A stretch of DNA of 64,000 nucleotides from an uncultured Gammaproteobacteria bacterium (GTDB taxonomy: Bacteria > Patescibacteriota > Microgenomatia > Daviesbacterales > UBA10151): NCBI GenBank assembly GCA_964390595.1, contig CAYMIA010000003.1, positions 17,727 through 81,726 of the forward strand. The letters are read 5' to 3'. The notes below the pieces were generated by a model. That model searched no databases. It was given only the letters and a program-made list of their open reading frames with translations, and was not told the origin of the DNA. Below are positions 1 to 64,000 of this stretch, piece after piece. The position numbers were made by a program, and so were the translations under genes. The number at the start of each line of letters is the position of its first letter. Positions within the stretch are counted from its first letter, which is position 1.

Positions 1-10
1 TGAGCTAATT

Positions 11-1075
11 TTGAAAGAGGTCTTTCAAATAGATCAGCTAAAAACCCTTTTAATTGTTGGTTTTGCTATGGGTAATTGGATTGCAGGTACCTTTACTTTG
101 GCAAGCGCCAATTTGGTTTCCTGGAAAGGTTACAAGTTAACAACCATGACGCCAGGCTACTCGGCGCAACCAATTATGGATTCAATTAGATCACTCAAAG
201 ATAGCTTTGATCAGATCATCATTGCTGGACATACCCCTTTTTTGAAAGAATTAGTCGAAGCAATTGCTAACTCAGATATTGAAAGCGTCAGAAATAAAAT
301 TAAGCTTTTGGGAACAGGCCAAGCTGTGAGCGAAAACTGGCGCTCCTTTATAAATCAAACTTTGGGATCAAAAAAGGCCAATAATTTTATTAATCTGTAT
401 GGTTCCGCTGACGCTGCATTAATGGGATTTGAAACACCTGAGTCAATCAATATCCGCCAAATAGTTACCCAGGATTCAGTTAAAAACAAAGCACTTTTTA
501 ATGAAAACCGGGTGCCTTCTCTCTACAACTATGATCCCAGATTAACCTTTTTTGAAGAGGTAGCAGGGGAGTTGGTGATTACCAAAGACACTGGTTGCCC
601 ACTCATTAGGTATAACATTCAAGACACCGGTGGCGTGATTAGCAATCAAAAGATGAAAGAGCTACTCAGTCAAAATTTAGGACAGGGGAGCCTACCATTT
701 GTTTATCTTTTTGGACGGGATAAATTCATGGTCAAAATATATGGCGCTAATGTCTACTCCGAGCATGTTGAGCAAGCACTTGGACATAATCAGCTTCAGC
801 CACACATATCTGGCCGGTTTTTAATGGAAATGATCACAGATGATAATAACAACCCCAGGCTTGTTTGTAGGGTTGAGCTGAAAGAAGGAGTTAAAGAAAA
901 TAAAAAATTAGCTTCACTGATCCAACAGATCTTTATTGATGAGATTAGAAAAATAAACACTGAGTACAACTATGTCTTGGGTGAAATGGGGGATAAAGCC
1001 AGCCCACTTATTCTCCTACACAAACACTCCGATCCAAAATATTTCCCAAAAGACCAAATAAAAAAGACAGGATAA
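11..1075 (+). CDS. Adenylate-forming enzyme, PaaK/coenzyme-F390-synthetase/LuxE-like (C-terminal part; 5' end probably upstream of window)
   Basis: C-terminal motif GELVITKDTGCPLIRYNIQDTGGV matches the PaaK-family C-terminal domain; YGSAD resembles the YGxTE motif. The ORF reaches the window edge, with no ATG near position 11. The stop lies 1 nt before the next gene. Confidence 0.45.
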   Translation: MKEVFQIDQLKTLLIVGFAMGNWIAGTFTLASANLVSWKGYKLTTMTPGYSAQPIMDSIRSLKDSFDQIIIAGHTPFLKELVEAIANSDIESVRNKIKLLGTGQAVSENWRSFINQTLGSKKANNFINLYGSADAALMGFETPESINIRQIVTQDSVKNKALFNENRVPSLYNYDPRLTFFEEVAGELVITKDTGCPLIRYNIQDTGGVISNQKMKELLSQNLGQGSLPFVYLFGRDKFMVKIYGANVYSEHVEQALGHNQLQPHISGRFLMEMITDDNNNPRLVCRVELKEGVKENKKLASLIQQIFIDEIRKINTEYNYVLGEMGDKASPLILLHKHSDPKYFPKDQIKKTG

Positions 1076-1076
1076 A

Positions 1077-2108
1077 ATGAAAATTAAAAAAGACCAAGTT
1101 AAAGAGGGAATATTAAAAGAACTTTACAAAATAAGGCATCCTTCTATTGAATTTGATGAACTTTCCTATCAAATGATGGTTAATAAAATTCAAAATCAAA
1201 CTGATCTGCCCTCAAAAAAAACCAATATTGATATTCCATCCAAGAAAGCTTTTTTTGATTTAACAACTTCTAGAAACAGACAGCTCATTACTATTGATGA
1301 GCAGAATATTTTAAGAAATACTGTGGTGGCTTTCTTTGGCCTAAGCGTCGGCAGCCACGCCGCCCTAACTTGGATGATGGAATCAAGGGCTGATGCAATC
1401 AAAATAATTGACCCCGATACTATCTCCGCATCAAATTTAAATAGACTCCGCTATGGTTGGGATGATTTGGGTAAATACAAAGTTGATACAGTTGCTGATC
1501 AAATATTAGCAATTAATCCCTTCGCGAAAATTTTTTCATCCACTAAAACTGATCCCGAATCGATCAAAAACTTTTTTAAAAAGGAACCAATCCCCGCAAT
1601 TATTGTTGATGAAATCGACGACTTCGAGAGCAAGGTTCTTCTTAGAAAATTAGCCAAAGAAGGTAAAATACCTTTAATATCGGCCGCTGATGTCGGTGAT
1701 AATATACATATTGATATAGAGCGCTATGATACCGATAGGGAAGTGCAACCATTCCTGGGCCGAGTTCCCAATGTTAATAAAATTACATTTTCTAAACTAA
1801 GCGATCTAGAGAAGAAGAAACTAATAATTAAATTAGTCGGATTTGAGGATAACTCCAGTCGGATGCTTGAGTCTTTGATGTCTATTGGTGGATCAATCGT
1901 AACCTGGCCACAGTTAGGTGCTACAGCTACAATTTCTGGCGGGGCAATAGCAACTATTATTAAAAAAATCAAACTAGGGGAGAGTGTCAAAAGTGGCAGA
2001 TATATTATATCCTTGGATAATATCTTTAACTCAGAGTCGGGTTCTAGCCAGAATAAAAAGAAAATCGATGAAAAAATTAATAAGATCCGGAGGATTCTAA
2101 AAATATGA
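1077..2108 (+). CDS. ThiF/MoeB/E1-like nucleotide-binding protein
   Basis: FFGLSVGSHAALTWMMESRADAIKIIDPDTISASNLNRL matches the E1-like Rossmann motif (G-x-G-x-x-G ... D-x-D-x-V-x-x-S-N-L-N-R). The stop overlaps the next start (ATGA). Confidence 0.55.
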   Translation: MKIKKDQVKEGILKELYKIRHPSIEFDELSYQMMVNKIQNQTDLPSKKTNIDIPSKKAFFDLTTSRNRQLITIDEQNILRNTVVAFFGLSVGSHAALTWMMESRADAIKIIDPDTISASNLNRLRYGWDDLGKYKVDTVADQILAINPFAKIFSSTKTDPESIKNFFKKEPIPAIIVDEIDDFESKVLLRKLAKEGKIPLISAADVGDNIHIDIERYDTDREVQPFLGRVPNVNKITFSKLSDLEKKKLIIKLVGFEDNSSRMLESLMSIGGSIVTWPQLGATATISGGAIATIIKKIKLGESVKSGRYIISLDNIFNSESGSSQNKKKIDEKINKIRRILKI

Positions 2109-3115
2109 TACCAAAGGAGCCCTATATTCTGTGGGAAACCAAAATCTCAGACAATTCCGCAAATCCGATGGTTGATTTAGTGAGATATGCGACCTTAGCT
2201 CCGAGTAGCCATAACACCCAACCTTGGAAGTTTTACTTAGGAGAGGATGAAATAAAAATTCTCCCAGATTCTACTCGGCGTCTGGAATATGCTGATCGTG
2301 CAGATAGGCAGCTATACATCAGCTTGGGGTGTGCCCTCACCAATTTGCTTATAGCCGCTTCTCGCCTTGGTTATAAGTATAATGTTAGCTATTTACCTGA
2401 AGATGAATTGGAAAACGTGGCCGTTAGCATCAAACTGACTAAGTCTAAAAAAACAAGTCCAGAGTTATTTCCTTTTTTAACCAAACGCGTAACCAACCGC
2501 AATAAATATTTAAAGCGCCCAATTGAGGAATCAATTGTTCAAGAAATTTTAGACGCCTCAAAAGATCCGTTAATAAAGATTTACCTTACGAGTGACCTCA
2601 GAATTAGGGCAGATATATCTCAACTCATCTATGAAGCAACAGTTTTTGCCTTCAATGATCAAATATTTAAGGATGAATTGTCAGTTTGGGTCCGCTCTGT
2701 CTTTACCAAATCGAACGATGGCATACCTTTATTTGGCTTTGGTATGCCAGAAATATTATCAGTTATAGCCCCCCTGATGATCAAAAAAATGCCCGCTAAA
2801 ATTCAAGCTAATCTAGATAAAAAGCTCGTCAGTTCCTCTCCCGCTCTCATGGTCATAACATCAAGGGTAAATAATCATGAAGCATGGATTAAAATTGGCC
2901 AAACTTTTGAACTAATTAACTTAATTTGTACCAAACATGGGATCTCAGTAGCTCCGCTTGCATCAATTATCGAACACCCAGATTCTAATCAAAAACTGAA
3001 GTCTATTATAGCAACAGATCAAAAACCTTTGTTTTTTGCCAGACTAGGCTATTCAACAAAAGTGCCTCATCATAGTCCAAGAAGAGATATTCAAGAAGTT
3101 ATAGTTAATGTATGA
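2105..3115 (+). CDS. Nitroreductase-fold (FMN-dependent) protein, ~336 aa two-lobed type
   Basis: LAPSSHNTQPWKF is the nitroreductase FMN-binding signature. The 3' end overlaps the start of the following kinase gene. Confidence 0.6.
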   Translation: MIPKEPYILWETKISDNSANPMVDLVRYATLAPSSHNTQPWKFYLGEDEIKILPDSTRRLEYADRADRQLYISLGCALTNLLIAASRLGYKYNVSYLPEDELENVAVSIKLTKSKKTSPELFPFLTKRVTNRNKYLKRPIEESIVQEILDASKDPLIKIYLTSDLRIRADISQLIYEATVFAFNDQIFKDELSVWVRSVFTKSNDGIPLFGFGMPEILSVIAPLMIKKMPAKIQANLDKKLVSSSPALMVITSRVNNHEAWIKIGQTFELINLICTKHGISVAPLASIIEHPDSNQKLKSIIATDQKPLFFARLGYSTKVPHHSPRRDIQEVIVNV

Positions 3116-5339
3116 TAAAGGTATGGTCTCGTTTGAGCTTCTTGGAGTTATTGCATCAGCCATTGGAAATATCTTCCTAGGGTATTTTACCTATAATAAA
3201 AATCTAAAAAGCGAGACTAACAAATACTTCTTTTTCTTTACTTTTTCTCTAGCCGCCTATCTAGCTTTTAACTACTTCGCTCTTCACCAAACAGCAGATA
3301 TATGGACCTTTTTCTGGATTAAAATGACCATCACCATCGCTTTGATCATTAATCTAACGTTCTTGCTTTTTATGAATGCCTTTCCCAATCTAAACTTAAG
3401 TTTAAAACCTAAAGTATTTTGGATAGCATTAATCTCTACTGTCATTATGATCCCATTAGTCCAGCTGAATATAGTCTTTACTGGCATTCAACCCCACACT
3501 ACCCAGCCCATTCCAGGTCCGGGGATAGCGCTTTTTTTATTACATACATTCATTTTTCTTGGAGGTGGATTCTTCTTTCTGATAAAAAAATTTATCGGAT
3601 CATCAGGCGTTAAGAAAACTCAGATCAAGTTACTCTTTTTAGGGGCAGTATTTATGTTCCTTTCCATAGTGACAACAAATCTAATATTTGTTGTGCTACT
3701 GCATACCACTCAATTTGTCGGTCTGTTACCAATCTATGCTGTTGTGTTTGTCAGTTTTATCAGTTACGCGATAGTCAGACATCGATTCCTCGATATCGGC
3801 TTTGTTGTTGCCCGAACGGTTGCATACTCACTCTTAATCACCATAATGGGTTTGTTCTATGTAGTGATAACTTATTCTCTAAGCTCCTTTTTCTTTAAAT
3901 TTCAATCAACTCTAAATCAGTTAGTCATCTACGCCATGATCACACTTGTAGTAGCTCTTTCCTTTGATCGCGTCAGACAAGTCGTTGAAAGACTGACAGA
4001 TAAAATCTTTTTTAAAGGACATTATGATTCCAACCAGCTTCTGTCTACCCTAAGTAACATTATGAGTTCAACCATCGAACTAAAAACTTTAACCAATAAT
4101 ATTTTGGTGACTTTAATCTCTCAAATGCGGATCTCTAAAGGAATTATTGTTTTAATAGATCAAGGCCGAATCTATGATGTCGTTTGGGAGGGTTATCAGC
4201 ACCAACCAGTCTATTCATTTGCACAAACTATCCCATTTTTATATAAGGACGAAACTATCATCTTTGATGAACTGGATGAAGGACCTCTCAAGCAATTGCT
4301 TCGTGATATGGAATTCTCAGTCTCTAAAATTCTAAAAGTCAAAAATGAAGTGATTGGACTAGTGCTCCTAGGTGATAAATCCTCAGGAGATGCTTACTCA
4401 GAACAGGATATTAAAGTCATCAATATCTTTGCTCCAGAGGCTGCAGTGGCGATTCAAAATGCTCAGTCATATGACAAAATCAAAAAGTTTAATGTGACCT
4501 TAACTCAAGAGATTCAAAAAGCCACCTCCGAGCTTCAGGCAGCTAACACCAAACTTCAGGAGTTAGATAAACTCAAAGATGATTTTGTTTCCATCGCCTC
4601 TCATGAACTAAGAACCCCAATGACCGCTATCAGATCCTATGCTTGGATGGCCCTGAATAGGCCAGATGTTCCGCTCTCAGACCGGATTAAAAAGTATCTC
4701 TCCCGGACCTTAATCTCCACTGAGCGCCTCATTAATTTAGTTAATGATATGTTGAACATCTCCAGAATCGAATCTGGCCGTGTTGAAATATCTCCCAAGG
4801 CTTTTGATATGTCAACTTTAGTGAATGATTGTCTAATGGAAATTACTGCCAGAGCCAAAGAAAAAAACCTCCATTTAGAAATGGATACCACCTCTATTCC
4901 TCAAGTTTTTGCTGATCTAGATAAGGTTCATCAAGTGCTCTTGAATTTGCTTGGAAATGCCTTGAAATTTACTCCAACTGATGGAACTATCAAAGTTAAC
5001 TTCTTTACTGATGGGCAATTTTTAGAAACCACAGTGAAAGACTCAGGTGTTGGTATCTCCAAAGATGATCTATCCAGTCTGTTTAAAAAGTTTGGTCGAT
5101 TAGATAACTCCTATGTTGCTGCCGCTACCTCAGGAGGGACTGGTTTAGGGCTGTTTATCTGCAAAAGTTTGATTGAGTTGATGGGTGGAAAGATCTGGGC
5201 CAGCTCCGAAGGAGTGGGAAAGGGTACCTCATTCACATTCTCTCTACCCATCGCCACTAAGATTAATCTTTCCAAAGCCAGTCAATTTACTAATAAAGTC
5301 GAAGGGGAGGCTAAAATACTCGAGCCAGTTGCTATCTAA
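3108..5339 (+). CDS. Membrane sensor histidine kinase (polytopic N-terminus, central GAF-like region, HisKA + HATPase_c)
   Basis: About 8 predicted TM helices. H-box FVSIASHELRTPMTAIRSY. G-boxes GVGISKDDL and GTGLGLFICKSLIELMGGKIW. Confidence 0.8.
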   Translation: MYDKGMVSFELLGVIASAIGNIFLGYFTYNKNLKSETNKYFFFFTFSLAAYLAFNYFALHQTADIWTFFWIKMTITIALIINLTFLLFMNAFPNLNLSLKPKVFWIALISTVIMIPLVQLNIVFTGIQPHTTQPIPGPGIALFLLHTFIFLGGGFFFLIKKFIGSSGVKKTQIKLLFLGAVFMFLSIVTTNLIFVVLLHTTQFVGLLPIYAVVFVSFISYAIVRHRFLDIGFVVARTVAYSLLITIMGLFYVVITYSLSSFFFKFQSTLNQLVIYAMITLVVALSFDRVRQVVERLTDKIFFKGHYDSNQLLSTLSNIMSSTIELKTLTNNILVTLISQMRISKGIIVLIDQGRIYDVVWEGYQHQPVYSFAQTIPFLYKDETIIFDELDEGPLKQLLRDMEFSVSKILKVKNEVIGLVLLGDKSSGDAYSEQDIKVINIFAPEAAVAIQNAQSYDKIKKFNVTLTQEIQKATSELQAANTKLQELDKLKDDFVSIASHELRTPMTAIRSYAWMALNRPDVPLSDRIKKYLSRTLISTERLINLVNDMLNISRIESGRVEISPKAFDMSTLVNDCLMEITARAKEKNLHLEMDTTSIPQVFADLDKVHQVLLNLLGNALKFTPTDGTIKVNFFTDGQFLETTVKDSGVGISKDDLSSLFKKFGRLDNSYVAAATSGGTGLGLFICKSLIELMGGKIWASSEGVGKGTSFTFSLPIATKINLSKASQFTNKVEGEAKILEPVAI

Positions 5340-5365
5340 TAGCCTTTATAGTATAACTTATAATT

Positions 5366-5797
5366 ATGGAACCAAATAACCCTGACCCTCTAAAGAAAGT
5401 TGCGCCTTTAGCTTCTCAAAACAGCTCGATTAGAATTTTAATAGTTGAGGACGATCAATTCTTAAGAGAGTTTTATCAAGAGCTACTAACAACCGAAGGA
5501 TTTAGCGTTGATTCGGCCTCGGATGGCGATATCGCTGTGACTAAAATCCATGATGGTGGTTACAATTTAATCATGCTCGATATCATGCTTCCCAAAAAAG
5601 ATGGTCTCCAAATTCTGCGCGAAAATAAGGTCAATCCACCAGCCAAACCCAATGGCAAAATAGTTGTCCTGACAAATTTGGGTCAGGACGCCATTATCAA
5701 ACAATGTTTTGATTTGGGTGCAGCCGGCTATATTATCAAATCTGCTCTCAACCCAGATCAAGTTTTAAATGAAATCCACAACTATTTAAAATCCTAA
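5366..5797 (+). CDS. Single-domain response regulator (receiver only)
   Basis: IRILIVEDD...MLDIMLPKKDG...KIVVLTNLG is a CheY-like receiver with the phosphoacceptor Asp motif. Confidence 0.75.
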   Translation: MEPNNPDPLKKVAPLASQNSSIRILIVEDDQFLREFYQELLTTEGFSVDSASDGDIAVTKIHDGGYNLIMLDIMLPKKDGLQILRENKVNPPAKPNGKIVVLTNLGQDAIIKQCFDLGAAGYIIKSALNPDQVLNEIHNYLKS

Positions 5798-5800
5798 ATT

Positions 5801-6580
5801 GTGAAGCTAAAAATCCTCTATAGTGATGACGCGATGCTGGTCATTGACAAGCCAGCCGGTCTAATCGTTGATCCTAATACTACCTCAACAGAGATTACTT
5901 TAGCTCAGATACTTCAAGAAGAGTACCAAATTCCCCTAGAAAGGGGAGGGGTAGTTCATAGACTAGATAAAGACACCTCGGGTATTTTGCTTGCCGCCAA
6001 AACTAGTCAAGCGCTTGAAGTTCTGCAAAGTCAGTTTAAGGAGAGGACCATCAAAAAAGTCTATACCGCTTTAGTTCATGGAATAATTGATGAGGAAGGG
6101 CGGATTGTGGAACAGATTGCCCGCAACCCCTCTGAGCGGGAAAAGTTTATGGTAGTTGATAAAAAAAGAGATCCTAATTTAGTAGGCAAGGAGGCAGTCA
6201 CCCGTTTTAAAAGAACGCAGAAGCTAGCACTAAGCGAAGAAACCTTAAACGACCTCTTTGAAGAGTTTAATAAAATTCAATTTAAAAAACTGCGCTCCAG
6301 CAAATACTCAGAGTTTAGCCTAATTTCTGCCTTTCCAGAAACTGGACGGACTCACCAAATTAGGGTACATTTAAAGTATATTGGATATCCGATTGTGGCG
6401 GATCAAAAATACACCGGCAGGCGAACCGTCAGGTTGGATCACCGCTGGTGTCCCAGACAATTTTTGCACGCCAGTAAAATTGAATTTGACCATCCAATAA
6501 AAAAGCAGCGGTTAAATTTCGAAAGTCCGTTGCCAGATGATTTGCAGTCAGCTTTAAATCTCCTGCAAAAAGTCGAGTAG
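5801..6580 (+). CDS. RluA-family pseudouridine synthase
   Basis: LVIDKPAGLIV and catalytic HRLDKDTSGILLAAK. Non-ATG (GTG) start. Confidence 0.8.
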   Translation: MKLKILYSDDAMLVIDKPAGLIVDPNTTSTEITLAQILQEEYQIPLERGGVVHRLDKDTSGILLAAKTSQALEVLQSQFKERTIKKVYTALVHGIIDEEGRIVEQIARNPSEREKFMVVDKKRDPNLVGKEAVTRFKRTQKLALSEETLNDLFEEFNKIQFKKLRSSKYSEFSLISAFPETGRTHQIRVHLKYIGYPIVADQKYTGRRTVRLDHRWCPRQFLHASKIEFDHPIKKQRLNFESPLPDDLQSALNLLQKVE

Positions 6581-6593
6581 ATCCTAGCCCAAA

Positions 6594-8249
6594 ATGCAGA
6601 ATATATTTATACAGTTAGCAATCATCCTCTCCCTGGCCTCTCTACTTGGATTTATTGTCCGCAAACTCAAACTACCCCTTTTGGTGGCTTATTTATTGGT
6701 TGGCATGGTGCTTTCTTCAGTCAGTTTGTTGGACTTAAAACATTCACCGGTCTTTATTTTACCTGAAATAGGAACCGCTTTTGTACTTTTCTTAATCGGC
6801 ATGGAGCTAGATCTACGTGAGGTTAGAGCACTGGGAAAGCCTATTCTAATAGTCGGTCTGCTTCAAATCTTAATCTCAGCCCTAGCCGGCTATAGCATCT
6901 CCTCCTTATTTGGTTTTCCTGGAATGCAAGCCTTCTACATAGGAGTTGGCTTATCTTTTTCCTCAACCATAGTGGTGATTAAGCTGTTACTAGAAAGAAA
7001 AGATCTTAATTCACTTTATGGCAAACTCTCCTTAGGCGTGCTGCTTCTAGAGGATCTCATCGCCGTCTTGGTTCTAATGTTTATTTCAGTTGGGTCGAGC
7101 GCTTTTAACCTAGGATTGCAAAGCAGTTTTCCTATCATCGCACTAATTCTAAAGGGCTTAAGTTTAATTATTGGTGGTTACCTCCTGTCGCGCTTTGTTC
7201 TGCCTAAAATATTCACTGTAATCGCCAAGTCCAGTGAACTGCTCTTTTTAACTGCCATAGCCTGGTGTTTTGTATTTACATCAATTGCCCTGTTGCTTGG
7301 ATTTTCCCTAGTCATTGGCGCGTTCCTGGCCGGAGTAGCGCTGGCCTCCTCTCCTTTTCACTACCACATCTCTGGCAAGATCCGCCCCTTAAGAGATTTT
7401 TTCTTAATACTTTTTTTTGTTTATTTAGGCGCTCAGTCCCAGTTACAAGCAGTTGCCGCGCATATCACTCTAATCGCCATTTTTGTGGCTTTCGCACTAA
7501 TTGTCAAACCACTGATCTATCTACTTTTATTTGGTGCTTTTGGGTTTAAAAGACATACTATCTTTCAAGCCTCATTGAATCTGTCGCAGATATCTGAGTT
7601 TTCTCTAATTATCTTACTTGTTGGGGTTCAGTTTGGTATAGTCGATCAAAGCGCGCTATCAATCATGGCGATGACCACCATAATTACCATTACTCTGTCA
7701 TCTATTTTGATATCTAGATCAAAGAAAATCTACCCAATTGTCAAACCGCTACTGAATTTCTTTGAAGTAAGTGGCAAATTCCATGATCAGGAGCAAAGAG
7801 AAGACCATGATCTTTCAGATCATGTCGTAGTTATTGGTGCCCACCGGATTGGTGGCCCGATAGTCGACTTTCTAAAAAAAGAAGAGATCCCTTTTATCGT
7901 CCTAGATTTTAATCCAGAGATAGTTAAAAAACTTCTCAAACAAAAAATTAAAGTTATTTATGGCGACTTAGGAGATGAAGACGTACTGGACACAATTAAA
8001 ACTCCAGTTGCCAAATTAGTTATCTCCACCTCATCTAATTTAGATGACAACAAAGCTCTAATCGCCTATCTTAAAAGAAAAAGGTCCGAATCCAAAGTTA
8101 TTGTTAGGGCCAGTGAACATGACGATGTCGATGACTTAAAAAAGCTTGGCGCCGATTATGTCATCTTTCCTGAAGATGTCTCGGCTGACTTTTTAGTTAC
8201 CCAGCTAAAAACTCATTGGCCTAGAATTTATATCAAAGAAAACCCCTGA
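6594..8249 (+). CDS. Kef-type monovalent cation:proton antiporter (CPA2) with C-terminal RCK/TrkA-N domain
   Basis: 12-13 TM helices followed by VVVIGAHRIGGPIVDFL, a Rossmann GxGxxG RCK domain. Confidence 0.75.
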   Translation: MQNIFIQLAIILSLASLLGFIVRKLKLPLLVAYLLVGMVLSSVSLLDLKHSPVFILPEIGTAFVLFLIGMELDLREVRALGKPILIVGLLQILISALAGYSISSLFGFPGMQAFYIGVGLSFSSTIVVIKLLLERKDLNSLYGKLSLGVLLLEDLIAVLVLMFISVGSSAFNLGLQSSFPIIALILKGLSLIIGGYLLSRFVLPKIFTVIAKSSELLFLTAIAWCFVFTSIALLLGFSLVIGAFLAGVALASSPFHYHISGKIRPLRDFFLILFFVYLGAQSQLQAVAAHITLIAIFVAFALIVKPLIYLLLFGAFGFKRHTIFQASLNLSQISEFSLIILLVGVQFGIVDQSALSIMAMTTIITITLSSILISRSKKIYPIVKPLLNFFEVSGKFHDQEQREDHDLSDHVVVIGAHRIGGPIVDFLKKEEIPFIVLDFNPEIVKKLLKQKIKVIYGDLGDEDVLDTIKTPVAKLVISTSSNLDDNKALIAYLKRKRSESKVIVRASEHDDVDDLKKLGADYVIFPEDVSADFLVTQLKTHWPRIYIKENP

Positions 8250-8254
8250 GCCTG

Positions 8255-8283
8255 TTGACATTTTTCACAGCCAGCAGGATAAT
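8255..8283 (+). promoter_or_regulatory. Sigma70-type promoter, TTGACA-17-GATAAT
   Basis: TTGACA at 8255-8260, 17-nt spacer, GATAAT at 8278-8283. An ATG lies 7 nt downstream, so the transcript would be leaderless. Confidence 0.45.
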
Positions 8284-8289
8284 AGAAAT

Positions 8290-8418
8290 ATGGCTGATGG
8301 ATCTTTCTTTAAAGGTGAGAAAAAGAAGCAAAAGAAAGGACAAGGCGCAAGACCCATCTCAATTGCGCCAGTATTTACTCCACCTTCGATCATCAAAAAA
8401 GGTAAAGATAAGTGGTAA
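8290..8418 (+). CDS. Small Lys-rich protein (42 aa, MADGSFFKGEKKKQKKGQGARPISIAPVFTPPSIIKKGKDKW), putatively leaderless
   Basis: ATG at 8290 sits at the predicted TSS of the consensus promoter. Too short for the ORF track. The alternative 62-aa ORF 8255-8443 in another frame would start inside the -35 box. Confidence 0.25.
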   Translation: MADGSFFKGEKKKQKKGQGARPISIAPVFTPPSIIKKGKDKW

Positions 8419-8473
8419 TCCTTTAAAGAGCAGAGCAGGATAGATTAGTCTTCAGACGGAATCTAAAAATTCC

Positions 8474-9520
8474 ATGCCCAGAAAAAACTCTGTCAAAAAA
8501 CCAAAAAAAGTTCTATCGCCCAAAGGCTCGTCTCCAACCAGACTGGCCTTGATCGCTCTATCTATTGTGATAGGGATTATCCTATTTGGAAAAATCATTG
8601 AATGGGTGACCAGTTTATATCAACCAATAACCAAAGATCTGCTTGTTAAAAAAACTGCCAGTTGGGATGGCCGCTCCAACATTAATATCGCCTTCAAAAC
8701 TGATACTATCTCAGTAATTTCATATAATCCCCAAAGTCAAAAAATGACTATTCTTAATCTCCCAAATAACCTCTATATGGAATTACCAAAGGGGTATGGT
8801 TCATGGAGTTTAGGTAGTGTCTACGACTTAGGCCAAAGTGAAAATCCGCCTGTGGGATCTGAGCTGCTCAAAGAATCATTAACTAAATTACTTGGCCTGC
8901 CAATGGACGCTTACATTACCTTAGATCAAAACTCTAAACCGGTTGACAAACTTTTGGGGGAGATCAAATCTAATCCGATCAGTACCATCTCGCTGGTCAG
9001 GCAGATTAAAACTGACTTAACTCCGCTTGAGGCAGTCAGAATTCTCAAAGCTTTTAGTTCAACACGGGCTGATAAACAAGAAGTCCTCGACTTTGCCAGC
9101 TCAGAGATCACAATTAGCAAACTCCTGCCAGATTCATCCCGTGTTTTAGGGATCAATACTGTGGCGCTAGACACATTTATCCGGGAAAAAATGGCTGACC
9201 CGAACTTTACAGGGGAGGGGATGGACATCGCTGTTTATAACGCCACCAGTCATTTTGGACTAGCTACCGAGCTCTCCCGTGCCATTACCAATATGGGTGG
9301 AAACGTTATTTTTACCTCAAATACCGAAAATTATCTGAAAACCTCGATCGTCACCTCAACTGATCCTCAAAAAGAGACTTCTAAAAGAATTACTCAGCTG
9401 TTCGCGCCTCAATGTTTGAAAAGCAAGTGCGCCAGCACCGATCCTAAAATCACCACCTCCCGTGCTCAAATCAACGTTATAGTGGGCGAAGACTACTTTG
9501 AAGCAGTTCACGCTCGCTAA
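8474..9520 (+). CDS. LytR-CpsA-Psr (LCP) family cell-envelope phosphotransferase
   Basis: N-terminal TM anchor. DTISVISYNPQSQKMTILNLPNNLYMELP is the LCP core. C-terminal LytR_C-like segment. Confidence 0.6.
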   Translation: MPRKNSVKKPKKVLSPKGSSPTRLALIALSIVIGIILFGKIIEWVTSLYQPITKDLLVKKTASWDGRSNINIAFKTDTISVISYNPQSQKMTILNLPNNLYMELPKGYGSWSLGSVYDLGQSENPPVGSELLKESLTKLLGLPMDAYITLDQNSKPVDKLLGEIKSNPISTISLVRQIKTDLTPLEAVRILKAFSSTRADKQEVLDFASSEITISKLLPDSSRVLGINTVALDTFIREKMADPNFTGEGMDIAVYNATSHFGLATELSRAITNMGGNVIFTSNTENYLKTSIVTSTDPQKETSKRITQLFAPQCLKSKCASTDPKITTSRAQINVIVGEDYFEAVHAR

Positions 9521-9549
9521 ATTAAAAAGATCTTGCTACAATTGGTGCT

Positions 9550-10254
9550 ATGATCTGGTTGTTGGTATTAGTTATTATTTTTCTAATCTCGTTTTTTCTG
9601 GCTTGGGCCTCTCTGCGGGACTTTCACGAGTTTCCCAAAAGCAGCCACGATTACGCTTCCTTCTGGATTCAAAATCCGCCCGCCTTAACCCCTGAATTGA
9701 TTGATAAAATACATGCCCTCAGTTTAGAAAAGGAGTATATCGTTTCATTTGAAAAAATATGGAGGAAAGATAGTGAAGCTTTGGTAATTTATGCCCCCCG
9801 GGCCCTAATTAATCAAATCCCACAACTGTCTCCAATTGAAATAGAGGAGTATCCAGCCAAAATTAATATCAACCAGACTCAAACATTGGAGTTAAGCCCC
9901 AAATCAAATCAAAGTTTAGAACTAAACCTACCTCAGCACTTGAGCGGGTTTCTAAAACTAGTGGCTGATGAAGGTTTTTTATGGCAGGTCACTGCCAGAC
10001 CCCATCAAGATAGCCAACACAGCTTTCAAGTCACCATCCGGACCGGGGTAGCAGCCAAAGAACCAAAGCGCCGCGTTGACATGATCAAAATACTGACCGA
10101 CAAATTATCTGAATACACCAGCCTAACTAAACACCAGAAAAAGAAAAGTTCGCTTGCGGTCTATGAATTATATAAAAAAAGAGGTTTCAAGCCCAAAGAA
10201 GTGGGCAAGTTTTTAGTCCCGTCCAACCTATTTTTAAGGCTGGTTTCAGTCTAG
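9550..10254 (+). CDS. Hypothetical N-terminally anchored protein
   Basis: Single N-terminal TM helix. No recognisable motif. Confidence 0.4.
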   Translation: MIWLLVLVIIFLISFFLAWASLRDFHEFPKSSHDYASFWIQNPPALTPELIDKIHALSLEKEYIVSFEKIWRKDSEALVIYAPRALINQIPQLSPIEIEEYPAKININQTQTLELSPKSNQSLELNLPQHLSGFLKLVADEGFLWQVTARPHQDSQHSFQVTIRTGVAAKEPKRRVDMIKILTDKLSEYTSLTKHQKKKSSLAVYELYKKRGFKPKEVGKFLVPSNLFLRLVSV

Positions 10255-10257
10255 TTC

Positions 10258-11025
10258 TTAAGTTGAAAAGCCTTCAAATTCCTCTACCTCTTCAACAATT
10301 TCATCAACCTCTTCCTGGCTAGTTGTTAAGTGGTCTGATGAATAGGTTAAGACCTTAGCATTATCCAAAAATGACGGTTGATTACGGAACTTCCTCGAGC
10401 GGAAAACCTCTCGGATCAGCAAAGTCACTCCATTTGATTTAATAGACTTCACAAAAGCGGAATACTTATTCCCACCCTTAATTAACTTAAGTAAGTGAAA
10501 CGCGGTATCGTCAGGCAAAATTCCCAAATAAGTCTCATCCATTCCCGTTACTGTAATACCCCGGCTTTTCGGAATTAAATTGACCATAATGCCAGAAGAT
10601 AAAGCTGACAGTTTTTGGGGCTCAGCGATCTTAATTAAACTGACAATTTTAGTTATTCCTGGCTCTTCCAAAAACATCGAAGGTAGTATCGCCAGCGTAT
10701 TATTATGATTGATTGTCCCAGTCATCTCTTTATCTGTTTTAAAGGCCGAAAGTTTTTTTAAACTTTTCTGTGCGATTATATTATATGGATCTAGTAAAAG
10801 TACATCCTGGTAAATTTTTCTGGCCTGCGAATACTTGCCAATTTCAAAAAGCGCCCGGGCGAGTCTGTTTAACGAAGCAGTGCTAGTGGGTTCCATCTCA
10901 ATAATCTGTTCGTTTAATTCTATAGCCTCACCCCAGTTGCTGTGCAGCGCTGCTTCTATGGCAAGCTGATGTAAATGAGGGTTGGCAGAAGATGAAGTTG
11001 AAGTAGTTTGAATAACTTCGTCCAT
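10258..11025 (-). CDS. TPR-repeat protein
   Basis: Repeated AxxLxxxGxYxxA helix-pair patterns, for example LARALFEIGKYSQARKIYQDVLLLDP. Confidence 0.5.
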   Translation of the reverse strand: MDEVIQTTSTSSSANPHLHQLAIEAALHSNWGEAIELNEQIIEMEPTSTASLNRLARALFEIGKYSQARKIYQDVLLLDPYNIIAQKSLKKLSAFKTDKEMTGTINHNNTLAILPSMFLEEPGITKIVSLIKIAEPQKLSALSSGIMVNLIPKSRGITVTGMDETYLGILPDDTAFHLLKLIKGGNKYSAFVKSIKSNGVTLLIREVFRSRKFRNQPSFLDNAKVLTYSSDHLTTSQEEVDEIVEEVEEFEGFST

Positions 11026-11121
11026 TAGTCAGCAAGTATATGCAAACCCGGGATTCTTGTCAACGCATCAAAGTACATCACTAATTGAAAAGCGTTAAAA
11101 GAACCAGTAAAATCAGTAACT

Positions 11122-11874
11122 ATGTCCGGACATTCGAAGTGGTCGACTATTAAGAGAGCTAAGGGGGTCAATGACGTTAAGAGAAGTCAGAATTTTACTA
11201 AAATGGCGAACGCTATTGCTATTGCCGCCCGTTTAGGTAATTCAGGTGATGCTGAAGCCAATCCCCGTTTGCGGATGGCGATCGAGGAGGCCCGGGCGAT
11301 TAATCTCCCCAAAGAAAATATTCAAAGAGCGGTTGACCGGGGTTTAGGACGGTTGCCAGGTCAAATGCTGGAGGAGGTTACCTATGAAGGGTTTGGCCCG
11401 GGCAAAGTGGCTTTTTTTATTGAGGTAGTCACAGATAATAAAAACCGGACCCTTCAAGAGATGCGCAATCTCTTCGAAAGAGCTGGCGGAGCTCTCGGGG
11501 CGTCAGGTAGCACCGCTTATTTGTTTGATAAAAAGGGAGAGATTAAGGTTTTAACGAGGAGTAGAGAAGTGGAAGATGAAATTTTAGAGTTAATAGATCT
11601 TGGTGCAGATGAAGTTGAGGACTTTTTGGAAAATGGTCAGACTAAATACCTAGTTTATACAGATCCCAACAAGCTAAACGAGGTGAGTAAAAATATTACT
11701 CAATCAGGCTTTACCGCTTTGTCAGCAACCATCTCCTACATCCCAAATCTGCCTGTTGAAATAACTGACAGTGAAACAGCAGAAAAAGTTTTGAACTTTG
11801 CGGAAAAATTAGAGGACCATGATGATGTCCAAAAAGTCTATGCCAACTTTGACATACCCGCTGAACTGGTATAA
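11122..11874 (+). CDS. yebC: YebC/PmpR-family transcriptional regulator
   Basis: MSGHSKWSTIKRAKG... is the canonical YebC N-terminus. Confidence 0.85.
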   Translation: MSGHSKWSTIKRAKGVNDVKRSQNFTKMANAIAIAARLGNSGDAEANPRLRMAIEEARAINLPKENIQRAVDRGLGRLPGQMLEEVTYEGFGPGKVAFFIEVVTDNKNRTLQEMRNLFERAGGALGASGSTAYLFDKKGEIKVLTRSREVEDEILELIDLGADEVEDFLENGQTKYLVYTDPNKLNEVSKNITQSGFTALSATISYIPNLPVEITDSETAEKVLNFAEKLEDHDDVQKVYANFDIPAELV

Positions 11875-11887
11875 TGTGATTTAACTC

Positions 11888-12436
11888 ATGATTATATTAG
11901 GTATAGACCCGGGGACTGCCACCACAGGTTATGGAATTATCCGAGTTCCTGATGATATTTTAGGCCGGGAATTCGACTACGGAATTGAACTGATCGATTA
12001 CGGCTATATCTCCACACCAAAAGATACCCTAATGGAAAAGCGCCTAGTCCAGCTTCATCATGAGATGGAGGATGTTATTACTAAACATCAGCCAGAAACC
12101 ATCGTTATTGAAATGTTATTTTTTGGTGCCAATACCCGAACTGCCATCTCAGTCGGACAGGCTAGGGGAGTGATCATGCTTTCAGCTGGTATTCACAATG
12201 TTCCTATCATTGAATACAGTGGATTAACAGTTAAATTAATGGTGGCAGGGGCGGGGAGGGCGGATAAAAAACAGGTCCATGAGGGAGTCAGAAGATTCCT
12301 CGGAAAAAATGGTGAAAAATCTATGGAGTTGTCCCGACCTATGGTAGGATTAAAGAGAAAGCAATCTTTCAACGACGATGCAGCCGATGCTGTCGCCATC
12401 GCCATCTGCCATGTCTTAAAAATGGCATCTAAATAA
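11888..12436 (+). CDS. ruvC: Holliday-junction resolvase RuvC
   Basis: MIILGIDPGTATTGYGII with catalytic Asp/Glu positions conserved. Confidence 0.85.
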   Translation: MIILGIDPGTATTGYGIIRVPDDILGREFDYGIELIDYGYISTPKDTLMEKRLVQLHHEMEDVITKHQPETIVIEMLFFGANTRTAISVGQARGVIMLSAGIHNVPIIEYSGLTVKLMVAGAGRADKKQVHEGVRRFLGKNGEKSMELSRPMVGLKRKQSFNDDAADAVAIAICHVLKMASK

Positions 12437-12446
12437 AAAAACATCT

Positions 12447-13229
12447 ATGAACTTAGGTCTTTCGAAGCGTCAAAAGATTATTATCGCCTCTATACTAATT
12501 ACTATAGGACTAATATCAACTCAAATGATCAATGTCTTTTTCCTTCGCAGCCGCTTCATTGTTGGGCTATCAATCATCTCATTTTTGTTTAGTATTTGGG
12601 CGCTTTGGGAGGGTATGACCAAGCTCAAAGCGGCAGTGCTGTTAATTCTACCCGTTATGTTTACCTTAGCAGTTGCCAGCTTCTATTTTTTACTGCCCAT
12701 CCGTTGGCTGACCCGGATTCCGGTCGCACTAGCCTTTGGCATCTCATTTTATTGTCTGCTGCTAGCTCAAAATGTATTTAACGTCGCAGCCACTAGAACC
12801 ATCCCATTATATCGGGCTGCATCAACAGTTTCCTTTTTGTTTACTTTAGTAACCTCGTTCTTTTTATATAATGTCGTTTTTGCTTTAAAACTACCTTTCT
12901 ATTGGAATGGGGTAGCAGTGTTTCTAATTAGCTTCCCGCTAGTTATGCAGATACTCTGGTCGATGGAGATGGAGAAATTAACTGCCCAAATCCTCACCCT
13001 CAGCATCCTGCTCTCGCTAGTAGTAGGAGAGAGTGCCCTGGCGCTATCCTTTTGGCCAGTCGCTCCAACCATCTGGTCACTAGCCTTGTCCACTGTTCTA
13101 TATATTATAGTAGGGGTAGTGACTCAGGTCATGAGGGAGCGTCTTAGTAAGCAGATCATCTGGGAATATTTTGGAATTGGACTGGGGGTATTGATCTTTT
13201 CTATTTTGAGCACCCAATGGACAGGCTAG
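12447..13229 (+). CDS. Polytopic membrane protein, unknown function
   Basis: Seven or more hydrophobic helices. No motif recognised. Confidence 0.45.
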   Translation: MNLGLSKRQKIIIASILITIGLISTQMINVFFLRSRFIVGLSIISFLFSIWALWEGMTKLKAAVLLILPVMFTLAVASFYFLLPIRWLTRIPVALAFGISFYCLLLAQNVFNVAATRTIPLYRAASTVSFLFTLVTSFFLYNVVFALKLPFYWNGVAVFLISFPLVMQILWSMEMEKLTAQILTLSILLSLVVGESALALSFWPVAPTIWSLALSTVLYIIVGVVTQVMRERLSKQIIWEYFGIGLGVLIFSILSTQWTG

Positions 13230-13467
13230 AGGACCGTGAAAAATTCCCGCAAAAACCGTGAAAAGGGTAGTGATATAGTTTGATACAGTCAATAGATTCA
13301 ATTGTGGAAAACTATAAGCCATTCTTCAATTATTCTTACAATTAGGCACAAAACGAAGCTAAATATACTCCCATCTATACTCAAAACACAGAGGAGAGGT
13401 AGCCTGATACTCCATCCGGTACCCTATACAGCAAAAACCCGAAAGTATTAGTCAAGATTACTATCGG

Positions 13468-13483
13468 TTTTCACGCGTGAAAA
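13468..13483. repeat. Perfect 16-bp palindrome TTTTCACGCGTGAAAA; related CGTGAAAA half-sites at 13234-13243 and 13256-13265
   Basis: Read directly from the sequence. Lies in a 964-bp ORF-free region. Confidence 0.6.
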
Positions 13484-14193
13484 AAGCCAGTTAACTCTCT
13501 GGGAGAAGGGAGCAGCAAATAAAGACATGCAGATAGCTACAAAGCAAGCGTGCATGTTTACGTCACTCTGAGGCTCAAGCCACTCTATTACGCTCCACTC
13601 AGACACAAGCCAAGGCTGGTTGATATATCATGTCGTACAATGTAGCTTATGCGACATCGCGAAGCTAGATTTTGAGGAGGAGTGGTCACGTCTATTAAGA
13701 TCTGCACCCAAGGCTGAAATTGATTCAAATTTTAAGTTTACATAATAGGTTCATTTTTGGTCCATTTCCTACTAGTTTTTTGAATGTAAATATTTGGTAA
13801 ATTCCAAAAGGTATCACATCGGGGTTAGACTGTTGCAGCGGCCTAATCTATAGATGACTAAATAGTCATCATCCCCCTCTAAAAACCGTTTTAGGGGCCA
13901 TTTTGGGCCTCGTGGCTAGCCAGCCTGCAACTAATAAACCTACTAATAAAACAGCCACTAAAAGTAGATTTTATCAATATTTTAAGCTATCAACCCGTTA
14001 AAATATCATCTGTGTTCTTAATAGTCACCAGATAACAAATTTGGTTTCCGTTTTAAAATTTTTCATTTTCCAATAAATTTTTCTCTATAATCCAATCTGC
14101 ATGAATTTTTACCGGAACAAAGTCTTAAGTATTTTCGTTGTCGCACAATATAAATTCGGCTTTATTCAGGAAATATTGTAATATAAAAACAGT

Positions 14194-15225
14194 ATGTCGT
14201 TTTTTTCTAGCTTAAGTAAACAGCAACTAATTGGTTTGCTTGTGATCTTAGGCTTGATTATTGGCATTGCTTTCGCCGTTTACTCAACTCAAAGACAGCA
14301 AACTATCCGCAGCCGGGCCGATCAAATCAAACCTGATCCACTGGCGCCTGAGTGTAATGATCTTGAACATCATCCCAAAAGAAGTATCCTTCAAAATGGC
14401 CAATTCGAAGGTGGTTTTACCGGTGGAGTACCAAATGGTTGGACTAAATTTATCTCAGGTAATGCTAGCGTCAATGAAGAAACTGGCTACAATCCATTTG
14501 GCCGAAACGTCCGGATTGAGGTCTCTGGAACTTCAGTTGGTGGGATTTATCAAACGGTTAGTGGTCTTCAACCTGGCCACTGGTACCATGCCTTTTATGG
14601 AGTTGCCCAGCGGGTCTCTGGTAATAGAGACGGCACTGGAGAGCGGGTTGATAACGCTTGGACTGCACTCAAGGAAGTTGGAGTTGACCTAAATGGTGGC
14701 ACAGATCCCAACGCCTCTGATGTAATTTGGGGAGACCGAAGTACTGGTGGCCAAGCTGATTATGATGCTAGACATTTCGCGGGCTGGAGGTTTTTAGGGG
14801 ATAGAAATAATCCCCTAGTTACCTTCTATGCTACTAATCCTGAAGTAACAATTTTTATTAAAGTCACAGGCTATCCCGATATCACTTGGTCAATGAACTG
14901 GATCGATGCCGCTTATCTAGTCCCTTCTTGCCAAAACGGTTCCTTTCCGCCTCCTGGGGGAAGTGCTACTCCAACCCCCTCGCCTATCACATCGGCCACC
15001 CCTGGGCCAAGTGACTCAAGTGAATCTTGTCCAATAACTAGCGCATCTATATCAGCTAGTTGTGCAGAATGTATTCTAGCCAGCAAGCCAGCGCTGCGAG
15101 CCTCTTATGATTTCTTTGACTTGCAAAGTTGCAGTGCATCGAAGATCATAAGTAATTGGTGTCAGGAATTTAACCCCACTACCTGTCAAACCTTAAAACA
15201 AAGCTGTGGGAGCAGCTGTCAATGA
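14194..15225 (+). CDS. Secreted/anchored protein: CBM4/9-like beta-sandwich + C-terminal Cys-rich module
   Basis: N-terminal hydrophobic anchor. NGQFEGGFTGGVPNGWTKF resembles the CBM_4_9 start. The C-terminal ~65 aa carry 8 Cys (CPITSASISASCAECILASKPALRASYDFFDLQSCSASKIISNWCQEFNPTTCQTLKQSCGSSCQ). Confidence 0.5.
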   Translation: MSFFSSLSKQQLIGLLVILGLIIGIAFAVYSTQRQQTIRSRADQIKPDPLAPECNDLEHHPKRSILQNGQFEGGFTGGVPNGWTKFISGNASVNEETGYNPFGRNVRIEVSGTSVGGIYQTVSGLQPGHWYHAFYGVAQRVSGNRDGTGERVDNAWTALKEVGVDLNGGTDPNASDVIWGDRSTGGQADYDARHFAGWRFLGDRNNPLVTFYATNPEVTIFIKVTGYPDITWSMNWIDAAYLVPSCQNGSFPPPGGSATPTPSPITSATPGPSDSSESCPITSASISASCAECILASKPALRASYDFFDLQSCSASKIISNWCQEFNPTTCQTLKQSCGSSCQ

Positions 15226-16706
15226 AACTTTTTAACCAATTCGAATTAACTAAAAAACAATTAATCAGTGCAATTATAATTCTAATCGCTCTGCTGGCAA
15301 TTCCTCTAGGAGTTTACCTGGCGTCTCATCCTCAAATATTTAAAGGCAAAGCCGCCGAACCAACTGATACAACTATCTTTCACCGCCCCGCCTTTGATAC
15401 TGGAGTTGGCATCCATTGGTCAGGTAGTACTGGCGATTATACTAGAGAAAATGCTCAAAATCTGGTCTGTCTGCTCAAAGATATGGGGATTAGTTGGATT
15501 AAAGTATTAGCCAGTGGCGCTAGCGCTGTGGAGTTTGCCGGGATCATGAGACGCAATGATATCGAACCAATTGTCCGGCTATATCGGGACAGACCTGTTC
15601 CCAATCCATTACCCGAATCTGATCTTAATGCAGTGGCAAGCTATGTAGCCCAGGGAGTTTCTTATTTTGAATCTACCAATGAACCTAATATCGATATCGA
15701 ATGGCAAGGTCAAATGCCATCAGATTGCAATACCGCAGTCTCACAAACTATGCAATCCTGGGTTCAAGATGCCGCCAATATCCAAAGGAAGGGTGGAATT
15801 CCTCTCTTCCCCGCTCTTGCACCTGGTGGAATTGCTTGTGATCATAACGACCTAAATTTTTTAAGAGCTTCTTTTGGGTGGTTGCAATCAAATAATTGCA
15901 CTCTGGCCGACGGAACAGAAAGTAATTGTTTAGCCTTATTTGACACTCCCCACAGCAATAATAAACCAGCTGTTATGTCAGTCCATAACTACGATTTAAA
16001 CCATGACAACAGTAAAAATGGTGATGGCTCAATCAATTTTTATACCCAGGACAGCAACGGCTTTCTGCAGTTCAGCTTTTATGACAATATTATCAGACAG
16101 TTTTTAGGCCGGAGTATTCCAATTTTAGCGACCGAAGATGGTACCAGAGTTGGGATAGATAATCAGGATAACCGATTCCCTACCACTGATGCTGCTTGGC
16201 ATCGGGATGTAACAGTGGGAATTGCCCAGTACCAAATGAATAATACCTCACCTTACTTTTTTAATACTGCTTTTTGGCTGGGTATTCCTAATCCAGATGG
16301 GTATTGGGGCGATCAAGCTTGGTTTAATAGAGACCTTTCCCCTATTTTGCCAGAAACCATCAATGGTTTAAAAAACTTATCTAAAAAAAGCCGCAATGGC
16401 TCAAGCCAACAAACTAGTTGTTTAGTTACCACTTCCCCATTGCCTACTCCTACCCCATCCTCTGCCGTCCCAACCGCCACTCCTATAATTTCCGATGCCA
16501 CCTGTAAAATAACTCAAGCCAGTACTATTTCTGCCGCTTGCGCTCAGTGCATTTTAAATCAACAAACTGGGTTGCGGGGGGCATATAATGCCTTTAGTTT
16601 AAGTAATTGCAGCAATCAAAAAATTATTACTCACTGGTGTACTGAGTTTAATCAAACCAGTTGCAGTCAACTTAAAACTTCAACCTGCCAAAGTGTCTGT
16701 CAGTAA
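15222..16706 (+). CDS. Secreted clan GH-A (GH5-like) glycoside hydrolase candidate + C-terminal Cys-rich module
   Basis: FESTNEPNI (NEP acid/base motif) and ILATEDG (candidate nucleophile) are ~150 aa apart. The C-terminal module is homologous to that of the preceding gene. Confidence 0.45.
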   Translation: MKLFNQFELTKKQLISAIIILIALLAIPLGVYLASHPQIFKGKAAEPTDTTIFHRPAFDTGVGIHWSGSTGDYTRENAQNLVCLLKDMGISWIKVLASGASAVEFAGIMRRNDIEPIVRLYRDRPVPNPLPESDLNAVASYVAQGVSYFESTNEPNIDIEWQGQMPSDCNTAVSQTMQSWVQDAANIQRKGGIPLFPALAPGGIACDHNDLNFLRASFGWLQSNNCTLADGTESNCLALFDTPHSNNKPAVMSVHNYDLNHDNSKNGDGSINFYTQDSNGFLQFSFYDNIIRQFLGRSIPILATEDGTRVGIDNQDNRFPTTDAAWHRDVTVGIAQYQMNNTSPYFFNTAFWLGIPNPDGYWGDQAWFNRDLSPILPETINGLKNLSKKSRNGSSQQTSCLVTTSPLPTPTPSSAVPTATPIISDATCKITQASTISAACAQCILNQQTGLRGAYNAFSLSNCSNQKIITHWCTEFNQTSCSQLKTSTCQSVCQ

Positions 16707-16769
16707 AACGCTGTTGACATTCCTGCCCAATTTAAGCCAAGATAGTAATAGCTAGGATTTTAGGCTTTT

Positions 16770-18524
16770 ATGCGTGATTTGATTAACTTTATAAAGCAAA
16801 GACGGAATCTATTTAATATTATCGTTCTGATTATCATTTTAATCGGTATTCCAGTGGGAATTTATGAGGTTGGATTGCAACAAAAACTAAAATCTGGAGC
16901 AGAGGGCGAACCAATCACCTTCTCTGGCCCCAATGAGGGTGATGTCTTTCAAGATCCAAATACCCATGTTTGGTATAGCAAATCCAAAACAATTACCTTT
17001 AATTTCTTCTCTAATTATGGCCTTCCAGCTGCCCCTTCAGCCTCAGCTTCTGCCTCATCTTCTGGTTCAGGAGTTTGTGGTAGATTTTTGCAACAATGTA
17101 ATGGGAACGGTACTCAATGGTGCACCAACGATACAGGAGGTCATGATACCACTGATCTAGTTTGTCCTACACTCAGCGAAGATGCCAGAGGTTGTTTTAA
17201 AACTGAAACTGGCTTAGAAAAAGGCTGCGCCTCAGCTGTTGCAGGAACCTGTACAGGAGATAGTGAATGTACTGATGATAAAGCTTGTCTGGGTAATACT
17301 TGCACTAGTCCCATTTGCAACACCTCTGTTGCGCTTGGGGTATGCCAGAACTTTAACTATGCAAATCACCAGTGCACAATAGTTAACAAATCCAATGGAA
17401 CAGCATGTCGAGTTCCAGGAGTCGATGATGTTGCCGGTACTTGCAACAGCAGTGGAACTTGTGTGGCATCAACAGCTGTCGAAAATACCCTGGCTTTGTG
17501 CAGCAATAATGTGGATGACGACGGTGATGGGAAAATTGATTTTGCTGACCCAGATTGTGTAGGAGTCATACCTGCCCCATCAACCACCTTGGAAGCAGAA
17601 TATATGACTCATCCAGATAGTAAAGCAGCAATTTATACTGATTCTATTGCCAGCAATGGTCATGGTTTAGCCTTTGCTAGTAATACTACTGCTAGCGGTA
17701 AAATTGCTGGACCTGGTGATCAAATGATAATTTTTGCTAAGGGTGAGCTCTGTCCTAACGATCCAAATGGTGCTCCTGATATGACTGTTAAAATTGATGG
17801 AACTGTTGTTGGAACAATGAAAGTTGCTGCAGCAACTAGTGGCGGTTTATATGGCGGTTATAACCCGACAATTCCAACACTAGATGGAAACCCGCATACA
17901 GTCGAAATTAGTTTTGTGAACGATCTATCTCAACCTGGCGTCTGTGATCGGAACTTACGGGTAGACAAAATTGTGCTGAACAGCCAAGCCCCTGGGACAG
18001 CCAGAATGAACGTTAACGTTCTTGCTAACCCAATTGTTGTACAACAGGCAGGCAGTACCGATGCACTTACAATTACCCCAACTGGCGGAGCAAATGGTTT
18101 TACGCTTAATAACTTCCCAATTCAAGTTAATGGAGCAAATTATCCAAAAATACATTGGGTTGAAACTGCAGCCATCTTTGCAGGTACCACCCCCGTTAAT
18201 GCCAAAATAACAGCTGCAGCGGATGTTCCAGTAGGCACTTATAGCGGAACAGCCATAGTATCCGAACAAATCAATACGAACTTTACCAAAACAGTATCAA
18301 TAACTGTCCAAGTAATAGCCCCTCCTCCTAATCCTACTTCAGCGAATTGCCCACCTTATCCAGTGGGTGATTTAAATCAAGACTGTCATATCAACGCAAC
18401 CGACGCTCAGATATTATTAAATGCTTGGGATAATCCGAGTGGGACTGGTAACATAGAAGATAGTTATCAAGACAACACTATTGATTCAGGCGACTTTGCA
18501 GTTTTGTATTCTCATAAAGAATAG
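16770..18524 (+). CDS. Secreted protein: MopE-like Cys-rich metal-binding repeats + CBM6/35-like domain + C-terminal dockerin-like module
   Basis: CSNNVDDDGDGKIDFADPDC is a MopE-type motif. LEAEYMT...GHGLAF...DRNLRVDKIVL is a CBM6-like pattern. GDLNQDCHINATDAQILLNAW fits the dockerin Ca-loop D-x-N-x-D-x-x-I-N-x-x-D. Confidence 0.5.
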   Translation: MRDLINFIKQRRNLFNIIVLIIILIGIPVGIYEVGLQQKLKSGAEGEPITFSGPNEGDVFQDPNTHVWYSKSKTITFNFFSNYGLPAAPSASASASSSGSGVCGRFLQQCNGNGTQWCTNDTGGHDTTDLVCPTLSEDARGCFKTETGLEKGCASAVAGTCTGDSECTDDKACLGNTCTSPICNTSVALGVCQNFNYANHQCTIVNKSNGTACRVPGVDDVAGTCNSSGTCVASTAVENTLALCSNNVDDDGDGKIDFADPDCVGVIPAPSTTLEAEYMTHPDSKAAIYTDSIASNGHGLAFASNTTASGKIAGPGDQMIIFAKGELCPNDPNGAPDMTVKIDGTVVGTMKVAAATSGGLYGGYNPTIPTLDGNPHTVEISFVNDLSQPGVCDRNLRVDKIVLNSQAPGTARMNVNVLANPIVVQQAGSTDALTITPTGGANGFTLNNFPIQVNGANYPKIHWVETAAIFAGTTPVNAKITAAADVPVGTYSGTAIVSEQINTNFTKTVSITVQVIAPPPNPTSANCPPYPVGDLNQDCHINATDAQILLNAWDNPSGTGNIEDSYQDNTIDSGDFAVLYSHKE

Positions 18525-18527
18525 ACT

Positions 18528-19844
18528 ATGAAAGATTTTTTAAATATTATCTTATTACATAAATTACAGGTTGGAATAGTTATATTTATCACTAGTGCGA
18601 TAATAATTGGTTTATATTTAGTTTCTCACCCAACTATATTCAAGCCAAAAGCCAGTGCAGGAGCTCTAAATTTAATTCTTCTTAAATCAGATAAAAACTG
18701 GGCTAAGGATGAAACTTTTGGAGTGGTTGTTGAATTATCCGGAGGGGTTAATGTGGTTAGTGTCAGTACTGGAATGAGATATGATCAGCGAGTCTTAGCT
18801 GTCCAAAGTATCGACTATTCTCCAAGCAATTCTTTGCTACCAACTCACCCAATAACTCAGGGAAAGGATCTCCTTACCATTACTACCGGCGGTAACAATG
18901 GTGGGATTATCAGATTAGCTGCAGTGGCTTTTGAAAACAGCCAATTTAAACCACCAATTGATATCTCAAATAGAACAATCGCTCTTGCTCAAATAAACTT
19001 CAAAGTTATCAGCAATAGCCGCAGTTTAATAAACGATACTGTCAATAACTTAATTAAAACTGACGTCTCGTTTGATGCCGTTGATTCTGTCACTAAGATT
19101 GGTTTCGCTGATGGGACAGTCAGTTCCTTAAATGGCAGTAGAACAGGTGTAAGTGTGCCCGTTATTCCATCTGCTCCAACAGCTTGCACCTTCTCAGTTG
19201 ATAAACCAACAGTTGGGCTAACTGAGGATCATCACTATATAGTTACTCCGACAAATGTCCCCGCGGGAGCAACACTCTGGTTTGGAGGAACAGGTTCATA
19301 TAATGGACCAGGAGCAATTACAGAAGTCCAATATGCCGGTCCTGTTGCATTTCCCCCAAGCACCTCTACATGGACATCAGAGGCGTTTAAAGGCAACCAA
19401 ATTGGTCCACCAGGAACATATACCAGATACGCTAAGATCAAATATTCTGGTGGAGAAACTCAATGTACTCCCACAGTTACTATAGTAGTTGTGGGCTCTA
19501 GCTGTACTCTGACTCTTAATGGAGCTAGTCCAACTGGCAGCAATCCTTTGAGTATCCCTCTTTCTGGAGGAACAACTACCTTTGCAGTCACCTCTAGTAA
19601 TTTGTCTGGAACAGGTCCTTTTACTCTGCATTTTGGCGGTACGGACAATGGTAGTAATTCTCCCCTTTCAGCCAGTGTTGGTAATATTGCTGCCTCAGGG
19701 ACATTTTCAACCCCGGCTTATCCAACCTCAGCGTACGGAGGTGGTACCGGTGGAACATTTAGTCGATACATAATTGTTGCCAACAATGGCAACACCAGCG
19801 CCCCAGTTTGTCAAACGAACACAGTTTATATGGGTATTCATTAG
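18528..19844 (+). CDS. Membrane-anchored cohesin-like protein with C-terminal Ig-like region
   Basis: N-terminal TM helix. ETFGVVVELSGG...GMRYDQRVLAV and GGIIRLAAVAF...IALAQINFKV match the cohesin consensus (..YDp.vLev.., G.la.i.FkV). Confidence 0.45.
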   Translation: MKDFLNIILLHKLQVGIVIFITSAIIIGLYLVSHPTIFKPKASAGALNLILLKSDKNWAKDETFGVVVELSGGVNVVSVSTGMRYDQRVLAVQSIDYSPSNSLLPTHPITQGKDLLTITTGGNNGGIIRLAAVAFENSQFKPPIDISNRTIALAQINFKVISNSRSLINDTVNNLIKTDVSFDAVDSVTKIGFADGTVSSLNGSRTGVSVPVIPSAPTACTFSVDKPTVGLTEDHHYIVTPTNVPAGATLWFGGTGSYNGPGAITEVQYAGPVAFPPSTSTWTSEAFKGNQIGPPGTYTRYAKIKYSGGETQCTPTVTIVVVGSSCTLTLNGASPTGSNPLSIPLSGGTTTFAVTSSNLSGTGPFTLHFGGTDNGSNSPLSASVGNIAASGTFSTPAYPTSAYGGGTGGTFSRYIIVANNGNTSAPVCQTNTVYMGIH

Positions 19845-19866
19845 TATTGAATGAAAGCTTGAAACT

Positions 19867-22695
19867 ATGACAATAATAAAGAACATGCGAATAATCAAAC
19901 AATCCGGATTTTTCTTGGCAACTCTTTTGCTACTCTTTGTTCTAACTCCAGCAGTATCAGCTCAGACCAGCGCTCCTGGGGCTACTTTAAATATTAATGG
20001 ATCTACTGCTAGAGAAATGGATGCTGCTCTAAATCAACCCATTCCAGCAGGCACATTTAAAGCCAGTATGAACGATGCTGATGGTATCCAACAATTTGGA
20101 ATTGTGGCAGTCAAAAAAGGGACTGATGGCAACCCCAATCACACCTATAGCTACCTTTGTAACCCAACTGGATCAACCGCTTACCCTAATGCCACTGTGG
20201 ATTTTTATTTTAACTCAACCACCCATCCTAACTCCAATGATCTAGCCACAAACTCCTTTGTCAGAAACCCAACCGATCCTAACTGGGTGACCTACACTAC
20301 CGCCAACCACGATGGCCGGTATTGCTTCTTGCAGGGCGGAGATAATTATTTTAATGGCGATCTATATAATACTGAGGTGTTTACACTTGGAAACAAAATT
20401 TGGGTCTATAGTACAGCCCATAAAGGAACGGATGGAATTGGTCAAAGAAAAGTGCTGCTCTCTGCAACAGGTGTTCCAGTCTACCAAGAATTTCAAACAG
20501 CTTGTGATGCATCAGAGATGAATGCCAGCAACTGTCATCTAGACACTCTCGCCCATTTTAGAGGTTTCGATACTGATGATCCGAGTAGTGACAACTTTAA
20601 CACTGAAGCAATCTCAATTGGTAATAAACTTTGGGTTTATAGCAAAGCTTTTCGGGGCACTGAAGGTCCGGGGCAAAGAAAAGTCCTAACTCCCAATGGT
20701 GTTAGCATTTTCTCTGAATTTCAAAAAGCCTGCGAAGATGCTGGGATGACCGAAAGTAATTGTCATTTAGATACCCTAGCTCATTTTAAGGGATTTGATA
20801 ATGACACCGACAACTTCGAAGTGCTCTCAATTGGGACTAAGGTCTGGGTTTATGGTAAAGCCGGGACTGGCAATGAAGGGCCAGCTCATCGTTCAGTCGC
20901 TAGCACCACAGTTTTTGATGAATTTCCAACTGCTTGTGCTCAGGCTGTGCCAGCACTTGACCGGGATCATTGTGTACTGACCTCACTTTCCCACTATAAG
21001 GGTTTTGATACTGAAGATACCAGTTCTAATATTTATAACTCTGAAGTGGTTACTATCGGGAATAAAGTTTGGGTTTATGGTAAAACTAATTCAGGCAATG
21101 ACGGGGTTGGTAAACGTTCAGTAATCAGCCCTCCAGGAGATCAAAACAATAGCACTGAATTTCCTAAAGCTTGTACCACTTCAGGGTTAACCATTGATAC
21201 CTGTAAAGTCCGCTCCCTTTCCCAATACAAACAATTTGATGTCGAAACTGCCACAGCCCCCACCACCAAAGAAGCCAATTCTCTAGCCTGGACACCAACT
21301 GAGATTGGAGATTACTATGTTTTGGTTGATGCGATCGACACCAGTAATAATAAGTGTACAGGTAAAGCCAGTGAAATTGGTTATACCTTGCCAAGTAATG
21401 AAACTAGATGTGACGCTACTGACCACAAAGACTATGTAATTGTTCATGTTAAAAACCAGGAAACGACTGATTTTAGATGGGGTTATATCGGCCAACCTGT
21501 GGCCAATGACCACATTAAGACTTGTAATGATCTGGCTACTTTAAATGTTAGCTTCCAGCCTTATACTAGTTTCCCTGTCTCCCAAACTCAGAACTTTCCT
21601 AACCTCACTCCAGGTGACCGGGTCACAGTTTGTGCTCAGTATAAAGATAATACAGGCAAGCTGTCTGAAATCTTTACCAACTATATTATTTATATCGGAG
21701 AAGGCCCATTAATTAACAATCTGTCTTGTGATTTAGATACCAGCACCTCTAAGCTAACCTTTGTATTTAATGGCAACAACTTTGGGCGGACCCAGCAAGG
21801 TCCAGTTACAATAGGTGGACAGGATGCTAATATAACTGCTTGGAGTGATACTCAAATCACTGCCACTATTTCTAGCAACGCACCTAAGGGCGCTGATGGC
21901 TATGTAGCAGCTGTTAAAATTGGTGACCAAACCTACACCAGAACTTGCCAGTTAGGCACTTTAAAGGTCAACCTTGGACCTAGGTTTATGTGCCGTTTCG
22001 TTAACAGCAACGATCTCCCCGGTACTGAGGTCAAAATTGTTGAGTCAGGTGTTGGTGGCAAGCAAATTCTCGCCACGAGTTCAGCTGTAATTGCCGCTAA
22101 AAGGACCGACCGGGATGGCGGAGTGATTAACTTAAATACCACCATTAGTGACTCTAAACTGTACAAAATTAGTGTCAAACCTCAAAAGGGACTGCGAAGA
22201 AACGCTTATCTCTCCGGAGTAAATATCTCAGATACTTCAGGTGGTAATGTCAGCTTGATTCCCATTAAAGCTAAAAATCAGGGTAATTGCACTGATAATT
22301 TTGATGGTTACAACTATATCATTCCATTCGGTGACGTCTATACCCCTAACCCACCAGAAAGATTTGATAAAATCGATACCTTTGACTACTCCACCCTAAA
22401 AAGACAATGGGGCATTAGTAGCGGTCCTCAGAACGCTGACTTTAACGGTGACAAAAAGGTCAATTCTTTTGACTATGCTTGCCAAAGATTTGATATCGGG
22501 GCTTGTGATGACGATCCAGTTGCTCCTGATATTAGCACAACCAATATTGCTTGTACTAAAGATGCCCAGTGTCCAACCGGTCAAACTTGTGATGCTAATA
22601 CTGTAAACTCCAGCGTTTCAACAGTCGGTAAATGCGTAGCAGCAGAGCCAACCAGCAGTGCAACTAATTCCCCTACCCCAACAGCTACTCCCTAA
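19867..22695 (+). CDS. Large secreted repeat protein: 4 tandem ~70-aa repeats, IPT/TIG-like domain, C-terminal dockerin-like module
   Basis: Signal peptide ending AVSAQT. Repeats IGNKxWVY..A..G.eG.GqRkV ... C.LDTLAHFkGFD. CDLDTSTSKLTFVFNGNNFG is IPT/TIG-like. ADFNGDKKVNSFDYACQRF is a dockerin loop. Confidence 0.55.
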   Translation: MTIIKNMRIIKQSGFFLATLLLLFVLTPAVSAQTSAPGATLNINGSTAREMDAALNQPIPAGTFKASMNDADGIQQFGIVAVKKGTDGNPNHTYSYLCNPTGSTAYPNATVDFYFNSTTHPNSNDLATNSFVRNPTDPNWVTYTTANHDGRYCFLQGGDNYFNGDLYNTEVFTLGNKIWVYSTAHKGTDGIGQRKVLLSATGVPVYQEFQTACDASEMNASNCHLDTLAHFRGFDTDDPSSDNFNTEAISIGNKLWVYSKAFRGTEGPGQRKVLTPNGVSIFSEFQKACEDAGMTESNCHLDTLAHFKGFDNDTDNFEVLSIGTKVWVYGKAGTGNEGPAHRSVASTTVFDEFPTACAQAVPALDRDHCVLTSLSHYKGFDTEDTSSNIYNSEVVTIGNKVWVYGKTNSGNDGVGKRSVISPPGDQNNSTEFPKACTTSGLTIDTCKVRSLSQYKQFDVETATAPTTKEANSLAWTPTEIGDYYVLVDAIDTSNNKCTGKASEIGYTLPSNETRCDATDHKDYVIVHVKNQETTDFRWGYIGQPVANDHIKTCNDLATLNVSFQPYTSFPVSQTQNFPNLTPGDRVTVCAQYKDNTGKLSEIFTNYIIYIGEGPLINNLSCDLDTSTSKLTFVFNGNNFGRTQQGPVTIGGQDANITAWSDTQITATISSNAPKGADGYVAAVKIGDQTYTRTCQLGTLKVNLGPRFMCRFVNSNDLPGTEVKIVESGVGGKQILATSSAVIAAKRTDRDGGVINLNTTISDSKLYKISVKPQKGLRRNAYLSGVNISDTSGGNVSLIPIKAKNQGNCTDNFDGYNYIIPFGDVYTPNPPERFDKIDTFDYSTLKRQWGISSGPQNADFNGDKKVNSFDYACQRFDIGACDDDPVAPDISTTNIACTKDAQCPTGQTCDANTVNSSVSTVGKCVAAEPTSSATNSPTPTATP
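20380..21250 (+). repeat. Intragenic tandem repeat array (4 x ~195-210 nt, encoding a ~70-aa Cys-containing unit)
   Basis: Four successive protein segments begin (I/L)GNK(I/L/V)WVY and end HxxGFD. Boundaries are approximate. Confidence 0.5.
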
Positions 22696-22721
22696 TCTGC
22701 TTGTGATGTTATACTGAATTT

Positions 22722-25673
22722 ATGGGTGAATTGGCCGCTCTTCTTAAAAATAAAAAGAATCTGACCAGTCTGTTAATTTTACTCATTTTAATCTTAGCGG
22801 TTCCTTTTGGAGTCCGTTTAGCGCAAACTCAAAAAGTTTTCAAGAGCCAAGCTGAAAATGGCCCAATTGTTTTGTCTGGCGAAAATATCATTACTGATAC
22901 TCAAGGTGCCCAGGTTCTTATAAATAAGCCGCAAGTCGAAGTGACCATCACTTCCCCACTTGGCCCTCCAGCACCGCCTAACTTTACTCCCAGTAGCGCT
23001 AGCGCTTCGGCTTCAATCCCCACAAAAGTGCTTGGACTTTTTTCTAATGAAAGCAGTGTTTGTGGTGAAAGAATCCCTTATAGTTGTAAAGATAGAAATG
23101 GGGTGACCGGCCTTTATTGGTGCGAGGATATTAGCAAGGCCAATTCCGCATGCCTTAGTCCAGGTTGCTATTCACAAAGAGTTGGCGGAAATCTGAACGT
23201 TTGCAACACATCGGCCTCGATCTTTTCCAGCGTTCCAGAGCAGCTCATTCCCAAAAAGACCTCCCAAGTCTCTTTAGTCAAAACAGCTTATGCAGCTGCT
23301 TGCTATCAATGTAAGTGCTATCACATCAAAGCCATTAATGATGGTGAAAATTCCTATGCAGTCACCGATCCCTCGCAATGTACTGATAATTTCTGCCAAG
23401 TTGTTAAACAATGGGGACAAGAGCAAGGTGGTGCTGGAGCCGCCTCAATTTCCCCTAACTGTGCTAACACTTGTACTGATCAGTGCGTCAGGACTGGTGG
23501 GACGTCGGGTGGCACTTCTGGAGGTGGGTCAGGTGGTTCCTGTAATTTGGCCACTAACTATCAAACACCAACTAGATCGGCAGCTTGTGTGGCTTGCTTA
23601 AGCAACAAGCGTCCAGATGTGGTGCCATTTTTTAACGCTAACAACCATACAACTTGCACTTCCACTCAGGACTTCAATCATTGGTGTAATGGTGGCGTCT
23701 CACCTGTTGCTACCTGCCAGTGTGCTAATGTCACCAATCAATATTGCCAAACTGAGTGTGGTGGACAGGTTACCTTGCCAACTAGTTGCGCTGCTGGTGA
23801 TGTTGGTCCAGTAGTTAACACTGCTACTCCTACCCCTGGTACAGGAGGAGCTTGTCAGTTGCAACGCCAATCCCCTTCTCTTTCCTTAAGTTGCGCAACT
23901 TGCATCGTTGACTCCAAGGATGGGTTAAAAGAAAATTATCAAACTTTAACTGGTACCCAGACCTGCTCAGATGTGCAAATTGCCAATCATTACTGCAATG
24001 GCGGGCTTCCTGGCGGTACAGCGGAGTGCCAGCAAATTAAAGCTAATACTTGCAGCTTAGAGTGTTCACCAGACACAAGTAATAATCCAAGTAGTCCGAG
24101 TGGTTCTAGTGGCGCACCTTCATCAGATACCCCAACCGCCTCGATCAATGGCTCTTTCTCTGACCCCAAAACTAATCAATCTCTTACCTTCCAAGTTGAA
24201 GCTCAAATTAGCTCTGATGTGGCCAGTTTAACTAAGGGTGAAGTTTTAGTCATCAAACGGGACCAAACTGATCCTTTAACCTGGGGTTGTTCTAGCGAGT
24301 CTAAAATAGATAGCAAGACCTGCAAAATCAAAACCTCCCTACTTGCCGGAAATGATGACTCCTTTACAGCGACTTGGACGCCACTAAAATCTGGTATTTA
24401 CTATGTTTATGCCGATGCCTTTGCCTCAAATGAAACTAAATGTAGCGGAACCCCCAACCTTCCCCTACCCGCTGGGGTTACCTCATGTGGTGATAGTGCT
24501 AGAACCACAGTCGAGATTAAAGATACGATTTATACTTTAAGCTATAAAGTCGCTGAAGACTATGAATCCCTTAAAACTGCCGAACCAAAGCCCTACACCA
24601 CTGAGCCAACTAAGTTTACCTATAACTTTAAAAATGACGCTCTTGGCACTAAAACAATTATTATCGAATTCTCCTCCTCTGATGGCAAAACTAAAACTGA
24701 GATTGAAAGCATTAAATACATCGGTCCAGATCCGCAGATAAGTAATTTGAAATGCGACTTAGATATTACCAGCGGTTCGGTTAAAGCCACCTTTAAAGGC
24801 AAAAACTTTGGTACTACCCAAGGCACAATTTCTACAAGTTCATCTGATCAGTCAACTGGACTTGGGAGTCCCGTCTGGACAAATGATAGTGTCCAAGTTA
24901 CCCTCCCCAATGCCATTTCAGTCAATAACTCCAGCGAATCAAATGGGTCCAGCGCCCAGAAAGCCGACTATACTTTAACGCTGACCCGCGCCGATGGTAG
25001 GAAGGATACGGAGCATTGCAGCGTTGGAGTGTCAGAATTATCCCTTGGCACTAATTTCTTCTGTAAAGCCAAAAATAACACCGACATTGATAACGCTGAC
25101 TTAGGCATTATTGAAGATAGCCCAGGTTCCAAAGTTATTCAAGAAAAAACTCAAATTAAAAAGGGTGGCACTGTCGAAATAAAGACCCTCCTCCAAGAAG
25201 GTAAAAAATATATTATCGGGCTAAAAGCTCCTTTAACACTCCGCAAAGACTCAAACATCTCCGGACTCGTTGGCACAACAGTACTTAATGATTTTGTACT
25301 ACCTCTAGGCAATCTTATCACCCCGCAGGGTCAGGAACTCTCAGATAAGATTGATACATTTGATTATGCTGAACTAAAAAACCAGTGGTCTGGCACTGCA
25401 TCTCCATCTGCTCAAACTAGATCAGCGGATCTAAATCTAGACAACAAGGTCAACTCATTTGACTATGCTTGTTTCAGATATGATTTTGGAAAAACTGATG
25501 ACCCAAATCCCGCCTCCCTTGCCATTCAAAGCAGTGCGGCTGGAAATTGCACTCATGCTAGTTGCGATGTGGTCCCTAGTGGTTGTGAAGTCACCGGACG
25601 GGTTTTGGACAGCTGCGATGTTAACAGACCTGCCACTTGTGGACAACTGGTTTGTCAGAACTTGAGTCCCTAA
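22722..25673 (+). CDS. Large secreted protein, paralog of the upstream gene in its C-terminal half; two copies of the Cys-rich module, IPT/TIG-like domain, dockerin-like module
   Basis: N-terminal anchor. AACVACLSNKRPDV...HWCNGG and SCATCIVDSKDG...HYCNGG modules. CDLDITSGSVKATFKGKNFG. ADLNLDNKVNSFDYACFRY dockerin loop. Confidence 0.55.
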   Translation: MGELAALLKNKKNLTSLLILLILILAVPFGVRLAQTQKVFKSQAENGPIVLSGENIITDTQGAQVLINKPQVEVTITSPLGPPAPPNFTPSSASASASIPTKVLGLFSNESSVCGERIPYSCKDRNGVTGLYWCEDISKANSACLSPGCYSQRVGGNLNVCNTSASIFSSVPEQLIPKKTSQVSLVKTAYAAACYQCKCYHIKAINDGENSYAVTDPSQCTDNFCQVVKQWGQEQGGAGAASISPNCANTCTDQCVRTGGTSGGTSGGGSGGSCNLATNYQTPTRSAACVACLSNKRPDVVPFFNANNHTTCTSTQDFNHWCNGGVSPVATCQCANVTNQYCQTECGGQVTLPTSCAAGDVGPVVNTATPTPGTGGACQLQRQSPSLSLSCATCIVDSKDGLKENYQTLTGTQTCSDVQIANHYCNGGLPGGTAECQQIKANTCSLECSPDTSNNPSSPSGSSGAPSSDTPTASINGSFSDPKTNQSLTFQVEAQISSDVASLTKGEVLVIKRDQTDPLTWGCSSESKIDSKTCKIKTSLLAGNDDSFTATWTPLKSGIYYVYADAFASNETKCSGTPNLPLPAGVTSCGDSARTTVEIKDTIYTLSYKVAEDYESLKTAEPKPYTTEPTKFTYNFKNDALGTKTIIIEFSSSDGKTKTEIESIKYIGPDPQISNLKCDLDITSGSVKATFKGKNFGTTQGTISTSSSDQSTGLGSPVWTNDSVQVTLPNAISVNNSSESNGSSAQKADYTLTLTRADGRKDTEHCSVGVSELSLGTNFFCKAKNNTDIDNADLGIIEDSPGSKVIQEKTQIKKGGTVEIKTLLQEGKKYIIGLKAPLTLRKDSNISGLVGTTVLNDFVLPLGNLITPQGQELSDKIDTFDYAELKNQWSGTASPSAQTRSADLNLDNKVNSFDYACFRYDFGKTDDPNPASLAIQSSAAGNCTHASCDVVPSGCEVTGRVLDSCDVNRPATCGQLVCQNLSP

Positions 25674-25734
25674 AACAGGAGGACCTCTTGCAAACTTAGG
25701 TCGAAATATCTTAAGCTTAAAGTAAGTAGAAAAA

Positions 25735-26388
25735 ATGGATACCAACCCAAGCTCGCCCACTAGCCCAATAATTATTCAGACCAATCAATCAGCGCCTAGT
25801 TCCAGCCCAAATCAAAAAGGCTATGGCAAATGGGTTATCAGAGTAATATTACTAGTTCTGGTAGTTGTCATTGGTTTGGAGATCTTTAATGCAGCCAAAT
25901 TGTTAAATAAATCTAAATCAGCAACCCCTGTCTTTGCTAGACTTCAACCCCTATCTGGCGGTCACCTTACTCTTCTGGCAGATAAAAAAGAGTATCAAGT
26001 TGGTGAAACCATCACTGTTTCAGTCCGCATGTTTACTGGCGGACACCCGACCGATGGAACTGATCTAGTTTTAAAATATGATCCTAAATTATTGGAAATC
26101 ACAAGCGCCTTTTTTGCCAAAGGTAACACCTATAACGATTACCCATTTTCTAGCTTTGACCCAACTAAAGGTGAGATCCAGATATCAGGTATCACTTCCC
26201 TTTCCCAAAATGGTTTTAATGGGGCTGGGGTTTTTGGTACACTAACTATGAAGGCCAAATCAGCTGGGATAGCCAATTTAACAATTGACTTTACTCCAGA
26301 CCGGACGACTGATTCAAATATGGTTGAATCAACCTCAGCTAAAGATATCTTAAGCCAGGTAGATAACTTAAGTCTAACTATAAAATAA
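25735..26388 (+). CDS. N-terminally anchored cohesin-like protein
   Basis: TDLVLKYDPKLLEIT and GAGVFGTLTMKAKSAGIANLTIDF match the cohesin consensus. TM helix at residues ~35-55. Confidence 0.5.
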   Translation: MDTNPSSPTSPIIIQTNQSAPSSSPNQKGYGKWVIRVILLVLVVVIGLEIFNAAKLLNKSKSATPVFARLQPLSGGHLTLLADKKEYQVGETITVSVRMFTGGHPTDGTDLVLKYDPKLLEITSAFFAKGNTYNDYPFSSFDPTKGEIQISGITSLSQNGFNGAGVFGTLTMKAKSAGIANLTIDFTPDRTTDSNMVESTSAKDILSQVDNLSLTIK

Positions 26389-27119
26389 TGAAAAAAATAA
26401 TAAGCGCTTTAGTATTGGCAGTTGCAGTTTTGGCTAGCCCTGCTAGCGTATTCGCCTCAACCTTATCATTTAGTCCATCCTCTGCCACTATTAACCGGGG
26501 CTGCAGCCTCCAAGTCAATATTTTAGTTGATACCAGAGATAATCCTGGGAGCAGTTCAGATCCAGGGCGTGAAACTGACGGTACAGACGCCATCTTCTCA
26601 TATGATACTACCAGATTCTCTCTCGATAACTCCTCTATAACTAATGGGACAATTTATGCTGATTACCCAGGAAATACAGTTGATCAGCAAGCTGGCAAAG
26701 TTAGTATCTCTGGACTTGCTCCAGTCTCTCAAGGATTCAAGGGCTCTGGCATTTTTGCCACAATTACTTTAAAAGCTTTAGATAATGCCCCAGCAGGCAC
26801 CACCAACCTAACATTTGATTTTGACCCCAATCAAAAAGATAAAACCACTGATTCAAATGTGGTTGAAAGAGGTACAGTTGTTGACACCCTAAACTCAGTT
26901 ACCAATGGAACATACACCATTGGAACAGGAGCCTGTAATCAAACGGGCTTAGGTGTCGGCCTACCATTACCCCAGGGTGGCGTTGGTACAAACCCTACAG
27001 CTACTCCTTCAGCTCAAAAAATGTTGCCTAACTCTGGTGTGCTTAGCCCAACCATCATTATGGCTGGAGTAGGTGGCATTCTAGTTATTTTAGGAATTCT
27101 TGGACTGGCTCTTCTATAG
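26388..27119 (+). CDS. Secreted cohesin-like protein with C-terminal LPNSG + hydrophobic anchor
   Basis: Signal peptide VFAST. DAIFSYDTTRFSL and GSGIFATITLKALDNAPAGTTNLTFDF (cohesin). The C-terminus is LPNSG followed by a ~25-aa hydrophobic stretch. Confidence 0.55.
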   Translation: MKKIISALVLAVAVLASPASVFASTLSFSPSSATINRGCSLQVNILVDTRDNPGSSSDPGRETDGTDAIFSYDTTRFSLDNSSITNGTIYADYPGNTVDQQAGKVSISGLAPVSQGFKGSGIFATITLKALDNAPAGTTNLTFDFDPNQKDKTTDSNVVERGTVVDTLNSVTNGTYTIGTGACNQTGLGVGLPLPQGGVGTNPTATPSAQKMLPNSGVLSPTIIMAGVGGILVILGILGLALL

Positions 27120-27128
27120 TAAAGTCTT

Positions 27129-28076
27129 ATGACTCTCTCTGAATTAGTGACTGACTTTCTTGAATATTTAGAGTTAGAAAAAAATGCCTCACAGCGCACT
27201 ATCAAAAACTATGATCATTATCTGCGCCGTTTCGTCGATTTTGCCGGCGATATTGAAGCCGGAAAAATTGATTTAGGATTAATCAGAAAATACCGGTTAT
27301 ATCTGTCCAGATACACTGATCCCAAGACCGAGCAGCATTTAAAAAGAGTGACACAAAACTATTTCATGATCGCTCTCCGGGCTTTTCTGCGCTACCTGGC
27401 TCGCCTAGATATTCCCACTTTATCAGCTGAAAAAGTTGAGTTAGGTGAACAAGATCCCTCTCCACTTAAAGTTTTAGAGGAAGATCACTTGGATAGATTA
27501 CTCGCTGCTCCTGATACTTCAGACCAGGCGGGCTTGCGTGATAAAGCAATTTTAGAAATGCTTTTTTCGACAGGACTGCGGGTCTCTGAACTCTCATCTT
27601 TAAATTGTGATCAGATCAACCTAAAAAGACAGGAGTTTGGAATCGTCGGCAAAGGTGGCAAGGAAAGAGTAGTTTTTATCTCTGATGATGCCACTAACTG
27701 GCTGGAGCAATATCTCAAGACTCGAAATGACGCCTTTAAGCCACTCTTCATCCGTTATCAAGGCAAAGTCAGTCAGGAAGATGATGGTGAGGCCATGAGA
27801 CTGACCACCCGTTCAATCGAACGTATCGTTGAGAAGTATGTCAAGGAAATCGGATTGCCAATTAAAGCCACTCCTCACACTTTGCGTCACAGTTTTGCAA
27901 CGGACTTACTTATTAATGGTGCAGACATCAGGTCAGTTCAAGAGATGCTTGGTCATTCAAATATCTCAACTACTCAAATTTATACCCATGTTACCAACCG
28001 CCAATTAAAAGAGGTCCACAAATCTTTCCATGGCAAACGCCGCGGAGAAGAAATTGAAAGCAAGGAGACTACCTAA
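27129..28076 (+). CDS. xerD: Tyrosine site-specific recombinase, XerC/XerD family
   Basis: N-terminal SAM-like domain (LEYLELEKNASQRTIKNY). Catalytic R..HTLRHSFAT..LGHSNISTTQIYTHV with the Tyr nucleophile. Confidence 0.8.
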   Translation: MTLSELVTDFLEYLELEKNASQRTIKNYDHYLRRFVDFAGDIEAGKIDLGLIRKYRLYLSRYTDPKTEQHLKRVTQNYFMIALRAFLRYLARLDIPTLSAEKVELGEQDPSPLKVLEEDHLDRLLAAPDTSDQAGLRDKAILEMLFSTGLRVSELSSLNCDQINLKRQEFGIVGKGGKERVVFISDDATNWLEQYLKTRNDAFKPLFIRYQGKVSQEDDGEAMRLTTRSIERIVEKYVKEIGLPIKATPHTLRHSFATDLLINGADIRSVQEMLGHSNISTTQIYTHVTNRQLKEVHKSFHGKRRGEEIESKETT

Positions 28077-28431
28077 CCTTTTTACCTGGTCTAATATCAG
28101 CAATTAACATCGACATCGCAGTTGAAATTAAAGAAAAAACAATCGCCGCTAAGATCGCTGGAAGCCAACCATCAATAGTTAAACCCCTGACAAAAAATGA
28201 AACTATAAATAAGATTATGGCGTTAATCACAAAAGTAAAAAGCCCTAAAGTCAGCAGATTAATAGGAGCTGTCAAAAGAAGCAAGATCGGTTTGACCAAA
28301 AAGTTAACCAACCCCAAAACAATAGTTGCGAAGACCGCTGTTTTAAAATCAGCAACATGAAAGCCTGGAACTAAATAGGCTGTAATAATTAAAGCCAGCG
28401 CGTTGAGCAGTAAACTGACGAGTAGCCTCAT
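28069..28431 (-). CDS. DUF360/YvlD-like 4-TM membrane protein (holin superfamily IV-like)
   Basis: LLNALALIITAYLVPGF...FATIVLGLVNFLVKPIL...LGLFTFVINA pattern. Confidence 0.45.
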   Translation of the reverse strand: MRLLVSLLLNALALIITAYLVPGFHVADFKTAVFATIVLGLVNFLVKPILLLLTAPINLLTLGLFTFVINAIILFIVSFFVRGLTIDGWLPAILAAIVFSLISTAMSMLIADIRPGKKVR

Positions 28432-28476
28432 ACCTAATTTTCGCTTTTTGACTAAGTTTTGTCAACATTATCTCAC

Positions 28477-29409
28477 TTAATCAACAGTCTGATCCTTCAA
28501 GTAGGCTAAACGCACGGCGATATGATTTTCAACTAACTTTCTATCCCTTGATTGATATAAAACATCCGCGCTCTGTCGACTTTGGCAAAAGCCATTTATC
28601 AAAACTGGCATCTGTTCATCAACGGCCTCCCCGGTTATTTTAACCCCAAACTTTTGATGTAAATACGCCAACTCTGAAGCTGAAGCACTTAATACATAAT
28701 ATTTTTTAGCTTTTTTAGCATATTCTAAAATCAGTCCAACCTGGTCTGGTCTAACTTTGGTAACCAGTTGTGCAAATTGTTCAAAATCCCACCATTTTAA
28801 GTTCCCCTGATCGTAAAGTTTTTGCAACCCAAAATTAGTATAGGCATCATCAATATTATCCAGATATTTTAAAGACCCATCTGGTCCAGGACCAAAATTA
28901 ATCGATAAACCATCTAAGTCTAAAGGTAACCCACTGGCGATCCATTCGGTCATTAAATGAAAAAATACACTAGGTGGCCAAGATCCAGAATATGATCTAG
29001 CAACCAAACGCTCCCTATCCCCATTTGGTAACAGATAAGTGCGATAACTACCTTCTCCCTGATAAATTCTCTCCCTCACCGTCCCACCTGGTAACAGCTT
29101 CCCGTCTGGAGTAAGTGATGCGCTAAAAGATCCATGAAATTTCGGAAAAAAATCGGGATACAAACCATGTAAGACTTGGTGAGCATAAAATTCAAACTTA
29201 GCATCCAAAGGATCCCTGGCAAAGCGTCCTGAGTAGTCTAATGCAAAGACTTTTTTGTCATCTAACGCTAGCACTGCCGAGTAATCACCTATCCCAATTA
29301 AAGGCAAATTAAATTCGCGGCTTTTATCCAAGAACTGATATTTTAGATCTGAATATCCTGGCCCAATCAATAACTCACTTGCAAATTCGGGAACTTGAAT
29401 CTCATTCAT
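28477..29409 (-). CDS. Hypothetical protein
   Basis: Long ORF with good coding density. No family recognised. Confidence 0.4.
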   Translation of the reverse strand: MNEIQVPEFASELLIGPGYSDLKYQFLDKSREFNLPLIGIGDYSAVLALDDKKVFALDYSGRFARDPLDAKFEFYAHQVLHGLYPDFFPKFHGSFSASLTPDGKLLPGGTVRERIYQGEGSYRTYLLPNGDRERLVARSYSGSWPPSVFFHLMTEWIASGLPLDLDGLSINFGPGPDGSLKYLDNIDDAYTNFGLQKLYDQGNLKWWDFEQFAQLVTKVRPDQVGLILEYAKKAKKYYVLSASASELAYLHQKFGVKITGEAVDEQMPVLINGFCQSRQSADVLYQSRDRKLVENHIAVRLAYLKDQTVD

Positions 29410-30293
29410 TTGGCTTGGATTAAAGATTTAAAAAGCGTGACATTTTCTTTGTCCGGACCATTATCTGCAAACCCGGGCACCTCTAGGATAAAAGGAATAT
29501 TGCTAAGTTTTGGATGGTTGACCATGTTCTCAAACCCTTCCATGCCAATCAAACCTTCACCAATATTCTCATGCCTGTCCCGGTTGGATTTATATTCAGT
29601 TTTAGAATCATTGGCATGGATCGCCACTAAGTTTTGTAGTCCAATCTCCTGATCAAACTCTTCTAAAACATCCTGCAACCCCACTAAAGTTTTAACATCA
29701 TACCCAGCCGCAAAAGCATGTTGAGTATCCAGGCAAACTTTGAGCCTTGGGTCATTGACTGTCTTTAGAATTTTCCCAAACTCCGAAAAACTTGATCCGA
29801 CTGCTCCTCCTGCCCCAGCAGAATTCTCTAAAATTAACTGAATGTTGTCATCCTTGACCCGATTGAGGATCTCAACTAGGCTTTGGACAATCTGCTTTTC
29901 CACAGTCTCAAATCCCGCACCCTTATGGGACCCAGGATGAAATATGACCCCTTGCACACCTAACTTGACTGCCATATTCAGGGCATAAATCAGCCAATCA
30001 ATACTTTTTTGGACATGGACAGGATTAGTACTTGCTAGGTTAATTAAATAAGTGCCATGAATAAAATTTGGCCCAATTCCAGCCTCTTTAATCTTTAATC
30101 TGTAATCATTAATCTCTTGATCAGAGTGCTTGTTTTGAAACCACTGCTGGGGTGGTGAAATAAAAATCTGGGTACACTCCGCCCCAATCTCCTGGGCTTT
30201 TGCCACACTTCTTGACAGCTCAACCGCTGCACTAACATGCGCTCCAATCTTTGGCATGACAAGAGTATATACTACTCCGTAGTCCTTCTCCAA
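29406..30293 (-). CDS. nfo: Endonuclease IV (AP endonuclease family 2)
   Basis: MPKIGAHVSAA N-terminus. H/D/E metal-ligand positions (HPGSH, LENSAG, CLDTQHAFAAGYD). Confidence 0.8.
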   Translation of the reverse strand: MEKDYGVVYTLVMPKIGAHVSAAVELSRSVAKAQEIGAECTQIFISPPQQWFQNKHSDQEINDYRLKIKEAGIGPNFIHGTYLINLASTNPVHVQKSIDWLIYALNMAVKLGVQGVIFHPGSHKGAGFETVEKQIVQSLVEILNRVKDDNIQLILENSAGAGGAVGSSFSEFGKILKTVNDPRLKVCLDTQHAFAAGYDVKTLVGLQDVLEEFDQEIGLQNLVAIHANDSKTEYKSNRDRHENIGEGLIGMEGFENMVNHPKLSNIPFILEVPGFADNGPDKENVTLFKSLIQAK

Positions 30294-31060
30294 GCCGGTT
30301 TTATGTCAATAATATTTCTCATTGCTTGGGGTACATCAATTGTGTCTGGTAAGTTATACCTATCCAGTAGGCGGCCGGCAAATAATCTTCCCCGTCTTGA
30401 ATGAAAATTAACAGCTACCTCCTCTTGTCTGCTCGAAGGAAATAATTCTGCATTCCAAGCTATTAATCTCTCATCACCGTACTTGAAATTCATAATTAAA
30501 TCTTGCCGATCTGACCTTGTTTGAGATATTGGTTCATCAAATAAGATGCCTGGCCGTGTAGTTTGAACTAATCTCCTAATCTTGCCGTGTCTAGAATTAA
30601 TGTTCATGTAAGTTACGTCTGATTCGTCAAGTGCCCAACCCATCGACATACATCTGATTTCATCAAACTTACCCACAGTAGTCATTATCATCATTCCATC
30701 AGGAGCACCAACTGGAGTACCAATATGACTCTTGTGGACTATTCTGACCCAACTAACTGTTCCGAATTCAGAAGGCATTTCATATTCCAAATCATTTATC
30801 AAATAAATACCATCTCCTTGATCTGTGTGGACCACAAATTCTGGAGACACATAAAGACCGCTCCTTTTTAAAAGAAAACGGGCATTTAGTTGTTCAGGCG
30901 TTAAACCCGTTTGTTCTTGAAACTTAACATACCAGTCTTTCATCCATTGGTGGGCCTCTCCCAAGGCTTTTTGGGTTTCAGCTAAATTTTCCGCTAGCGT
31001 GCCTCCATAGGGAGAAAGTGTATCTTTTTCACCTGCCATAACGAGCGCATTGTAGCACAA
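30272..31060 (-). CDS. Hypothetical protein
   Basis: ORF only. The true start may be the internal MAGEKD. Confidence 0.35.
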   Translation of the reverse strand: MCYNALVMAGEKDTLSPYGGTLAENLAETQKALGEAHQWMKDWYVKFQEQTGLTPEQLNARFLLKRSGLYVSPEFVVHTDQGDGIYLINDLEYEMPSEFGTVSWVRIVHKSHIGTPVGAPDGMMIMTTVGKFDEIRCMSMGWALDESDVTYMNINSRHGKIRRLVQTTRPGILFDEPISQTRSDRQDLIMNFKYGDERLIAWNAELFPSSRQEEVAVNFHSRRGRLFAGRLLDRYNLPDTIDVPQAMRNIIDIKPAWRRTTE

Positions 31061-31088
31061 TTTGGTTTTTTTGTGATATTATGCTTCC

Positions 31089-31877
31089 ATGGCCAAAAAT
31101 GGCGAGTCTGACAATATCATTGAAGTCAAAAAATTAATCAAAAAATTTGGTGATTTTAGTGCGGTGAAGAATATCTCATTTGAGGTTAAACGGGGTGAAT
31201 TATTTGGCATTTTAGGCCCTAATGGCGCAGGCAAAACAACAACTCTAGAAATTATGGAAACCCTGCAAAAACAAACCGATGGTGAGGTCATAATTGACGG
31301 ATTAAATACCTTAGAACATGCTTGGGAAGTTAAACAGCGCATTGGCGTCCAATTGCAGCAATCGGGATTTTACCCGGAGCTAACTCTAATTGATCTGCTT
31401 AATATGTTTGCAGCCATGTATGGCTTAAATATCAATCCATTGGAAATGCTCAAAAAAGTTGACCTAGCAGACAAGAAAAAAAGTTTTTTCCAACAACTAT
31501 CTGGAGGTCAAAAGCAGCGCTTCTCGATCATCTCCACTCTAATTAATCAACCCAAAGTCATCTTCCTTGATGAACCAACAACCGGACTTGATCCTCAAGC
31601 CAGAATGAATCTTTGGGACATGATTGAAATCATCAAAAAAGAGGGTGTCACTATTGTAATGACCACTCATTATATGGAAGAAGCTGAAAGACTGTGTGAC
31701 CGCCTAGCAATTATGGATTCAGGCAAGATTGTTACAATCGGGACGCCCCACAAATTAATCGATGATTTGCTGAAAACTGGTTTCAAAAGGCCAGCCATCA
31801 GAAAACATGCTACCCTAGAGGATGTCTTTATTCATCTGACTGGCAAAAATCTCAAAGAGGAGGCGCCTAGTATCTAA
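31089..31877 (+). CDS. ABC transporter ATP-binding protein
   Basis: Walker A GPNGAGKTT, signature LSGGQKQR, Walker B IFLDEPTTGLD. Confidence 0.85.
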   Translation: MAKNGESDNIIEVKKLIKKFGDFSAVKNISFEVKRGELFGILGPNGAGKTTTLEIMETLQKQTDGEVIIDGLNTLEHAWEVKQRIGVQLQQSGFYPELTLIDLLNMFAAMYGLNINPLEMLKKVDLADKKKSFFQQLSGGQKQRFSIISTLINQPKVIFLDEPTTGLDPQARMNLWDMIEIIKKEGVTIVMTTHYMEEAERLCDRLAIMDSGKIVTIGTPHKLIDDLLKTGFKRPAIRKHATLEDVFIHLTGKNLKEEAPSI

Positions 31878-32986
31878 TGGAAACAGTTAAAAACAAACCA
31901 GTGAGTCAACTCCGGGCTTATGCCACAATCGCTTGGTATACTTTCCTAGCTTCTGCTAGATCAAGAGGGACTTTTATTTTTGGATTTATTTTTCCAATTG
32001 TTTTTATTGGCATTTTTGGACTTATAGGCGGAAGTGGCCAAAAATATAATGTAGGGCTTGTCAAAACAGACCAATTTGCTCAAACTCCAGTCTACCAGGC
32101 TCTTTCAGGAAACCCAGCCTTTAATTTTAAAGATCAACCGGAGCCAGAGTTAGAAAAACAGTTAAAACTAGGTAAAATTGACGGAATCATTAAGGGAGAT
32201 GTTATCTCTGTTGATCCGCCTAAGTACTCAGTTACCACAATCACTACCTCTGGTAACCCAATGGGTGCTGCTGCTGTCAGTACTATCGTCTCTGGAATAG
32301 TCGATAAATTTAATTTGCAACTAGCTGGCGTAGCAGAGCCACCTATTAGTCTAAATAATATGGAGATTTCTGGCCGGAAGTTTAGATTTATTGACTTTGC
32401 TCTCCCAGGTCAGATCGGTTTTTCTATCCTCTCAACTGCTATTTTTTCAACTGTTTTTGGGTTTATTGCGCTAAAGCGAATGCTGGTTCTAAAAAGAATG
32501 TTTGCCACCCCAACGAGACCTATCACCATTTTGCTTGCTCAAGCTAGCAGCCGTTTGGTTTTTGCACTTCTGCAAACAGCTCTGATCCTAATAGTTGGAG
32601 TTTTAGTTTTTCATTTTTATCTACCTCATGGTTGGGTAACTTTTTTTGAAATGTTACTTTTGTCGACCATCGGACTGATCGCCTTTCTGGGATTTGGATT
32701 TTTCATCGCTGGACTGGCCAATGACGAAAACGCTGCTGGGCCACTAGTTAACTTAATTACATTGCCTCAATTTCTTTTGTCTGGCACCTTTTTCTCAACA
32801 GAAAGTTTCCCCAATTGGCTTCAGCCAATTGCCAATAATCTACCGCTCTCCTACTTTAATATCGCTGCTAGAAAAATCGCGACCGAAGGCGCCAGCATGG
32901 TTGAAGTCCTCCCCTACTTAGTGGGCATCCTCGCTTGGGGAGCTGTCATGTATTTCCTCGCCACCCGCACCTTCAAGTGGGAGTAA
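31877..32986 (+). CDS. ABC-2 type transporter permease
   Basis: Six TM helices with a large first periplasmic loop. Start overlaps the ATPase stop. Confidence 0.7.
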   Translation: METVKNKPVSQLRAYATIAWYTFLASARSRGTFIFGFIFPIVFIGIFGLIGGSGQKYNVGLVKTDQFAQTPVYQALSGNPAFNFKDQPEPELEKQLKLGKIDGIIKGDVISVDPPKYSVTTITTSGNPMGAAAVSTIVSGIVDKFNLQLAGVAEPPISLNNMEISGRKFRFIDFALPGQIGFSILSTAIFSTVFGFIALKRMLVLKRMFATPTRPITILLAQASSRLVFALLQTALILIVGVLVFHFYLPHGWVTFFEMLLLSTIGLIAFLGFGFFIAGLANDENAAGPLVNLITLPQFLLSGTFFSTESFPNWLQPIANNLPLSYFNIAARKIATEGASMVEVLPYLVGILAWGAVMYFLATRTFKWE

Positions 32987-33165
32987 TCTTTTAATAAAAA
33001 TTTTCCTAAGTTCATAATATTCATTAGCTGATTCTTTTAAAAACTGGTTCATGTGGCTTTGAGCGATCCGAAGAGCGGGGAAACCCCCTCGTCAAACAAG
33101 TCATTGAAATTTTCAATCATGCATGCAAATTCTAAAGGCCAGTAGGTCAAAAGGCAAATTAAGGG

Positions 33166-33369
33166 TTAAATTGGTTTGCCGGCGAGGCCGTAGTACATTA
33201 AGTCTTTAACAAAGCCAATCGCCTGATATGGCCAAGTAAAGACCACCGCGTAAAACCCTGGACTAAAGTAGCCCAATATCTCCCAGTGGTAATAAATAGC
33301 AAAACTAATTGCAAATAAAATTCCGAGAAGAAAGTAAATAATAAAAAACACTGATATCTTTTTACTCAT
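33166..33369 (-). CDS. Small 2-TM membrane protein (67 aa)
   Basis: Two clear hydrophobic helices. No Shine-Dalgarno sequence seen. Confidence 0.3.
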   Translation of the reverse strand: MSKKISVFFIIYFLLGILFAISFAIYYHWEILGYFSPGFYAVVFTWPYQAIGFVKDLMYYGLAGKPI

Positions 33370-33415
33370 GAATCAAGTATATCGTCCCCATATACTACAT
33401 ACCATATACTAAATA

Positions 33416-36082
33416 CTACTCTGATGCGCCTTCAGCGGCCTTTTTCTCAATTTCAGCCTCAGAGATCTCTTTTGAGGACACTACAGTTGCTGCCACCACC
33501 GCTTCCCCACCTCTCATTCTCATTAAAATGACACCTTGAGTCTGTCTTTGCAAAGTTGGGACATCTTTAATATTTAGCTTAATCAGTTGGCCCTTGTTAG
33601 ATGTCAGAACCAATGTATCGGCCTCTTCATCAACTATTTGAGCAGTTACAATCTGGCCAGTTTTGTCAGTCACCTGAGCTGCTTTGATTCCAGATCCGCC
33701 CCTACCCTGCTTTTTCCAAGCCACAATTTTTGTTTTCTTACCTAAACCGTTCTCCATCACCACCAACACATCTCTATTGTCATCTTTGACCAAATTCATC
33801 GACACAACTTCATCCCCCTTCTCAAGCATAATCCCTCTGACTCCGGAGGTATCCCGGTGGGTTCCCCGGACTTGAGACTCAGAGAAACGGATTGACTGTC
33901 CCCTTCTGGAAATAATAATGACATCATCGTTGCCAAATGTTGGCACCACCCATCTAAGTTGATCTCCTGCATCCAGATTAATAGAGATTAAGCCATTTTT
34001 ACGGATATTAGCGTACTCTTCAATTGCTGTCTTTTTAACATTTCCCTGTTTGGTACACATAAAGAGGAATTTAGTTGGATCCTTCACCCGGTTAGTCAAA
34101 ATTGCTGTCACCTTCTCACCTTGCTCAACGTTTACCAAATTAACAACTGCTTGACCTTTGGCGATTCTGGAGGACTCAGGAATCTCCCAAACTTTAATCT
34201 GGAAAACCCGGCCGCGGTCAGTAAAAAATAAGATATTATCCAAAGTTTTAGTATAGAAAATATGCGATACTGCATCTTCTTCTTTGGTGGTCATTCCGGA
34301 GACACCTTTGCCACCTCTATTCTGAGTTCTGAATGTGCTAGGAGCCTGTCTTTTGATATATCCATTCTCAGTTATTGTCACAATAGTTGTTTCATCAGCG
34401 ACCAAATCTTCTTCTGAAAACTCCCCCACTTTCTGTTTATAAACCCGGGTTCTTCTCTCTCCTCCATATTTTTCTTTGATCCTCAAAATCTCTTCCTTGA
34501 TCACCTGCAAAATCTTTTCCGGGTGTGCTAATAAATCTTCCAAATAGGCGATCTCTTCTCTGATCATTCTCAGTTCATCTTCGATCTTTTGGCGTTCCAA
34601 AGCAGCCAACCGCCTCAGCTGCATATCTAAAATTGCAACTGCCTGAAGTTCTGACAGCTTAAATTTCTCCATCAAGTTAACCTTAGCCTCTTCTTGGTCT
34701 TTAGAAGCGCGGATGGTTTGAATGACTGCATCGATATTATCTACCGCGATCTTTAATCCTTCCAAGATATGTTCTCTATTTCTGGCCTCAAGCAGATCGT
34801 ATTCACTACGCCTCCTCACTATCACCTGTCTGTGACGGATAAACTCCTCAAGAATTCTTTTAAGTGGCATTGTATGGGGCACTCCATCAGAGAGTGCAAC
34901 CATATTGACATTAAAAACTGACTGCAACGCAGTATGTTTGTAGAGATTGTTTAGAACTGATTGGGGCTTGGCATCACGCTTTAGTTCAATTGTAATCCTC
35001 ATCCCTTTTCGGTCTGACTCATCTCTTAAATCAGCGATACCCTCAATTTTTTTGTCTTTAACCAGGTCAGCAATCCGGCCAATTAATGTCGCCTTATTAA
35101 CTTGGTAAGGTAACTCCGTGACTATAATGTCAAACCGCCCACTTTTGGTTTCCTCAATCTCGGCTTTGGCCCGCATCACAATCCGCCCCTTGCCTGTAGC
35201 ATAAGCTAAGGTAATCTCTGAGGCATCATAAATTGAGGCTCCAGTTGGGAAATCAGGCCCCTTAATAAACTTCATCAAATCTTCGGTGGTAGCAACTGAA
35301 CTAAATTGATCTTGAATAATTCCAGCTGGATTCTCAGCATTGATAGCATGTAAAATTTCGACAGCATCAGTGCTTTCAGTCGGAGGACCAGCCACATCGT
35401 CCTTCCAGGCATTTAGCTCGGCCGCTTTACCCGACTTTTGATTATCAGACCTAGTTTGCATCCCTTGGGTATCTGGGTTATCGATCATATACAAAAGAGC
35501 CTCTGTCACTTCGCCTAAGTTATGAGGCGGAATTTGAGTGGCCATTCCGACAGCAATTCCTGAGGCACCATTGAGTAAAAGAGCTGGAATTTGAGTTGGC
35601 AGCAGCGATGGTTCAACTGTAGTGCCTGAGTAGTTATCGACAAAGTCAACAGTGTTTTTATTAATATCCCGTAGTAACTCATCAGCAATTGCCGAAAGCC
35701 GGGCCTCAGTATAACGCATTGCAGCTGGCGAATCTCCATCAACTGATCCAAAGTTTCCCTGCCCATCCACTAGCTGATATCTCATTGAAAAATCTTGAGC
35801 CATCCGCACCATCGCCTCGTAAACTGGCGCATCTCCATGAGGGTGATAATTTTTCAAAACCTCACCCACCACTGCAGCACTCTTTTGGTATCGGCTTGTG
35901 TGATGCAAATTTTGCTGGTGCATCGCATAAATAATCCTGCGCTGAACTGGTTTTAATCCATCCCGGACGTCTGGGAGCGCCCTGGCAACGATCACAGACA
36001 TCGCATAATCAAGATAAGATTTTTGCATTTCTGTGATGAGCTCGATCGGTTCTATTTTCCCAATATTATTTCCATCAGCCAT
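33416..36082 (-). CDS. gyrA: DNA gyrase subunit A (with ~57-aa insertion before the GPDFPTG motif)
   Basis: [15 protein letters not shown]. Active-site Tyr region [18 protein letters not shown]-terminal beta-pinwheel repeats. Confidence 0.9.
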
Positions 36083-36162
36083 AATTGAAGATATAAAAAA
36101 TGCCTAAATAGGCTTAAGCCATTATACTGATTCTCCTATAATAGTGCAAGCTCAGTTTAAGG

Positions 36163-36591
36163 CTATTTGAAGTTTTTTTGGATGATCTCTGGATCAATTT
36201 GCAAGTAAAGACCAAGCTGGAAAATTGCTGCGGCAAGCAACTTATGGTTTATTAAATTTTCTCCTAAGGGATAAAAGATTTTGGTTTTTGAATAGTCTAA
36301 AATATTGGGATAATTTTTCTTATCTTTATCTTTTTGAAAGATCTCTAGCGCTTCCCTACTTGTGTGATCCTCTAAATTAACCAAAATCTGAGTCTGAGTC
36401 TGATAAAACCACTTTAACAGACTATCCTTACTTCCAGCCTCATCAGTGCAGACCAAAATATCAGTTACCTGAGCTGTATCCGCTACTTGAACTTGAACCG
36501 GAATCAATGAATTTTTAGCTAATTCACGGATCAATGGCTCAACTAATCCGCTATTTTTTCCATATATTGAAATCAAAATTTTTTGTGCCAT
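36163..36591 (-). CDS. Hypothetical protein
   Basis: ORF only. Confidence 0.35.
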   Translation of the reverse strand: MAQKILISIYGKNSGLVEPLIRELAKNSLIPVQVQVADTAQVTDILVCTDEAGSKDSLLKWFYQTQTQILVNLEDHTSREALEIFQKDKDKKNYPNILDYSKTKIFYPLGENLINHKLLAAAIFQLGLYLQIDPEIIQKNFK

Positions 36592-36640
36592 GTCTGTATT
36601 ATAACTGAATTAGTGAGCAAAATATGTTAATATTCATATT

Positions 36641-36880
36641 ATGGGACTATTTGCAGAGATCAGAAGTGCTATAGGTATGTATAATCAAATAGACACTGAA
36701 AATAAACAAATACAAGACGCTTTGGGCTTGATAGAAACCAATGCCACACCTGACGAAGATCTTAAAGGGTCCATGCGATTTGAACTAATCAGCCAAGTTG
36801 CAACTAGATGCCAAGGTGGCGATTGCGACTTCGATCCAGCTGATCTAGTTTTGGGTATTCTTAAAGCTCAAAAATCTTAA
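36641..36880 (+). CDS. Hypothetical small protein
   Basis: ORF only. Confidence 0.25.
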   Translation: MGLFAEIRSAIGMYNQIDTENKQIQDALGLIETNATPDEDLKGSMRFELISQVATRCQGGDCDFDPADLVLGILKAQKS

Positions 36881-38226
36881 GCCGCCCGATATTCAATAAT
36901 CTGGCCACCCAAACCTTCTAAATTAGGAACAAAATTTTGGTACCCGCGATCAGCTTTGCTGATCTGTCTGATTTTAGATCGCCCGTTGGCCATCAAAGCT
37001 GCCTCAACATAAGCAAAAGCCCCTCTTAAATCTGGCACAGTCATCTCCATCCCCTTAAGTGGCGTTGGCCCCTTAATTCCAGCGCTATGCCAAAGATTGC
37101 CTTTTCTGAATCGGCATTCAGGTCCCTCCAAGCAATTTCTATATAGCTGAATATCTGCCCCCATTTCATTCAAAGTTTTAGTATATCCTAGTCGCTCTTC
37201 ATAAACAGTCTCATGAGCAATTGACAGACCCCTGGCTTGGGTTAGCAAAGTCACAAAAGGTTGTTGCCAATCCGTTCTAAATCCTGGATGGACGTCAGTT
37301 CTAAAAGCAGTCGGTTCTAAATCACCTTGTCTGTAGAAAATAATACTCTTGTCTGTAATATCAAATGATCCACCAATCTTGCGGTACATCATCAAAAAAT
37401 ACGATAAATCATCCTGTCTAGCATTCTCCACTTCAATCTGGCTTCCCTCAATTCCTGCTGCCAAGCAAGCCCAAGAAGCCGCTTCAATGGGGTCAGGCAT
37501 GACTGTATGGGTATAACCATTTAATTCATCAACCCCCTCGATTGTAATCGTTCGATCGGTATCGGTATAAATAATCGCGCCCATTTTTTGCAAAGCGCGA
37601 ATTAAATCAAAAATCTCCGGTTCCATCGCTGCATTTTTGATCTCTGTAACTCCATCTGCTAATACACCACCATTAATCCCTTGCTCAGTTGCTCCAACGC
37701 TCGGATAAGGTAATCGAATATTGGCACCCTTTAATCGCTTGGTCCTTAAAATCAAATTTCCAGCCTCTTCTTCAACCGTTGCGCCCATCTGCGTAAGTAA
37801 ATCGATATGAAAGTCGATCGGTCTTGAGCCAATATTACACCCTCCCAAACCGGGAGCCGTTACAGATCCCAAGCGATGAAGCATTGGCGCCCAGAGTAAA
37901 ACTGGAATTCGGCTTTTGTCCGCAAATTCATCAATCACCTCAAGCGGTGGTTGCTTTAACTCTCTGGCTGATATTTCAATCGCTGAAGGATCTTTATATC
38001 CATTGCCATTTTGAATTTTTTCCACGTTGACACCAAATGATCGCAGCAAATCCGTCATTATAAACAGATCTGAAACTTGAGGCACATTTCGCAAAACACA
38101 TTCGTCGGTTGTTAAAAGAGCTGCTACCATCTGTTTAGAAAAAGCATTTTTGGCTCCAGGAACTCTGACCTTGCCATTTAAGGGCCGGCCACCTTCGAGG
38201 ATTAAGTAATTACGATCGACTTCCAT
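36877..38226 (-). CDS. murA: UDP-N-acetylglucosamine 1-carboxyvinyltransferase (EPT family)
   Basis: GLGGCNIGSRPIDFHIDLL (Cys-115 loop), AAMEPEIFDLIRALQKMGA, HPGFRTDWQQPF. These align to MurA rather than AroA. Confidence 0.7.
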   Translation of the reverse strand: MEVDRNYLILEGGRPLNGKVRVPGAKNAFSKQMVAALLTTDECVLRNVPQVSDLFIMTDLLRSFGVNVEKIQNGNGYKDPSAIEISARELKQPPLEVIDEFADKSRIPVLLWAPMLHRLGSVTAPGLGGCNIGSRPIDFHIDLLTQMGATVEEEAGNLILRTKRLKGANIRLPYPSVGATEQGINGGVLADGVTEIKNAAMEPEIFDLIRALQKMGAIIYTDTDRTITIEGVDELNGYTHTVMPDPIEAASWACLAAGIEGSQIEVENARQDDLSYFLMMYRKIGGSFDITDKSIIFYRQGDLEPTAFRTDVHPGFRTDWQQPFVTLLTQARGLSIAHETVYEERLGYTKTLNEMGADIQLYRNCLEGPECRFRKGNLWHSAGIKGPTPLKGMEMTVPDLRGAFAYVEAALMANGRSKIRQISKADRGYQNFVPNLEGLGGQIIEYRAA

Positions 38227-38251
38227 TTACAGATGTGGATTGTACCACAGA

Positions 38252-38692
38252 CTAAACGTCTAGAATGGCTTGTTTGGCATGAGTTTGAATAAATCTTTTT
38301 CTAGGAGCCACCTCATCACCCATCAACATAGTAAACACCTCATCAGCTGCTACCGCATCTTCAATGTCAACTTTCTTTAGGATTCTATTTTCCGGATTCA
38401 TAGTTGTCTCCCATAGCTGATCTGGATTCATCTCCCCCAAACCCTTATACCTTTGTATAATAATAGTTGCGCCTTTTTTAGGAGCTGGTGCTGCCTCCCC
38501 ATCTGCAGTTAGGCCATCGCCAGCAGTTGAACTAGGCAATGCTACATCATCAGTTGCTGGAGTGACTATAGATCCTCCCAGCGATTTCACAATCTTATCT
38601 CTCTCTTCATCAGAAAAAGCATATTGAAACTCCCTCCCTTTTTGCACTTTATACAAAGGTGGTTGAGCGATATAAATATACCCCAGGTTCAA
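38252..38692 (-). CDS. gyrB: DNA gyrase subunit B, C-terminal 146 aa, same frame as the upstream part
   Basis: [10 protein letters not shown]...[25 protein letters not shown]...FIQTHA. Starts 4 codons after the TAG, at a TTG. Confidence 0.8.
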
Positions 38693-38704
38693 AAGTTCGG
38701 GTAA

Positions 38705-40312
<1,608 letters not shown>

Positions 40313-40398
40313 TCATTCCAAATTATGCAAGCTAAATAGCTTAGATTAGACTGCTACATCAACCTAAAATGCCCAGATATTACTACCCCTCAATCGTC

Positions 40399-41040
40399 CT
40401 ACATCATCTCTAGCATTAAATATTCTAGGATAGCTCTGATATTAACGTTGGATTCTTTCCACTCCTCGGCTTGGAGTAACTTTTGAGCAAATTGATACTT
40501 GCTGGGATCGGCAATCATTTTTTGTCTAAAGTAAGCGACCATTGCATCTAGAAAAACCTCTTTTTCCTCTAGTTTCTCAATAAAAGCGAATCGTTCAGCC
40601 TCAGATTTACCTATTAAACTGGCAATCTGATCAAAAAATTTAGAGTCCTCCTCTACTGCATCTTCTAGTTGGACAATCTGGCAGCGTGATAAAATAGTAG
40701 GTAAAAGCGCGCTAGTGCTGGCAGCTCCCAGTAAAATAACCGCTTGGTTTGGCGGCTCCTCTAAGATTTTAAGTAGCGCATTTTGGGCCTCGCGGGTTAA
40801 TTTATGAGCTGATTCTAAAACAACTACTCGCCCCAAAGCTGAATAGGGCCGAATACTTAAAAAAGAGCGGATTTGCTGACTTTGTTCAACTCCTAACTTC
40901 GCCTCATCTTCTATATATAATACGTCAGGATGTTTCCTTTGCAAGTTCAGGTCTTCTAAAACTTGATTTAGCGCCTCAACTCGGCCCAAAAGTGATTGAG
41001 AGATTATTATTTTGGCTATCACAAATAAGATTTGTACCAT
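40399..41040 (-). CDS. holB: DNA polymerase III delta' subunit-like, short form
   Basis: NALLKILEEPP...LPTILSRCQ is the clamp-loader delta' signature. The longer TTG-initiated ORF to 41130 overlaps pilB divergently. No Walker A. Confidence 0.5.
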   Translation of the reverse strand: MVQILFVIAKIIISQSLLGRVEALNQVLEDLNLQRKHPDVLYIEDEAKLGVEQSQQIRSFLSIRPYSALGRVVVLESAHKLTREAQNALLKILEEPPNQAVILLGAASTSALLPTILSRCQIVQLEDAVEEDSKFFDQIASLIGKSEAERFAFIEKLEEKEVFLDAMVAYFRQKMIADPSKYQFAQKLLQAEEWKESNVNIRAILEYLMLEMM

Positions 41041-41115
41041 AGAACCAATTGACACTACAACTACAAATTCGTGATAATGAGAGCAAGGTCCGCTTAATTT
41101 AGCGGGCGACTGCCT

Positions 41116-42822
41116 ATGCAACCAAATCAATCTAGCACGCCTTTAAACATCGAAGATGTTCTTCTGGAACAAGGAGTCTTAAAGCCAGATCAAGTTTCAG
41201 CGATTAAATTGGAAAGCATCAATACCGGTCAATTAGCTGAACAGATTATTACTGAGCATAACTTTGCAGCCCCTGAGCAGATTGCTCAAGGTCGGGCTCA
41301 ATTAATTGGCGTCCCTTTTGTCTCTTTGGAAGGAAAAGCGATCTCTCCTGAAGTTTTAAACTTAATCCCTGAGCCTGTTGCCAGCAGGTATAAGCTCATT
41401 GCTTTTGATAGGGACAATGAGGGGGTATCTGTTGCCATGAGTGACCCGCTAGATCTTCAAGTAGTCCAATTTATTGAAAAAAAGACCAATCTTAAAGTTA
41501 AGCGGTTTTTGGGTTTAACTGATCAGATCCAATCAGCGATTAAAAACGAGTACTCTCAAAATTTAACCACCGATGTGGTCTCCGCCCTTAAAGAGGTCAA
41601 TGCTTCTCAAAATCAATCGGCTGAAGTCCAAGATGAAGCTGAAGTTATTAGGGAGGCGCCTGTTGCCAACATCGTTAATCAACTTCTAGAATACGCCATC
41701 AAAACTAAGGCTTCTGATGTGCATATCGAGCCTGAGGAAAAGCAAACCAGGGTTCGCTACCGGATTGATGGAATCTTGCATGAAAAAATTATTTTACCCA
41801 AAAAGGTTCACGATTCAGTCGTTTCCCGGGTTAAAATCATGTCCAATTTAAAAATTGATGAAAGGCGTCTACCTCAAGACGGTCGTTTCAGTTTTCAATT
41901 CGGTAATGAAGAGATTGACCTTCGAATCTCCACTCTGCCGACTGTTTTTGGTGAAAAGGTAGTAATGCGGCTGCTGTCAAAATCCGAAAAACCTCCTACC
42001 CTACCTGAGCTGGGTCTGCGGGCTGGCGCTCTAAAAAATCTCGAACTGCAACTCCTCAGGCCCCACGGGGTGATTATAATTTGTGGACCAACTGGCTCTG
42101 GAAAGACCACCACACTTTACTCCATTCTCTCCCGTCTCTCCACCACCAAGGTTAATATTTTAACAATTGAGGATCCTGTTGAATATCAAATCGTTGGAGC
42201 CAATCAAGTTCAGGTGAACACTCAGATCGGTTTAACATTCGCTTCAGCGCTCAGATCTTTTTTGCGGCAAGATCCGAATATCATTCTGGTTGGAGAGATC
42301 CGAGATACTGAAACAACTGATCTAGCCATTCAGGCCGCCCTAACTGGCCACCAAGTTTTTTCCACACTACACACTAATTCTGCCGCAGGAGCGCTGCCCA
42401 GGTTGATCGATATGGGCGCTGAGCCATTTTTACTATCCTCTGCCATCAATGCAGTTGAAGGGCAACGAATCTTAAGAAAGGTGTGTCCCCATTGCAAATC
42501 CATCTATACTCCTCCTCCAGAAGTTCTGGAAAATTTTAAACAGATTTTAGGAAGTCTCACTCCAACTGGACCAATTCAATTTTACAAAGGCACTGGTTGC
42601 AATGAGTGTGGTCACAGTGGTTATCTAGGCCGGATTGGCATCTACGAGGTTTTAGTCGTCTCAGATAAGATTATGCAGCTGATTTTACGAAGAGCAGCCA
42701 CAGGTGAAATTGAAAAACAAGCTGTTGCGGAAGGCATGATTACCATGAAGCAAGACGGTTATCTCAAAGTAGCTGAGGGTATCACTACCATGGAAGAGGT
42801 GTTACGGGTCGCTCAAGATTAA
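41116..42822 (+). CDS. pilB: Type IV pilus assembly ATPase (GspE/PilB family)
   Basis: N-terminal GSPII_E_N-like domain. Walker A GPTGSGKTTTLYS. Tetra-Cys CPHC...CNEC. Confidence 0.85.
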   Translation: MQPNQSSTPLNIEDVLLEQGVLKPDQVSAIKLESINTGQLAEQIITEHNFAAPEQIAQGRAQLIGVPFVSLEGKAISPEVLNLIPEPVASRYKLIAFDRDNEGVSVAMSDPLDLQVVQFIEKKTNLKVKRFLGLTDQIQSAIKNEYSQNLTTDVVSALKEVNASQNQSAEVQDEAEVIREAPVANIVNQLLEYAIKTKASDVHIEPEEKQTRVRYRIDGILHEKIILPKKVHDSVVSRVKIMSNLKIDERRLPQDGRFSFQFGNEEIDLRISTLPTVFGEKVVMRLLSKSEKPPTLPELGLRAGALKNLELQLLRPHGVIIICGPTGSGKTTTLYSILSRLSTTKVNILTIEDPVEYQIVGANQVQVNTQIGLTFASALRSFLRQDPNIILVGEIRDTETTDLAIQAALTGHQVFSTLHTNSAAGALPRLIDMGAEPFLLSSAINAVEGQRILRKVCPHCKSIYTPPPEVLENFKQILGSLTPTGPIQFYKGTGCNECGHSGYLGRIGIYEVLVVSDKIMQLILRRAATGEIEKQAVAEGMITMKQDGYLKVAEGITTMEEVLRVAQD

Positions 42823-42823
42823 T

Positions 42824-43903
42824 ATGAATATCTTTCAACTACTTGATTTAGTCATCAACCGAAGCGCCTCGGATCTGCATTTAGTAGTCGGCTATCCTCC
42901 GCAACTTCGGATAAACGGCGAGCTGTTAGCAATCGAGGGATTAAATCCCTTAACCAATGAAGACGCCCAAAATTTAATTGTGCCCCTTTTGAGTGAAACC
43001 CAAAAACAGGTCTTGGATAAAGAGTGGGAGGCCGATTTAGGCTTTGACTTTGAAGGTAAAGGCCGCTTTCGGATCAATATTTATCATGAAAGAGGCCATG
43101 TAGCCGCCGCCCTAAGGCTGATCCCAATCAAGATCCGCAGCTTAGAAGAAACAGGTTTGCCGCCCCAGGTTTCCCGGGTTACCACCCTAAAGCAAGGCTT
43201 GATCTTGGTAACTGGTCCAACTGGTCACGGCAAGTCAACTACTTTAGCCTCAATGATCAACCAAATTAATCACTCCAGAGCATCTAATATCATTACCATC
43301 GAGGATCCGATTGAGTTTATTTACCCCAAAGCCAAATCCTTAATCTCTCAAAGAGAGGTCTCAGGTGATACCCGGACTTGGGGTAATGCTCTCCGGTCAG
43401 CTCTGCGGGAAGATCCAGACGTGGTTTTGGTGGGAGAAATGCGCGATCTAGAGACCATTTCAACTACACTGACTATAGCTGAGACTGGTCACTTGGTTTT
43501 TGCGACTCTTCACACCAATTCTGCATCTCAGACAATTGACCGGATTGTCGATGTGTTTCCTGAAGATCAGCAACAGCAGATCAAGATCCAACTGGCTGGA
43601 GTCATCGAAGCAATCATCTCCCAAAGACTAATCCCGACTATCTCTCCCGGACGGGCGCTAGCTTATGAACTTTTATTCAGTGTCCCAGCCTTGAAATCAC
43701 TGATTAGGGAAGGTAAATCACATCTGATCGATAATCTGATTCAAACTTCAGCAGAGACCGGCATGGTTAGTTTGGAGATGTCACTGGCGCTTCTCGTTAG
43801 AGAAGGAAAAATTACCCAAGAGGTTGCTCAAAACTATTCACTCCGCCCACAAGTGCTTTCTAAAGTCTTGGGAATCTCTCCAACACCAAACCGAGAAACC
43901 TAA
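42824..43903 (+). CDS. pilT: Type IV pilus retraction ATPase
   Basis: GPTGHGKSTTLASMI, VVLVGEMRD, AETGHLVFATLHTNSA. Confidence 0.85.
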   Translation: MNIFQLLDLVINRSASDLHLVVGYPPQLRINGELLAIEGLNPLTNEDAQNLIVPLLSETQKQVLDKEWEADLGFDFEGKGRFRINIYHERGHVAAALRLIPIKIRSLEETGLPPQVSRVTTLKQGLILVTGPTGHGKSTTLASMINQINHSRASNIITIEDPIEFIYPKAKSLISQREVSGDTRTWGNALRSALREDPDVVLVGEMRDLETISTTLTIAETGHLVFATLHTNSASQTIDRIVDVFPEDQQQQIKIQLAGVIEAIISQRLIPTISPGRALAYELLFSVPALKSLIREGKSHLIDNLIQTSAETGMVSLEMSLALLVREGKITQEVAQNYSLRPQVLSKVLGISPTPNRET

Positions 43904-43906
43904 ACT

Positions 43907-45118
43907 ATGTCAGTTTTTACATATAAAGCCAAAGATCTACAAGGAGCCGAACACAAGGGTACTATCGAAACAGTCGACAGCCACCAAGTCGCCAGAATTT
44001 TAATAAAAAAAGGACTAGTAGTTATTTCAATCAAAGAAAAAAAAGAGGGTGAAGGGGCGGGCTTTCTTAAACGTTACTTAAACAGAGTCTCATTTAGCGA
44101 CATCGTTATTATGACCCGCCAGTTGGCCACCATGGTTGAGGCCGGATTGGTCTTGTCCGAGGCACTCGATATCCTCCAGGACCAACAGCCTAATAAGACC
44201 TTCAAGGAGGTTCTGGGAGCAGTTTCCAGAGATATTAAAAGTGGACTAGATCTAGCCTCTTCCCTAAAAAAGCACCCCACAGTTTTCCCGCCACTTTATT
44301 GTAATTTGGTTAAAGCCGGCGAGCAATCTGGAAAACTTGATTCAACTCTCTCCCAGATGGCTGTTAATTTGGAGCGGGACCGGGAATTCCGTTCCAAAAT
44401 TAGATCAGCGATGATCTATCCAGTTATCGTTTTGGTCATGATGGCTGTGGTTATGGCGGTTATGATGTTTTTTGTGATTCCTAGGCTAACCTCTCTGTAT
44501 TCTCAGTCCAGCATCGATTTACCATTACCGACCAAAATTTTGATTGGTACCTCCAACTTTTTTATTCATTTTTGGTGGCTGATGTTAATTTTTGGCGTAG
44601 TTGGCTTTATTGCGTTTAAGAAATGGGTGTCTACTCCAACAGGCCGGTTTACATTTGATTCTTACCTACTTAAAACACCCGTAGTTTCGCGTGTCATTAA
44701 GGGCACCTCGCTGACTAACTTTACTCGGACATTCGGCTTACTGACAACCGCTGGCATCCCAATTTTAGATTCCATCTCAATTGTGGGAGAGGTTATCGGC
44801 AACTCAGTTTACCGGCAAGCCCTAAAAGATTGTTTTCGTGGTGTTGAGCGGGGGTTAACCTTCTCAAGTCAGCTTGAAACAACCGGAGTTTTTCCTAAAA
44901 TAATCTCTCAAATGATCAGAGTGGGCGAAGAAACCGGTAAAGTTGACGAAGTCTCTTATAAGCTGGCCGAATATTTTGAATCAGAGACTGATAGCCTGGT
45001 TAAGAACTTAACAGTTATTATCGAGCCGCTAGTTTTAATGCTGCTCGGTATCGGTGTAGCCTTCCTAGTTCTATCTATCATCCTGCCTATTTATAAGTTG
45101 ACTACTAGCTTTAGCTAG
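43907..45118 (+). CDS. pilC: Type IV pilus platform protein (GspF/PilC family)
   Basis: Two T2SSF repeats and 3 TM helices. Confidence 0.8.
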   Translation: MSVFTYKAKDLQGAEHKGTIETVDSHQVARILIKKGLVVISIKEKKEGEGAGFLKRYLNRVSFSDIVIMTRQLATMVEAGLVLSEALDILQDQQPNKTFKEVLGAVSRDIKSGLDLASSLKKHPTVFPPLYCNLVKAGEQSGKLDSTLSQMAVNLERDREFRSKIRSAMIYPVIVLVMMAVVMAVMMFFVIPRLTSLYSQSSIDLPLPTKILIGTSNFFIHFWWLMLIFGVVGFIAFKKWVSTPTGRFTFDSYLLKTPVVSRVIKGTSLTNFTRTFGLLTTAGIPILDSISIVGEVIGNSVYRQALKDCFRGVERGLTFSSQLETTGVFPKIISQMIRVGEETGKVDEVSYKLAEYFESETDSLVKNLTVIIEPLVLMLLGIGVAFLVLSIILPIYKLTTSFS

Positions 45119-45187
45119 TACACCTTTCAGCAACTTACAGCTTGCAGATAAGCTCACAACTTCTTTTTCTTAAGGCGGTTTTACCAC

Positions 45188-45218
45188 TTGACGGACCAAG
45201 AAGTTTTATGACTACAAT
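45188..45218 (+). promoter_or_regulatory. Candidate promoter for pilA (TTGACG ... TACAAT, 19-nt spacer) followed by strong RBS AAAGGAGGTGA at 45235-45245
   Basis: Hexamers read from the sequence. Spacer is longer than optimal. RBS is 10 nt before the ATG. Confidence 0.3.
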
Positions 45219-45255
45219 AGTTTAAGAAGTCTTTAAAGGAGGTGATTTAGTTAAA

Positions 45256-45810
45256 ATGAGAAAAACTGCTCAAGGTTTCACTTTAGTGGAACTTTTAATC
45301 GTTATAGCAATTATCGCTATCTTAGCAGCAGTAGTGGTCCTTATTGTCAATCCTCTTGAGTTAACTAGACGGGGTCGTGATGCCGCACGTCTTTCTGACT
45401 TTGCTAATTTACAACAGGCTATTAATATCGCTGTTCAAGAAGCAACCAACTCAACTCAATATTTACTTTGTGGTGGAGTTGCAGGTTCTTGTGCTGGTAA
45501 CTCTGTTACAGGCACTAGAAGCTCAGCTGGTACCGGATGGGCCAAAGTTAACCTAGGAACACAAACAAGTGTTTCTGTTCCAACCTTGCCTATTGATCCT
45601 ATCAATACAAATACTGGTGTAGGTAATGGTAACCACTACATTTACTGTTCAGATGGAAGTTCCTGGGAAATGGTTACAATCTTAGAGTCTGTACAACAAA
45701 ATTCTAAGATGTCAAATGATGGTGGATCTGATAATGCGAAGTATGAAGTTGGGTCTAGCCTTGCTTTGCTAGGTACTACAATGCCGGGAAGCGTAGCGTG
45801 TGCTTACTAA
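45256..45810 (+). CDS. pilA: Type IVa major pilin
   Basis: Leader MRKTAQG|FTLVELLIVIAIIAILAA with Glu+5. Strong SD. Two C-terminal Cys. Confidence 0.75.
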   Translation: MRKTAQGFTLVELLIVIAIIAILAAVVVLIVNPLELTRRGRDAARLSDFANLQQAINIAVQEATNSTQYLLCGGVAGSCAGNSVTGTRSSAGTGWAKVNLGTQTSVSVPTLPIDPINTNTGVGNGNHYIYCSDGSSWEMVTILESVQQNSKMSNDGGSDNAKYEVGSSLALLGTTMPGSVACAY

Positions 45811-45816
45811 GAGAAA

Positions 45817-46755
45817 ATGGTCTGGTTTTTAATATTAGGTTTTATAGTAGGTACAATTTTAGGAAGTTTAGTTCTCTGTATCGCGAGTAGAGCACTAACA
45901 AAGGAATCGTTTTGGGGGAGGTCGTACTGTGACTTTTGTAAAAAAAAGCTCAGCTGGTACGACCTTTTTCCTATTCTATCGTTTATTTTAAACAGAGGTA
46001 AATGCCGTTATTGCCATAAAAGACTTCCCGTCGAATACATCTTAGTTGAGATTCTCTGCGGCTTAATCATCGCTTATCTATTTTCCACATCAGGTTTGGA
46101 AAAAATTAATTTGGAAAATTTCACCCTCCAAAACTTGAGTCTCCTCCCCAGCCTATTTATTCTATCCGACCTGGCCTTTAAGACCGTCTTTATCGGAGTC
46201 TTAATCGCCACCTTCATTACCGATATAAAAACCGGTCTTATTCCCGATCGGATTACCTATCCCTCAATAGCAATTGCTTTTGTATATGGAATAATTTTGA
46301 CCATCGCTAAAATTGCCTGGGCCTATTATTCGATCGCCCAGTCTTCAATTGGCCAACTCCTTTTGCCTCCCCATTCGGATTATTTTTATAGACATGCCTA
46401 TATCATGGCTACGCCAGAGCTATTTTCCCTTTTGGCAGCGGTCATAGTAACCGTTTTTTTTGCTAGCCTAATCTTTCTTACTAAAGGACGTGGTATGGGT
46501 GGAGGCGATCTGAAATTGGGAATATTTATGGGACTGGTCTTGGGTTTCCCAAATGCTATCTTAGCCATTTTAGCCGCTTTTTTGCTTGGGTCAGTCGTCG
46601 GAGTAATTTTGCTAGCCTTGCAAAGAAAAAGTTTTGGGCAAACTATCCCATTTGGACCCTTCTTAACACTCGGAGGAATTATTGCGCTGTTTTGGGGTGA
46701 TCAAATTATCACTTGGTATGTGCACACCTTTGCTATCACAGGCTCTCTTTTCTAA
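45817..46755 (+). CDS. pilD: Prepilin peptidase (A24 family)
   Basis: CDFCKKKLSWYDL...CRYCHKRL zinc motif. Polytopic, with catalytic Asp pair. Confidence 0.8.
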   Translation: MVWFLILGFIVGTILGSLVLCIASRALTKESFWGRSYCDFCKKKLSWYDLFPILSFILNRGKCRYCHKRLPVEYILVEILCGLIIAYLFSTSGLEKINLENFTLQNLSLLPSLFILSDLAFKTVFIGVLIATFITDIKTGLIPDRITYPSIAIAFVYGIILTIAKIAWAYYSIAQSSIGQLLLPPHSDYFYRHAYIMATPELFSLLAAVIVTVFFASLIFLTKGRGMGGGDLKLGIFMGLVLGFPNAILAILAAFLLGSVVGVILLALQRKSFGQTIPFGPFLTLGGIIALFWGDQIITWYVHTFAITGSLF

Positions 46756-46758
46756 AAC

Positions 46759-47256
46759 TTGTCTTTTTTTAAGAAAGCTCGTAAAGTTAGATTAATGCCC
46801 AGAGAAAAAATTCCAAATTCCAAATTCCAAATTCCAAATGAAAGAGCTTTTACTCTGGTTGAACTGCTGGTAGCGATTGTTATTATCGGGATTGTTTTTG
46901 GAGTAGTCATCACATCCAATTCAGCAATTCAAAGAGGTGCCAGAGATGCTAAGCGCCAATCTGATTTGAGAACGATTCAAGGTGCACTTGAACAATACCA
47001 TTCTGATACCAGCTTCTATCCTGATACCTTGGCGCAGATAGCTAGCCCAACAGCCTATTTAGCTCCCATCCCTTCTGCTCCAACTCCTGGCAATAATTAT
47101 TCCTATGCTCCTCTACCAGCTACCCCAACTCAATGTACTGGTAACTGTACCAGGTATTGCCTAAACGCTCAGCTAGAAAATACACCCAATCCAGTCTATT
47201 CTGGGACATGCTCCCCACTACCAGCCCCCTACAACTTCGCAGTTACATCTCCATAA
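46759..47256 (+). CDS. Pilin-like protein (prepilin-type N-terminus NERA|FTLVELLVAIVII)
   Basis: Hydrophobic pilin helix with Glu+5. Heptanucleotide repeat in the 5' region. Confidence 0.55.
   Translation: MSFFKKARKVRLMPREKIPNSKFQIPNERAFTLVELLVAIVIIGIVFGVVITSNSAIQRGARDAKRQSDLRTIQGALEQYHSDTSFYPDTLAQIASPTAYLAPIPSAPTPGNNYSYAPLPATPTQCTGNCTRYCLNAQLENTPNPVYSGTCSPLPAPYNFAVTSP
46810..46837 (+). repeat. Heptanucleotide tandem repeat (ATTCCAA)x4 at the 5' end of a pilin-like gene
   Basis: Copies at 46810-16, 46817-23, 46824-30 and 46831-37. Not a multiple of 3. Confidence 0.85.
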
Positions 47257-47297
47257 ATTGCTTGTTCAAAGCTTAAAAATATGCTACGTTTAAGGTA

Positions 47298-47867
47298 ATG
47301 TCCGAAGCTAGTTTCACTTTAATGAGCAAAGCTCTTAAAGGAGATCGAGGTTTCACTTTAATTGAGATATTGGTTGCCATCGCCATTATTTCTATTGTCA
47401 CAGTGACCGTGGTCCCCAATTTAAGAAAGTTCAACTCTGATCAGGAGCTCTCCAATGATACCAATAAATTAATTCAAACTTTAAGGCAAGCTCAATCAAA
47501 CGCCCAATCCGGGCTTAAATGCCTTAGATCGCCCACAGCAACTGCTTCAGCTAATTGGATGGTTGGAGCGACTAATTCGGCGACCTTCTATATTCAACCC
47601 ACATGTAATGATGCTAACTTGGGCTTGGTTGCTCCAGCTATTGAAAAAACGACTTACACGCTGACAAATACCAGAATTACAGTCAATTCAACAGGTGTTG
47701 GAACCTGCTTATTGTCTCAACCGCAAGTGACATTTACTAAAAACATTGCCGCCATTACTAACGGTTGCCAATCTAACCCGCTATTTACCCTGACTCATCT
47801 AGTAACTAACAACACTAAATCGGTTTCAGTTGATCCCGGAGGAGCGATCTATGAAAAAACCAACTAA
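47298..47867 (+). CDS. Pilin-like protein (minor pilin/pseudopilin)
   Basis: ...MSKALKGDRG|FTLIEILVAIAII. The probable real start is the internal ATG at 47322. Confidence 0.6.
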   Translation: MSEASFTLMSKALKGDRGFTLIEILVAIAIISIVTVTVVPNLRKFNSDQELSNDTNKLIQTLRQAQSNAQSGLKCLRSPTATASANWMVGATNSATFYIQPTCNDANLGLVAPAIEKTTYTLTNTRITVNSTGVGTCLLSQPQVTFTKNIAAITNGCQSNPLFTLTHLVTNNTKSVSVDPGGAIYEKTN

Positions 47868-48381
47868 CGAATTAGGCCAATCACTCTTAGAAATTACCAT
47901 CACCATTGGCATCGCAGCTCTAATAATTACCGCCTTAGTCATAACCACGCTTGTCGGATTGAAAAATAGTCAATTAGCTCAAAAACAGTCTCAAGCGACC
48001 AAGTTAGCCCAGGAAGGTATCGAGCGACTCCGGGCGCTCAAAAACAACAACATTTCAATTACCGCTGGCGGCACTACTTATTATTGGTACGGCTCTCAAG
48101 GCACCACCATTTGGTCTCAAAATATTTTTTCTGGTGGTGCTTGTCAGTACTGTTATTGGAAGTTTAATTCTACCTGTCAAACTGATTTAAATAATTGTTT
48201 GGTGGCCTCAAGTGCTGCCGATAAAACTAGCTTAGAGTCAATCGGCAGTGGCTTCTTCCGCCAAATTAAGATTGAGGATGAAAATACCATCGATCAGAAA
48301 AAAATTACCAGCACAGTTAGTTGGACCGATTCAGCTGGAGCACATAAATCGCAACTTGTGACCTATTTAACGAATTATTAA
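47830..48381 (+). CDS. Pilin-like protein (probable start 47851, MKKPTNELG|QSLLEI)
   Basis: Hydrophobic N-terminal helix with Glu+5. Confidence 0.5.
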   Translation: MIPEERSMKKPTNELGQSLLEITITIGIAALIITALVITTLVGLKNSQLAQKQSQATKLAQEGIERLRALKNNNISITAGGTTYYWYGSQGTTIWSQNIFSGGACQYCYWKFNSTCQTDLNNCLVASSAADKTSLESIGSGFFRQIKIEDENTIDQKKITSTVSWTDSAGAHKSQLVTYLTNY

Positions 48382-48382
48382 T

Positions 48383-49012
48383 ATGAACCAGAAAGGCTTC
48401 ACTCTAGCTGAAGTATTAGTCGCCCTAAGTATAATTGGGGTAATTGGCGTTATTTTAGTATCTTTTTTAACTCAAACCTTTCGCGGTTCAAGCAAAACTC
48501 AGCTAATTGGAGTAATTAAGCAAAACGGTCAATCCGCTTTAAATATTATCGATCAAGCCAGCCGTTTCGCAACTGGTGTTACCTGCACCGATGATCCCAC
48601 CTTCAATAACGCCCATCTGCTCGCGGTTCACAATCAAGATGGCACTTATACCAGATTTAGGATTTGTAACAAAACAGATGCCACATGCAACGGTTCATTC
48701 CCCAATGGCTATATATCTCAAGACACTAATTCACTACCAAGTAGCTATACCGAATCGCAATTTTGCAACCCAGTTCCCAATCCAGATATCGTGTTTAACG
48801 CTACCAACTCTTCAAAGCTAACTGATACTGATCCTAAAACAGGGGTAGCAGTGACCAACGGCTACTTTAAGGTCATCAAAAATTCAGGCAACCATGATGT
48901 TGTCAATATTTATTTTCAATTAGGTCCCGCTTCAGGAACTGGGCTCGGATTCGAAAACCAGCTTGGTTCAACCAACAGTGCAACATTTCAAACATCCGTC
49001 GTGCTAAGATAA
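48383..49012 (+). CDS. Pilin-like protein (MNQKG|FTLAEVLVALSII)
   Basis: Classic prepilin cleavage motif. Confidence 0.65.
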   Translation: MNQKGFTLAEVLVALSIIGVIGVILVSFLTQTFRGSSKTQLIGVIKQNGQSALNIIDQASRFATGVTCTDDPTFNNAHLLAVHNQDGTYTRFRICNKTDATCNGSFPNGYISQDTNSLPSSYTESQFCNPVPNPDIVFNATNSSKLTDTDPKTGVAVTNGYFKVIKNSGNHDVVNIYFQLGPASGTGLGFENQLGSTNSATFQTSVVLR

Positions 49013-49022
49013 TTATAGATCG

Positions 49023-49937
49023 ATGACAAATACCAAATACCAAATACCAAATACCAAATACCAGCATGGGCAGGTTGTGATTTTATTGCTTCTTGTCATG
49101 CTAGTTGCGCTGACCATCGGGTTAACTATCACCCAGCGCTCGCTTTCTGATGTCTCGATCTCTAGCAAAACTGAACAATCTTCCCGGGCCTTCTCAGCAG
49201 CTGAGGCTGGTATTGAAAAGGCGTTACTAAATCAAACAGCGACAAACTCCGCTGATATTGGTAACCAATCTGGCTACACAGTCACAGTCGCCAGTAATCT
49301 ACCGAGCACTGGCCAGGCCCTAGAATACCCCAAACTGAGCAAAGACAGTATCGAGCAATACTGGTTAATTGATCCAAATATGGCCCTTTCCGCACTTAAC
49401 CTACCGGCCACTACTAATCCAAGTGGTTATGACGGCGGAACCATTGATATCTACTATGAGGATCCAGCTACACCTGTGGGCGACCTAGTGGCTTTGGAAG
49501 TGAATTTAATTACTAAGGACAACACCGGTCTATACAAAAAATACCAGTATCTCTATGACGAAGATGGCGGCCGTCGAACCAACAATAACTTCATTGCACC
49601 TACAGCGTGTAGCACGTTTACAATTAATACACTCTATTCCCCTACAATCAGCACATTAGACAGAACCTTTAAGTGTAAAATTACTGGCTTCAATATTAAA
49701 CCGAGCTCTGAGACATCAATTGCTTTAAGAATTAGGCTGCTCTACTCCTCAACTTCCCAACCTGTCGCAGTGGCTCCAGCTGCCACCAAATCGCTTCCTC
49801 CTCAAGTTTCGCTGTTTACCTCAGTTGGAACCGCTGGCCAAACTCAAAAAACCGTTCAAGTGTTTAAACATGTCAAAGACGTCCCTTTCTTCTTTGACTA
49901 TGCGATCTACTCAGTTTCTCAAATTAATAAGCTCTAA
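49023..49937 (+). CDS. Pilin-like protein lacking Glu+5 (PilX/GspK-like candidate)
   Basis: ...KYQHG|QVVILLLLVMLVAL. Heptanucleotide repeat immediately after the ATG. Confidence 0.5.
   Translation: MTNTKYQIPNTKYQHGQVVILLLLVMLVALTIGLTITQRSLSDVSISSKTEQSSRAFSAAEAGIEKALLNQTATNSADIGNQSGYTVTVASNLPSTGQALEYPKLSKDSIEQYWLIDPNMALSALNLPATTNPSGYDGGTIDIYYEDPATPVGDLVALEVNLITKDNTGLYKKYQYLYDEDGGRRTNNNFIAPTACSTFTINTLYSPTISTLDRTFKCKITGFNIKPSSETSIALRIRLLYSSTSQPVAVAPAATKSLPPQVSLFTSVGTAGQTQKTVQVFKHVKDVPFFFDYAIYSVSQINKL
49027..49054 (+). repeat. Heptanucleotide tandem repeat (CAAATAC)x4 at the 5' end of a pilin-like gene
   Basis: Copies at 49027-33, 49034-40, 49041-47 and 49048-54. Confidence 0.85.
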
Positions 49938-49939
49938 AA

Positions 49940-50353
49940 ATGGATAAAAGAATTTTTTTGAATCAGAGAGGACTTTCCCTGGCCGAGGTCCTACTGGTTA
50001 TTCTGCTAATCGGTTTTATCGTTCCAGTTATTTACAACATACCTAATTCAATCCGGCTAGTTGGTAGTAGCAATAAAACTTCTTTGGCCAAAGAGATCGC
50101 TTCCAAAGCGGTCGAAGACGCCCGGATTTTAACCTATGACAATTTAGCCCTCGGGCAATCAACTATTAATGATCCCCGCATCTCCAAGCTTCCTTCAGGA
50201 GCCGGATCTCTAAATGTGACCACCTGCTCTGCCCCAGTTTGCACCAACAATGAAGAAACCAAAAATATCTCTGTGACTATAAATTGGGATGAAAACGGAG
50301 CACCCAAGTCTTTTAAGTTAACCACACTAGTTTCATCTGGAGGTTTAAGATGA
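49940..50353 (+). CDS. Pilin-like protein (NQRG|LSLAEVLLVILLIG)
   Basis: Prepilin motif with Glu+5. Confidence 0.6.
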   Translation: MDKRIFLNQRGLSLAEVLLVILLIGFIVPVIYNIPNSIRLVGSSNKTSLAKEIASKAVEDARILTYDNLALGQSTINDPRISKLPSGAGSLNVTTCSAPVCTNNEETKNISVTINWDENGAPKSFKLTTLVSSGGLR

Positions 50354-50967
50354 AGCCAAAAAATGATTTCACCTTAATGAGCAAAGCTCTTAAAGGAAAC
50401 GGAGGTTTCACTTTAATCGAGGTCCTCTTGGTTGGAGTGATCGGTTCTGTAGTAGGTATATTACTGATATCAATTTTAGTTCAAAACAATGGTTTGTTTT
50501 CTACACATAGCGCCCAAGTCGCCCAGGGCGTCGGATTAAATGACATTATCAGCGAAGTTTCCAGCTCGATTAAAACAGCCTCTTCAGTCGCCCCCAGTTA
50601 TCCATCTACAAACCCAACTTATATTAGTTCTACCAATACGCTTGTTCTGTCGATTCCTTCAATTGATGCGTCAGGCAACCCCGTTGACAACACTCTAGAT
50701 TTCCTAGTTTTTACCTCCGATAACCAAAATCAAAAGATTCTAAGAGAGCTACTTTTCCCCGATCTAAGCAGCTCCCGTAAATCTATGAATAAAGTTTTGG
50801 CAACAACCCTATCTTCAATCAATTTCTCTTATTCAGATTTAAATGGCAATCCGGTTTCTCCAAGCGTAGCCAGTAAGATCAGCTACACCGTTAACCTCTC
50901 TACCAAAGCAGGTTACGGCACAGAGGAAGCTAGTGCTAGTTCGCAGGCCATCTTAAGAAACAATTAA
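50350..50967 (+). CDS. Pilin-like protein (…MSKALKGNGG|FTLIEVLLVGVIG; probable start 50377)
   Basis: Prepilin motif. Leader is paralogous to the 47298 gene. Confidence 0.6.
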   Translation: MKPKNDFTLMSKALKGNGGFTLIEVLLVGVIGSVVGILLISILVQNNGLFSTHSAQVAQGVGLNDIISEVSSSIKTASSVAPSYPSTNPTYISSTNTLVLSIPSIDASGNPVDNTLDFLVFTSDNQNQKILRELLFPDLSSSRKSMNKVLATTLSSINFSYSDLNGNPVSPSVASKISYTVNLSTKAGYGTEEASASSQAILRNN

Positions 50968-52752
50968 ATGAAAGTTACATTAAACCATTTTCAATCAGGG
51001 CAAGTAGCGGTTATGGCTTTAATTGTCTTGGGACTCATCATTATTAATACCCTAGCCATAGTCGGGGGTTCTTTAACATTTAGTGCTAATACTAAGTATT
51101 CAACAGAGGTCTCCCAAGCAACTAATCTAGCTGAAGCCGGTATTGATAAAGCTGTGGCCTCATTAAATGCCACTGGAGGTAGCTACATTGGGGAAAGCGA
51201 AACTTTCCTGGACCCCGGCTCCTTTAGCGTCTCAGTTACCAGCAAAGACGCATCGACGGATATCATTAAGTCAACCGGTTATGTGCCAAATAAAAGTAAT
51301 CCTAAATCTAAAAGGACCATTCAAATCCAAGCTTCTAAAGGAGTTGGCATTTCATTTGTTTATGGGATGTTAGTAGGTAATGGTGGTATGTCGATGGGAA
51401 ATGGCTCCCGCATTAACGGCTCTGTTTATTCCAATGGTAATATTACGGGTGGAAATAATGAAAATATCACCGGAGATGTCTTTATTGCCAGTGGAACTCA
51501 GCCAACGGCTGATCAACAAAACGATTCTACCTGCCCCAACTGTCTGGACTTTTTCTTCGGCAAAAATATATCCGGGAACAACCAACTTGATATCGCTCAA
51601 AGTTTTAAGCCAAGCACCGGCGCTGTAATTAATAAAGTCAGCTTGAAGTTAAAAAAAATTGGCTCCCCTCCTAACCTAACTGTCCGGTTACTGGGAGATA
51701 GTAGCGGCCAGCCTAACAAAAATAACATCCTAGCTTATGGAATACTTACTGCCAATTTAGTGACCAGTCAATATGGTTTTGTCGATGTCGCTTTCACTAG
51801 CCCACCCAGCCTAACCGCTGGTACTACCTATTGGATTCTGATCGATACCTCCTCTGATAACAACAATTACTGGTCCTGGTCTGAAGATACATTACAAGGA
51901 TATACTTATGGAACTGCGATGTGGTCTCCTGATTGGCAAGTTAGTTCTCCGGTCTGGAACAGTATCAGTGGTGACTTGTCCTTCAAGACCTGGATGGGTG
52001 GTGTGGCTACCTCAATCAGTATGAACAACGGTTCAGTTATTGGTGGCAACGTTCATGCTAACACTATTAGTGGTATCACCATCAATAAAGATGCTTACTA
52101 TCAAGTTATATCTAATTCCACAGTAGTTGGCACCTCTCATCCCAACTCCACTGACCCGGCCTCAATTGCCATGCCTATCTCTGAAGGCAACATCCTCAAA
52201 TGGCAGGAAGATGCTGAGGCCTACGGAGTCACAACTGGTGATATCACCGGTTGTCCGGCTAGAATGGGACCAGGAAAAATTATTGGCAATGTCACTACCT
52301 CAAACAGCTGCACCATCACAGTGACTACCCCAATCTTTATCACTGGTAATTTAACCTTTGGCAACTCAGCTGTATTTCAGATGGACCCTAATTTAGGATC
52401 CTCGTCTGGTGTAGTTATAGTTAATGGAACCACTATCTTTCAAAATTCAGATAATTTGCTTGGCACCGGGCAACCAGGTAGCTTCCTCACTCTTCTTTCA
52501 GCCTATAATTCTCAAACTCAAGGGGGGGACGCCATCAATACTGGAAACAGTTCAATAACAGGCATTTTATATGCTCCTTTAGGGATAATAACTCTGGCAA
52601 ACAACGCCAACTTCAAAGAAGCAGTGGCTTGGCAGATTAATATGGGTACAGGGACGACCTTAACTTATGATTCAGGCTTGATTAGTACCTTCTTTTCCAC
52701 CGGACCCGGAGGGTCATTCTCGATAGTTAAAGGTACCTATCAGATCAAATAA
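50968..52752 (+). CDS. Large pilin-like/pilus-associated protein with N-terminal pilin-type helix and Asn/Gly-rich beta-helix-like repeats
   Basis: FQSG|QVAVMALIVLGLII followed by GNGGMSMGNGSRINGSVYSNGNITGGNNENITGDVFIASG-type repeats. Confidence 0.45.
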   Translation: MKVTLNHFQSGQVAVMALIVLGLIIINTLAIVGGSLTFSANTKYSTEVSQATNLAEAGIDKAVASLNATGGSYIGESETFLDPGSFSVSVTSKDASTDIIKSTGYVPNKSNPKSKRTIQIQASKGVGISFVYGMLVGNGGMSMGNGSRINGSVYSNGNITGGNNENITGDVFIASGTQPTADQQNDSTCPNCLDFFFGKNISGNNQLDIAQSFKPSTGAVINKVSLKLKKIGSPPNLTVRLLGDSSGQPNKNNILAYGILTANLVTSQYGFVDVAFTSPPSLTAGTTYWILIDTSSDNNNYWSWSEDTLQGYTYGTAMWSPDWQVSSPVWNSISGDLSFKTWMGGVATSISMNNGSVIGGNVHANTISGITINKDAYYQVISNSTVVGTSHPNSTDPASIAMPISEGNILKWQEDAEAYGVTTGDITGCPARMGPGKIIGNVTTSNSCTITVTTPIFITGNLTFGNSAVFQMDPNLGSSSGVVIVNGTTIFQNSDNLLGTGQPGSFLTLLSAYNSQTQGGDAINTGNSSITGILYAPLGIITLANNANFKEAVAWQINMGTGTTLTYDSGLISTFFSTGPGGSFSIVKGTYQIK

Positions 52753-52787
52753 TTTACAATTGGTCTTAGACACTCTACAATAAAAGT

Positions 52788-53828
52788 ATGGCTGCCAAAA
52801 ACGTCGTTGGGTTGGATATTGGTTTTTCTTCAACCAAAATCGTTGTCTTATCTCACAAAGAAAAACCTCCGAGAATCGTCTCTCTAGGCTCAATTGCCAC
52901 TCCTCAGCCGGGTATCATCTCAGATGCCGACCTAGATTTGGACGCTGTCGCCCAAGCTCTAAAAAGTCTGGTCAGCGAAGTCAAAATCCCAGGAAAAGAC
53001 GTTGTTATTGCCTTGCCTGAGTCCAGAATTTTTACCCGAGTAGTTTATGACCTACCCTACCTCACCAATGACGAACTATCTCAAGCCATTAAATACGCAG
53101 CCGAAGAATTTGTGCCGATGTCGATTAATGATGTTAATTTAAATTATCAGGTGATTTTTAGATCACCTCAAAAAGGACCCAAAAGCCGGACCATTGTTCT
53201 AGTCATTGCCACTCCCAAAGCACTCCTTGAAAAATACTTAAAAGTTTTAACCATGGCTGATTTAAAGCCCGTAGCTATCGAAACAGAGCTTATCGCTGCC
53301 TCGAGATCTCTGGTTGGCAATAACCCCTATTCCCCCACTACCCTAATCATCAATCTCGGATCAACCACTACTGACTACGCAGTCGTTTCTGATGGTTTTA
53401 TCTTAATGACCAGATCAATTGCCACTGGCGGAAATGCCCTCACGCGGGCGATCGCCCAAACCTTTAACTTTGAACTAGTTCAGGCTGAAGAATATAAGAA
53501 AGTTTATGGGCTGCTCGAAGATCAACTTGAAGGTAAATTATTTCAAGCCCTCAAACCAATTTTTGATGTTATTGTCTTAGAAGCCAAAAGAGTGATCCAG
53601 GCTCATGAAGCCCAAAATCCGGATAAAGCAGTTAAAAGAGTCATCCTCACAGGAGGGGGAGCACAATTACCAGGAGTCGTACTTTATTTCGCTAATTCAC
53701 TCGGACTTGAGGTCCAGGAGGCTGATCCCTGGGCGGCTGTAACTAAGGAGGATAACATTAAATCAAAACTGAATGCTAGCGCGGCACTATATTCAGTAGC
53801 TGCCGGACTTGCGCTTCGGGAAGACTAA
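52788..53828 (+). CDS. pilM: Type IV pilus assembly protein PilM (actin-like ATPase fold)
   Basis: VVGLDIGFSSTKIVVL and GGGAQLPGV motifs. Confidence 0.75.
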   Translation: MAAKNVVGLDIGFSSTKIVVLSHKEKPPRIVSLGSIATPQPGIISDADLDLDAVAQALKSLVSEVKIPGKDVVIALPESRIFTRVVYDLPYLTNDELSQAIKYAAEEFVPMSINDVNLNYQVIFRSPQKGPKSRTIVLVIATPKALLEKYLKVLTMADLKPVAIETELIAASRSLVGNNPYSPTTLIINLGSTTTDYAVVSDGFILMTRSIATGGNALTRAIAQTFNFELVQAEEYKKVYGLLEDQLEGKLFQALKPIFDVIVLEAKRVIQAHEAQNPDKAVKRVILTGGGAQLPGVVLYFANSLGLEVQEADPWAAVTKEDNIKSKLNASAALYSVAAGLALRED

Positions 53829-53833
53829 CTATT

Positions 53834-54376
53834 ATGGGCAAAATTCAGATCAACTTACTTCCAAGCGAAGTCGTCCTTTTAGAAAAGGATATTGAAAAAA
53901 GAGCTCTGGCTATTCGGGCGAGCGTCGCCATTTTAGTTATCGTGACCATCCTTAGTCTGACTGCTCTAGTTATTCGCCTAACTCAGAAAATCAGCCTCAC
54001 AACTAACAAACATCAGCTAGATCTGGTCACAGAAAAGGTTCAAGCTCTCAAAGAACAGGAGGGTGTAGTCTCAATCTTAAAACAGCGAGTTAATTCTATC
54101 TCGGGTATCTTGGGCGAAACTAGCAAACAAGAAAAGGCCTTTAAAACCTTAATTGATATATTTCCTAAAAACATCAAGCTACTTTCCATGAGTATCGATA
54201 AAACAGGTAAATTAGATCTCAACTGTGAAACTGAAAATATCACTGATTTAGATGATTTTTTTCAAAGCATTAGTACGCAAGATAGCAATAAAAAGTTTTC
54301 TAAAGTTTTAGTCAATAGCTTGTCTCAAGGAAGCAATGGAAAAATCCGTTTTGATGTTGAGATATCACCTATCTGA
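53834..54376 (+). CDS. pilN: PilN-like bitopic protein
   Basis: Single TM helix after a short cytoplasmic N-terminus. Position follows pilM. Confidence 0.5.
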   Translation: MGKIQINLLPSEVVLLEKDIEKRALAIRASVAILVIVTILSLTALVIRLTQKISLTTNKHQLDLVTEKVQALKEQEGVVSILKQRVNSISGILGETSKQEKAFKTLIDIFPKNIKLLSMSIDKTGKLDLNCETENITDLDDFFQSISTQDSNKKFSKVLVNSLSQGSNGKIRFDVEISPI

Positions 54377-55083
54377 TGGAAAAAGAGATTAAAAAATATT
54401 ATCAGAGATATCAAGTAGTTATCTTGCCTTCAGGGGCATCATTCATCGCTCTAGTGCTTATCGCATTGTTAATAGTGCCAAGCCTTTTTACATATAGTAA
54501 AAACGCGAAACAGCAAACAGAGATCGAACAAAAAACTAAATTACTCAGCTCAAAAGCCACTCAGCTTCAAGCCATTAATGTAACCGCCCTTAAAACTGAC
54601 TTAAATAACACAATTAAGGTTTTACCTCCCGAAAAAGAGGTGACCGCCGCCATCAATCAAGTTCAAATTTTAGCGAGTGCCAATACAATACAAATTCTAT
54701 CATTGGAATACTCTTCAATTGGCGGTATCGATAAATCAGACAATTTTACCATCCGCATGGAAGTTGTTGGTCCGCTTACATCGATGAGAAACTTTGGCGA
54801 CAGTCTGCGGGAATCTGCCAGGGTGATGAAAATCAAAGATATCGAAATTAATGGACTCAGGGGAGGTGTTAATTATAGCGCCACTCTAACAATCTCAGTT
54901 TATTATCAAGCCGTACCCAGCTTGATTGGAGAAGTTGATGCCCCCTTCGTACCCCTTTCTCAATCGGACCAAGAATTATTGGCCAAAATTAACAACGCCT
55001 TAGAAAAATTCGGATCAGTTAACGCTCCATCTGAGGACTTTACCGGCACCGGGCCAGTTGGCAAACCAGATCCTTTTCAATGA
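54376..55083 (+). CDS. pilO: PilO-like bitopic protein
   Basis: Single TM helix and coiled-coil. Start overlaps the pilN stop. Confidence 0.45.
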   Translation: MEKEIKKYYQRYQVVILPSGASFIALVLIALLIVPSLFTYSKNAKQQTEIEQKTKLLSSKATQLQAINVTALKTDLNNTIKVLPPEKEVTAAINQVQILASANTIQILSLEYSSIGGIDKSDNFTIRMEVVGPLTSMRNFGDSLRESARVMKIKDIEINGLRGGVNYSATLTISVYYQAVPSLIGEVDAPFVPLSQSDQELLAKINNALEKFGSVNAPSEDFTGTGPVGKPDPFQ

Positions 55084-55760
55084 TCCAGCAAATCTGGACG
55101 GACTTTTTTAGTTCTCTTAAATGATTGGCTATCGCGCCACTCCTGTATTTTGGCATGATCGCCAGATACCAATACCTCTGGCACCGGTTCTCCTTCAAAA
55201 TCAGTTGGCCTGGTATATTGCGGATGCTCAAGTAAATCATTACTAAAACTCTCATTTTGAGTCGCCTCCACTTTCTCCAATACTCCCGGGATGAGTCGAA
55301 CAACGCTATCCACCACCACCATGGCCGGAATCTCGCCACCAGTTAATATATAGTCTCCAATTGATATCTCCAAATCAATGTACGTTTTTATAAAGCGGTC
55401 ATCAACACCTTCATAATGGCCACAAACTAAGATTAAATGATCAATTCTTGACATCACACCCGCTTGTTTTTGGTTGAAAGTCTGGCCTGATGCTGACATT
55501 AAGATAGTTAGGGTTTTTTTGGATTTAGAACCCTTTTTGGCATACTTAACAGCCTCTGCCAAGACATCTGGTCTAAGTATCATTCCCACCCCTCCCCCAT
55601 AAGGCCGGTCATCTACTTGCTGATGGGAACCGATACCAAAATCGCGCAGATTAATGAGTGCGGTCTCCAAAAGTCCCTTTTTCTTCGCTCTGCCTAGAAT
55701 ACTGACATCTAAAACATTAGCAAACATCTCAGGAAAAAGAGTGATAATGGAAACTTTCAT
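55077..55760 (-). CDS. trmD: tRNA (guanine37-N1)-methyltransferase
   Basis: MKVSIITLFPEMF...GGGVGMILRPDV...LVCGHYEGVDDR. Start set at the internal ATG rather than the longer track ORF. Confidence 0.8.
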   Translation of the reverse strand: MKVSIITLFPEMFANVLDVSILGRAKKKGLLETALINLRDFGIGSHQQVDDRPYGGGVGMILRPDVLAEAVKYAKKGSKSKKTLTILMSASGQTFNQKQAGVMSRIDHLILVCGHYEGVDDRFIKTYIDLEISIGDYILTGGEIPAMVVVDSVVRLIPGVLEKVEATQNESFSNDLLEHPQYTRPTDFEGEPVPEVLVSGDHAKIQEWRDSQSFKRTKKVRPDLLDH

Positions 55761-55767
55761 GGATAAA

Positions 55768-56091
55768 TTACTGGGCAACTTCTGGATCCTGTTGCTGACC
55801 TGCCTCTTCAATACCCTGGACCTCTTCAGTACTAGGGCTATCTTCCCGGGGAGTTGGATTGGGGTCAAAAAGTTGTAAATTAACCCGGACATTGTCAGCC
55901 ATCGCCCTGACTGTTAAGACTTTTCTAATCGCCTTTATCACCTGTCCACCCTTACCTATCACCTGCCCCATGTCGTCTGGATGAACAGTTAATACCAGTG
56001 TAACTGAGCCTGGTTGGGTCTGCTCTTCAACCGAAACATCATCAGGACTTCCGACGATACTTTTAACTATGTATAAAACTAGATCTTTCAT
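55768..56091 (-). CDS. KH-domain RNA-binding protein (YlqC-like)
   Basis: [19 protein letters not shown] loop. Conserved position between rpsP and trmD. Confidence 0.6.
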
Positions 56092-56480
56092 TTAGGAGCT
56101 TCCTCATCAGAGGATTCAGTAGGTGTCTCAGGTGTCTCAGGTGTCTCAGGTGTCTCAGGTGTCTCAGGTGTCTCAGGTTCAGCTGCTTTTGGTTCTGCTG
56201 CCGGAGTTTCAGCTTTTTCTTTTTTGGGTTTGCGAGGAGCTCGTTGCTTGGCCTCACCAACGATCCGCAAATATCCATCAGAAGGTTGGGCACCTTTTTT
56301 AATCCACTCAGCGATCCTCTCTTTGTTCAGGTTAATCTCTTTTGGTTCAGTTAGCGGATTGTAAGTACCCAGAAGCTCAATAAACCCACCTGTTCTCTTT
56401 CGGCGCTCGTCAACAACGACCACCCGGTAGAAGGGCCGCTTCTTTGCACCAATTCGCATCAATCGGATCTTTGCTGGCAT
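56088..56480 (-). CDS. rpsP: 30S ribosomal protein S16 with C-terminal (ETP)n low-complexity extension
   Basis: [42 protein letters not shown], then [19 protein letters not shown]. Confidence 0.85.
56121..56174. repeat. 9-nt tandem repeat (AGGTGTCTC)x6 inside the rpsP 3' region
   Basis: Six perfect copies read from the sequence. Confidence 0.9.
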
Positions 56481-56535
56481 AATCTGGATAAGTATAAAGA
56501 AATCGCGAGGCTACGTCAAGCTCAAGATTAAAAAA

Positions 56536-57231
56536 CTAGAGCTCACCCATATCAGCCAGACGGTCTAGCGCCTGGCTAGCTGCTGCTTCTTCAGCGATCT
56601 GTTTAGAAAGACCTGTCCCTTCTCCCAATTGTTTGCCCCTTAAAAAAACTCCAATGGTGAATTTTCTAGCGTGATCTGGCCCCTGAGTTTTAATAATTTT
56701 GTAGCTTGGAGATTGCTTAGTTTGATTTTGAGAGATCTCTTGCAATTGGGATTTAGCATCTTTTGGAGGACCACTATTAATCTCTTTTTGAAACAGAGGC
56801 AGCAGAGTTTGGTAGATAAAATCTTTGACTATATCCAAGCCATCATTTAAAAAGATCGCCCCCACTAAGGCTTCATATGTATTGGCCATCAACTGCACAT
56901 TCTCCCTCCCACCAGACATCTCCTCGCCTTTAGATAACTTGAGGTACTCGCCCAAATGTAGATTTTTAGCCGCTTTGGCCAAAGAGGGAGTTTTTACCAA
57001 GTAAGATCTTAAATTTGTTAAATCACCTTCCGCGTCCGATGGCCGCTTGTCATAAAGATATCCGGAGACAATAAATGATAAAACTGAATCCCCCAAAAAC
57101 TCTAACCGCTCGTTAGACTCAGTTAATTTGGGTGATTCATTTAAAAAAGACCGGTGGGTAAATGCGGTCTGGTATATAGTATTAGTACTATCTTGTAGCG
57201 CTGTTTTTAGCCATTCCTGATCAAATTTCAT
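56536..57231 (-). CDS. rnc: Ribonuclease III
   Basis: ERLEFLGDSVL signature plus C-terminal dsRBD. Confidence 0.85.
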   Translation of the reverse strand: MKFDQEWLKTALQDSTNTIYQTAFTHRSFLNESPKLTESNERLEFLGDSVLSFIVSGYLYDKRPSDAEGDLTNLRSYLVKTPSLAKAAKNLHLGEYLKLSKGEEMSGGRENVQLMANTYEALVGAIFLNDGLDIVKDFIYQTLLPLFQKEINSGPPKDAKSQLQEISQNQTKQSPSYKIIKTQGPDHARKFTIGVFLRGKQLGEGTGLSKQIAEEAAASQALDRLADMGEL

Positions 57232-57240
57232 TTTCTCTGC

Positions 57241-57477
57241 TCACTCAAGTAATAAATCTTCAACTGTCACCACAAGATCATTAACTGTTTTAATATCTTC
57301 AGTTTCGGTTGGATCAAAAGTAATCGAGTATTTCTCAGAGATGTAATTCAACAAATCCGCCATCTCAATTGCTCCCAGCCCCAAATCTTCAGTTAGCGAA
57401 GCATCCTGCTCTATATCCGCTGCAGTTATCCCTAAATGTTTGGCGATTGCATCAATTATCTCAGTTTGTTGATTCAT
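57241..57477 (-). CDS. Acyl-carrier-protein-like protein lacking the phosphopantetheine-attachment Ser
   Basis: Aligns to ACP ([14 protein letters not shown] vs EDLGADSLDTVELV), with Ala at the Ser position. Confidence 0.5.
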
Positions 57478-57845
57478 TGTATTTTAATATCCTCGTCTGT
57501 CACCATTTTCCCCAAGACACCATTTATAAAGGAGGGAGAGCTTTCCCCGCCATACTCCTTAGCCAGTTCCACCGCTTCGTCAATAACTACCTTTGGGGGG
57601 GCCGCCTTTTCTATTATTAACTCAAATGCGCCAAGACGCAAGATAGCTAAATCGACTTTATTGATCTTATCAATTGGCCAAGCAGGAGCGGATTTAGCTA
57701 TTAACTGGTCTAGTTTCTGGATTTGTTGGATAATTCCCAAAGCCTCTTTAGTTTGTAGCCCCGCACTCTCTTGAAAAGCCCAGGCGAATAAATCCTGCAT
57801 TATTTTAATGCGTTTCAAATGACGGGGGTCTTTGCTTGTTTTCAC
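57474..57845 (-). CDS. nusB: Transcription antitermination factor NusB
   Basis: C-terminal [27 protein letters not shown] matches NusB. Confidence 0.65.
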
Positions 57846-57846
57846 T

Positions 57847-58047
57847 TTATGCTCGCGTTACCTTAACCTGTTTTTTAACACCAGTGGCTTTGCCGGCATA
57901 AAATCCACAATTCCGGCAAGCCATATGCGCAACAGTTTTTTCATTGCAATTGGGACAAACAATTAGACTAATTGCACTAGCACTGATCGATGCTCGTCGC
58001 ACCCGTTTGGCCGCTTTTGAATGTCTTTTCTTTGGTTCATGTGGCAT
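57847..58047 (-). CDS. rpmF: 50S ribosomal protein L32
   Basis: Basic N-terminus [17 protein letters not shown]...CRNCGFYAG zinc ribbon. Confidence 0.65.
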
Positions 58048-58054
58048 AGTTTTG

Positions 58055-60097
58055 TTAGTCTGGCGAGACGAAAGAGGCCAGATCTGCTAATTTTCCCTGC
58101 AAAGAGGGGTATTTGTCAAGTGTGGGATCATTTTGCAATAAAAGACGGGCGGAGCCTCTAGCTCTCTCAATCAGCTCCAAATCGGAAAAAGAGGCTATTT
58201 TGAGGTTAAAACGGCCTGATTGGCGCACACCGAAGATCTCGCCAGACCCTCTGATCTGCAGATCCAGTTCAGCCAGTTTTAAGCCGTTAAAAGTTTTTTC
58301 TAAGTTTTTTAATCTGGAAACTACTTGCGCCTCAGGTGTACTAGAAAATAAAAAACAGAATGATTGCTTCTCTCCCCGGCCGACCCTGCCCCGGAGTTGA
58401 TGGAGTTGAGAAAGTCCAAATCTCTCCGCCCCTTCAATTAACATGATGGTGGCATTGGGAACATCTACTCCGACTTCAACAACTGAAGTTGACACCAAAA
58501 TATCAATCACCCCCTCCTTAAAAGACTGCAACACCGCCTCCTTTTCTTTAGATTTCATCCTCCCATGCAACAGTCCCAGTTTTAAATCAGGAAAAATATC
58601 TTTTTGCAAGTTTTCAAACTCGACCTTTGCGGCTTTGGCCTGAAGAATCTCCGATTCTTCGATCAATGGGGTGACAATGTAAGCTTGGTCCCCTTCTTTA
58701 ACCTTGCCATGGATAAATTTATAAGCATCAGCCCGCTTAGCTGCTCTCACCACATGAGTTCTAACTTGTTGTCTGCCTGCTGGTACCTCATCAATAATTG
58801 AAATATCCAAATCTCCATACATAGTTAAAGCCACAGTGCGGGGTATTGGCGTAGCAGTCATGGTTAGAAAGTGTGGCACCGTCGCCTTAGATCTCAAAAC
58901 TGTTCTCTGCTCAACCCCAAATCTTTGTTGCTCATCAACAACAATCATCCCCACATTTTCGACCGCCAATTTACCTGAAATCAAAGCATGAGTCCCAACT
59001 ATCACATCAGACTCTGCTGCTTGTTTCTTACTTCCTGTATATATCCCAACCTTCATTCCCAGTGGGGTTAAAATCTTTTCCAAATTAGCAAAGTGCTGAA
59101 AAGCTAAAACCTCGGTTGGGGCCATGAAAAGTGTTCGTAAACCATTAACAAATGCAACATAGGTAATGGCTGCTGCAACCACGGTCTTGCCTGAACCCAC
59201 CTCTCCTTGAACTAAGCGGTTCATCGCGGCAGTTTTTTTCAGGTCATCACAGATCTCATCAACCACCCGCCTTTGAGCATTGGTCAATGAAAAAGGCAGC
59301 AGCTTTAAAAACTTTTCTAAATCTTTGGGGTCAATGGAAAAAGGTTTAACCACCTCCCTTTTACGCCATTCCAGCCGCGCCTTTTGGGTCGCTAGCTGAA
59401 TTAAAAACAGCTCATCAAAACCTAGCCTGTCTCTGGCCTCTTTGGCCTCATTTAAATTCTCTGGAAAATGAATTTTTTGCAAAGACTCTCTTAAAGGCAA
59501 CATATTTAAACGAACCTCGTCAGGCAAAAAGTCCACTTCCTCATCAATTACTTGAGGCAGGATTGAGGCAATTTTTGCCCGCAGCCATTTAGATGTCAGC
59601 CCAAAAGTCTCTGAATAAACAGGCACCAACCTCCCAGTATGCAAATTCTTGTCCATTGTCAATTGTCCACTGTCCATTGATATCTTCTCCCAGACTGGAG
59701 CAACGATCGAGATCTTGCTTTTATATTTGCTAACTTTGCCAGAAATTTGCAGTCTATCTCCTGGTTGGATTGATTTGGTTAAGTAAGATTGGTTAAACCA
59801 AGTCAGCTCAATGGGCGCTGTCCCATCATTAAAAAGTGCTTGGGTCAAAACTTTTCTTGACCTGGTATAGATATTTTTGATTGACCAGATCTCCCCTTGC
59901 AAGGTGATCTTCTCCCCAATTTTAGCCTCATTTATTGGCGCAATTTGGCTAAAATCTTCATACCTAAATGGGTAGTGGTTAATTAAATCAGCCACTGTTA
60001 AAAGTCCTAAAAGCTCGAGTTTTTTAGCAAAGGCATAACCTATACCTGGAACTGTCCGAAGCGATGTTGATAGGTTCATTGATGTATTAGACCACAT
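58055..60097 (-). CDS. recG: ATP-dependent DNA helicase RecG
   Basis: Wedge/OB N-terminus. GEVGSGKTVVAA Walker A. DEQQRFGV. Helicase C motifs. Confidence 0.85.
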   Translation of the reverse strand: MWSNTSMNLSTSLRTVPGIGYAFAKKLELLGLLTVADLINHYPFRYEDFSQIAPINEAKIGEKITLQGEIWSIKNIYTRSRKVLTQALFNDGTAPIELTWFNQSYLTKSIQPGDRLQISGKVSKYKSKISIVAPVWEKISMDSGQLTMDKNLHTGRLVPVYSETFGLTSKWLRAKIASILPQVIDEEVDFLPDEVRLNMLPLRESLQKIHFPENLNEAKEARDRLGFDELFLIQLATQKARLEWRKREVVKPFSIDPKDLEKFLKLLPFSLTNAQRRVVDEICDDLKKTAAMNRLVQGEVGSGKTVVAAAITYVAFVNGLRTLFMAPTEVLAFQHFANLEKILTPLGMKVGIYTGSKKQAAESDVIVGTHALISGKLAVENVGMIVVDEQQRFGVEQRTVLRSKATVPHFLTMTATPIPRTVALTMYGDLDISIIDEVPAGRQQVRTHVVRAAKRADAYKFIHGKVKEGDQAYIVTPLIEESEILQAKAAKVEFENLQKDIFPDLKLGLLHGRMKSKEKEAVLQSFKEGVIDILVSTSVVEVGVDVPNATIMLIEGAERFGLSQLHQLRGRVGRGEKQSFCFLFSSTPEAQVVSRLKNLEKTFNGLKLAELDLQIRGSGEIFGVRQSGRFNLKIASFSDLELIERARGSARLLLQNDPTLDKYPSLQGKLADLASFVSPD

Positions 60098-60124
60098 CTC
60101 CGGGATTTTTTCTACTTACTTTGC

Positions 60125-60153
60125 TTGCTTTTAGACTTGCTATAGGTTATAAT
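60125..60153 (+). promoter_or_regulatory. Sigma70-type promoter TTGCTT-17-TATAAT, 13 nt upstream of the 60167 ATG (near-leaderless)
   Basis: Hexamers at 60125-60130 and 60148-60153. Confidence 0.4.
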
Positions 60154-60166
60154 TTAGCCTCAAGTT

Positions 60167-62284
60167 ATGGAACATTCCACAGAAAAACAAACCCTTAATC
60201 CAATTGCCCAAAGAGAGCAGGAAATTAGCCAGCTTCAGGCCGAAATTTTGCACAGACAACAAATCATCGCTAAATTTGGTAAAAAAAGCCGTCTCGCTCA
60301 ATCCATCACAATAAAGCAGCTGGAAAGAAAAATTGACAAACTTCAAGATGAATTAAGCAGCTTTTACTCACTAAGAAGAGATGTTCCAGTTGTGGAACCC
60401 CCTGTCTCTATTGGTTTAGCTGAGCCTGAGCTAACTTCTAGACCTTGTGTTCCATTTGAAGAAGTTACTCATATCGTTTCTGGATCAGAAATTATAATTT
60501 CCACAGTTACTCCAGTCGAACTAAGTTCTGAATCAGAAATTGATGAAATTATCCGCTTATATCAAGAATTAGGTCGGGAAGTTCCCAATAATATTTATTC
60601 AATGGATCAGGAGAGCCGAAGAAGGTTGCTCCAAGCTTTAAGGATAGCTAAAAAAATCCCAGCCGATTTAAGAGACCATGTCAGTTCAAATAGCTATGCT
60701 GAAACTCAACGAATTCCTCTAAATGATCAACCAATTGAACCAACTCCAGCGAGAAGAGAGCCAGTTTCTCCCCGCCCTGAGGATGACATAGAAATTCCCC
60801 CATTCTTGAGGAGATCACACTTTATTCAGAGCGACCAGCCTACTCCAGCTCCAGAGGTAGCAGAAATCATTGAGGCTGAAGAAGAAGGTCGTGCCGCTGC
60901 TCAAGCTGCATCCACTGATTTGCAAGCCCTCTTTGCTTCTCTGCGCATCCCAGAGCCAGAACCAAATAGAGATGATATTGTAATACCTCCATTTCTGAGA
61001 CGACTTCCAGTTTTGGAACAAGCTCCTGATCCAGATCCAATCATACGTTTTGAACCAGAGATTAAGGTATCCGAGGATGAACCCAGGGAAGAGCTGTCAG
61101 CGGACAGGCTTTGTGAAATTATCGATGATGAGTATCCAAAAGATGGCACCCTTTATCTTCATCGCCACATTCAAGATTTTTTTCCCGAGTATCGAGCCCA
61201 ATTCCCAGGCCTGAATGATTCAGTTCATTTTTTCAGATGTCTGGGTCAATCCCTTCATGCCACTGGTAATAGGAATTTGAGTGATAAAGCAGCTCTGGCC
61301 TTTGAGTATGCCTTTGATAATTCCGAGGATGATGAATTAGTTGATGCAGATGGCACTCCTGTTAGAGGAAAGGCCATTGATGCTATTTGGTGGGTTGATG
61401 CTGCTCATAGTCATGTCAGTCAACCGATGTGGACCCCTGCACGTTCTGTCTGGCTTCAGCTAAAAGAGGCTACTATCAGAGAAACAAGAGTGGTTATTGA
61501 GGAGCAAATTGCCAATTGCCAAGCTTTATCTCCTAAAGCCAAGAATTACAAACAAACTGAATCTGCTCTTAAAAAAGCCCGCAAACAAGCCAGGGATCTC
61601 GAACTTTGGCTGGAAGCTTCTGAATCTAAGTTAGAGCCAGAAACCGCACCAAAGGGCAGAGACCGATTTAACTTCTTTAAAAGAAATAGACAAGGTATCC
61701 TTTTGGCTGCCGGCTTAACTGTTTTGTGTTGCTTAGGTGGTCTAACTTCAGCCTCTGTGGTCGAGGTAGTAGCACCCTCATCAGCTCCCAGGGCTGAACA
61801 GGTCACTCCAACCAGCTTAGCAACTGCTGTCAATGTTGCTCCTTCAGTTCGCTCAACTGCTACCCCTACTAAAACCCCCATTATTGTTCATGGAACTCAT
61901 ATAGTGACTAATCCCAATATAGTCAACTCCCCAATCGAAGATATTAAAACTTATGAGAAGCCAGATGTTCTATTTGGTGATAAATCTAGCCTCAATGGAC
62001 TGGCTCAATCATTAATGGCTAAATATTCCTTTGGCATTGATGACTTTCAACCCAATAGCCCTGACGAGCAAACCAGATATAATTCAATGGTCAGATTTGA
62101 CCAAGCCTACTACAAGAACGCAGACGGGCATGATGTTTTTGTCAAATTAGTCGAAGAAGATTTAAGAGCTGTCAACGATCAACTAGTCTTTGATTCTGGC
62201 AATCCAGATCTCTTTTACCATAATGGAATAGCAACTGTCCAAGTGCCTGAACAGACTATTGCCGCGCTAAAGACTCTTAAGTAA
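60167..62284 (+). CDS. Bitopic membrane protein: N-terminal coiled-coil, two FtsZ-C-terminal-peptide-like motifs (DDIEIPPFLRR, DDIVIPPFLRR), TM helix, conserved C-terminal extracytoplasmic domain
   Basis: Motifs and TM helix (GILLAAGLTVLCCLGGLTSASVV) read from the translation. Confidence 0.5.
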   Translation: MEHSTEKQTLNPIAQREQEISQLQAEILHRQQIIAKFGKKSRLAQSITIKQLERKIDKLQDELSSFYSLRRDVPVVEPPVSIGLAEPELTSRPCVPFEEVTHIVSGSEIIISTVTPVELSSESEIDEIIRLYQELGREVPNNIYSMDQESRRRLLQALRIAKKIPADLRDHVSSNSYAETQRIPLNDQPIEPTPARREPVSPRPEDDIEIPPFLRRSHFIQSDQPTPAPEVAEIIEAEEEGRAAAQAASTDLQALFASLRIPEPEPNRDDIVIPPFLRRLPVLEQAPDPDPIIRFEPEIKVSEDEPREELSADRLCEIIDDEYPKDGTLYLHRHIQDFFPEYRAQFPGLNDSVHFFRCLGQSLHATGNRNLSDKAALAFEYAFDNSEDDELVDADGTPVRGKAIDAIWWVDAAHSHVSQPMWTPARSVWLQLKEATIRETRVVIEEQIANCQALSPKAKNYKQTESALKKARKQARDLELWLEASESKLEPETAPKGRDRFNFFKRNRQGILLAAGLTVLCCLGGLTSASVVEVVAPSSAPRAEQVTPTSLATAVNVAPSVRSTATPTKTPIIVHGTHIVTNPNIVNSPIEDIKTYEKPDVLFGDKSSLNGLAQSLMAKYSFGIDDFQPNSPDEQTRYNSMVRFDQAYYKNADGHDVFVKLVEEDLRAVNDQLVFDSGNPDLFYHNGIATVQVPEQTIAALKTLK

Positions 62285-62349
62285 ACTTCTTAGGTAATTC
62301 TTACCCAGCCATTACCAATCCCTAGATCTTATAGTTTATTATTTACTTC

Positions 62350-63696
62350 ATGATTGAGGCAGCTAGAATCTATCCAGCCACCCCAGACAACCTTGATTAT
62401 TATAAAAAATTGGGCTTTGCCAAAGAGCTAAGAGAGACTATCTTTGCCGATATTAAACAAAACGGTTCAAATCAACAAATTGACTTCATTCTATCTCAAG
62501 TCAACCAAGCCCTGCTAAATGTTGAAGATGACTCAGTTAGCTTGACGGATTTAAGATCCCAGATTGATCAGATAGTTAACCCCCTTCCTGATAATGTTAT
62601 TCAATTTTCAGGCCGGTCTAAACAGCCCAAAAAGTTTACACCTGTCTCTGAAATTCTACAGCCTCCGGAAGTCCTACCTCCTCCAATCGAAAGACCACAA
62701 GAGCGCTGGTGGAATAATCTTAGGAATATTATTAGAAGCCGTAGAACTACATCTACCTCAGGTCCTGGAGGGTCAACAACAAGTAAAAGTACCTATACAT
62801 CAAGTGCCAGTCCCCCCGTTGGACCCACAGAGCCTCCTAGTCCGTATATGGCGTGGGTAGCCCGCGCAGCTGGCATCTCAGCGGTTTTACTTCTATTAAT
62901 ATATGGCGCATCTACCGGTGGCTTTGAAAGATTTGATAAGGATACCAGAGAATTTGCCAATTCAGTCGCAGCTAGATTAAATTTAGTTGATGAAAAAACT
63001 AAGGTAGGTGTCAACGCTCTTGCTAATGCTACAGTTCCACCCCCACCCTTAAAAGTTGAACCTCCCCAAGTTAATATTAATGTGCAACCTCCTCAAGTTG
63101 AACCGGCCAAAGCTCAACCTCCGTTAAACCTAACCAGCCCCGTTGTGGAGCCTGGCTTAAATCAAAAATTAGAAAATAGTCAAATAGGCGGCCAAAAAGT
63201 TGGTATGCGGTTTACTGAATATAGAGATCCAGACGTCTTTAGACAAGGTTTAGACAAACAAGACTATGATAGCGACTTCTCCAGCCTAAAAGGCCGGTCT
63301 GAGGCCATTTGGGCGATGGATTGGGCAAATATCCATGATTTTAGACCCAATGACCCAGACGAAAGAGTCAGGTTTGCTTCAATGGTCCGTTTTAATGACG
63401 CCTGGAAAACTGAACCAGGTATGAGTGAAGCACAAGCGATCGCCCTGCACAAAGAGCAAGTTCTCAGAATGAGAAACGCAATTAAGGGCGAAACTTTGCA
63501 CTGGATGGAAGATTACCGGCCCTTTTACAATCTCAGTAATGCACCAGATTATCCGTTCATCCACGTCGGGAATGCCCAAGCTGGTACAGTGGATTACTTG
63601 ATTTTTCGAAAAAACCCTCAGGGAATTCCCAACAAAATCGTTGAACCAGCTAACCCCAAAGCAGTCTTTGAAACTGCCAAAAAGAATTTCGCCTAA
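62350..63696 (+). CDS. Bitopic membrane protein, paralog of the preceding gene in its C-terminal domain
   Basis: Shared motif DFxPNxPDExxRxxSMVRFxxA. Pro-rich linker. TM helix WVARAAGISAVLLLLIYGA. Confidence 0.5.
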   Translation: MIEAARIYPATPDNLDYYKKLGFAKELRETIFADIKQNGSNQQIDFILSQVNQALLNVEDDSVSLTDLRSQIDQIVNPLPDNVIQFSGRSKQPKKFTPVSEILQPPEVLPPPIERPQERWWNNLRNIIRSRRTTSTSGPGGSTTSKSTYTSSASPPVGPTEPPSPYMAWVARAAGISAVLLLLIYGASTGGFERFDKDTREFANSVAARLNLVDEKTKVGVNALANATVPPPPLKVEPPQVNINVQPPQVEPAKAQPPLNLTSPVVEPGLNQKLENSQIGGQKVGMRFTEYRDPDVFRQGLDKQDYDSDFSSLKGRSEAIWAMDWANIHDFRPNDPDERVRFASMVRFNDAWKTEPGMSEAQAIALHKEQVLRMRNAIKGETLHWMEDYRPFYNLSNAPDYPFIHVGNAQAGTVDYLIFRKNPQGIPNKIVEPANPKAVFETAKKNFA

Positions 63697-63725
63697 TCCT
63701 TCAAATTTAGTTATACTAGCTTTAA

Positions 63726-64000
63726 GTGACCTATTTTATTTTACTAATTGCTGAGGTACTCTCATTGTTTGTTTTATCTAGGTTTCTAAGCCGGGCTTTA
63801 TCTGAGCTGATTTATAGATTGACCCATTCACATAAAATCGTGATCTATTCACTTGCTGCGCTCTTTTTACCTGGAACAGTTATTCATGAAGCAGCTCATG
63901 TTCTTGTAGCCAATCTGTTGCTTGTGCCAACTGGCAAAGTGGAATTTTTGCCAGTCTCTGAAGGCGAGGTAGTTAAACTGGGAAGCGCTGAAGTAGCTCA
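63726..64000 (+). CDS. Partial ORF (runs off window): hydrophobic protein with HExxH motif (VIHEAAHVLVA), putative membrane zinc metallopeptidase-like
   Basis: Open frame from a GTG at 63726 to the window end. No ATG start identified. Confidence 0.25.
   Translation, partial: MTYFILLIAEVLSLFVLSRFLSRALSELIYRLTHSHKIVIYSLAALFLPGTVIHEAAHVLVANLLLVPTGKVEFLPVSEGEVVKLGSAEVA

Follow-up and report, generated by a model that had tools for sequence, protein, structure and literature searches.

The locus at positions 14194-27119 of the 64,000-nucleotide stretch analysed (hereafter the window) raises the question of whether its cohesin- and dockerin-like modules assemble a cellulosome or serve another surface function. 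All eight co-directional genes for secreted or anchored proteins reported in a preliminary description (G1-G8) were recovered with unchanged coordinates, tightly packed on the + strand, and every motif quoted there was present in the gene named. The intergenic gaps from G1 to G8 are, in order, -4, 63, 3, 22, 26, 61 and -1 nt, and a recombinase gene at 27129 follows after 9 nt. Kyte-Doolittle analysis revealed one N-terminal hydrophobic segment in each protein, along with a second, C-terminal segment in G8. The source genome has Candidatus Daviesbacteria/Microgenomates as its nearest relatives and carries a type IV pilus cluster at 41-55 kb of the window, consistent with the reported assignment of a cohesin-dockerin cluster to a CPR-type genome. 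Conserved non-coding blocks precede the cluster, of which block 3 was detected by blastn and nhmmer at 45 loci, always as a single copy on the + strand; an Rfam search of the blocks gave zero matches and no covariation was demonstrable. The features are summarized in the table.

Table. Genes and non-coding features of the cluster, in window coordinates (nt)
Feature	Position	Strand	Predicted organisation	Basis
Conserved non-coding blocks, 5' of cluster	13624..13926	+	Blocks 13624-13682 and 13821-13926	blastn, nhmmer
G1, 343 aa	14194..15225	+	Hydrophobic N-terminal segment; beta-rich module of ~190 aa, at best CBM4/9-like; Pro/Thr/Ser linker; 8-Cys module at the C-terminus (15019-15222)	ORF
G2, 494 aa	15222..16706	+	Glycosidase of clan GH-A, (beta/alpha)8 barrel; NEPN (E154) and TE[GD]G (E305) invariant; C-terminal 8-Cys module (16494-16703); no dockerin	Sequence
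G3, 584 aa	16770..18524	+	Leader; Cys-rich region with acidic Ca-type repeat; CBM60 (17763-17999); Ig-like region; C-terminal dockerin (18366-18506)	Pfam
G4, 438 aa	18528..19844	+	N-terminal anchor/leader; beta domain at aa ~43-190, tentatively cohesin-like; pair of Ig-like repeats; orphan	ORF
G5, 942 aa	19867..22695	+	Signal peptide; four tandem Cys-containing repeats of ~71-76 aa; cassette (Ig-like, TIG, beta-sandwich, dockerin 22369-22506); Cys-rich tail	Pfam, alignment
G6, 983 aa	22722..25673	+	Conserved leader; middle unique and Cys-rich, with 8-Cys modules at 23529-23765 and 23841-24071; conserved stalk cassette of ~330 aa with the dockerin (25305-25496) at its end	Pfam, BLAST
G7, 217 aa	25735..26388	+	Short cytoplasmic tail at the N-terminus; TM helix at aa ~33-55; one cohesin (25981-26316)	Pfam, hydropathy
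G8, 243 aa	26388..27119	+	Signal peptide; single cohesin (Pfam match 26583-26852); Pro/Gly/Thr linker; LPNSG and C-terminal hydrophobic helix (27024-27116)	Pfam

Two of the three genes proposed as cohesin-like, G7 (38.1 bits, E 2.2e-9) and G8 (33.7 bits), scored above the Pfam Cohesin gathering cut-off of 24.1 bits, whereas the third, G4, gave zero Pfam matches and its assignment as a cohesin remains unproven. G8 has 338 homologues, and PF00963 was found on almost all of the 120 listed, some of which are named 'cohesin domain-containing protein [Candidatus Daviesbacteria]'; a sequence search with the G8 family profile returned none of the solved cohesins at E<0.01. G7 is predicted to hold its cohesin behind an N-terminal transmembrane helix, and G8 to combine a signal peptide with a C-terminal LPxxG-plus-hydrophobic anchor. 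In its small size and in the order of signal peptide, one cohesin, linker and C-terminal anchor, G8 resembles the ScaE-type anchoring proteins of Ruminococcus flavefaciens (single cohesin, sortase-attached) and the class of 'non-SLH anchoring scaffoldins' (PMC11557425), and like these it would tether dockerin-bearing partners at the cell surface. It differs in that no basic tail, as in classical LPXTG signals, follows its hydrophobic helix, no sortase gene lies within the window, the partners are not enzyme-loaded scaffoldins, and the organism is a CPR bacterium rather than a fibre-degrading Firmicute.

Of the three dockerins described at C-termini, that of G6 exceeded the Pfam Dockerin_1 cut-off of 22.9 bits (26.5 bits), while those of G5 (21.9 bits) and G3 (20.9 bits) fell 1-2 bits below it; in G5 and G6 the domain is not at the extreme C-terminus but is followed by a Cys-rich tail of about 60 aa. 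The local dockerin family profile aligned both repeats with solved type-I dockerins, including that of CelS (E=5e-11), and its ~30 best matches were dockerins throughout, with EF-hand proteins appearing only at E>3e-3. The G3 dockerin alone, searched against the PDB, gave E=0.03, with dockerins as six of the six best matches. G6, G5 and G3 are predicted to carry dockerins together with export signals. G5 and G6 are partly alike, with aa 446-924 of the former aligning with aa 523-977 of the latter (E 7.5e-51); the tandem repeats of G5 are D1/D2, and its TIG match scored 20.9 bits. The module of G3 previously regarded as CBM6-like is instead a CBM60 (45.2 bits; cut-off 28.2), accompanied by an acidic double-disulfide repeat below its cut-off (35 versus 41 bits). 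No catalytic domain was recognisable in G3, G5 or G6.

The genomic neighbourhood was surveyed at 67 loci from GTDB species genomes. A large dockerin protein (G6-type), an N-terminally anchored cohesin (G7-type) and a C-terminally anchored cohesin (G8-type) follow one another in this order, often with overlapping stop and start codons. G7-type and G8-type genes are neighbours in 54 of 58 loci, and the G6 counterpart lies directly upstream of the cohesin pair, completing the trio, in 45 of 49 loci from the Daviesbacteria/Microgenomates species surveyed. The trio is kept across the lineage, at a fixed position between ruvC-DUF5656 on one side and a tyrosine recombinase plus gyrA on the other, and enlarged sets grow by pairs of dockerin and G7-type genes (L002, L005 and L045). 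All 45 G6-type proteins matched G6 by BLAST, the C-terminal cassette (aa ~650-900) being covered by 42-43 of them and the leader by 19, whereas aa 100-600 are essentially unique, with any part covered by at most about one of the 45. Pfam analysis of 46 G6-type proteins identified Dockerin in 33, TIG in 13 and cohesin in three, with sporadic F5/8C, CBM60, fn3 and beta-helix domains, and no recurrent enzyme domain.

We infer cohesin-dockerin pairing from two sources, gene linkage and family membership. The modules could instead be present without pairing, the dockerins acting as Ca-binding stabilisers or binding other partners, and the cohesin proteins being structural beta-sandwiches of the envelope or S-layer type that merely share the operon. 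The first Ca loop is degenerate in the G5 and G6 dockerins of this genome, the three dockerins of the window outnumber its two confirmed cohesins, and in seven loci a single G7-type and a single G8-type gene accompany two dockerin genes. Outside cellulosomes, cohesin and dockerin modules whose function is unproven are also reportedly widespread. Against this stand the tight linkage, the duplication as dockerin and cohesin pairs, and the strong family-wide conservation of both dockerin helices (LDKxELNRQW and S[IF]DWAC[MQ]R), as expected with a conserved partner, which together make the absence of pairing improbable. G4 starts 3 nt after the dockerin gene G3, an arrangement resembling the dockerin/G7-type pairs at other loci, and G3-G4 may be a second, divergent pair. 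Among 5.8 billion proteins, G4 matched only itself; hhalign against a CPR cohesin profile gave E 0.0023 with a probability of 13%, and the single-sequence AF2 model was unusable (pLDDT 38.6).

G1 and G2 bear on the enzymatic side of the system. The CBM4/9-like module proposed for the cluster was recovered in G1 as a CBM_4_9 match, but at just 13 bits against a cut-off of 25.9, and a profile of the beta-rich module of G1 found no PDB relative; this module is fused to a G2-type catalytic domain in P0002 and P0004. G2, with only 10 homologues among 5.8 billion proteins, was previously described as a GH5-like hydrolase. Its sequence identifies a clan GH-A TIM-barrel glycosidase without assignable family: it shares the (beta/alpha)8 barrel, the NEP acid/base and the downstream Glu nucleophile with PslG, a GH39-like exopolysaccharide hydrolase, and other clan GH-A enzymes, yet identity is about 11-12% to GH5, GH39, GH128, GH51 and GH72 alike, and no Pfam GH family matched. 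At the C-terminus of its orthologues P0003 and P0004, a dockerin-like segment that stays below the Pfam threshold (18.6 and 18.9 bits) takes the place of the 8-Cys module of G2. The 8-Cys module, rare and unannotated, is common to G1, G2 and G6; of 60 proteins that carry it, three have GH5, eight Peptidase_M23 and others 3D, SH3_3 or subtilase domains.

The co-occurrence of cohesin, dockerin, CBM60 and a clan GH-A glycosidase in one cluster, the GH5 domains accompanying the 8-Cys module and the carbohydrate degradation predicted for CPR such as Dojkabacteria (PMC7038595) would fit a true (mini-)cellulosome, in which anchored scaffoldins gather hydrolases that act on plant cell walls, each tagged with a dockerin, to break down cellulose or hemicellulose. 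Both module families also occur in classical cellulosomes (CipA of Acetivibrio thermocellus with its type-I dockerin enzymes) and in the amylosome of R. bromii (PMC4611034). Unlike those, the present cluster has at most one cohesin per protein, no dockerin-tagged enzyme, no CBM3 and no SLH; its sole enzyme, G2, lacks a dockerin, and the core partner kept throughout the lineage is non-enzymatic and has a unique middle. Although the two dockerin repeats are unlike one another, both are conserved among species, which argues against a symmetric dual-binding design. The cellulosome logic of the preliminary description was not supported, and we regard a mini-cellulosome as very improbable. A complex for episymbiotic or predatory feeding, which would attach to and cleave the cell wall or the surface glycans of host bacteria, is somewhat more plausible, though still unlikely. 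PslG is among the folds closest to G2, distant G2 homologues (P0008 and P0009, 30% identity) are fused to N-acetylmuramoyl-L-alanine amidase, the 8-Cys module occurs in proteins with Peptidase_M23, 3D, SH3_3 or subtilase domains, and host glycans have been suggested, speculatively, as the target of Saccharibacterium dockerin and glycan-binding proteins (Cell 2023). The amidase fusions, however, occur in distant homologues whose substrate may differ, and no M23, amidase, lysozyme or other lytic domain occurs in the cluster. Moreover, CBM60 is known to bind xylan and galactan.

We consider that the cluster probably encodes a cohesin-dockerin system of non-cellulosomal type, by which a tiny-genome, Daviesbacteria-like CPR bacterium would display variable, putatively glycan-binding or adhesin cargo proteins on its surface. 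This fits the earlier hedge of an attachment or polysaccharide-processing complex. Non-cellulosomal modules are reportedly found likewise in non-cellulolytic organisms, possibly in cell-cell or glycan interactions. A comparable role is conceivable for SEML1_0315, a dockerin protein that is essential in the epibiotic Saccharibacterium Southlakia epibionticum and shows that such proteins can matter in CPR (PMC10633639). Descriptions of these cases mention neither a conserved cohesin partner nor operon, whereas here a three-gene unit is conserved in some 45 species that belong to a different CPR lineage. In Cellulosilyticum lentocellum, two neighbouring genes encode a protein with one cohesin and a protein with one dockerin (ClcC/ClcD), which assemble into a small complex, not a large cellulosome (PMC13487519); the dockerin protein of that pair is a cellulase, and cellulose hydrolysis is enhanced by their complex, whereas here two differently anchored cohesins adjoin a dockerin protein with a unique middle and without recognisable enzyme domain.

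Conservation of the trio at one chromosomal site and the 8-Cys module linking G1, G2 and G6, both missed by the preliminary description, are new here, as are the conserved leader, the conserved stalk-dockerin cassette and the unique middle of the G6 type. Once exported, G6 as the core partner, G5 and G3 would each dock, through Ca-dependent binding of their dockerin to the G7 and/or G8 cohesin, and so be retained at the cell surface, although the long N-terminal segments of G1-G4 and G6 (about 21-23 residues) could be uncleaved anchors that make docking less needed. G3 would contribute its CBM60 glycan-binding module. G2 and, as its accessory module, G1 may belong to the same unit, given the 8-Cys module common with G6, the fusion of the G1 module to G2 in relatives and the dockerin-like segments of G2 orthologues. 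The conserved leader, unique middle and conserved Ig/TIG/beta-sandwich stalk of the G6 type suggest that the system would present a fast-evolving binding head, an adhesin or glycan-binding protein directed against a host cell or polymer.

The eight open reading frames of the cluster (G1–G8) were all co-directional on the forward strand, with intergenic gaps of -4, 63, 3, 22, 26, 61, -1 and 9 nt from G1 through G8 to the recombinase gene that starts at 27129. This confirmed the eight-gene arrangement of the preliminary description, and the sequence motifs quoted there were all found in the genes named. Every product carries one N-terminal hydrophobic segment (8/8), with an extra C-terminal one in G8 only. 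The closest homologues of the cluster proteins belong to Candidatus Daviesbacteria/Microgenomates genomes, and the wider window is CPR-like. Feature coordinates and Pfam scores are provided in the following table.

Features of the window and of three related loci, with Pfam scores in bits and curated gathering cut-offs.
Feature	Positions (nt)	Description
First genes of the window	11–5339	ORF 11–1075 (no Pfam match), then ThiF-family, nitroreductase-like and 7TM-receptor histidine kinase genes
ORF-free spacer	13229–14194	965 nt, upstream of G1
Conserved nucleotide block	13229–13323	kept across Daviesbacteria loci
Conserved nucleotide block 2	13624–13682	kept across Daviesbacteria loci
Conserved nucleotide block 3	13821–13926	kept across Daviesbacteria loci
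Cluster G1–G8	14194–27119	
G1	14194–15225	CBM_4_9 (PF02018), 13.3 (cut-off 25.9), below
8-Cys module of G1	15019–15222	~70 aa
G2	15222–16706	
8-Cys module of G2	16494–16703	~70 aa
G3	16770–18524	Dockerin_1 (PF00404), 20.9 (cut-off 22.9), just under; CBM60 (PF16841), aa 332–410, 45.2 (cut-off 28.2), above
G4	18528–19844	no significant Pfam match
G5	19867–22695	Dockerin_1, 21.9 (cut-off 22.9), just under
Tandem repeats of G5	20488–21122	aa ~208–420
G6	22722–25673	Dockerin_1, 26.5 (cut-off 22.9), above
Leader of G6	22722–22860	
8-Cys modules of G6	23529–23765, 23841–24071	~70 aa each
G7	25735–26388	Cohesin (PF00963), 38.1 (cut-off 24.1), above
G8	26388–27119	Cohesin (PF00963), 33.7 (cut-off 24.1), above
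C-terminus of G8	27024–27116	LPNSG-(hydrophobic)-GILGLALL, without basic tail
Recombinase gene	27129–28076	XerC/D-like tyrosine recombinase, 3' of G8
Type IV pilus gene set, complete	41116–55083	PilB-like and PilT-like ATPases, PilC, prepilin peptidase, PilX-like, PilM
Dockerin + cohesin gene, L015	7504–9348	G6-type
Dockerin + cohesin gene, L026	7883–9658	G6-type
Dockerin + cohesin gene, L048	267–3194	G6-type

Three dockerins had been proposed, in G3, G5 and G6. Only that of G6 passed the Pfam cut-off. The pattern used to define a dockerin, two tandem segments of ~22 residues with a calcium-binding loop (D-x-[DN]-x-[DN]...D) and then a helix in each, is recognisable in all three. The G3 loops are DLNQDCHINATD (first) and EDSYQDNTIDSGD (second). 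G5 and G6 have a canonical second loop (DFNGDKKVNSFD, DLNLDNKVNSFD) and, in this genome, a degenerate first one, whose counterparts in the orthologues are canonical (GDGAINTLD and NADDSINSID). The helices, LDKxELNRQW and S[IF]DWAC[MQ]R, are unlike each other and kept across species. The dockerin segments of the three proteins were aligned with those of five orthologues found in related loci and of two orthologues of G2, and the resulting profile was searched against all PDB sequences. The best match was the CelS type-I dockerin (E=5e-11), with both repeats aligned, and the best ~30 matches were all dockerins. Troponin C and calmodulin appeared only at E>=0.0046, so the segments are closer to solved dockerins than to generic EF-hand proteins. 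The G3 dockerin alone matched PDB entries weakly (E=0.03), the best six again being dockerins.

Outside its dockerin, G5 contains four tandem repeats of ~71–76 aa with two cysteines each (N-x-E-V-x-x-I-G-N-K-V-W-V-Y ... C ... C-H-L-D-T-L-x-H-F-x-G-F-D), which gave no family match. Further, G2, G3, G4 and G6, along with orthologues in the related loci L002 and L005, share a leader composed of a basic KKN-type start, a hydrophobic stretch of ~21–23 residues and a Q-rich part (...Q[IK][FL]xSxA). It is kept between otherwise unrelated secreted proteins and may be a lineage-specific signal peptide cleaved after Ala, or a sorting tag.

The proposal of three cohesins held for the two candidates that passed the PF00963 gathering score, G7 and G8. 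Among the 120 G8 homologues listed (of 338 matches), nearly all carry this family. Some homologues are already named cohesin proteins in the databases, so there is no novelty in the module calls. A profile of the G8 family retrieved no PDB chain, and hence no solved cohesin, at E<0.01, and single-sequence matches to scaffoldin cohesins were weak (E 0.6–0.95). G7 and G8 are therefore classed as cohesins by the Pfam model, and the nine-stranded jelly-roll β-sandwich of solved cohesins is the fold predicted for them. For the third candidate, G4, the isolated N-terminal domain retrieved nothing from Pfam even at E<=10, and a homologue search across 5.8 billion proteins returned only the protein itself, which makes it an orphan. 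In hhalign comparisons, the G8 family scored E=0.054, and a combined G7/G8-type profile aligned in register but with only E=0.0023 at 13% probability, and the single-sequence AF2 model (pLDDT 38.6) was too poor for a fold search. G4 shares the order of G7, an anchor followed by a β domain, and starts 3 nt past the dockerin gene G3, an arrangement resembling the dockerin/G7-type gene pairs of other loci. It is kept as a candidate third cohesin, with position as the one additional argument.

Members of the G8 family (~235–260 aa) comprise a signal peptide, the cohesin, a linker, LPxxG and a hydrophobic C-terminus, whose ...LGILGLALL-COOH end is highly conserved in the family alignment. LPxxG is present in most homologues, with a few lacking LP. 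The family lacks the basic tail that classical LPXTG sortase signals have behind the hydrophobic helix, and the TLxTC sortase motif was absent from every ORF of the 64-kb window. The C-terminus of G8 may act as another kind of sorting signal, or simply as a tail anchor.

The large dockerin gene and the two cohesin genes form a trio that is conserved across the lineage, although the middle region of its dockerin protein varies. Among 67 loci from GTDB species genomes, which were scanned with local HMMs, a G7-type cohesin gene lay directly upstream of the G8-type gene in 54 of the 58 with enough upstream DNA, and the full co-directional trio was found in 45/49. A second dockerin gene is present in seven loci, and the set is enlarged by added pairs of dockerin and G7-type genes in L002, L005 and L045. 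As in the window, where the cluster is preceded by ruvC and a DUF5656 gene and followed by the tyrosine recombinase gene and gyrA, the related loci lie between ruvC–DUF5656 and recombinase–gyrA. The trio dockerin proteins (n=45) span 517–1248 aa and all match G6 by BLAST (45/45). Its C-terminal ~330-aa cassette (Ig-like, TIG, β-sandwich and dockerin) is covered by 42–43 of the 45, its leader by 19/45, and any part of aa 100–600 by at most ~1/45. A Pfam scan of 46 G6-type proteins detected dockerin in 33 (E<=1e-3), TIG in 13 and cohesin in three, together with sporadic domains of binding type (F5/8C, CBM60, fn3, β-helix) and no recurrent enzyme domain. The proteins from L015, L026 and L048 that combine dockerin and cohesin are built like an adaptor scaffoldin, and such a design would permit a second docking layer in those species.

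Overall, the cluster encodes two proteins with a putative anchor and a single cohesin each, three dockerin proteins with export signals and a predicted clan GH-A enzyme with an accessory module. We infer that the dockerins would bind the cohesins of G7 and/or G8 and thereby present variable binding heads at the cell surface, with gene linkage in 45/49 loci as the one line of evidence for binding. The same linkage speaks against the main rival explanation, namely that the modules do not pair. The preliminary description had seen a cellulosome-like system here, of which the cohesin–dockerin part stood and the cellulosome part did not: the 64-kb window encodes no multi-cohesin scaffoldin, with one cohesin each in G7 and G8 and in no other gene, Pfam and NCBIfam searches of G3, G5 and G6 detected no catalytic domain, and the glycosidase G2 is without a dockerin. 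As neither a multi-cohesin scaffoldin nor a dockerin-tagged enzyme is present in the window, the cellulosome definition fails. The system is rather likened to the ScaE-type anchoring branch of a cellulosome and to the minimal ClcC/ClcD pair (PMC13487519).

The G2 enzyme had been called GH5-like, which is right at clan level only. It matched no Pfam or NCBIfam family, GH5 (PF00150) included, and has only 10 homologues, in all of which N153-E154-P155-N156 and T304-E305 are invariant. Its AF2 model averages a pLDDT of 70.9, exceeds 90 in many blocks of the barrel and matches clan GH-A barrels, with GH5_4, GH39/PslG and GH72 structures retrieved by Foldseek. Clan GH-A enzymes were defined by a (β/α)8 barrel in which strand 4 is followed by the acid/base Glu of NEP and strand 7 by the nucleophile Glu; G2 is a predicted member, with E154 and E305 as the putative catalytic pair. 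Two relatives join the G1 module and a G2-type catalytic domain in one protein, P0002 with the module at the N-terminal side and P0004 with it at the C-terminal side, which argues that G1 and G2 are functionally linked. In the orthologues P0003 and P0004, a dockerin-like end, with Pfam scores of only 18.6 and 18.9 bits, stands in place of the Cys-rich module of G2, and distant homologues (~30% identity) carry a fused peptidoglycan amidase domain. The match of G1 to CBM4/9, a module type suggested for the cluster, fell below the gathering score, and a profile of the G1, P0002 and P0004 modules retrieved no PDB relative.

All-against-all BLAST detected a module with eight invariant cysteines per copy (8-Cys module), present at the C-termini of G1 and G2, whose copies are 50% identical, and twice inside G6. 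It has no Pfam relative, nor did its profile retrieve one from the PDB. When 1.84 billion cluster representatives were searched exhaustively with an HMM, it was found in only 80 proteins, often in several tandem copies. A Pfam scan of 60 of these detected Dockerin_1 in 18 and Peptidase_M23 in eight, along with TIG, SdrD_B, GH5, subtilase, 3D, SH3_3, CBM_4_9 and cohesin domains. The module belongs to secreted proteins and is often found alongside dockerins and wall-lytic or glycan-active domains. The enzyme pair G1/G2 would be associated through this shared module.

In the spacer upstream of G1, block 3 (~105 nt) contains the near-invariant core GCCGTTTT; each of 45 loci has a single copy of the block, invariably on the same strand as the cluster. 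Block 2 (GTCGnACAATGTAnCTTATGCGAC) lies ~200 nt upstream of it. The blocks matched nothing in Rfam at gathering score or E<=1, RNAalifold produced no consensus structure for them, and a hand-drawn three-helix model performed no better than column shuffles; an ncRNA, a leader and a DNA site are the candidate identities. Promoter- and terminator-like sites occurred at chance-level frequency, and tRNA and Rfam searches of the window gave no match. In L005, the stretch from DUF5656 to the cluster also contains an inserted second integrase, along with small genes of unrelated kinds, which suggests that this spacer is an insertion hot spot. A recombinase gene follows the G8-type gene in every locus inspected, at 9 nt in the window and <=~125 nt in L002–L005. 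Phase variation via this recombinase was rejected because the cluster surroundings lack long inverted repeats. The pilus-rich context described initially was borne out by the complete type IV pilus set, which includes at least four pilins with an N-methylation motif. The ThiF-family and nitroreductase-like genes at the start of the window could form a small modification or biosynthetic unit. Of note, many TPA "binchicken" MAG records with a Daviesbacteria-type locus (L008–L016 and others) are titled "uncultured Gammaproteobacteria bacterium", which looks like a placeholder or mislabel.

Heads displayed in this way would have two candidate targets: a host envelope, in keeping with the PslG-like fold and with the links to amidase and M23 domains, and an environmental glycan, in keeping with CBM60. 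Tentatively, and with some doubt, the trio may be a Daviesbacteria host-recognition apparatus with exchangeable docked heads, with the 8-Cys module as an additional, novel module for docking or binding in the CPR secretome. A fast-evolving receptor-binding protein would then be exported, and an asymmetric dockerin would keep it on the cell non-covalently by engaging two differently anchored cohesins, one at the membrane and one at the wall. As anchoring would be through dockerin and cohesin, heads could be exchanged or multiplied without any change of anchor, and G5, G3/G4 and the enzyme G2/G1 would be such exchanged or multiplied heads.

A dockerin-domain protein is essential in the epibiont Southlakia, a Saccharibacterium (PMC10633639), and a genomic survey of cellulosome-displaying bacteria, which defines non-SLH anchoring scaffoldins, never mentions Patescibacteria (PMC11557425). 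Full-text literature searches returned no paper tying CPR, Microgenomates or Daviesbacteria to cohesin–dockerin systems, and neither the conserved trio nor its architecture seems to have been described before.

To our knowledge, host attachment and host choice of CPR/Patescibacteria are largely unknown, and only a few Saccharibacteria among CPR are genetically tractable. The cohesin and dockerin domains are small, and recombinant expression of them should be possible. The rare 8-Cys module and the unassigned clan GH-A family of G2 are flagged for characterisation. The three-gene cohesin–dockerin unit, with its species-specific head in ~45 species, is a concrete, testable candidate for the means by which an uncultured lineage displays proteins on its surface and recognises a host or a substrate, and would extend cohesin–dockerin biology to a minimal, non-enzymatic, two-anchor arrangement.

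Follow-up and report, generated by a model that had tools for sequence, protein, structure and literature searches.

The two heptanucleotide tracts that open two pilus genes in this DNA are, at what we would call even chances, translated and tolerated microsatellites that occupy a dispensable N-terminal extension of the two proteins, with the reading frame kept by selection. They are the sole perfect period-7 tracts with at least three copies in the window, that is, the whole 64-kb stretch of DNA that was analysed. Each of them begins a pilus gene of a single cluster, within its first 45 nt, and this hints at something beyond passive tolerance; at random, the chance of such a placement would be about 1e-4, according to a rough estimate.

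Both tracts belong to a complete type IV pilus cluster of the forward strand (41116–55083), in which Pfam scans recognized PilB, PilT, PilC, the major pilin, PilD, several pilin-like genes, PilM, and PilO; the gene at the PilN position has no Pfam match. Among named relatives, Daviesbacteria (Microgenomates, Patescibacteria) are the best. Gene 1 (46795–47256, forward strand), the first of the two tract-bearing genes, encodes a prepilin-type protein of 153 aa with a match to Pfam N_methyl (PF07963, E 2.9e-8), and an identical protein record exists at NCBI. Its leader comprises residues 1–18 (46795–46848), MPREKIPNSKFQIPNERA, and is followed by FTLVELLVAIV; from this motif, cleavage by PilD is predicted before F19 (46849). 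The processing-site region reads ERA and then FTLVELLVAIVIIGIV, with Ala at position −1 as in the homologues P0014, P0018, and P0019. Gene 1 has, in fact, the complete set of features of a type IV pilin with a class III signal peptide, namely a hydrophilic leader, a small residue at −1, FTLVE, a helix, and an adjacent PilD. The prepilin peptidase gene, identified by the Pfam domains A24_N_bact and Peptidase_A24, is located directly upstream (45817–46755, forward strand), and judging from the motif its product would cut away the tract-coded leader.

Gene 2 (49023–49937, forward strand) had been described in the sequence-only reading as a second pilin-like gene. It encodes instead a pilus assembly protein of the PilX_N type, 304 aa long, with a match to Pfam PF14341 (E 2e-5) that is slightly below the curated cut-off, and it has no classical prepilin G/FTLIE site. 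Its tract-coded N-terminal tail precedes the transmembrane helix GQVVILLLLVMLVAL, such that residues 2–14 stand before GQVVILLLLVML. Shine-Dalgarno cores (GGAG, GAGG, or AGGA at −18 to −4) are scarce in the window, where they were found in 8 of 55 long ORFs; the major pilin gene (45256) has a strong one, GGAGGTGA. Neither tRNA genes nor Rfam families were detected in the 64-kb window, and scans for promoters and terminators gave nothing relevant.

Tract 1 spans 46808–46839 on the forward strand, with 4.6 copies of ATTCCAA and 100% matches in Tandem Repeats Finder; reading of the sequence shows four complete units at 46810–46837 inside a 32-nt periodic run, as had been proposed together with the encoded peptide IPNSKFQIPN, which forms residues 6–15 of the gene 1 leader. 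Tract 2 spans 49027–49063 on the same strand and consists of 5.3 copies of CAAATAC, again with 100% matches; it holds five full units and not the four counted earlier, and it encodes residues 2–14 of gene 2, TNTKYQIPNTKYQ. The second unit had been called near-identical to the first and, once rotated to the register of tract 1, it becomes ATACCAA, which is one base apart from ATTCCAA and is read in the identical codon phase. Both tracts are translated as ATW CCA AAT WCC AAA TWC CAA, giving IPNSKFQ in tract 1 and IPNTKYQ in tract 2, and both start 4–13 nt past the sole usable ATG of the respective gene. The pattern ATWCCAAATWCCAA, allowing at most one mismatch, had 7 matches against 0.26 expected from shuffles, and none of the shuffles reached 7. 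The perfection of the two tracts would be explained either by a recent origin or by selection for mutability.

The sequence-only reading took tract 1 as a candidate for phase variation, since a change of one unit would shift the frame relative to the starts at 46759 or 46795. This arithmetic is borne out by the frames and by simulated alleles. Upstream of tract 1, starts are present in the pilin frame only (TTG 46759 and ATG 46795); the other two frames are closed by TAA 46793 and TAG 46788, with no start past those stops. For tract 2, the other frames are stopped upstream by TGA 49024 and TAG 49016, and there is no start there. Simulated alleles of either gene with one or two units more or less yielded products of 10–44 aa, and those differing by three units kept the full-length protein. 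In gene 1, there is no ATG, GTG, or TTG between the tract and the mature N-terminus, and the in-frame GTG 49078, TTG 49087, and ATG 49099 of gene 2 are all inside the membrane helix, where they offer no rescue. The unit is not a multiple of three, the tract follows the only start and precedes the functional part of the gene, and no rescue start exists, so that slippage by one or two units must inactivate the gene. The tracts have in common with contingency loci that they are non-triplet simple sequence repeats (SSRs) within an ORF, of which a one-unit change abolishes the full-length product in simulation. A simulated 1-unit allele of gene 1 would read MPREKIPNERA before the F, and a simulated 2-unit allele of gene 2 would begin with MTNTKYQHGQ; both have the N-terminal length typical of their families, which the present alleles thus exceed by exactly three units.

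These structural features speak for a true contingency locus, in which slipped-strand mispairing would switch the pilin-like subunit and the PilX-like protein ON and OFF and thereby vary pilus composition or function in a host-dependent bacterium of the Candidate Phyla Radiation (CPR). The perfection of both tracts and their location in surface-organelle genes of one cluster also favour it, and four to five copies pass the common thresholds of phase-variation predictors for units of 5–9 nt. We nevertheless regard it as unlikely. Metagenomes were scanned, without regard to frame, for a tract separated by 0–30 nt from a sequence coding for FTL[IV]E. The 20 contigs obtained supplied 17 distinct loci, which, together with gene 1 of the window and the locus L115 from a genome scan, make 19. 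In 14 of these, the pilin frame holds an ATG that is at most 60 nt upstream and open through the tract; such an ATG is in the +1 frame in one locus and in the +2 frame in none. Regarding the other four, an in-frame TTG precedes the tract by 3 nt in L144, start codons are present at a greater upstream distance in L142, and in L129 and L135 the frame is open from the upstream gene. The only out-of-frame locus, L115, carries a second frameshift 47 codons on and, being frameshifted twice, is a pseudogene or an assembly error. With ATG in frame in 14 loci versus one, translation through the tract is the rule and frequent OFF alleles are not evident; the mixture of ON and OFF genes known from contingency loci is not seen. 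The structural premise of the phase-variation proposal was right; against its functional side stand these frames and the lack of any length polymorphism in the assemblies compared.

Copy numbers at the tract-bearing pilin loci range from 3.6 to 5.3, and the tract is identical in L130, L134, and L139 (one locus in three samples) and in L143 and L146 (one locus in two samples), which also argues against frequent switching. Over longer times, the arrays do change. In the orthologues L143 and L145, whose flanks are roughly 85–90% identical, the heptamer arrays are rearranged, with a net in-frame difference of 21 nt; the change of the arrays speaks for a contingency locus, and the comparison was also counted in favour of a tolerated microsatellite. 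The pilin gene after the tract-bearing one has a heptamer-rich leader (MKNPNFKIQNPNKIQNS...) in L145 and the plain MKNKKLKVHRIG before F in the L143 orthologue, which shows that relatives at this level of identity gain or lose such arrays. The nucleotide identity of the tracts of L130 and L137 was considered as a sign of constraint and rejected, as it is largely a matter of ascertainment in a search whose pattern demanded the tract.

Two known systems are precedents for switching. Neisseria opa genes contain (CTCTT)n inside the signal-peptide coding region; the opa tracts are longer, most copies in a genome are OFF, and their variation is documented experimentally. The tracts described here resemble them in being non-triplet SSRs in the cleaved-leader part of a surface-protein gene. 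In neuO of E. coli K1, carried by prophage CUS-3, an (AAGACTC)n tract in the 5' coding region causes translational phase variation, and a survey of 64 genomes found 3–53 units, with 65.6% of the genomes OFF and with measured mixed populations (PMC13001214). The likeness to neuO is close as regards a heptanucleotide repeat right after the start, full length only at frame-keeping unit numbers, and an N-terminal repeat peptide (PMC13001214). However, the 4–5 units found here, without polymorphism and with 14 related loci in frame against one out, form a low and narrow range when set against the neuO figures, and validated heptamer switches are usually longer (most commonly 20 units in neuO and 13–38 in hmw). 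Heptamer SSRs are over-represented in bacteria, typically with about 4 units and with no association to surface genes (PMC4692102). We consider the phase-variation reading arithmetically sound and unsupported as a fast switch.

Other copies of this locus were sought as well. Exact-protein look-ups of PilD, gene 1, and gene 2 gave no second assembly, and a metagenome scan with the upstream flank of the locus itself had no match. The neighbouring genes led to short Logan contigs from SRR9179559 and SRR9179560 that are 100% identical to the window save one base in L006; these contigs agree with the window as far as they can be read, and none spans a tract. One of them, L001, starts at 46810, and another, L004, ends at 49057 inside tract 2. 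Breaks of the De Bruijn contigs exactly at the two tracts are what mixed repeat lengths and, hence, a contingency locus would produce, since longer alleles would interrupt a k=31 graph there; k-mers shared with identical tracts of other organisms explain the breaks equally well. Since the heptamer unit is widely distributed, other organisms in the samples are likely to share its periodic 31-mers, which would break the graph at these positions too; for this reason, the breaks, first read as evidence of length heterogeneity, were not taken as diagnostic of it. The end of L004 is one base off the position predicted by a pure longer-allele model, and further Logan contigs end at non-repeat positions, indicating that coverage was also low.

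Homologues of the two genes were inspected for conservation of the tract-coded peptide. None of 21 homologues of gene 1, at most 45% identical to it, has the tract; their leaders are ordinary and mostly short (4–8 aa), for example, MNFKKG or MPKRG before the F. For gene 2, 880 homologues were found, mostly from Daviesbacteria, and in approximately 110 of the 120 listed only 4–7 residues precede GQ. Longer tails that resemble degenerate heptamer arrays are present in the gene 2 homologues P0038, P0121, and L147, the last with an upstream ATG that had been skipped by the gene caller; such tails are as expected for decaying microsatellites and, looking decayed and not maintained, they speak against a contingency locus. 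Another pilin leader, in L098, contains the array in reversed orientation, where it encodes FGIWNLEFGI. The possibility, raised in the sequence-only reading, that the repeat encodes a conserved peptide under purifying selection does not hold, given that homologues of both genes do without the tract; with the opposite orientation in L098 in addition, a conserved functional peptide was rejected. A protein search with a synthetic leader peptide listed only short proteins. The gene 2 homologues P0069 and P0094, which seemed to lack the N-terminal tail, were considered as OFF alleles and attributed instead to choices in gene calling.

On the reading that we prefer, both tracts would be lineage-specific microsatellites of a widespread (CCAAATW)n family that became fixed in pilus subunit genes, in a segment that may tolerate nearly any in-frame hydrophilic sequence. 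In gene 1, this segment would be the class III signal-peptide leader, presumably removed by PilD, and in gene 2 a short cytoplasmic tail ahead of the membrane helix. On this reading, translation starts at the ATG immediately ahead of each tract and yields (IPNSKFQ) and (IPNTKYQ) peptides. They probably arose by replication slippage, and may expand or contract by it, with selection retaining only frame-preserving alleles. Out-of-frame variants would arise at some low rate and give truncated products; we judge them a by-product and not a dedicated high-frequency ON/OFF switch.

The family to which the tracts belong was delineated by a genome scan. ATWCCAA at three or more copies was found in at least 120 DNA stretches (and species) from many phyla when single-species representative genomes were scanned. 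Among the matches listed, the hosts include Bacteroidota (among them cultured Flavobacterium and Salinimicrobium), Acidobacteriota, Cyanobacteria, Verrucomicrobiota, Calditrichota, and about 25 Patescibacteria, and the copy numbers go from 3.1 to 8.6. The 111 listed tracts concentrate at gene edges: 32% are located within 60 nt past a stop codon (about 4% of random positions), 19% just ahead of a start (about 4%), and 10% inside a gene but within its initial 60 nt (about 5%), whereas mid-gene positions are depleted (28% versus 73% at random). Expressed otherwise, 72% of the listed tracts are not mid-gene, against 27% at random; the window itself contains just tracts 1 and 2. The listed loci that carry ATWCCAA tracts have, elsewhere, 74 perfect tandem repeats with periods of 4–12, and in 40 of these the period is 7. 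Many of the tracts lie next to further heptamer arrays or are matched by an inverted copy with a T-run after it, in a terminator-like arrangement. An array followed by an inverted copy, (GGAATTT)n, was seen in L008, L042, L089, and L093 and in the Flavobacterium loci L019, L049, L050, and L120; in the latter four, a T-run follows the inverted copy, forming terminator-like hairpins with stems of tandem heptamers. In this orientation, CCAAATW has no stop codon in any frame, so that it can occupy coding leaders. In L116 (Doudnabacteria), two arrays, at 1828–1860 (33 nt) and 1976–2005 (30 nt), are in frame within one open frame of 467 codons. CPR proteins, this suggests, can retain heptamer arrays as in-frame insertions.

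The (CCAAATW)n family has the characteristics of the over-represented bacterial heptanucleotide SSRs of the STRR, TAACTGA, and GGGAATC type. TAACTGA repeats occur across phyla, adjoin start codons, and are found inside ORFs mainly at the periphery of the protein (PMC4679880). Like the TAACTGA repeats of Beggiatoaceae, Cyanobacteria, and Bacteroidetes, the cyanobacterial STRR, and the GGGAATC repeats of Xanthomonas, CCAAATW is present as roughly 2–6 copies of one 7-nt unit in distant phyla with no known vehicle, mostly intergenic near gene ends, within ORFs solely at the periphery of the protein, and in hosts with an excess of period 7 (PMC4679880, PMC4692102). It differs from them in the unit and in its recurrence in type IV pilin leaders of Patescibacteria, which is undescribed in the literature searched; the tract sequence itself was in no paper of that literature. 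This mostly intergenic distribution, with no specificity for surface genes, weighs further against a contingency locus. The more ambitious proposal that (CCAAATW)n is a dedicated cis-element, recurrently acquired in the leaders of Patescibacteria pilus subunits as a slippage-driven switch and spreading across phyla, appears to us very unlikely.

The tracts might also act in the RNA. A G-free tract rich in A, C, and U would keep the initiation region unstructured, or would bind a factor of the S1 or Csp type, aiding initiation without a Shine-Dalgarno sequence, and the peptide would be incidental. This is consistent with the start of the tract at 4–31 nt past the ATG in most loci, with the enrichment of tracts just upstream of starts elsewhere (19% versus 4% among the matches listed), and with a like role proposed for TAACTGA repeats (PMC4679880). 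Furthermore, when eight pilus genes were compared, the initiation regions of genes 1 and 2, neither of which has a Shine-Dalgarno sequence, showed the least structure (−9.6 and −11.1 kcal/mol per 100 nt, versus −17.3 to −23.4 for the others), and the tract is unpaired; this low structure is, however, trivial in a G-free sequence. Shine-Dalgarno sequences are rare in the organism (8 of 55 genes) and were found in none of 13 tract-bearing pilins, but the base rate of the organism (15%) is already so low that their absence was rejected as informative. Against the same idea, more tracts follow stop codons than precede starts, often in terminator-like inverted pairs, the L098 pilin leader carries the array in reversed orientation, and most homologues do without it. 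An RNA-level role is possible and weakly supported, and we consider it distinctly unlikely as the explanation of the tracts.

The similarity of sequences around some tracts raises the idea of a mobile-module footprint or cargo, namely, a leader with its heptamer array that recombination would move from one pilin gene to another and that, in some lineages, would take an upstream four-helix-bundle gene along. In L132 and L141, a block of about 170 nt comprising the end of the four-helix-bundle gene, the ATG, the leader, and the tract is approximately 95% identical; identity drops to about 55–65% in the pilin bodies. Such a gene, which from its sequence would resemble those of the 23S rRNA intervening-sequence proteins, is directly upstream of the tract in L129, L132, L135, and L141 and adjoins the tract in L038 (Dolichospermum); the reading frame of the gene in L129 and in L135 continues directly into tract and pilin. 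The window, however, has no four-helix-bundle gene, and among the matches listed it is present in just 2 of 120 genome loci. In addition, tract 1 and tract 2 have unrelated flanks, and neither transposase nor inverted repeats were found nearby. For these reasons, we think it scarcely probable that the tracts in the window came with such a module.

Should the tracts switch, they would constitute the first contingency locus, or phase-variation system, in CPR bacteria; no paper in the literature searched links the pili of Patescibacteria with phase variation. The CPR pilus is thought to serve host contact and DNA uptake, and an episymbiont could, by switching, vary its minor-pilin and PilX composition and hence host attachment or DNA uptake. 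Switching or not, type IV pilin leaders of Patescibacteria repeatedly host in-frame heptamer arrays, and gene callers and signal-peptide predictors should expect them, since some callers pick downstream starts. The presence of (CCAAATW)n in at least 120 species of many phyla is a further example of the excess of 7-nt repeats among bacteria, which is unexplained.

Other repeated elements were observed in the window. The pilin-like genes at 47298 and 50350 have an identical 23-nt segment in their leaders (47319–47341 and 50374–50396), within a near-identical stretch of about 55 nt, which encodes FTLMSKALKG before the real GFTLIE site. The segment includes a small palindrome, GAGCAAAGCTC, with arms TTAA/TTAAAG, and is flanked by the direct repeat TTTCAC(T/C)TTAAT, resembling a duplication around an insert; its RNA folds better than shuffles, with z values of −1.7 and −2.4. 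Finally, the gene of ribosomal protein S16 on the minus strand (56088–56480) carries at 56121–56178 a perfect 9-nt repeat, AGGTGTCTC, in 6.4 copies that are in frame and form a C-terminal extension of the protein.

Follow-up and report, generated by a model that had tools for sequence, protein, structure and literature searches.

A heptanucleotide tract in the leader of a PilX-like gene

The window, the whole stretch of 64,000 nucleotides that we analysed, contains a cluster of type IV pilus genes, in which two pilin genes carry perfect heptanucleotide tracts in their leader-coding DNA. The cluster comprises the following features:

43907-45118: gene for a PilC-like T2SSF protein
45256 onward: pilin gene
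45817-46755, plus strand: prepilin (type IV leader) peptidase gene (Pfam A24_N_bact 1.1e-21, Peptidase_A24 4.8e-10)
46795, 47298 and 48383 onward: pilins with N_methyl motifs
46795-47256, plus strand: the first of these, the pilin gene with the sister tract (Pfam N_methyl E=3.3e-8)
46808-46839, plus strand: sister tract (AAATTCC)x4.57 (TRF, 100% matches)
47830 onward: pilin-like ORF without Pfam motif
49023-49937, plus strand: PilX-like minor pilin gene, 304 aa (Pfam PilX_N E=2e-5), with further pilin-like genes coming next
49023-49025, plus strand: ATG start of the PilX-like gene (ORF list and frame analysis)
49023-49070, plus strand: leader-coding segment, Met1-Gly16, MTNTKYQIPNTKYQHG (delimited by the invariant Gly16-Gln17 of orthologs)
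49027-49063, plus strand: perfect heptanucleotide tract (CAAATAC)x5.29, 37 nt (TRF, 100% matches, score 74)
49940 and 50350 onward: two further pilin-like genes
50968-52752: large pilus-associated gene
52788-53828: PilM gene

The PilX_N match of the 49023-49937 gene, at 24.9 bits, lies just under the cut-off of 25.5. The gene has 880 homologs, several of them named 'pilus assembly PilX N-terminal domain-containing protein [Candidatus Daviesbacteria]', and its nearest relative is 49% identical. By these homologs, the host is a member of Candidatus Daviesbacteria (CPR, Microgenomates), an uncultured groundwater bacterium.

Read directly, positions 49023-49070 are ATG A (CAAATAC)x5 CA GCAT GGG. 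An earlier note on this DNA had placed the start of a tandem heptamer at 49027, one nucleotide past the ATG, and had given the translation as MTNTKYQIPNTKYQHGQVV; both hold. Its count of four copies ending at 49054 was too low, TRF giving 5.3 copies at 100% identity over 49027-49063. The tract contains no stop codon in any of the three frames, and in the frame of the gene it encodes TNTKYQIPNTKYQ, residues 2-14 of a 16-residue leader. The chance expectation for a 21-nt, three-unit pattern, taken from shuffled versions of the window, is 0.01. At 37 nt, the tract is the second longest of 70 non-redundant tracts in related pilus loci.

Upstream of Gly16-Gln17, the ATG at 49023 is the sole canonical in-frame start, and none lies inside the tract. 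The leader MTNTKYQIPNTKYQHG is short and charged, ends in Gly and is followed by the hydrophobic helix QVVILLLLVMLVALTIGL of about 20 residues, the arrangement of a class III leader. Gly16 and Gln17 are invariant in the 51 aligned orthologs, and the hydrophobic helix then follows. The alignment fits a class III leader that is presumably removed by prepilin peptidase after Gly16; the peptidase encoded at 45817-46755 is the enzyme expected to do so. The PilX-like pilin has Leu rather than Glu at position (+5) and gives no Pfam match to the N_methyl motif; tip subunits of the GspK/PilX class also have no Glu5. Whereas the ortholog leaders have a median length of 6 residues, typically M-K-N-Q-K-G, the leader here has 16, and the extra length is accounted for by the tract. 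In about 105 of 118 orthologs, the leader is short and free of repeats.

The sister tract at 46808-46839 begins 13 nt after the ATG at 46795 and is in frame with it. The leader of this pilin reads MPREKIPNSKFQIPNERA and continues into FTLVELLVAIV. In the same rotation, the two units differ by a single base (AAATACC and AAATTCC), as the earlier note had observed. The flanks of the two tracts are unrelated to each other, and the unit CAAATAC has no other occurrence in 1.77 Mb of related pilus loci.

Logan contig L173 (SRR9179559), an independent assembly, reproduces positions 47827-49057 of the window with 100% identity, its end falling exactly at nucleotide 31 of the tract. The tract is therefore no artefact of a single assembly. 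With k presumably 31 in that assembly, we attribute the end of L173 to a graph cycle caused by the 37-nt period-7 tract, and we rejected it on that assumption as a sign of polymorphism. An exact-protein look-up of the 304-aa gene returned no record; that of neighbouring genes returned short contigs only, from two runs, none of which spans positions 49027-49063.

Period 7 is in excess across related pilus loci

To place the tract in its lineage, we pooled related pilus loci, 80 each from species-representative genomes and metagenomes (1.77 Mb; loci and contigs are cited below by L numbers). For each period, we counted the perfect tandem repeats with three or more copies, using a second-order Markov simulation as control:

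Period 4: observed 33, simulated 41
Period 5: observed 2, simulated 3
Period 6: observed 3, simulated 0.4
Period 7: observed 82, simulated 0.0
Period 8: observed 2, simulated 0.0
Period 9: observed 2, simulated 0.0

Period 7 exceeds both its neighbouring periods and chance. With mismatches allowed, TRF reports about 262-269 period-7 arrays in 1.57 Mb of non-redundant sequence, compared to 38 of period 6 and 14 of period 8. The 70 non-redundant perfect tracts comprise 47 distinct units, some of them GC-rich, and their copy numbers are small and similar: 42 of the 70 measure 29-34 nt, usually four to five units.

Heptamer repeats are over-represented in many bacteria, for which slippage of the polymerase at 7 nt is the proposed explanation (PMC4692102; PMC4679880). 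Xanthomonas GGGAATC arrays have a mode of four units (PMC4692102), Beggiatoaceae TAACTGA occurs in sets of 2-6 copies (PMC4679880), and further over-represented heptamers are GGGGA(C/T)T in Nostoc and three in the cyanobacterium Calothrix PCC7601 (PMC4692102; PMC4679880). Our tracts resemble these families in that period 7 is favoured over other long periods, copy numbers are small, some inverted pairs occur, turnover between relatives is fast and no function has been assigned. The known families, however, have one or a few units each and are mostly intergenic, whereas the tracts described here, with 47 units in 70 tracts, belong to a compact CPR genome, are mostly translated in frame and lie mainly in pilin leaders.

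Our preferred reading of the tract at 49027 is that it is a tolerated, frame-preserving product of heptamer slippage acting across the lineage, situated in a leader that is presumably cleaved off. We consider this somewhat more probable than all other readings together (about 0.55). The narrow peak of tract lengths is present in non-coding DNA too, which we count against slippage and tolerance.

Tracts occur in pilin leaders and in housekeeping genes

About half of all tracts lie in the leader-coding DNA of pilin-like genes, inside coding sequence; in these pilus loci, the over-represented heptamers are thus not mainly intergenic. Other tracts lie just upstream of the pilM start codon or in intergenic spacers. 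Within other coding sequences, in-frame tracts are found at two sites in trmD, both in variable loops, and in the prepilin peptidase gene, between its two domains; a perfect in-frame tract lies within recG of L084, at 13883. The window itself contains three decayed tracts, all outside the pilus genes:

30085-30115, minus strand: decayed 31-nt tract, in frame in an AP-endonuclease-family gene (TRF 4.4 copies, 83%; AP_endonuc_2 5.3e-49)
33388-33418, no strand assigned: decayed tract of heptamers or 14-mers at the stop codon of gyrA, within the spacer that precedes the next gene on the minus strand (TRF)
59649-59679, minus strand: decayed 31-nt tract (TGGACAA-type on the coding strand), in frame in recG (TRF 4.4 copies, 83%; RecG Pfam domains)

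The recG tract of the window lies directly upstream of a conserved HTGRLVP / LHTGRLVP motif, as does the perfect tract at L084 13883.

The window also holds a perfect 9-nt repeat, (AGGTGTCTC)x6.4, at 56121-56178 on the minus strand. It encodes (PET)n near the C-terminal end of an ORF, is in frame and is unrelated to the heptamers.

TrmD is essential in studied bacteria. Tracts in housekeeping genes such as trmD cannot be on/off switches. We therefore take the tracts as a whole to be a general mutational feature of the lineage, retained at sites that tolerate an in-frame insertion. Because this type of tract is found lineage-wide and also in frame in trmD and recG, the presence of two tracts in one pilus locus is not special.

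The trmD genes of about 60 loci, on the minus strand, encode a loop between the GGGxGM and ILxSASG motifs that varies from about 5 to more than 40 residues. This loop repeatedly holds live or decayed heptamer tracts with differing units (for example, L011 6509, L012 13231 and L072 13443). Heptamer expansion thus appears to drive indel evolution of an essential enzyme.

By our estimate, leaders make up a few percent of the sequence, compared to about half of the tracts; this concentration may reflect more than tolerance.

The reading frame is kept in leader tracts

The tract lies in the 5' coding region and its unit is not a multiple of three, as in contingency genes. Modelling of copy numbers indicates that the full protein is made with 2, 5 or 8 units only, and that other unit numbers yield peptides of 16-44 aa. 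One unit more or less would thus cut the protein short, and the tract could therefore act as a switch. The earlier note had suggested contingency loci for both tracts, which together could give four states of pilus composition. On such a reading, slipped-strand mispairing would alter the number of units, shift the frame and toggle the minor pilin, and together with the sister tract this would generate several pilus compositions, with phage or host-attachment pressure as the selecting force. In keeping with such a contingency locus, the 7-nt unit directly follows the ATG, the repeat is free of mismatches and ranks second in length among 70 tracts, the product belongs to a surface organelle, and pilin leaders concentrate the tracts. 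Moreover, units are identical within an array and different between species, which implies ongoing slippage.

The closest parallel is pglE of Neisseria, whose phase variation through a heptanucleotide repeat is documented and shows that such a tract can switch (PMC7157529). There too, a 7-nt repeat lies directly past the ATG in the coding region of a pilus-related gene, which functions in pilin glycosylation, and the repeat units must be close to identical because the PglE peptide MKHQTPNTKHQTPNTKHQIPNTKY is nearly the same as TNTKYQIPNTKYQ. The two cases differ in three respects. The pglE product is a cytoplasmic glycosyltransferase, whereas the tract here encodes part of a prepilin leader; ON and OFF alleles of pglE are both common among isolates, whereas all alleles seen here are ON; and the type of tract found here is spread across the genome, housekeeping genes included.

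The alleles themselves argue against a contingency locus. A canonical start, located upstream of the tract or inside it, is in frame with 34 of the 36 perfect leader tracts, compared to the one third expected for a random frame. In the remaining two, ATA takes the place of the GTG or ATG start of orthologs. No out-of-frame (OFF) allele was found among the 36; such comparisons use consensus assemblies, in which a minority of OFF cells does not show. Two truncated-looking ortholog calls (P0046 and P0071), which begin past the leader, were considered as possible OFF alleles and rejected, both being in frame from an upstream start. At analogous loci in five independent assemblies of one population, copy numbers are identical, (AATTCTC)4.86 and (GAATTAT)3.14, and the cluster members of ten orthologs contain no informative length variants. 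Close strains differ through replacements that preserve the frame, not through single-unit changes (see below).

Nor are the tracts confined to surface genes, or longer or purer in them: trmD and recG hold the same kind of tract, and TRF gives median copy numbers of 4.5 for leader tracts and 4.4 for others, of which 25% and 18%, respectively, are perfect. Five units are also few beside characterised phase-variable tracts. In Neisseria, the (CTCTT)n repeat in the signal-peptide coding region of opa and the poly-G tract of pilC are longer and vary between isolates. A repeat of the opa type, as presumably our tract, sits in DNA that encodes a cleaved N-terminal signal, and in-frame unit numbers therefore give the same mature protein, while out-of-frame numbers silence the gene. 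Here, by comparison, the signal is a class III (prepilin) leader, and copy-number variation was not found. In Haemophilus influenzae hmw1A and hmw2A, a 7-bp repeat sets the level of a surface adhesin (PMC4235727); those repeats lie in the promoter, act on transcription and have many copies, whereas ours is in the coding region.

What stands of the contingency proposal is thus the 5' coding site, the non-triplet unit and the likeness to pglE. The lineage-wide distribution of the tracts, the lack of OFF alleles among the 36 perfect leader tracts, the constant copy number in five assemblies and the unremarkable length and purity of leader tracts speak against the remainder, and we regard a selected contingency function as rather unlikely. 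The tract at 49027 is a possible phase-variation site, not a demonstrated one.

The two ATA starts are at L039 8340-8346 and L067 8363-8369, where the ATA overlaps an upstream stop codon as ATAA. These genes either use a non-canonical coupled start or are silenced.

Some units contain ATG or GTG (L072 8317-8348, L038 8268-8298 and L002 30-80) so that the array has a start codon whichever frame is read; the genes concerned would remain open to translation at any copy number.

RNA structure and leader peptide

A function at the level of the RNA or the peptide would provide a different rationale for the tract. As a G-free, unstructured stretch, it could open the initiation region or bind a cold-shock-type protein at each heptamer; alternatively, the longer leader could alter processing. 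The tract is fully unpaired in the predicted mRNA fold and G is missing from many leader units, which fits this idea, and binding of CspB to heptamer direct repeats has been discussed for the TAACTGA repeats (PMC4679880). Some composite modules fold as periodic hairpins (for example, in L017, z = -3.2), but the fold of the window region has z = -0.73 and gives no structural signal. Most orthologs have no tract at all, and the units vary greatly and are in part GC-rich. Only a minority of tracts have an inverted partner, 12 of 59 compared to 5 of 59 in the control. We therefore consider a selected RNA or peptide function very improbable. The idea that tracts act through hairpins with inverted partners was rejected on the same counts, the tract in the window having no such partner.

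The earlier note had also suggested that the two window tracts reflect an unusual leader peptide shared between pilins. A query with repeated KYQIPNT against 5.8 billion proteins found no pilin family; the matches were ORFs of 35-86 residues from other phyla and the N-terminus of gonococcal PglE, MKHQTPNTKHQTPNTKHQIPNTKY. Together with the short, repeat-free leaders of most orthologs, this led us to reject a conserved 'KYQIPN' leader family. The KYQIPN peptide is simply what an AT-rich, stop-free heptamer encodes.

Leaders turn over rapidly between close strains

Leader sequences diverge between close strains faster than by neutral drift. L135 and L066 are 99.35% identical over 6.6 kb, and 34 of their 45 differences fall within 125 nt (671-795 in L135, 1438-1562 in L066) that correspond to the start of the PilX-like gene. 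Here, (AATTTAC)4.3 is swapped for an imperfect CTATCAG-type tract that occupies the same 30 nt, and both versions are in frame. The PilX-like leader is likewise the most divergent segment between L157 and L160 (99.3% identical) and between L150 and L154 (98.4% identical). We considered mutagenesis of the diversity-generating-retroelement type for L135 and L066 and rejected it after inspecting the alignment, in which the differences extend beyond adenines.

Related leader modules are also found in different genes. The pilin gene that carries the composite module (GTCTACC)n-GCGATT-(CGGAAGT)n, about 65 nt long, differs among L017, L045, L060 and L079, and a variant of the module is present in L076. 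In L045 (8291-8390) and L079 (8927-9020), whose genomes are 93% identical, it lies in the leaders of neighbouring pilin genes, and the corresponding empty sites are clean, with no proto-unit. The (AATTCTC)4.86 leader is found together with its upstream tract in different genes of L007 and L076. Within the window, the leaders at 47298-47393 and 50350-50450, in genes 3 kb apart, have identical DNA blocks of 24 and 16 nt and a common module FTLMSKALKG..GFTLIE, which suggests either that the region around the cleavage site was partially duplicated or that the paralogs underwent gene conversion. Finally, L062 (6329-6388) and L126, from one population with about 100% identity, differ by two copies of the 30-nt repeat AAATGGTTTCACCCTTATAAGCAGAGCTTC. 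This repeat encodes KGFTLISRAS just past the pilin ATG; a pseudo-cleavage site is thus polymorphic in copy number, with the frame kept.

These observations are not explained by local slippage alone. It is conceivable that leaders are exchangeable cassettes: heptamer modules would pass, by transfer or conversion, from one pilin 5' end to another in the same genome or in another strain, and leaders would become hypervariable while the frame is kept. The composite module at neighbouring genes with clean empty sites, the (AATTCTC)4.86 leader in two different genes, the tract replacement of equal length in L135 and L066, the identical blocks at 47298 and 50350, and the two-copy difference within one population all point in this direction. 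Differential loss from an ancestor with two copies would yield the same pattern, however, and the clustered differences could be ordinary recombination imports. We identified neither an enzyme nor a donor copy; CAAATAC is absent from the rest of the 1.77 Mb, and the sequences that flank the two window tracts show no relation to each other. Cassette exchange as the origin of the window tracts appears quite unlikely to us.

A broader version of this idea holds that an active process in Daviesbacteria and related Microgenomates writes or exchanges heptamer cassettes of about 30 nt, preferentially in prepilin leaders, and that the tracts of the window are its fresh products. This is speculative and, in our judgement, unlikely. 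If true, the 5' ends of pilus genes would be hypervariable between otherwise identical strains with the frame preserved, and the process would constitute a previously undescribed mechanism of localized diversification or regulation, possibly with on/off switching at low frequency.

Two further observations concern these loci. At the site that matches L045 1577, L079 carries a 77-nt intergenic insertion with two inverted heptamer arrays (ATCAGCG... / ...GACTGAT) in a hairpin-like arrangement; the close relative L045 is without this element. In addition, three contigs of the L007 population (L088-L090) end in or next to a 34-nt (AATTCTC) tract, within their first 40 nt. This tract is too short for a graph cycle at k=31, if that k was used, and heterogeneity, or a module present in two copies, may have caused the breaks.

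Discussion

We propose that the tract at 49027 arose by heptamer slippage and has been tolerated since. Replication slippage, with a preference for 7 nt, would in Daviesbacteria and related Microgenomates generate arrays, usually of four to five units or about 30 nt, which would persist wherever an in-frame, stop-free insertion of about ten residues is harmless. Such sites would be pilin leaders above all, followed by variable loops of TrmD, RecG and the prepilin peptidase, and intergenic spacers. A leader that is cleaved off would be free to vary in sequence. According to this model, the tract at 49027 would be a live heptanucleotide microsatellite, to which the N-terminal class III leader owes its added length upstream of Gly16-Gln17. 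Changes of one unit would occur and silence the gene, leaving products of 16-44 aa, but probably as a by-product rather than as a tuned switch.

Literature searches for heptamer repeats or phase variation in CPR / Patescibacteria surfaced no relevant paper. The tracts described here differ from the known families in the diversity of the units, the in-frame translation of most arrays and their concentration in prepilin leaders. Our analysis also carries a caution: phase variation should not be concluded solely from a perfect repeat past the ATG of a surface gene.

The tracts provide a clean natural example of the long-noted and unexplained excess of 7-nt repeats, here translated in frame, even in essential genes. 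Read-level metagenome data would allow tests of why the period is seven bases and why arrays have about four units. Dependence on other cells is commonly assumed for CPR bacteria, and type IV pili are believed to play a central part in how they attach and take up DNA. Should pilin leaders prove to be hot spots of repeat-driven change, this could affect how pilus composition is regulated or varied in these uncultured organisms.

What the first reader, a model, noticed from the sequence alone, without database searches (positions are those of the whole stretch)
60167..63696. Tandem paralogous bitopic proteins; the first displays two FtsZ C-terminal-peptide mimics (DDIEIPPFLRR / DDIVIPPFLRR)
The FtsZ conserved C-terminal peptide (E. 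coli DYLDIPAFLRKQ; B. subtilis DTLDIPTFLRNR) is the docking site for FtsA, ZipA, SepF, EzrA and MinC. Here a non-FtsZ protein has an N-terminal coiled coil, two near-perfect copies ~75 aa apart in its cytoplasmic part, a TM helix, and a C-terminal extracytoplasmic domain. That domain is shared with the next gene (motif DFxPNxPDExxRxxSMVRFxxA). This could be a membrane protein that recruits or competes for FtsZ-CTP-binding partners, a divisome or envelope-coupling factor, in a lineage with a reduced divisome.
Basis: partly seen in the sequence, partly recalled or inferred. Interest (0 to 1): 0.6.

Follow-up and report, generated by a model that had tools for sequence, protein, structure and literature searches.

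The report
Orphan membrane protein with FtsZ-tail-like peptides
A one-of-a-kind membrane protein from an uncultured ultra-small (CPR) bacterium carries two selectively preserved copies of the short peptide that the division protein FtsZ uses to dock onto its partners, so it may plug into or compete with the cell-division machinery, but this is untested.

Summary
ORF 60167-62284 (705 aa) contains DDIEIPPFLRR and DDIVIPPFLRR, 63 aa apart rather than ~75, in a Pro/Glu-rich region modelled at low confidence. A single TM helix (aa ~510-532) and a ~170-aa C-terminal part follow. ORF 62350-63696 (448 aa) shares only that C-terminal domain.

The repeat is not chance: 10/11 identity against a maximum of 8/11 in 1000 shuffles. 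Eight of the nine nucleotide differences are synonymous and the flanks are unrelated, so the peptide itself is under selection. A genuine metagenomic FtsZ ends in DDIDIPPFLRR, 10/11 identical to each copy. The one difference falls on the Asp before Ile-Pro.

Both proteins are true ORFans: only self-hits among 5.8 billion and 1.84 billion proteins, no Pfam family, and unusable AlphaFold models. Codon usage is native. The neighbourhood is housekeeping genes plus a type IV pilus cluster, not dcw. The organism's own FtsZ, FtsA and SepF could not be retrieved.

FtsZ-tail-like peptides also sit at the termini of unrelated phage proteins, so the peptide is a portable docking motif.

Best reading (about 0.4): a bivalent, membrane-anchored FtsZ-tail mimic that engages FtsZ-tail receptors.

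The parts
60148..60153 (+). Perfect TATAAT hexamer 14 nt upstream of the p1 ATG. It is a possible -10 element implying a very short leader. No Shine-Dalgarno sequence is evident.
   Evidence: Read directly from the sequence. The consensus scan reported no full -35/-10 pair here, so this is inference only.
60167..62284 (+). p1: 705-aa ORFan, predicted bitopic (N-in/C-out) membrane protein.
   Evidence: ORF. Codon-usage score in frame is 0.33, equal to housekeeping genes, while all other frames are negative. Only self-hits. No family.
60194..60382 (+). aa 10-72: two long helices (possible coiled coil or helical hairpin).
   Evidence: AlphaFold single-sequence model, helices 10-36 and 39-72, block pLDDT 67-88. 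The weak PHROG hits here are probably coiled-coil noise.
60422..60640 (+). aa 86-158: local similarity to the N-terminal region (aa 34-108) of the ATP-grasp L-amino-acid ligase LdmS (PDB 7r8p).
   Evidence: phmmer against PDB, 26.9 bits, E 1.3e-5. Sub-threshold hits to the same region from NCBIfam NF047900 (E 0.07) and Pfam DUF6031 (E 0.19). No ATP-grasp core is present. Its meaning is unknown.
60782..60814 (+). FtsZ-tail-like peptide 1, DDIEIPPFLRR (aa 206-216), in a Pro/Glu-rich region modelled at low confidence.
   Evidence: It is 10/11 identical to the genuine FtsZ tail of L019. pLDDT is below 50 across aa 153-297.
60971..61003 (+). FtsZ-tail-like peptide 2, DDIVIPPFLRR (aa 269-279).
   Evidence: Eight of the 9 nucleotide differences from copy 1 are synonymous.
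61694..61762 (+). p1 transmembrane helix (aa ~510-532), preceded by KGRDRFNFFKRNRQG.
   Evidence: Kyte-Doolittle 19-mer windows up to 2.03. The model is helical across this segment. Orientation follows from the positive-inside rule and is an inference.
61952..62281 (+). p1 C-terminal (predicted extracytoplasmic) domain shared with p2. Its core is DFQPNSPDEQTRYNSMVRFDQA.
   Evidence: BLASTP; alignment A3. The fold is unknown (pLDDT ~30).
62350..63696 (+). p2: 448-aa ORFan, single-TM protein, 65 nt downstream of p1 on the same strand. It has no FtsZ-tail-like peptide.
   Evidence: codon score 0.27.
62845..62913 (+). p2 transmembrane helix (aa ~166-188).
   Evidence: Hydropathy. Charge flanks are ambiguous, so orientation is inferred from homology of the C-terminal domain with p1.
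63220..63693 (+). p2 C-terminal domain homologous to the C-terminal domain of p1. Its core is DFRPNDPDERVRFASMVRFNDA.

Best explanation
p1 is a lineage-specific, natively encoded bitopic membrane protein of a CPR/Patescibacteria bacterium.

Its cytoplasmic part presents two copies of a short linear motif that imitates the conserved C-terminal peptide of FtsZ. The copies sit in a flexible linker, downstream of long helices that may oligomerise the protein.

The proposed mechanism is inferred, not shown. The peptides dock into the same receptor sites that bind the FtsZ tail; in CPR these are most likely FtsA and/or SepF. Single FtsZ-tail peptides bind weakly (tens of micromolar). Two copies per chain, possible oligomerisation and membrane anchoring would supply avidity.

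Two consequences are possible. p1, with its extracytoplasmic C-terminal domain, may be recruited to the division site. Alternatively, p1 may compete with FtsZ for its membrane tethers and so modulate Z-ring anchoring.

p2 is a paralogue of the outer domain only and lacks the peptides. It is probably co-transcribed and would share the extracellular ligand without the cytoplasmic link.
For: Shown:
- The motif is duplicated at 10/11 identity, far beyond chance.
- Synonymous sites are saturated and the flanks are unrelated, which indicates selection on the peptide itself.
- Each copy is 10/11 identical to a real FtsZ tail (L019).
- It closely resembles the tails of M. tuberculosis (DDVDVPPFMRR, PMC10213792), E. 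coli and B. subtilis (DIPAFLR and DIPTFLR, PMC6657595).
- The Ile and Leu positions critical for ZipA, FtsA and MinC binding are retained. D373E and A376P variants of E. coli FtsZ still function with FtsA/ZipA (PMC4117426).
- Free tail peptides bind at 20-80 uM, so multivalency is meaningful.
- The motif region is Pro/Glu-rich and modelled at low confidence, like the FtsZ linker.
- The motifs lie on the predicted cytoplasmic side of a single TM helix.
- Codon usage is native.

Independent precedent for the peptide on non-FtsZ carriers:
- A 75-aa protein with one TM helix and a C-terminal DDIDIPPFLRRQ, on a phage-like contig (L020).
- Terminal D[DE]xDIPxFLRR peptides on MT-A70 methyltransferases and small proteins in viral contigs: 22 hits against 6 for a reversed-order control.
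Against: - There is no binding evidence of any kind.
- The organism's FtsZ, FtsA and SepF are unknown.
- The Asp immediately before Ile-Pro, described as fully conserved in FtsZ tails (PMC9939409), is Glu in copy 1 and Val in copy 2.
- Both copies are internal, whereas the FtsZ peptide is near the C-terminus.
- p1 has no homologue in 5.8 billion or 1.84 billion proteins, so conservation across species cannot support function. A protein found in only one MAG may be evolutionarily short-lived.
- The genomic context is not division-related.
- The receptor for the phage-borne look-alike peptides is also unknown. They show portability, not the identity of the partner.
Confidence: 0.4

Rival explanations
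1. The peptide is a functional short linear motif, but its likeness to the FtsZ tail is coincidental or only partial. It would bind a different, lineage-specific partner, or make an intramolecular or membrane contact unrelated to cell division.
For: - The Asp reported as invariant in FtsZ tails is not kept; it is E in copy 1 and V in copy 2.
- The motifs are internal.
- No division genes lie nearby.
- p1 is an ORFan, so nothing ties it to a conserved pathway.
- An 11-residue motif carries limited information.
Against: - 10/11 identity to a genuine FtsZ tail.
- The exact DDIxIPPFLRR pattern occurs only twice in the whole JGI metagenome collection. One is an FtsZ and the other a TM-anchored small protein.
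- The retained positions are those that matter for FtsA/ZipA binding.
Confidence: 0.3
2. The peptides are protease or unfoldase recognition signals. The FtsZ tail is also listed as a ClpX degron, so the motifs could make p1 a regulated ClpXP substrate or a ClpX adaptor or decoy.
For: - The E. coli FtsZ C-terminus AKEPDYLDIPAFLRKQAD is listed as a ClpXP degron (PMC8138137), and ClpX is among the tail binders (PMC4117426).
- The phage look-alike peptides sit within 3-12 residues of the N- or C-termini, which is typical of degrons.
Against: - In p1 both copies are internal, more than 200 aa from either end, which is atypical for ClpX tags.
- Two conserved copies are not needed for a degron.
- ClpX was not identified in the window.
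Confidence: 0.12
3. p1/p2 is a remnant or cargo of a mobile element or phage, and p1 acts as a membrane-anchored cell-division inhibitor by sequestering FtsZ-tail receptors.
For: - A phage-like contig encodes a TM-anchored protein with the same peptide (L020).
- The gene is an ORFan.
- A tyrosine recombinase is present elsewhere in the window at 27129-28076.
Against: - Codon usage is indistinguishable from housekeeping genes and GC content shows no anomaly.
- The flanks are recG and housekeeping genes, with no phage genes.
- The integrase is 32 kb away.
- p1 is large (705 aa) with an elaborate outer domain, unlike small phage inhibitors.
Confidence: 0.08
4. p1 and p2 are evolutionarily young or decaying ORFs without a specific function, and the repeat is a leftover of an internal duplication.
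For: - Singleton clusters, with no homologues anywhere.
- Very low AlphaFold confidence.
Against: - Uninterrupted ORFs of 705 and 448 aa with strong frame-specific codon bias.
- The repeat shows 8 synonymous changes against 1 non-synonymous, with completely diverged flanks. This is the opposite of a recent neutral duplication.
- The C-terminal domain is conserved between the two genes at 40-48% identity.
Confidence: 0.07

Closest known systems
FtsZ conserved C-terminal peptide (CTC/CTP, the 'grappling hook')
   Same: The sequence D-D-[ILV]-x-[IV]-P-x-F-[LM]-R-[RK], preceded by a disordered acidic, Pro-rich linker. Each copy is 10/11 identical to a genuine FtsZ tail. The critical Ile, Pro, Phe and Leu are conserved.
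   Different: The carrier is not FtsZ: it has no tubulin/FtsZ GTPase domain. The peptide is present twice and internally. The Asp before I-P is replaced by E or V. The carrier is itself membrane-anchored.
FtsN of Proteobacteria (bitopic; cytoplasmic N-terminal peptide binds FtsA; periplasmic SPOR domain binds septal peptidoglycan). This comparison is from general knowledge.
   Same: Works-like analogy: an N-in bitopic protein whose short cytoplasmic peptide would engage a Z-ring tether, while an outer domain faces the envelope.
   Different: There is no sequence or domain relationship and no SPOR or other Pfam domain. The FtsN peptide is unrelated in sequence and binds a different FtsA subdomain. 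Membership is not claimed.
MapZ/LocZ of streptococci (bitopic; disordered cytoplasmic N-terminal domain contacts FtsZ; extracellular domain binds the wall). MapZ is cited among FtsZ-tail binders in PMC9939409.
   Same: The overall layout is the same: disordered cytoplasmic part, one TM helix, then an extracellular domain. Both would couple the envelope to the divisome.
   Different: MapZ binds FtsZ, whereas p1 imitates FtsZ and would therefore bind FtsZ's partners instead. No homology was detected.
Phage and metagenome proteins carrying terminal FtsZ-tail-like peptides
   Same: The same peptide class sits on non-FtsZ carriers. L020 is also membrane-anchored.
   Different: These carriers are unrelated: MT-A70 DNA methyltransferases and small basic proteins. 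Each has a single copy at the extreme N- or C-terminus and keeps the canonical Asp. They come from high-GC phage contigs, not CPR. I found no description of them in the literature searched.

Membership tests
FtsZ/tubulin family | Tubulin/FtsZ GTPase domain (PF00091) and FtsZ C-terminal domain (PF12327) | tested here: not met
   The Pfam scan of p1 at E<=1 gives only two sub-threshold, unrelated hits.
FtsZ C-terminal peptide (as a motif class) | Core D-[IV]-P-x-F-[LIM]-[RK] with conserved Asp, Pro and Phe (PMC9939409) | tested here: inconclusive
   Pro, Phe, the Ile before Pro, Leu and Arg-Arg are all present in both copies. The Asp is Glu in copy 1 and Val in copy 2. D373E is tolerated for FtsA/ZipA function in E. 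coli. No data were found for Val at this position.
FtsZ C-terminal peptide (as a motif class) | Located at or near the extreme C-terminus after an intrinsically disordered linker | tested here: not met
   The copies are at aa 206-216 and 269-279 of 705. The disordered-like context is met: Pro/Glu-rich and pLDDT below 50.
FtsZ C-terminal peptide (as a motif class) | Binds FtsA, ZipA, SepF, MinC, ZapD, SlmA or ClpX | not testable with these tools
   No complex prediction is available, and the partner proteins of this organism could not be retrieved.
ATP-grasp L-amino-acid ligase (LdmS-like) | ATP-grasp fold with nucleotide-binding core | tested here: not met
   Only aa 86-158 resemble LdmS aa 34-108. 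The NCBIfam score is 11.8 against a cut-off of 475. No ATP-grasp Pfam domain was found.
dcw/divisome gene cluster member | Located among mra/mur/fts genes | tested here: not met
   The neighbours are recG, rpmF, nusB, rnc, rpsP, trmD and a type IV pilus cluster. Further away lie gyrA/B, murA and holB. No FtsZ is present in the window.
PilM-PilN type interaction (the FtsA-like ATPase PilM encoded 6 kb upstream) | N-terminal I-N-L-L-P peptide of PilN as the PilM ligand | tested here: not met
   The window's PilN (53834-54376) has its own canonical MGKIQINLLPSEV. The p1 motif differs and is not N-terminal.

The most novel reading that the evidence does not exclude
FtsZ-tail mimicry may be an unrecognised, recurrent strategy. 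A portable D-D-x-[DE]-I-P-x-F-L-R-R peptide would be grafted onto non-FtsZ proteins to hijack or share FtsZ's docking sites. Examples here are a CPR bitopic membrane protein carrying two copies, and, independently, phage MT-A70 methyltransferases, small phage proteins and a phage TM mini-protein. In p1 this would give a membrane-spanning adaptor that links an extracellular domain to FtsA or SepF, or titrates them, in an organism that lacks the classical late-divisome adaptors.
Probability: 0.3. Interest if true: 0.7.

Novelty: new variant of a known kind. Interest (0 to 1): 0.5.

Why it matters
The FtsZ C-terminal peptide is the central docking hub of bacterial division and a drug-target interface. 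In the literature searched here it is treated as a feature of FtsZ itself. A non-FtsZ membrane protein that displays the peptide twice would be a natural competitor or adaptor for FtsZ-tail receptors. It would also give a handle on how division is wired to the envelope in CPR bacteria, whose divisome is poorly understood.

The side observation that phage proteins carry the same peptide at their termini suggests a broader phenomenon. This can be tested directly with peptides and simple localisation assays.

The limitation is that p1 is known from a single genome and has no homologues. Its general importance therefore rests on the motif class rather than on this protein.

Tried and rejected
**Homologue searches**
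- The word-index search of 5.8 billion proteins with p1, with p2 and with a two-row motif alignment returned self only or nothing.
- A full phmmer search of 1.84 billion representatives returned self only.
- Both cluster look-ups gave singletons.

**Family libraries**
- Pfam, NCBIfam and PHROGs gave nothing above threshold.
- PADLOC was not tried.

**PDB**
- The only hit was the LdmS N-terminal similarity.
- p2 gave nothing.
- A motif profile against PDB did not retrieve FtsZ tails, because HMMER filters drop such short matches.

**Structure**
- AlphaFold of p1 gave pLDDT 43, and the shared C-domain gave pLDDT 39.
- Both models are too poor to use, so no fold search was run.

**Getting the rest of the genome**
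- The exact protein look-ups found nothing on record.
- An exact 51-mer in genome contigs gave no match.

**Synteny**
- Thirteen recG loci from related and other genomes contain nothing resembling p1 or p2.
- They contain no FtsZ.
- They contain no tail-like motifs, apart from one weak chance match in L003.

**Motif searches elsewhere**
- tblastn of the motif against GenBank phages and PLSDB plasmids gave no hit at E<=10.
- The 8-mer DDI[EV]IPPF in IMG/VR gave 5 hits, and none continues with LRR.

**Literature**
- No paper in the searched library describes IPPFLRR or FtsZ-tail mimicry by other proteins.

**Ideas considered and rejected**
- p1 as a PilM ligand: PilN has its own INLLP motif.
- Alternative genetic code: long ORFs are intact under table 11.
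- Recent horizontal acquisition: codon usage is native.


Full report
**1. What is in the sequence**

The two ORFs are exactly as reported. p1 is 60167-62284(+), 705 aa. p2 is 62350-63696(+), 448 aa, 65 nt downstream on the same strand.

p1 contains DDIEIPPFLRR at aa 206-216 (nt 60782-60814) and DDIVIPPFLRR at aa 269-279 (nt 60971-61003). The copies start 63 aa apart, not ~75. They are the only I-P-x-F-L-[RK] matches in all six reading frames of the 64-kb window. A degenerate DNA pattern finds these 2 sites against 0 in 100 shuffles.

A 10/11 self-match of an 11-mer never arose in 1000 shuffles of p1, where the maximum was 8/11. The analytic expectation is 3e-6.

The two copies differ at 9 of 33 nucleotides. 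Eight differences are synonymous and one is non-synonymous (E/V). The 20 residues on either side share only 2/20 and 1/20 identities. So an 11-residue island has been held constant while everything around it, and its own silent sites, diverged. That is the signature of selection on the peptide. It is not a recent DNA duplication.

**2. Architecture**

- p1 has one hydrophobic segment (aa ~508-538). It is preceded by KGRDRFNFFKRNRQG, so N-in/C-out is predicted. p2 has one hydrophobic segment at aa ~165-192.
- The single-sequence AlphaFold model of p1 is poor overall (mean pLDDT 43). It does give fairly confident long helices at aa 10-72 and around aa 430-523.
- The model has pLDDT below 50 throughout aa 153-297, the Pro/Glu-rich stretch that holds both motifs.
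- The C-terminal ~110-160 residues of p1 and p2 are homologous: 48% identity over 44 aa (E 4e-11), with weaker matches to the ends. Elsewhere the two proteins are unrelated.
- A weak similarity between p1 aa 347-420 (cytoplasmic side) and the start of the p2 C-domain is inconclusive (27% identity, pairwise E 5e-4).
- p1 aa 86-158 resemble the N-terminal region of the ATP-grasp ligase LdmS (PDB 7r8p, E 1.3e-5). No ATP-grasp core is present.

**3. Are these real, native genes?**

The frame-specific codon-usage score is 0.33 for p1 and 0.27 for p2. Housekeeping genes of the window score 0.31-0.35. All five other frames of p1 and p2 are negative. GC content is unremarkable. These are genuine genes of this genome and show no sign of recent import.

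**4. Organism and context**

RecG, which is divergent from p1, finds its best relatives in Pacebacteria, Nealsonbacteria, Colwellbacteria and Brennerbacteria MAGs at 41-45% identity. The organism is therefore a CPR/Patescibacteria bacterium.

The window contains:
- a complete type IV pilus cluster at 41116-55083 (PilB, PilT, PilC, pilins, prepilin peptidase, PilM/N/O);
- trmD, rpsP, rnc, nusB, rpmF and recG;
- further upstream, gyrA/B, murA, holB, a histidine kinase, and large surface proteins with CBM60 and dockerin hits.

There is no FtsZ and no dcw-like context. PilN carries its own canonical INLLP ligand for PilM, so p1 is not an obvious PilM partner.

**5. Relatives**

There are none. p1 and p2 return only themselves from the 5.8-billion-protein index. 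p1 returns only itself from an exhaustive phmmer search of 1.84 billion representatives. Each is a singleton cluster. Pfam, NCBIfam and PHROGs give nothing significant. recG neighbourhoods in 13 other genomes hold nothing similar. Cross-species conservation therefore cannot be used. The within-gene comparison of the two motif copies is the only evolutionary evidence.

**6. Is the peptide really FtsZ-tail-like?**

I scanned the JGI metagenome collection for DNA encoding DDIxIPPFLRR and found two matches.

The first is a bona fide FtsZ C-terminus ending ...ANVDDIDIPPFLRRRQEGGNF. It is 10/11 identical to each p1 copy (L019).

Published tails agree:
- E. coli DYLDIPAFLRKQAD (PMC4117426);
- B. subtilis DIPTFLR (PMC6657595);
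- M. tuberculosis DDDDVDVPPFMRR (PMC10213792).

A low-GC FtsZ from IMG/VR ends EFDIPTFLRKK (L050).

The conserved core is described as 8 residues with invariant Asp, Pro and Phe (PMC9939409). p1 keeps Pro, Phe, and the Ile and Leu that are critical for ZipA, FtsA and MinC binding. It replaces the Asp with Glu in copy 1 and Val in copy 2.

In E. coli, FtsZ D373E and A376P still work with FtsA and ZipA but lose MinC sensitivity (PMC4117426). Relative to the E. coli tail, copy 1 carries exactly these two changes. I found no data for Val at the Asp position.

**7. The peptide on other non-FtsZ carriers**

The second metagenome match is a 75-aa ORF. It has an N-terminal TM helix, a short linker and a C-terminal DDIDIPPFLRRQ. 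Its contig also encodes a family-A DNA polymerase and a nuclease-like ORF, so it looks phage-derived (L020).

A scan of IMG/VR for D[DE]xDIPxFLR gave 22 loci, against 6 for a control pattern with the same codons in reversed order. Many hits are clearly non-random:
- Five MT-A70 DNA methyltransferases carry DD[LT]DIPxFLRR 3-12 residues from their C-termini.
- Three families of small proteins carry it 3-10 residues from their N-termini.

I found no description of this in the searchable literature. The peptide therefore behaves as a portable docking or recognition module. That makes mimicry in p1 more credible. It does not say which receptor is used, and the FtsZ tail is also listed as a ClpX degron (PMC8138137).

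**8. Most likely mechanism**

This is inferred, not shown. p1 would be a membrane-anchored, bivalent FtsZ-tail mimic, possibly of higher valency if the N-terminal helices oligomerise. Free tail peptides bind their partners at only 20-80 uM, so duplication and membrane tethering would supply avidity.

Docking to FtsA or SepF would have one of two effects. It could bring p1 and its outer domain to the division site, a works-like analogy to FtsN or MapZ. Or it could compete with FtsZ for its tethers. p2 shares only the outer domain.

I put this at about 0.4. The rivals are:
- a functional motif with a different partner (0.3);
- a ClpX-type recognition signal (0.12);
- a mobile-element division inhibitor (0.08);
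- a functionless young ORF (0.07).

**9. What could not be done**

- The organism's own FtsZ, FtsA and SepF could not be retrieved.
- No complex prediction was possible.
- Both AlphaFold models were too poor for fold searches.

**10. Verdict**

It remains unproven, and it is weakened by the lost Asp, the internal position of the motifs and the lack of any homologue.

Novelty: a new variant of a known kind, namely the FtsZ docking peptide on a non-FtsZ, membrane-anchored carrier. Interest: 0.5.

Noticed in passing
L020:3578-3805 (-) (JGI contig Ga0272444_10037233): A 75-aa ORF with an N-terminal TM helix, a short linker and a C-terminal DDIDIPPFLRRQ (FtsZ-tail-like). The contig also encodes a family-A DNA polymerase and a PD-(D/E)XK-like nuclease, so it is probably phage. 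This may be a membrane-anchored FtsZ-tail mimic, possibly a division inhibitor.
   Followed up: partly
IMG/VR loci L023:1389-3737, L025:8978-11035(-), L027:8679-10049, L031:3067-4740, L040:3538-5007: Five MT-A70 DNA methyltransferases in viral contigs end in DD[LT]DIPxFLRR, 3-12 residues from the C-terminus. This is an FtsZ-tail-like terminal peptide on a DNA-modifying enzyme. There were 22 motif hits against 6 for a reversed-order control. I found no description in the literature searched.
   Followed up: partly
IMG/VR loci L026:2810-3577 (=L032, L033), L021:7163-7480 (=L030, L034), L037:3477-3815(-) (=L039): Three families of small, basic, unannotated phage proteins start with an FtsZ-tail-like peptide: MKRPRPNPDDLDIPDFLRRQ..., M..SDDMDIPDFLRIP... 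and MNDELDIPEFLRRPK.... None matches Pfam or PHROGs.
   Followed up: partly
window 38705-38707 (- strand), within gyrB (38252-40294): gyrB is interrupted by an in-frame TAG in the conserved segment ...[30 protein letters not shown].... The reading frame continues unchanged after it. This could be a sequencing or assembly error, a pseudogene, or read-through in an essential gene.
   Followed up: partly
window 60422-60640 (p1 aa 86-158): Local similarity to the N-terminal region of the S. aureus ATP-grasp ligase LdmS (PDB 7r8p aa 34-108; 26.9 bits, E 1.3e-5 against PDB), including a shared G[RK]EVPN[NS]IY stretch. The ATP-grasp core is absent.
   Followed up: partly
window 61205-61426 (p1 aa 347-420) versus p2 aa 268-333: Weak similarity (27% identity over 74 aa, pairwise E 5e-4) between a cytoplasmic-side segment of p1 and the start of the p2 outer domain. 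It may be a third, degenerate copy of part of the shared domain on the opposite side of the membrane. If real, it would complicate the topology model.
   Followed up: partly
window 63750-64000 (+), ORF running off the window end: The gene downstream of p2 encodes a hydrophobic protein with an HEAAH (HExxH) motif: ...LPGTVIHEAAHVLVANLL.... It may be a membrane metalloprotease.
   Followed up: no
window 14194-25673 (+): A run of large proteins (343-983 aa), mostly without Pfam families. One has a CBM60 carbohydrate-binding hit and one a weak dockerin hit. They may be surface proteins.
   Followed up: no
L050:180-1301 and 1430-2470 (IMG/VR UViG_3300043544_000415, GC 0.32): A low-GC FtsZ with the tail EFDIPTFLRKK is followed immediately by a tyrosine-recombinase-like ORF and small lysine-rich ORFs. 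The 'viral' contig may be an integrated element next to ftsZ in a small-genome bacterium. L049 carries a tailless 313-aa FtsZ.
   Followed up: no
L013 (CAZMNS010000038.1): The closest RecG relative (69% identity over the C-terminal 220 aa) sits in a MAG labelled 'uncultured Gammaproteobacteria'. All other close relatives are CPR, so this contig may be mis-binned.
   Followed up: no
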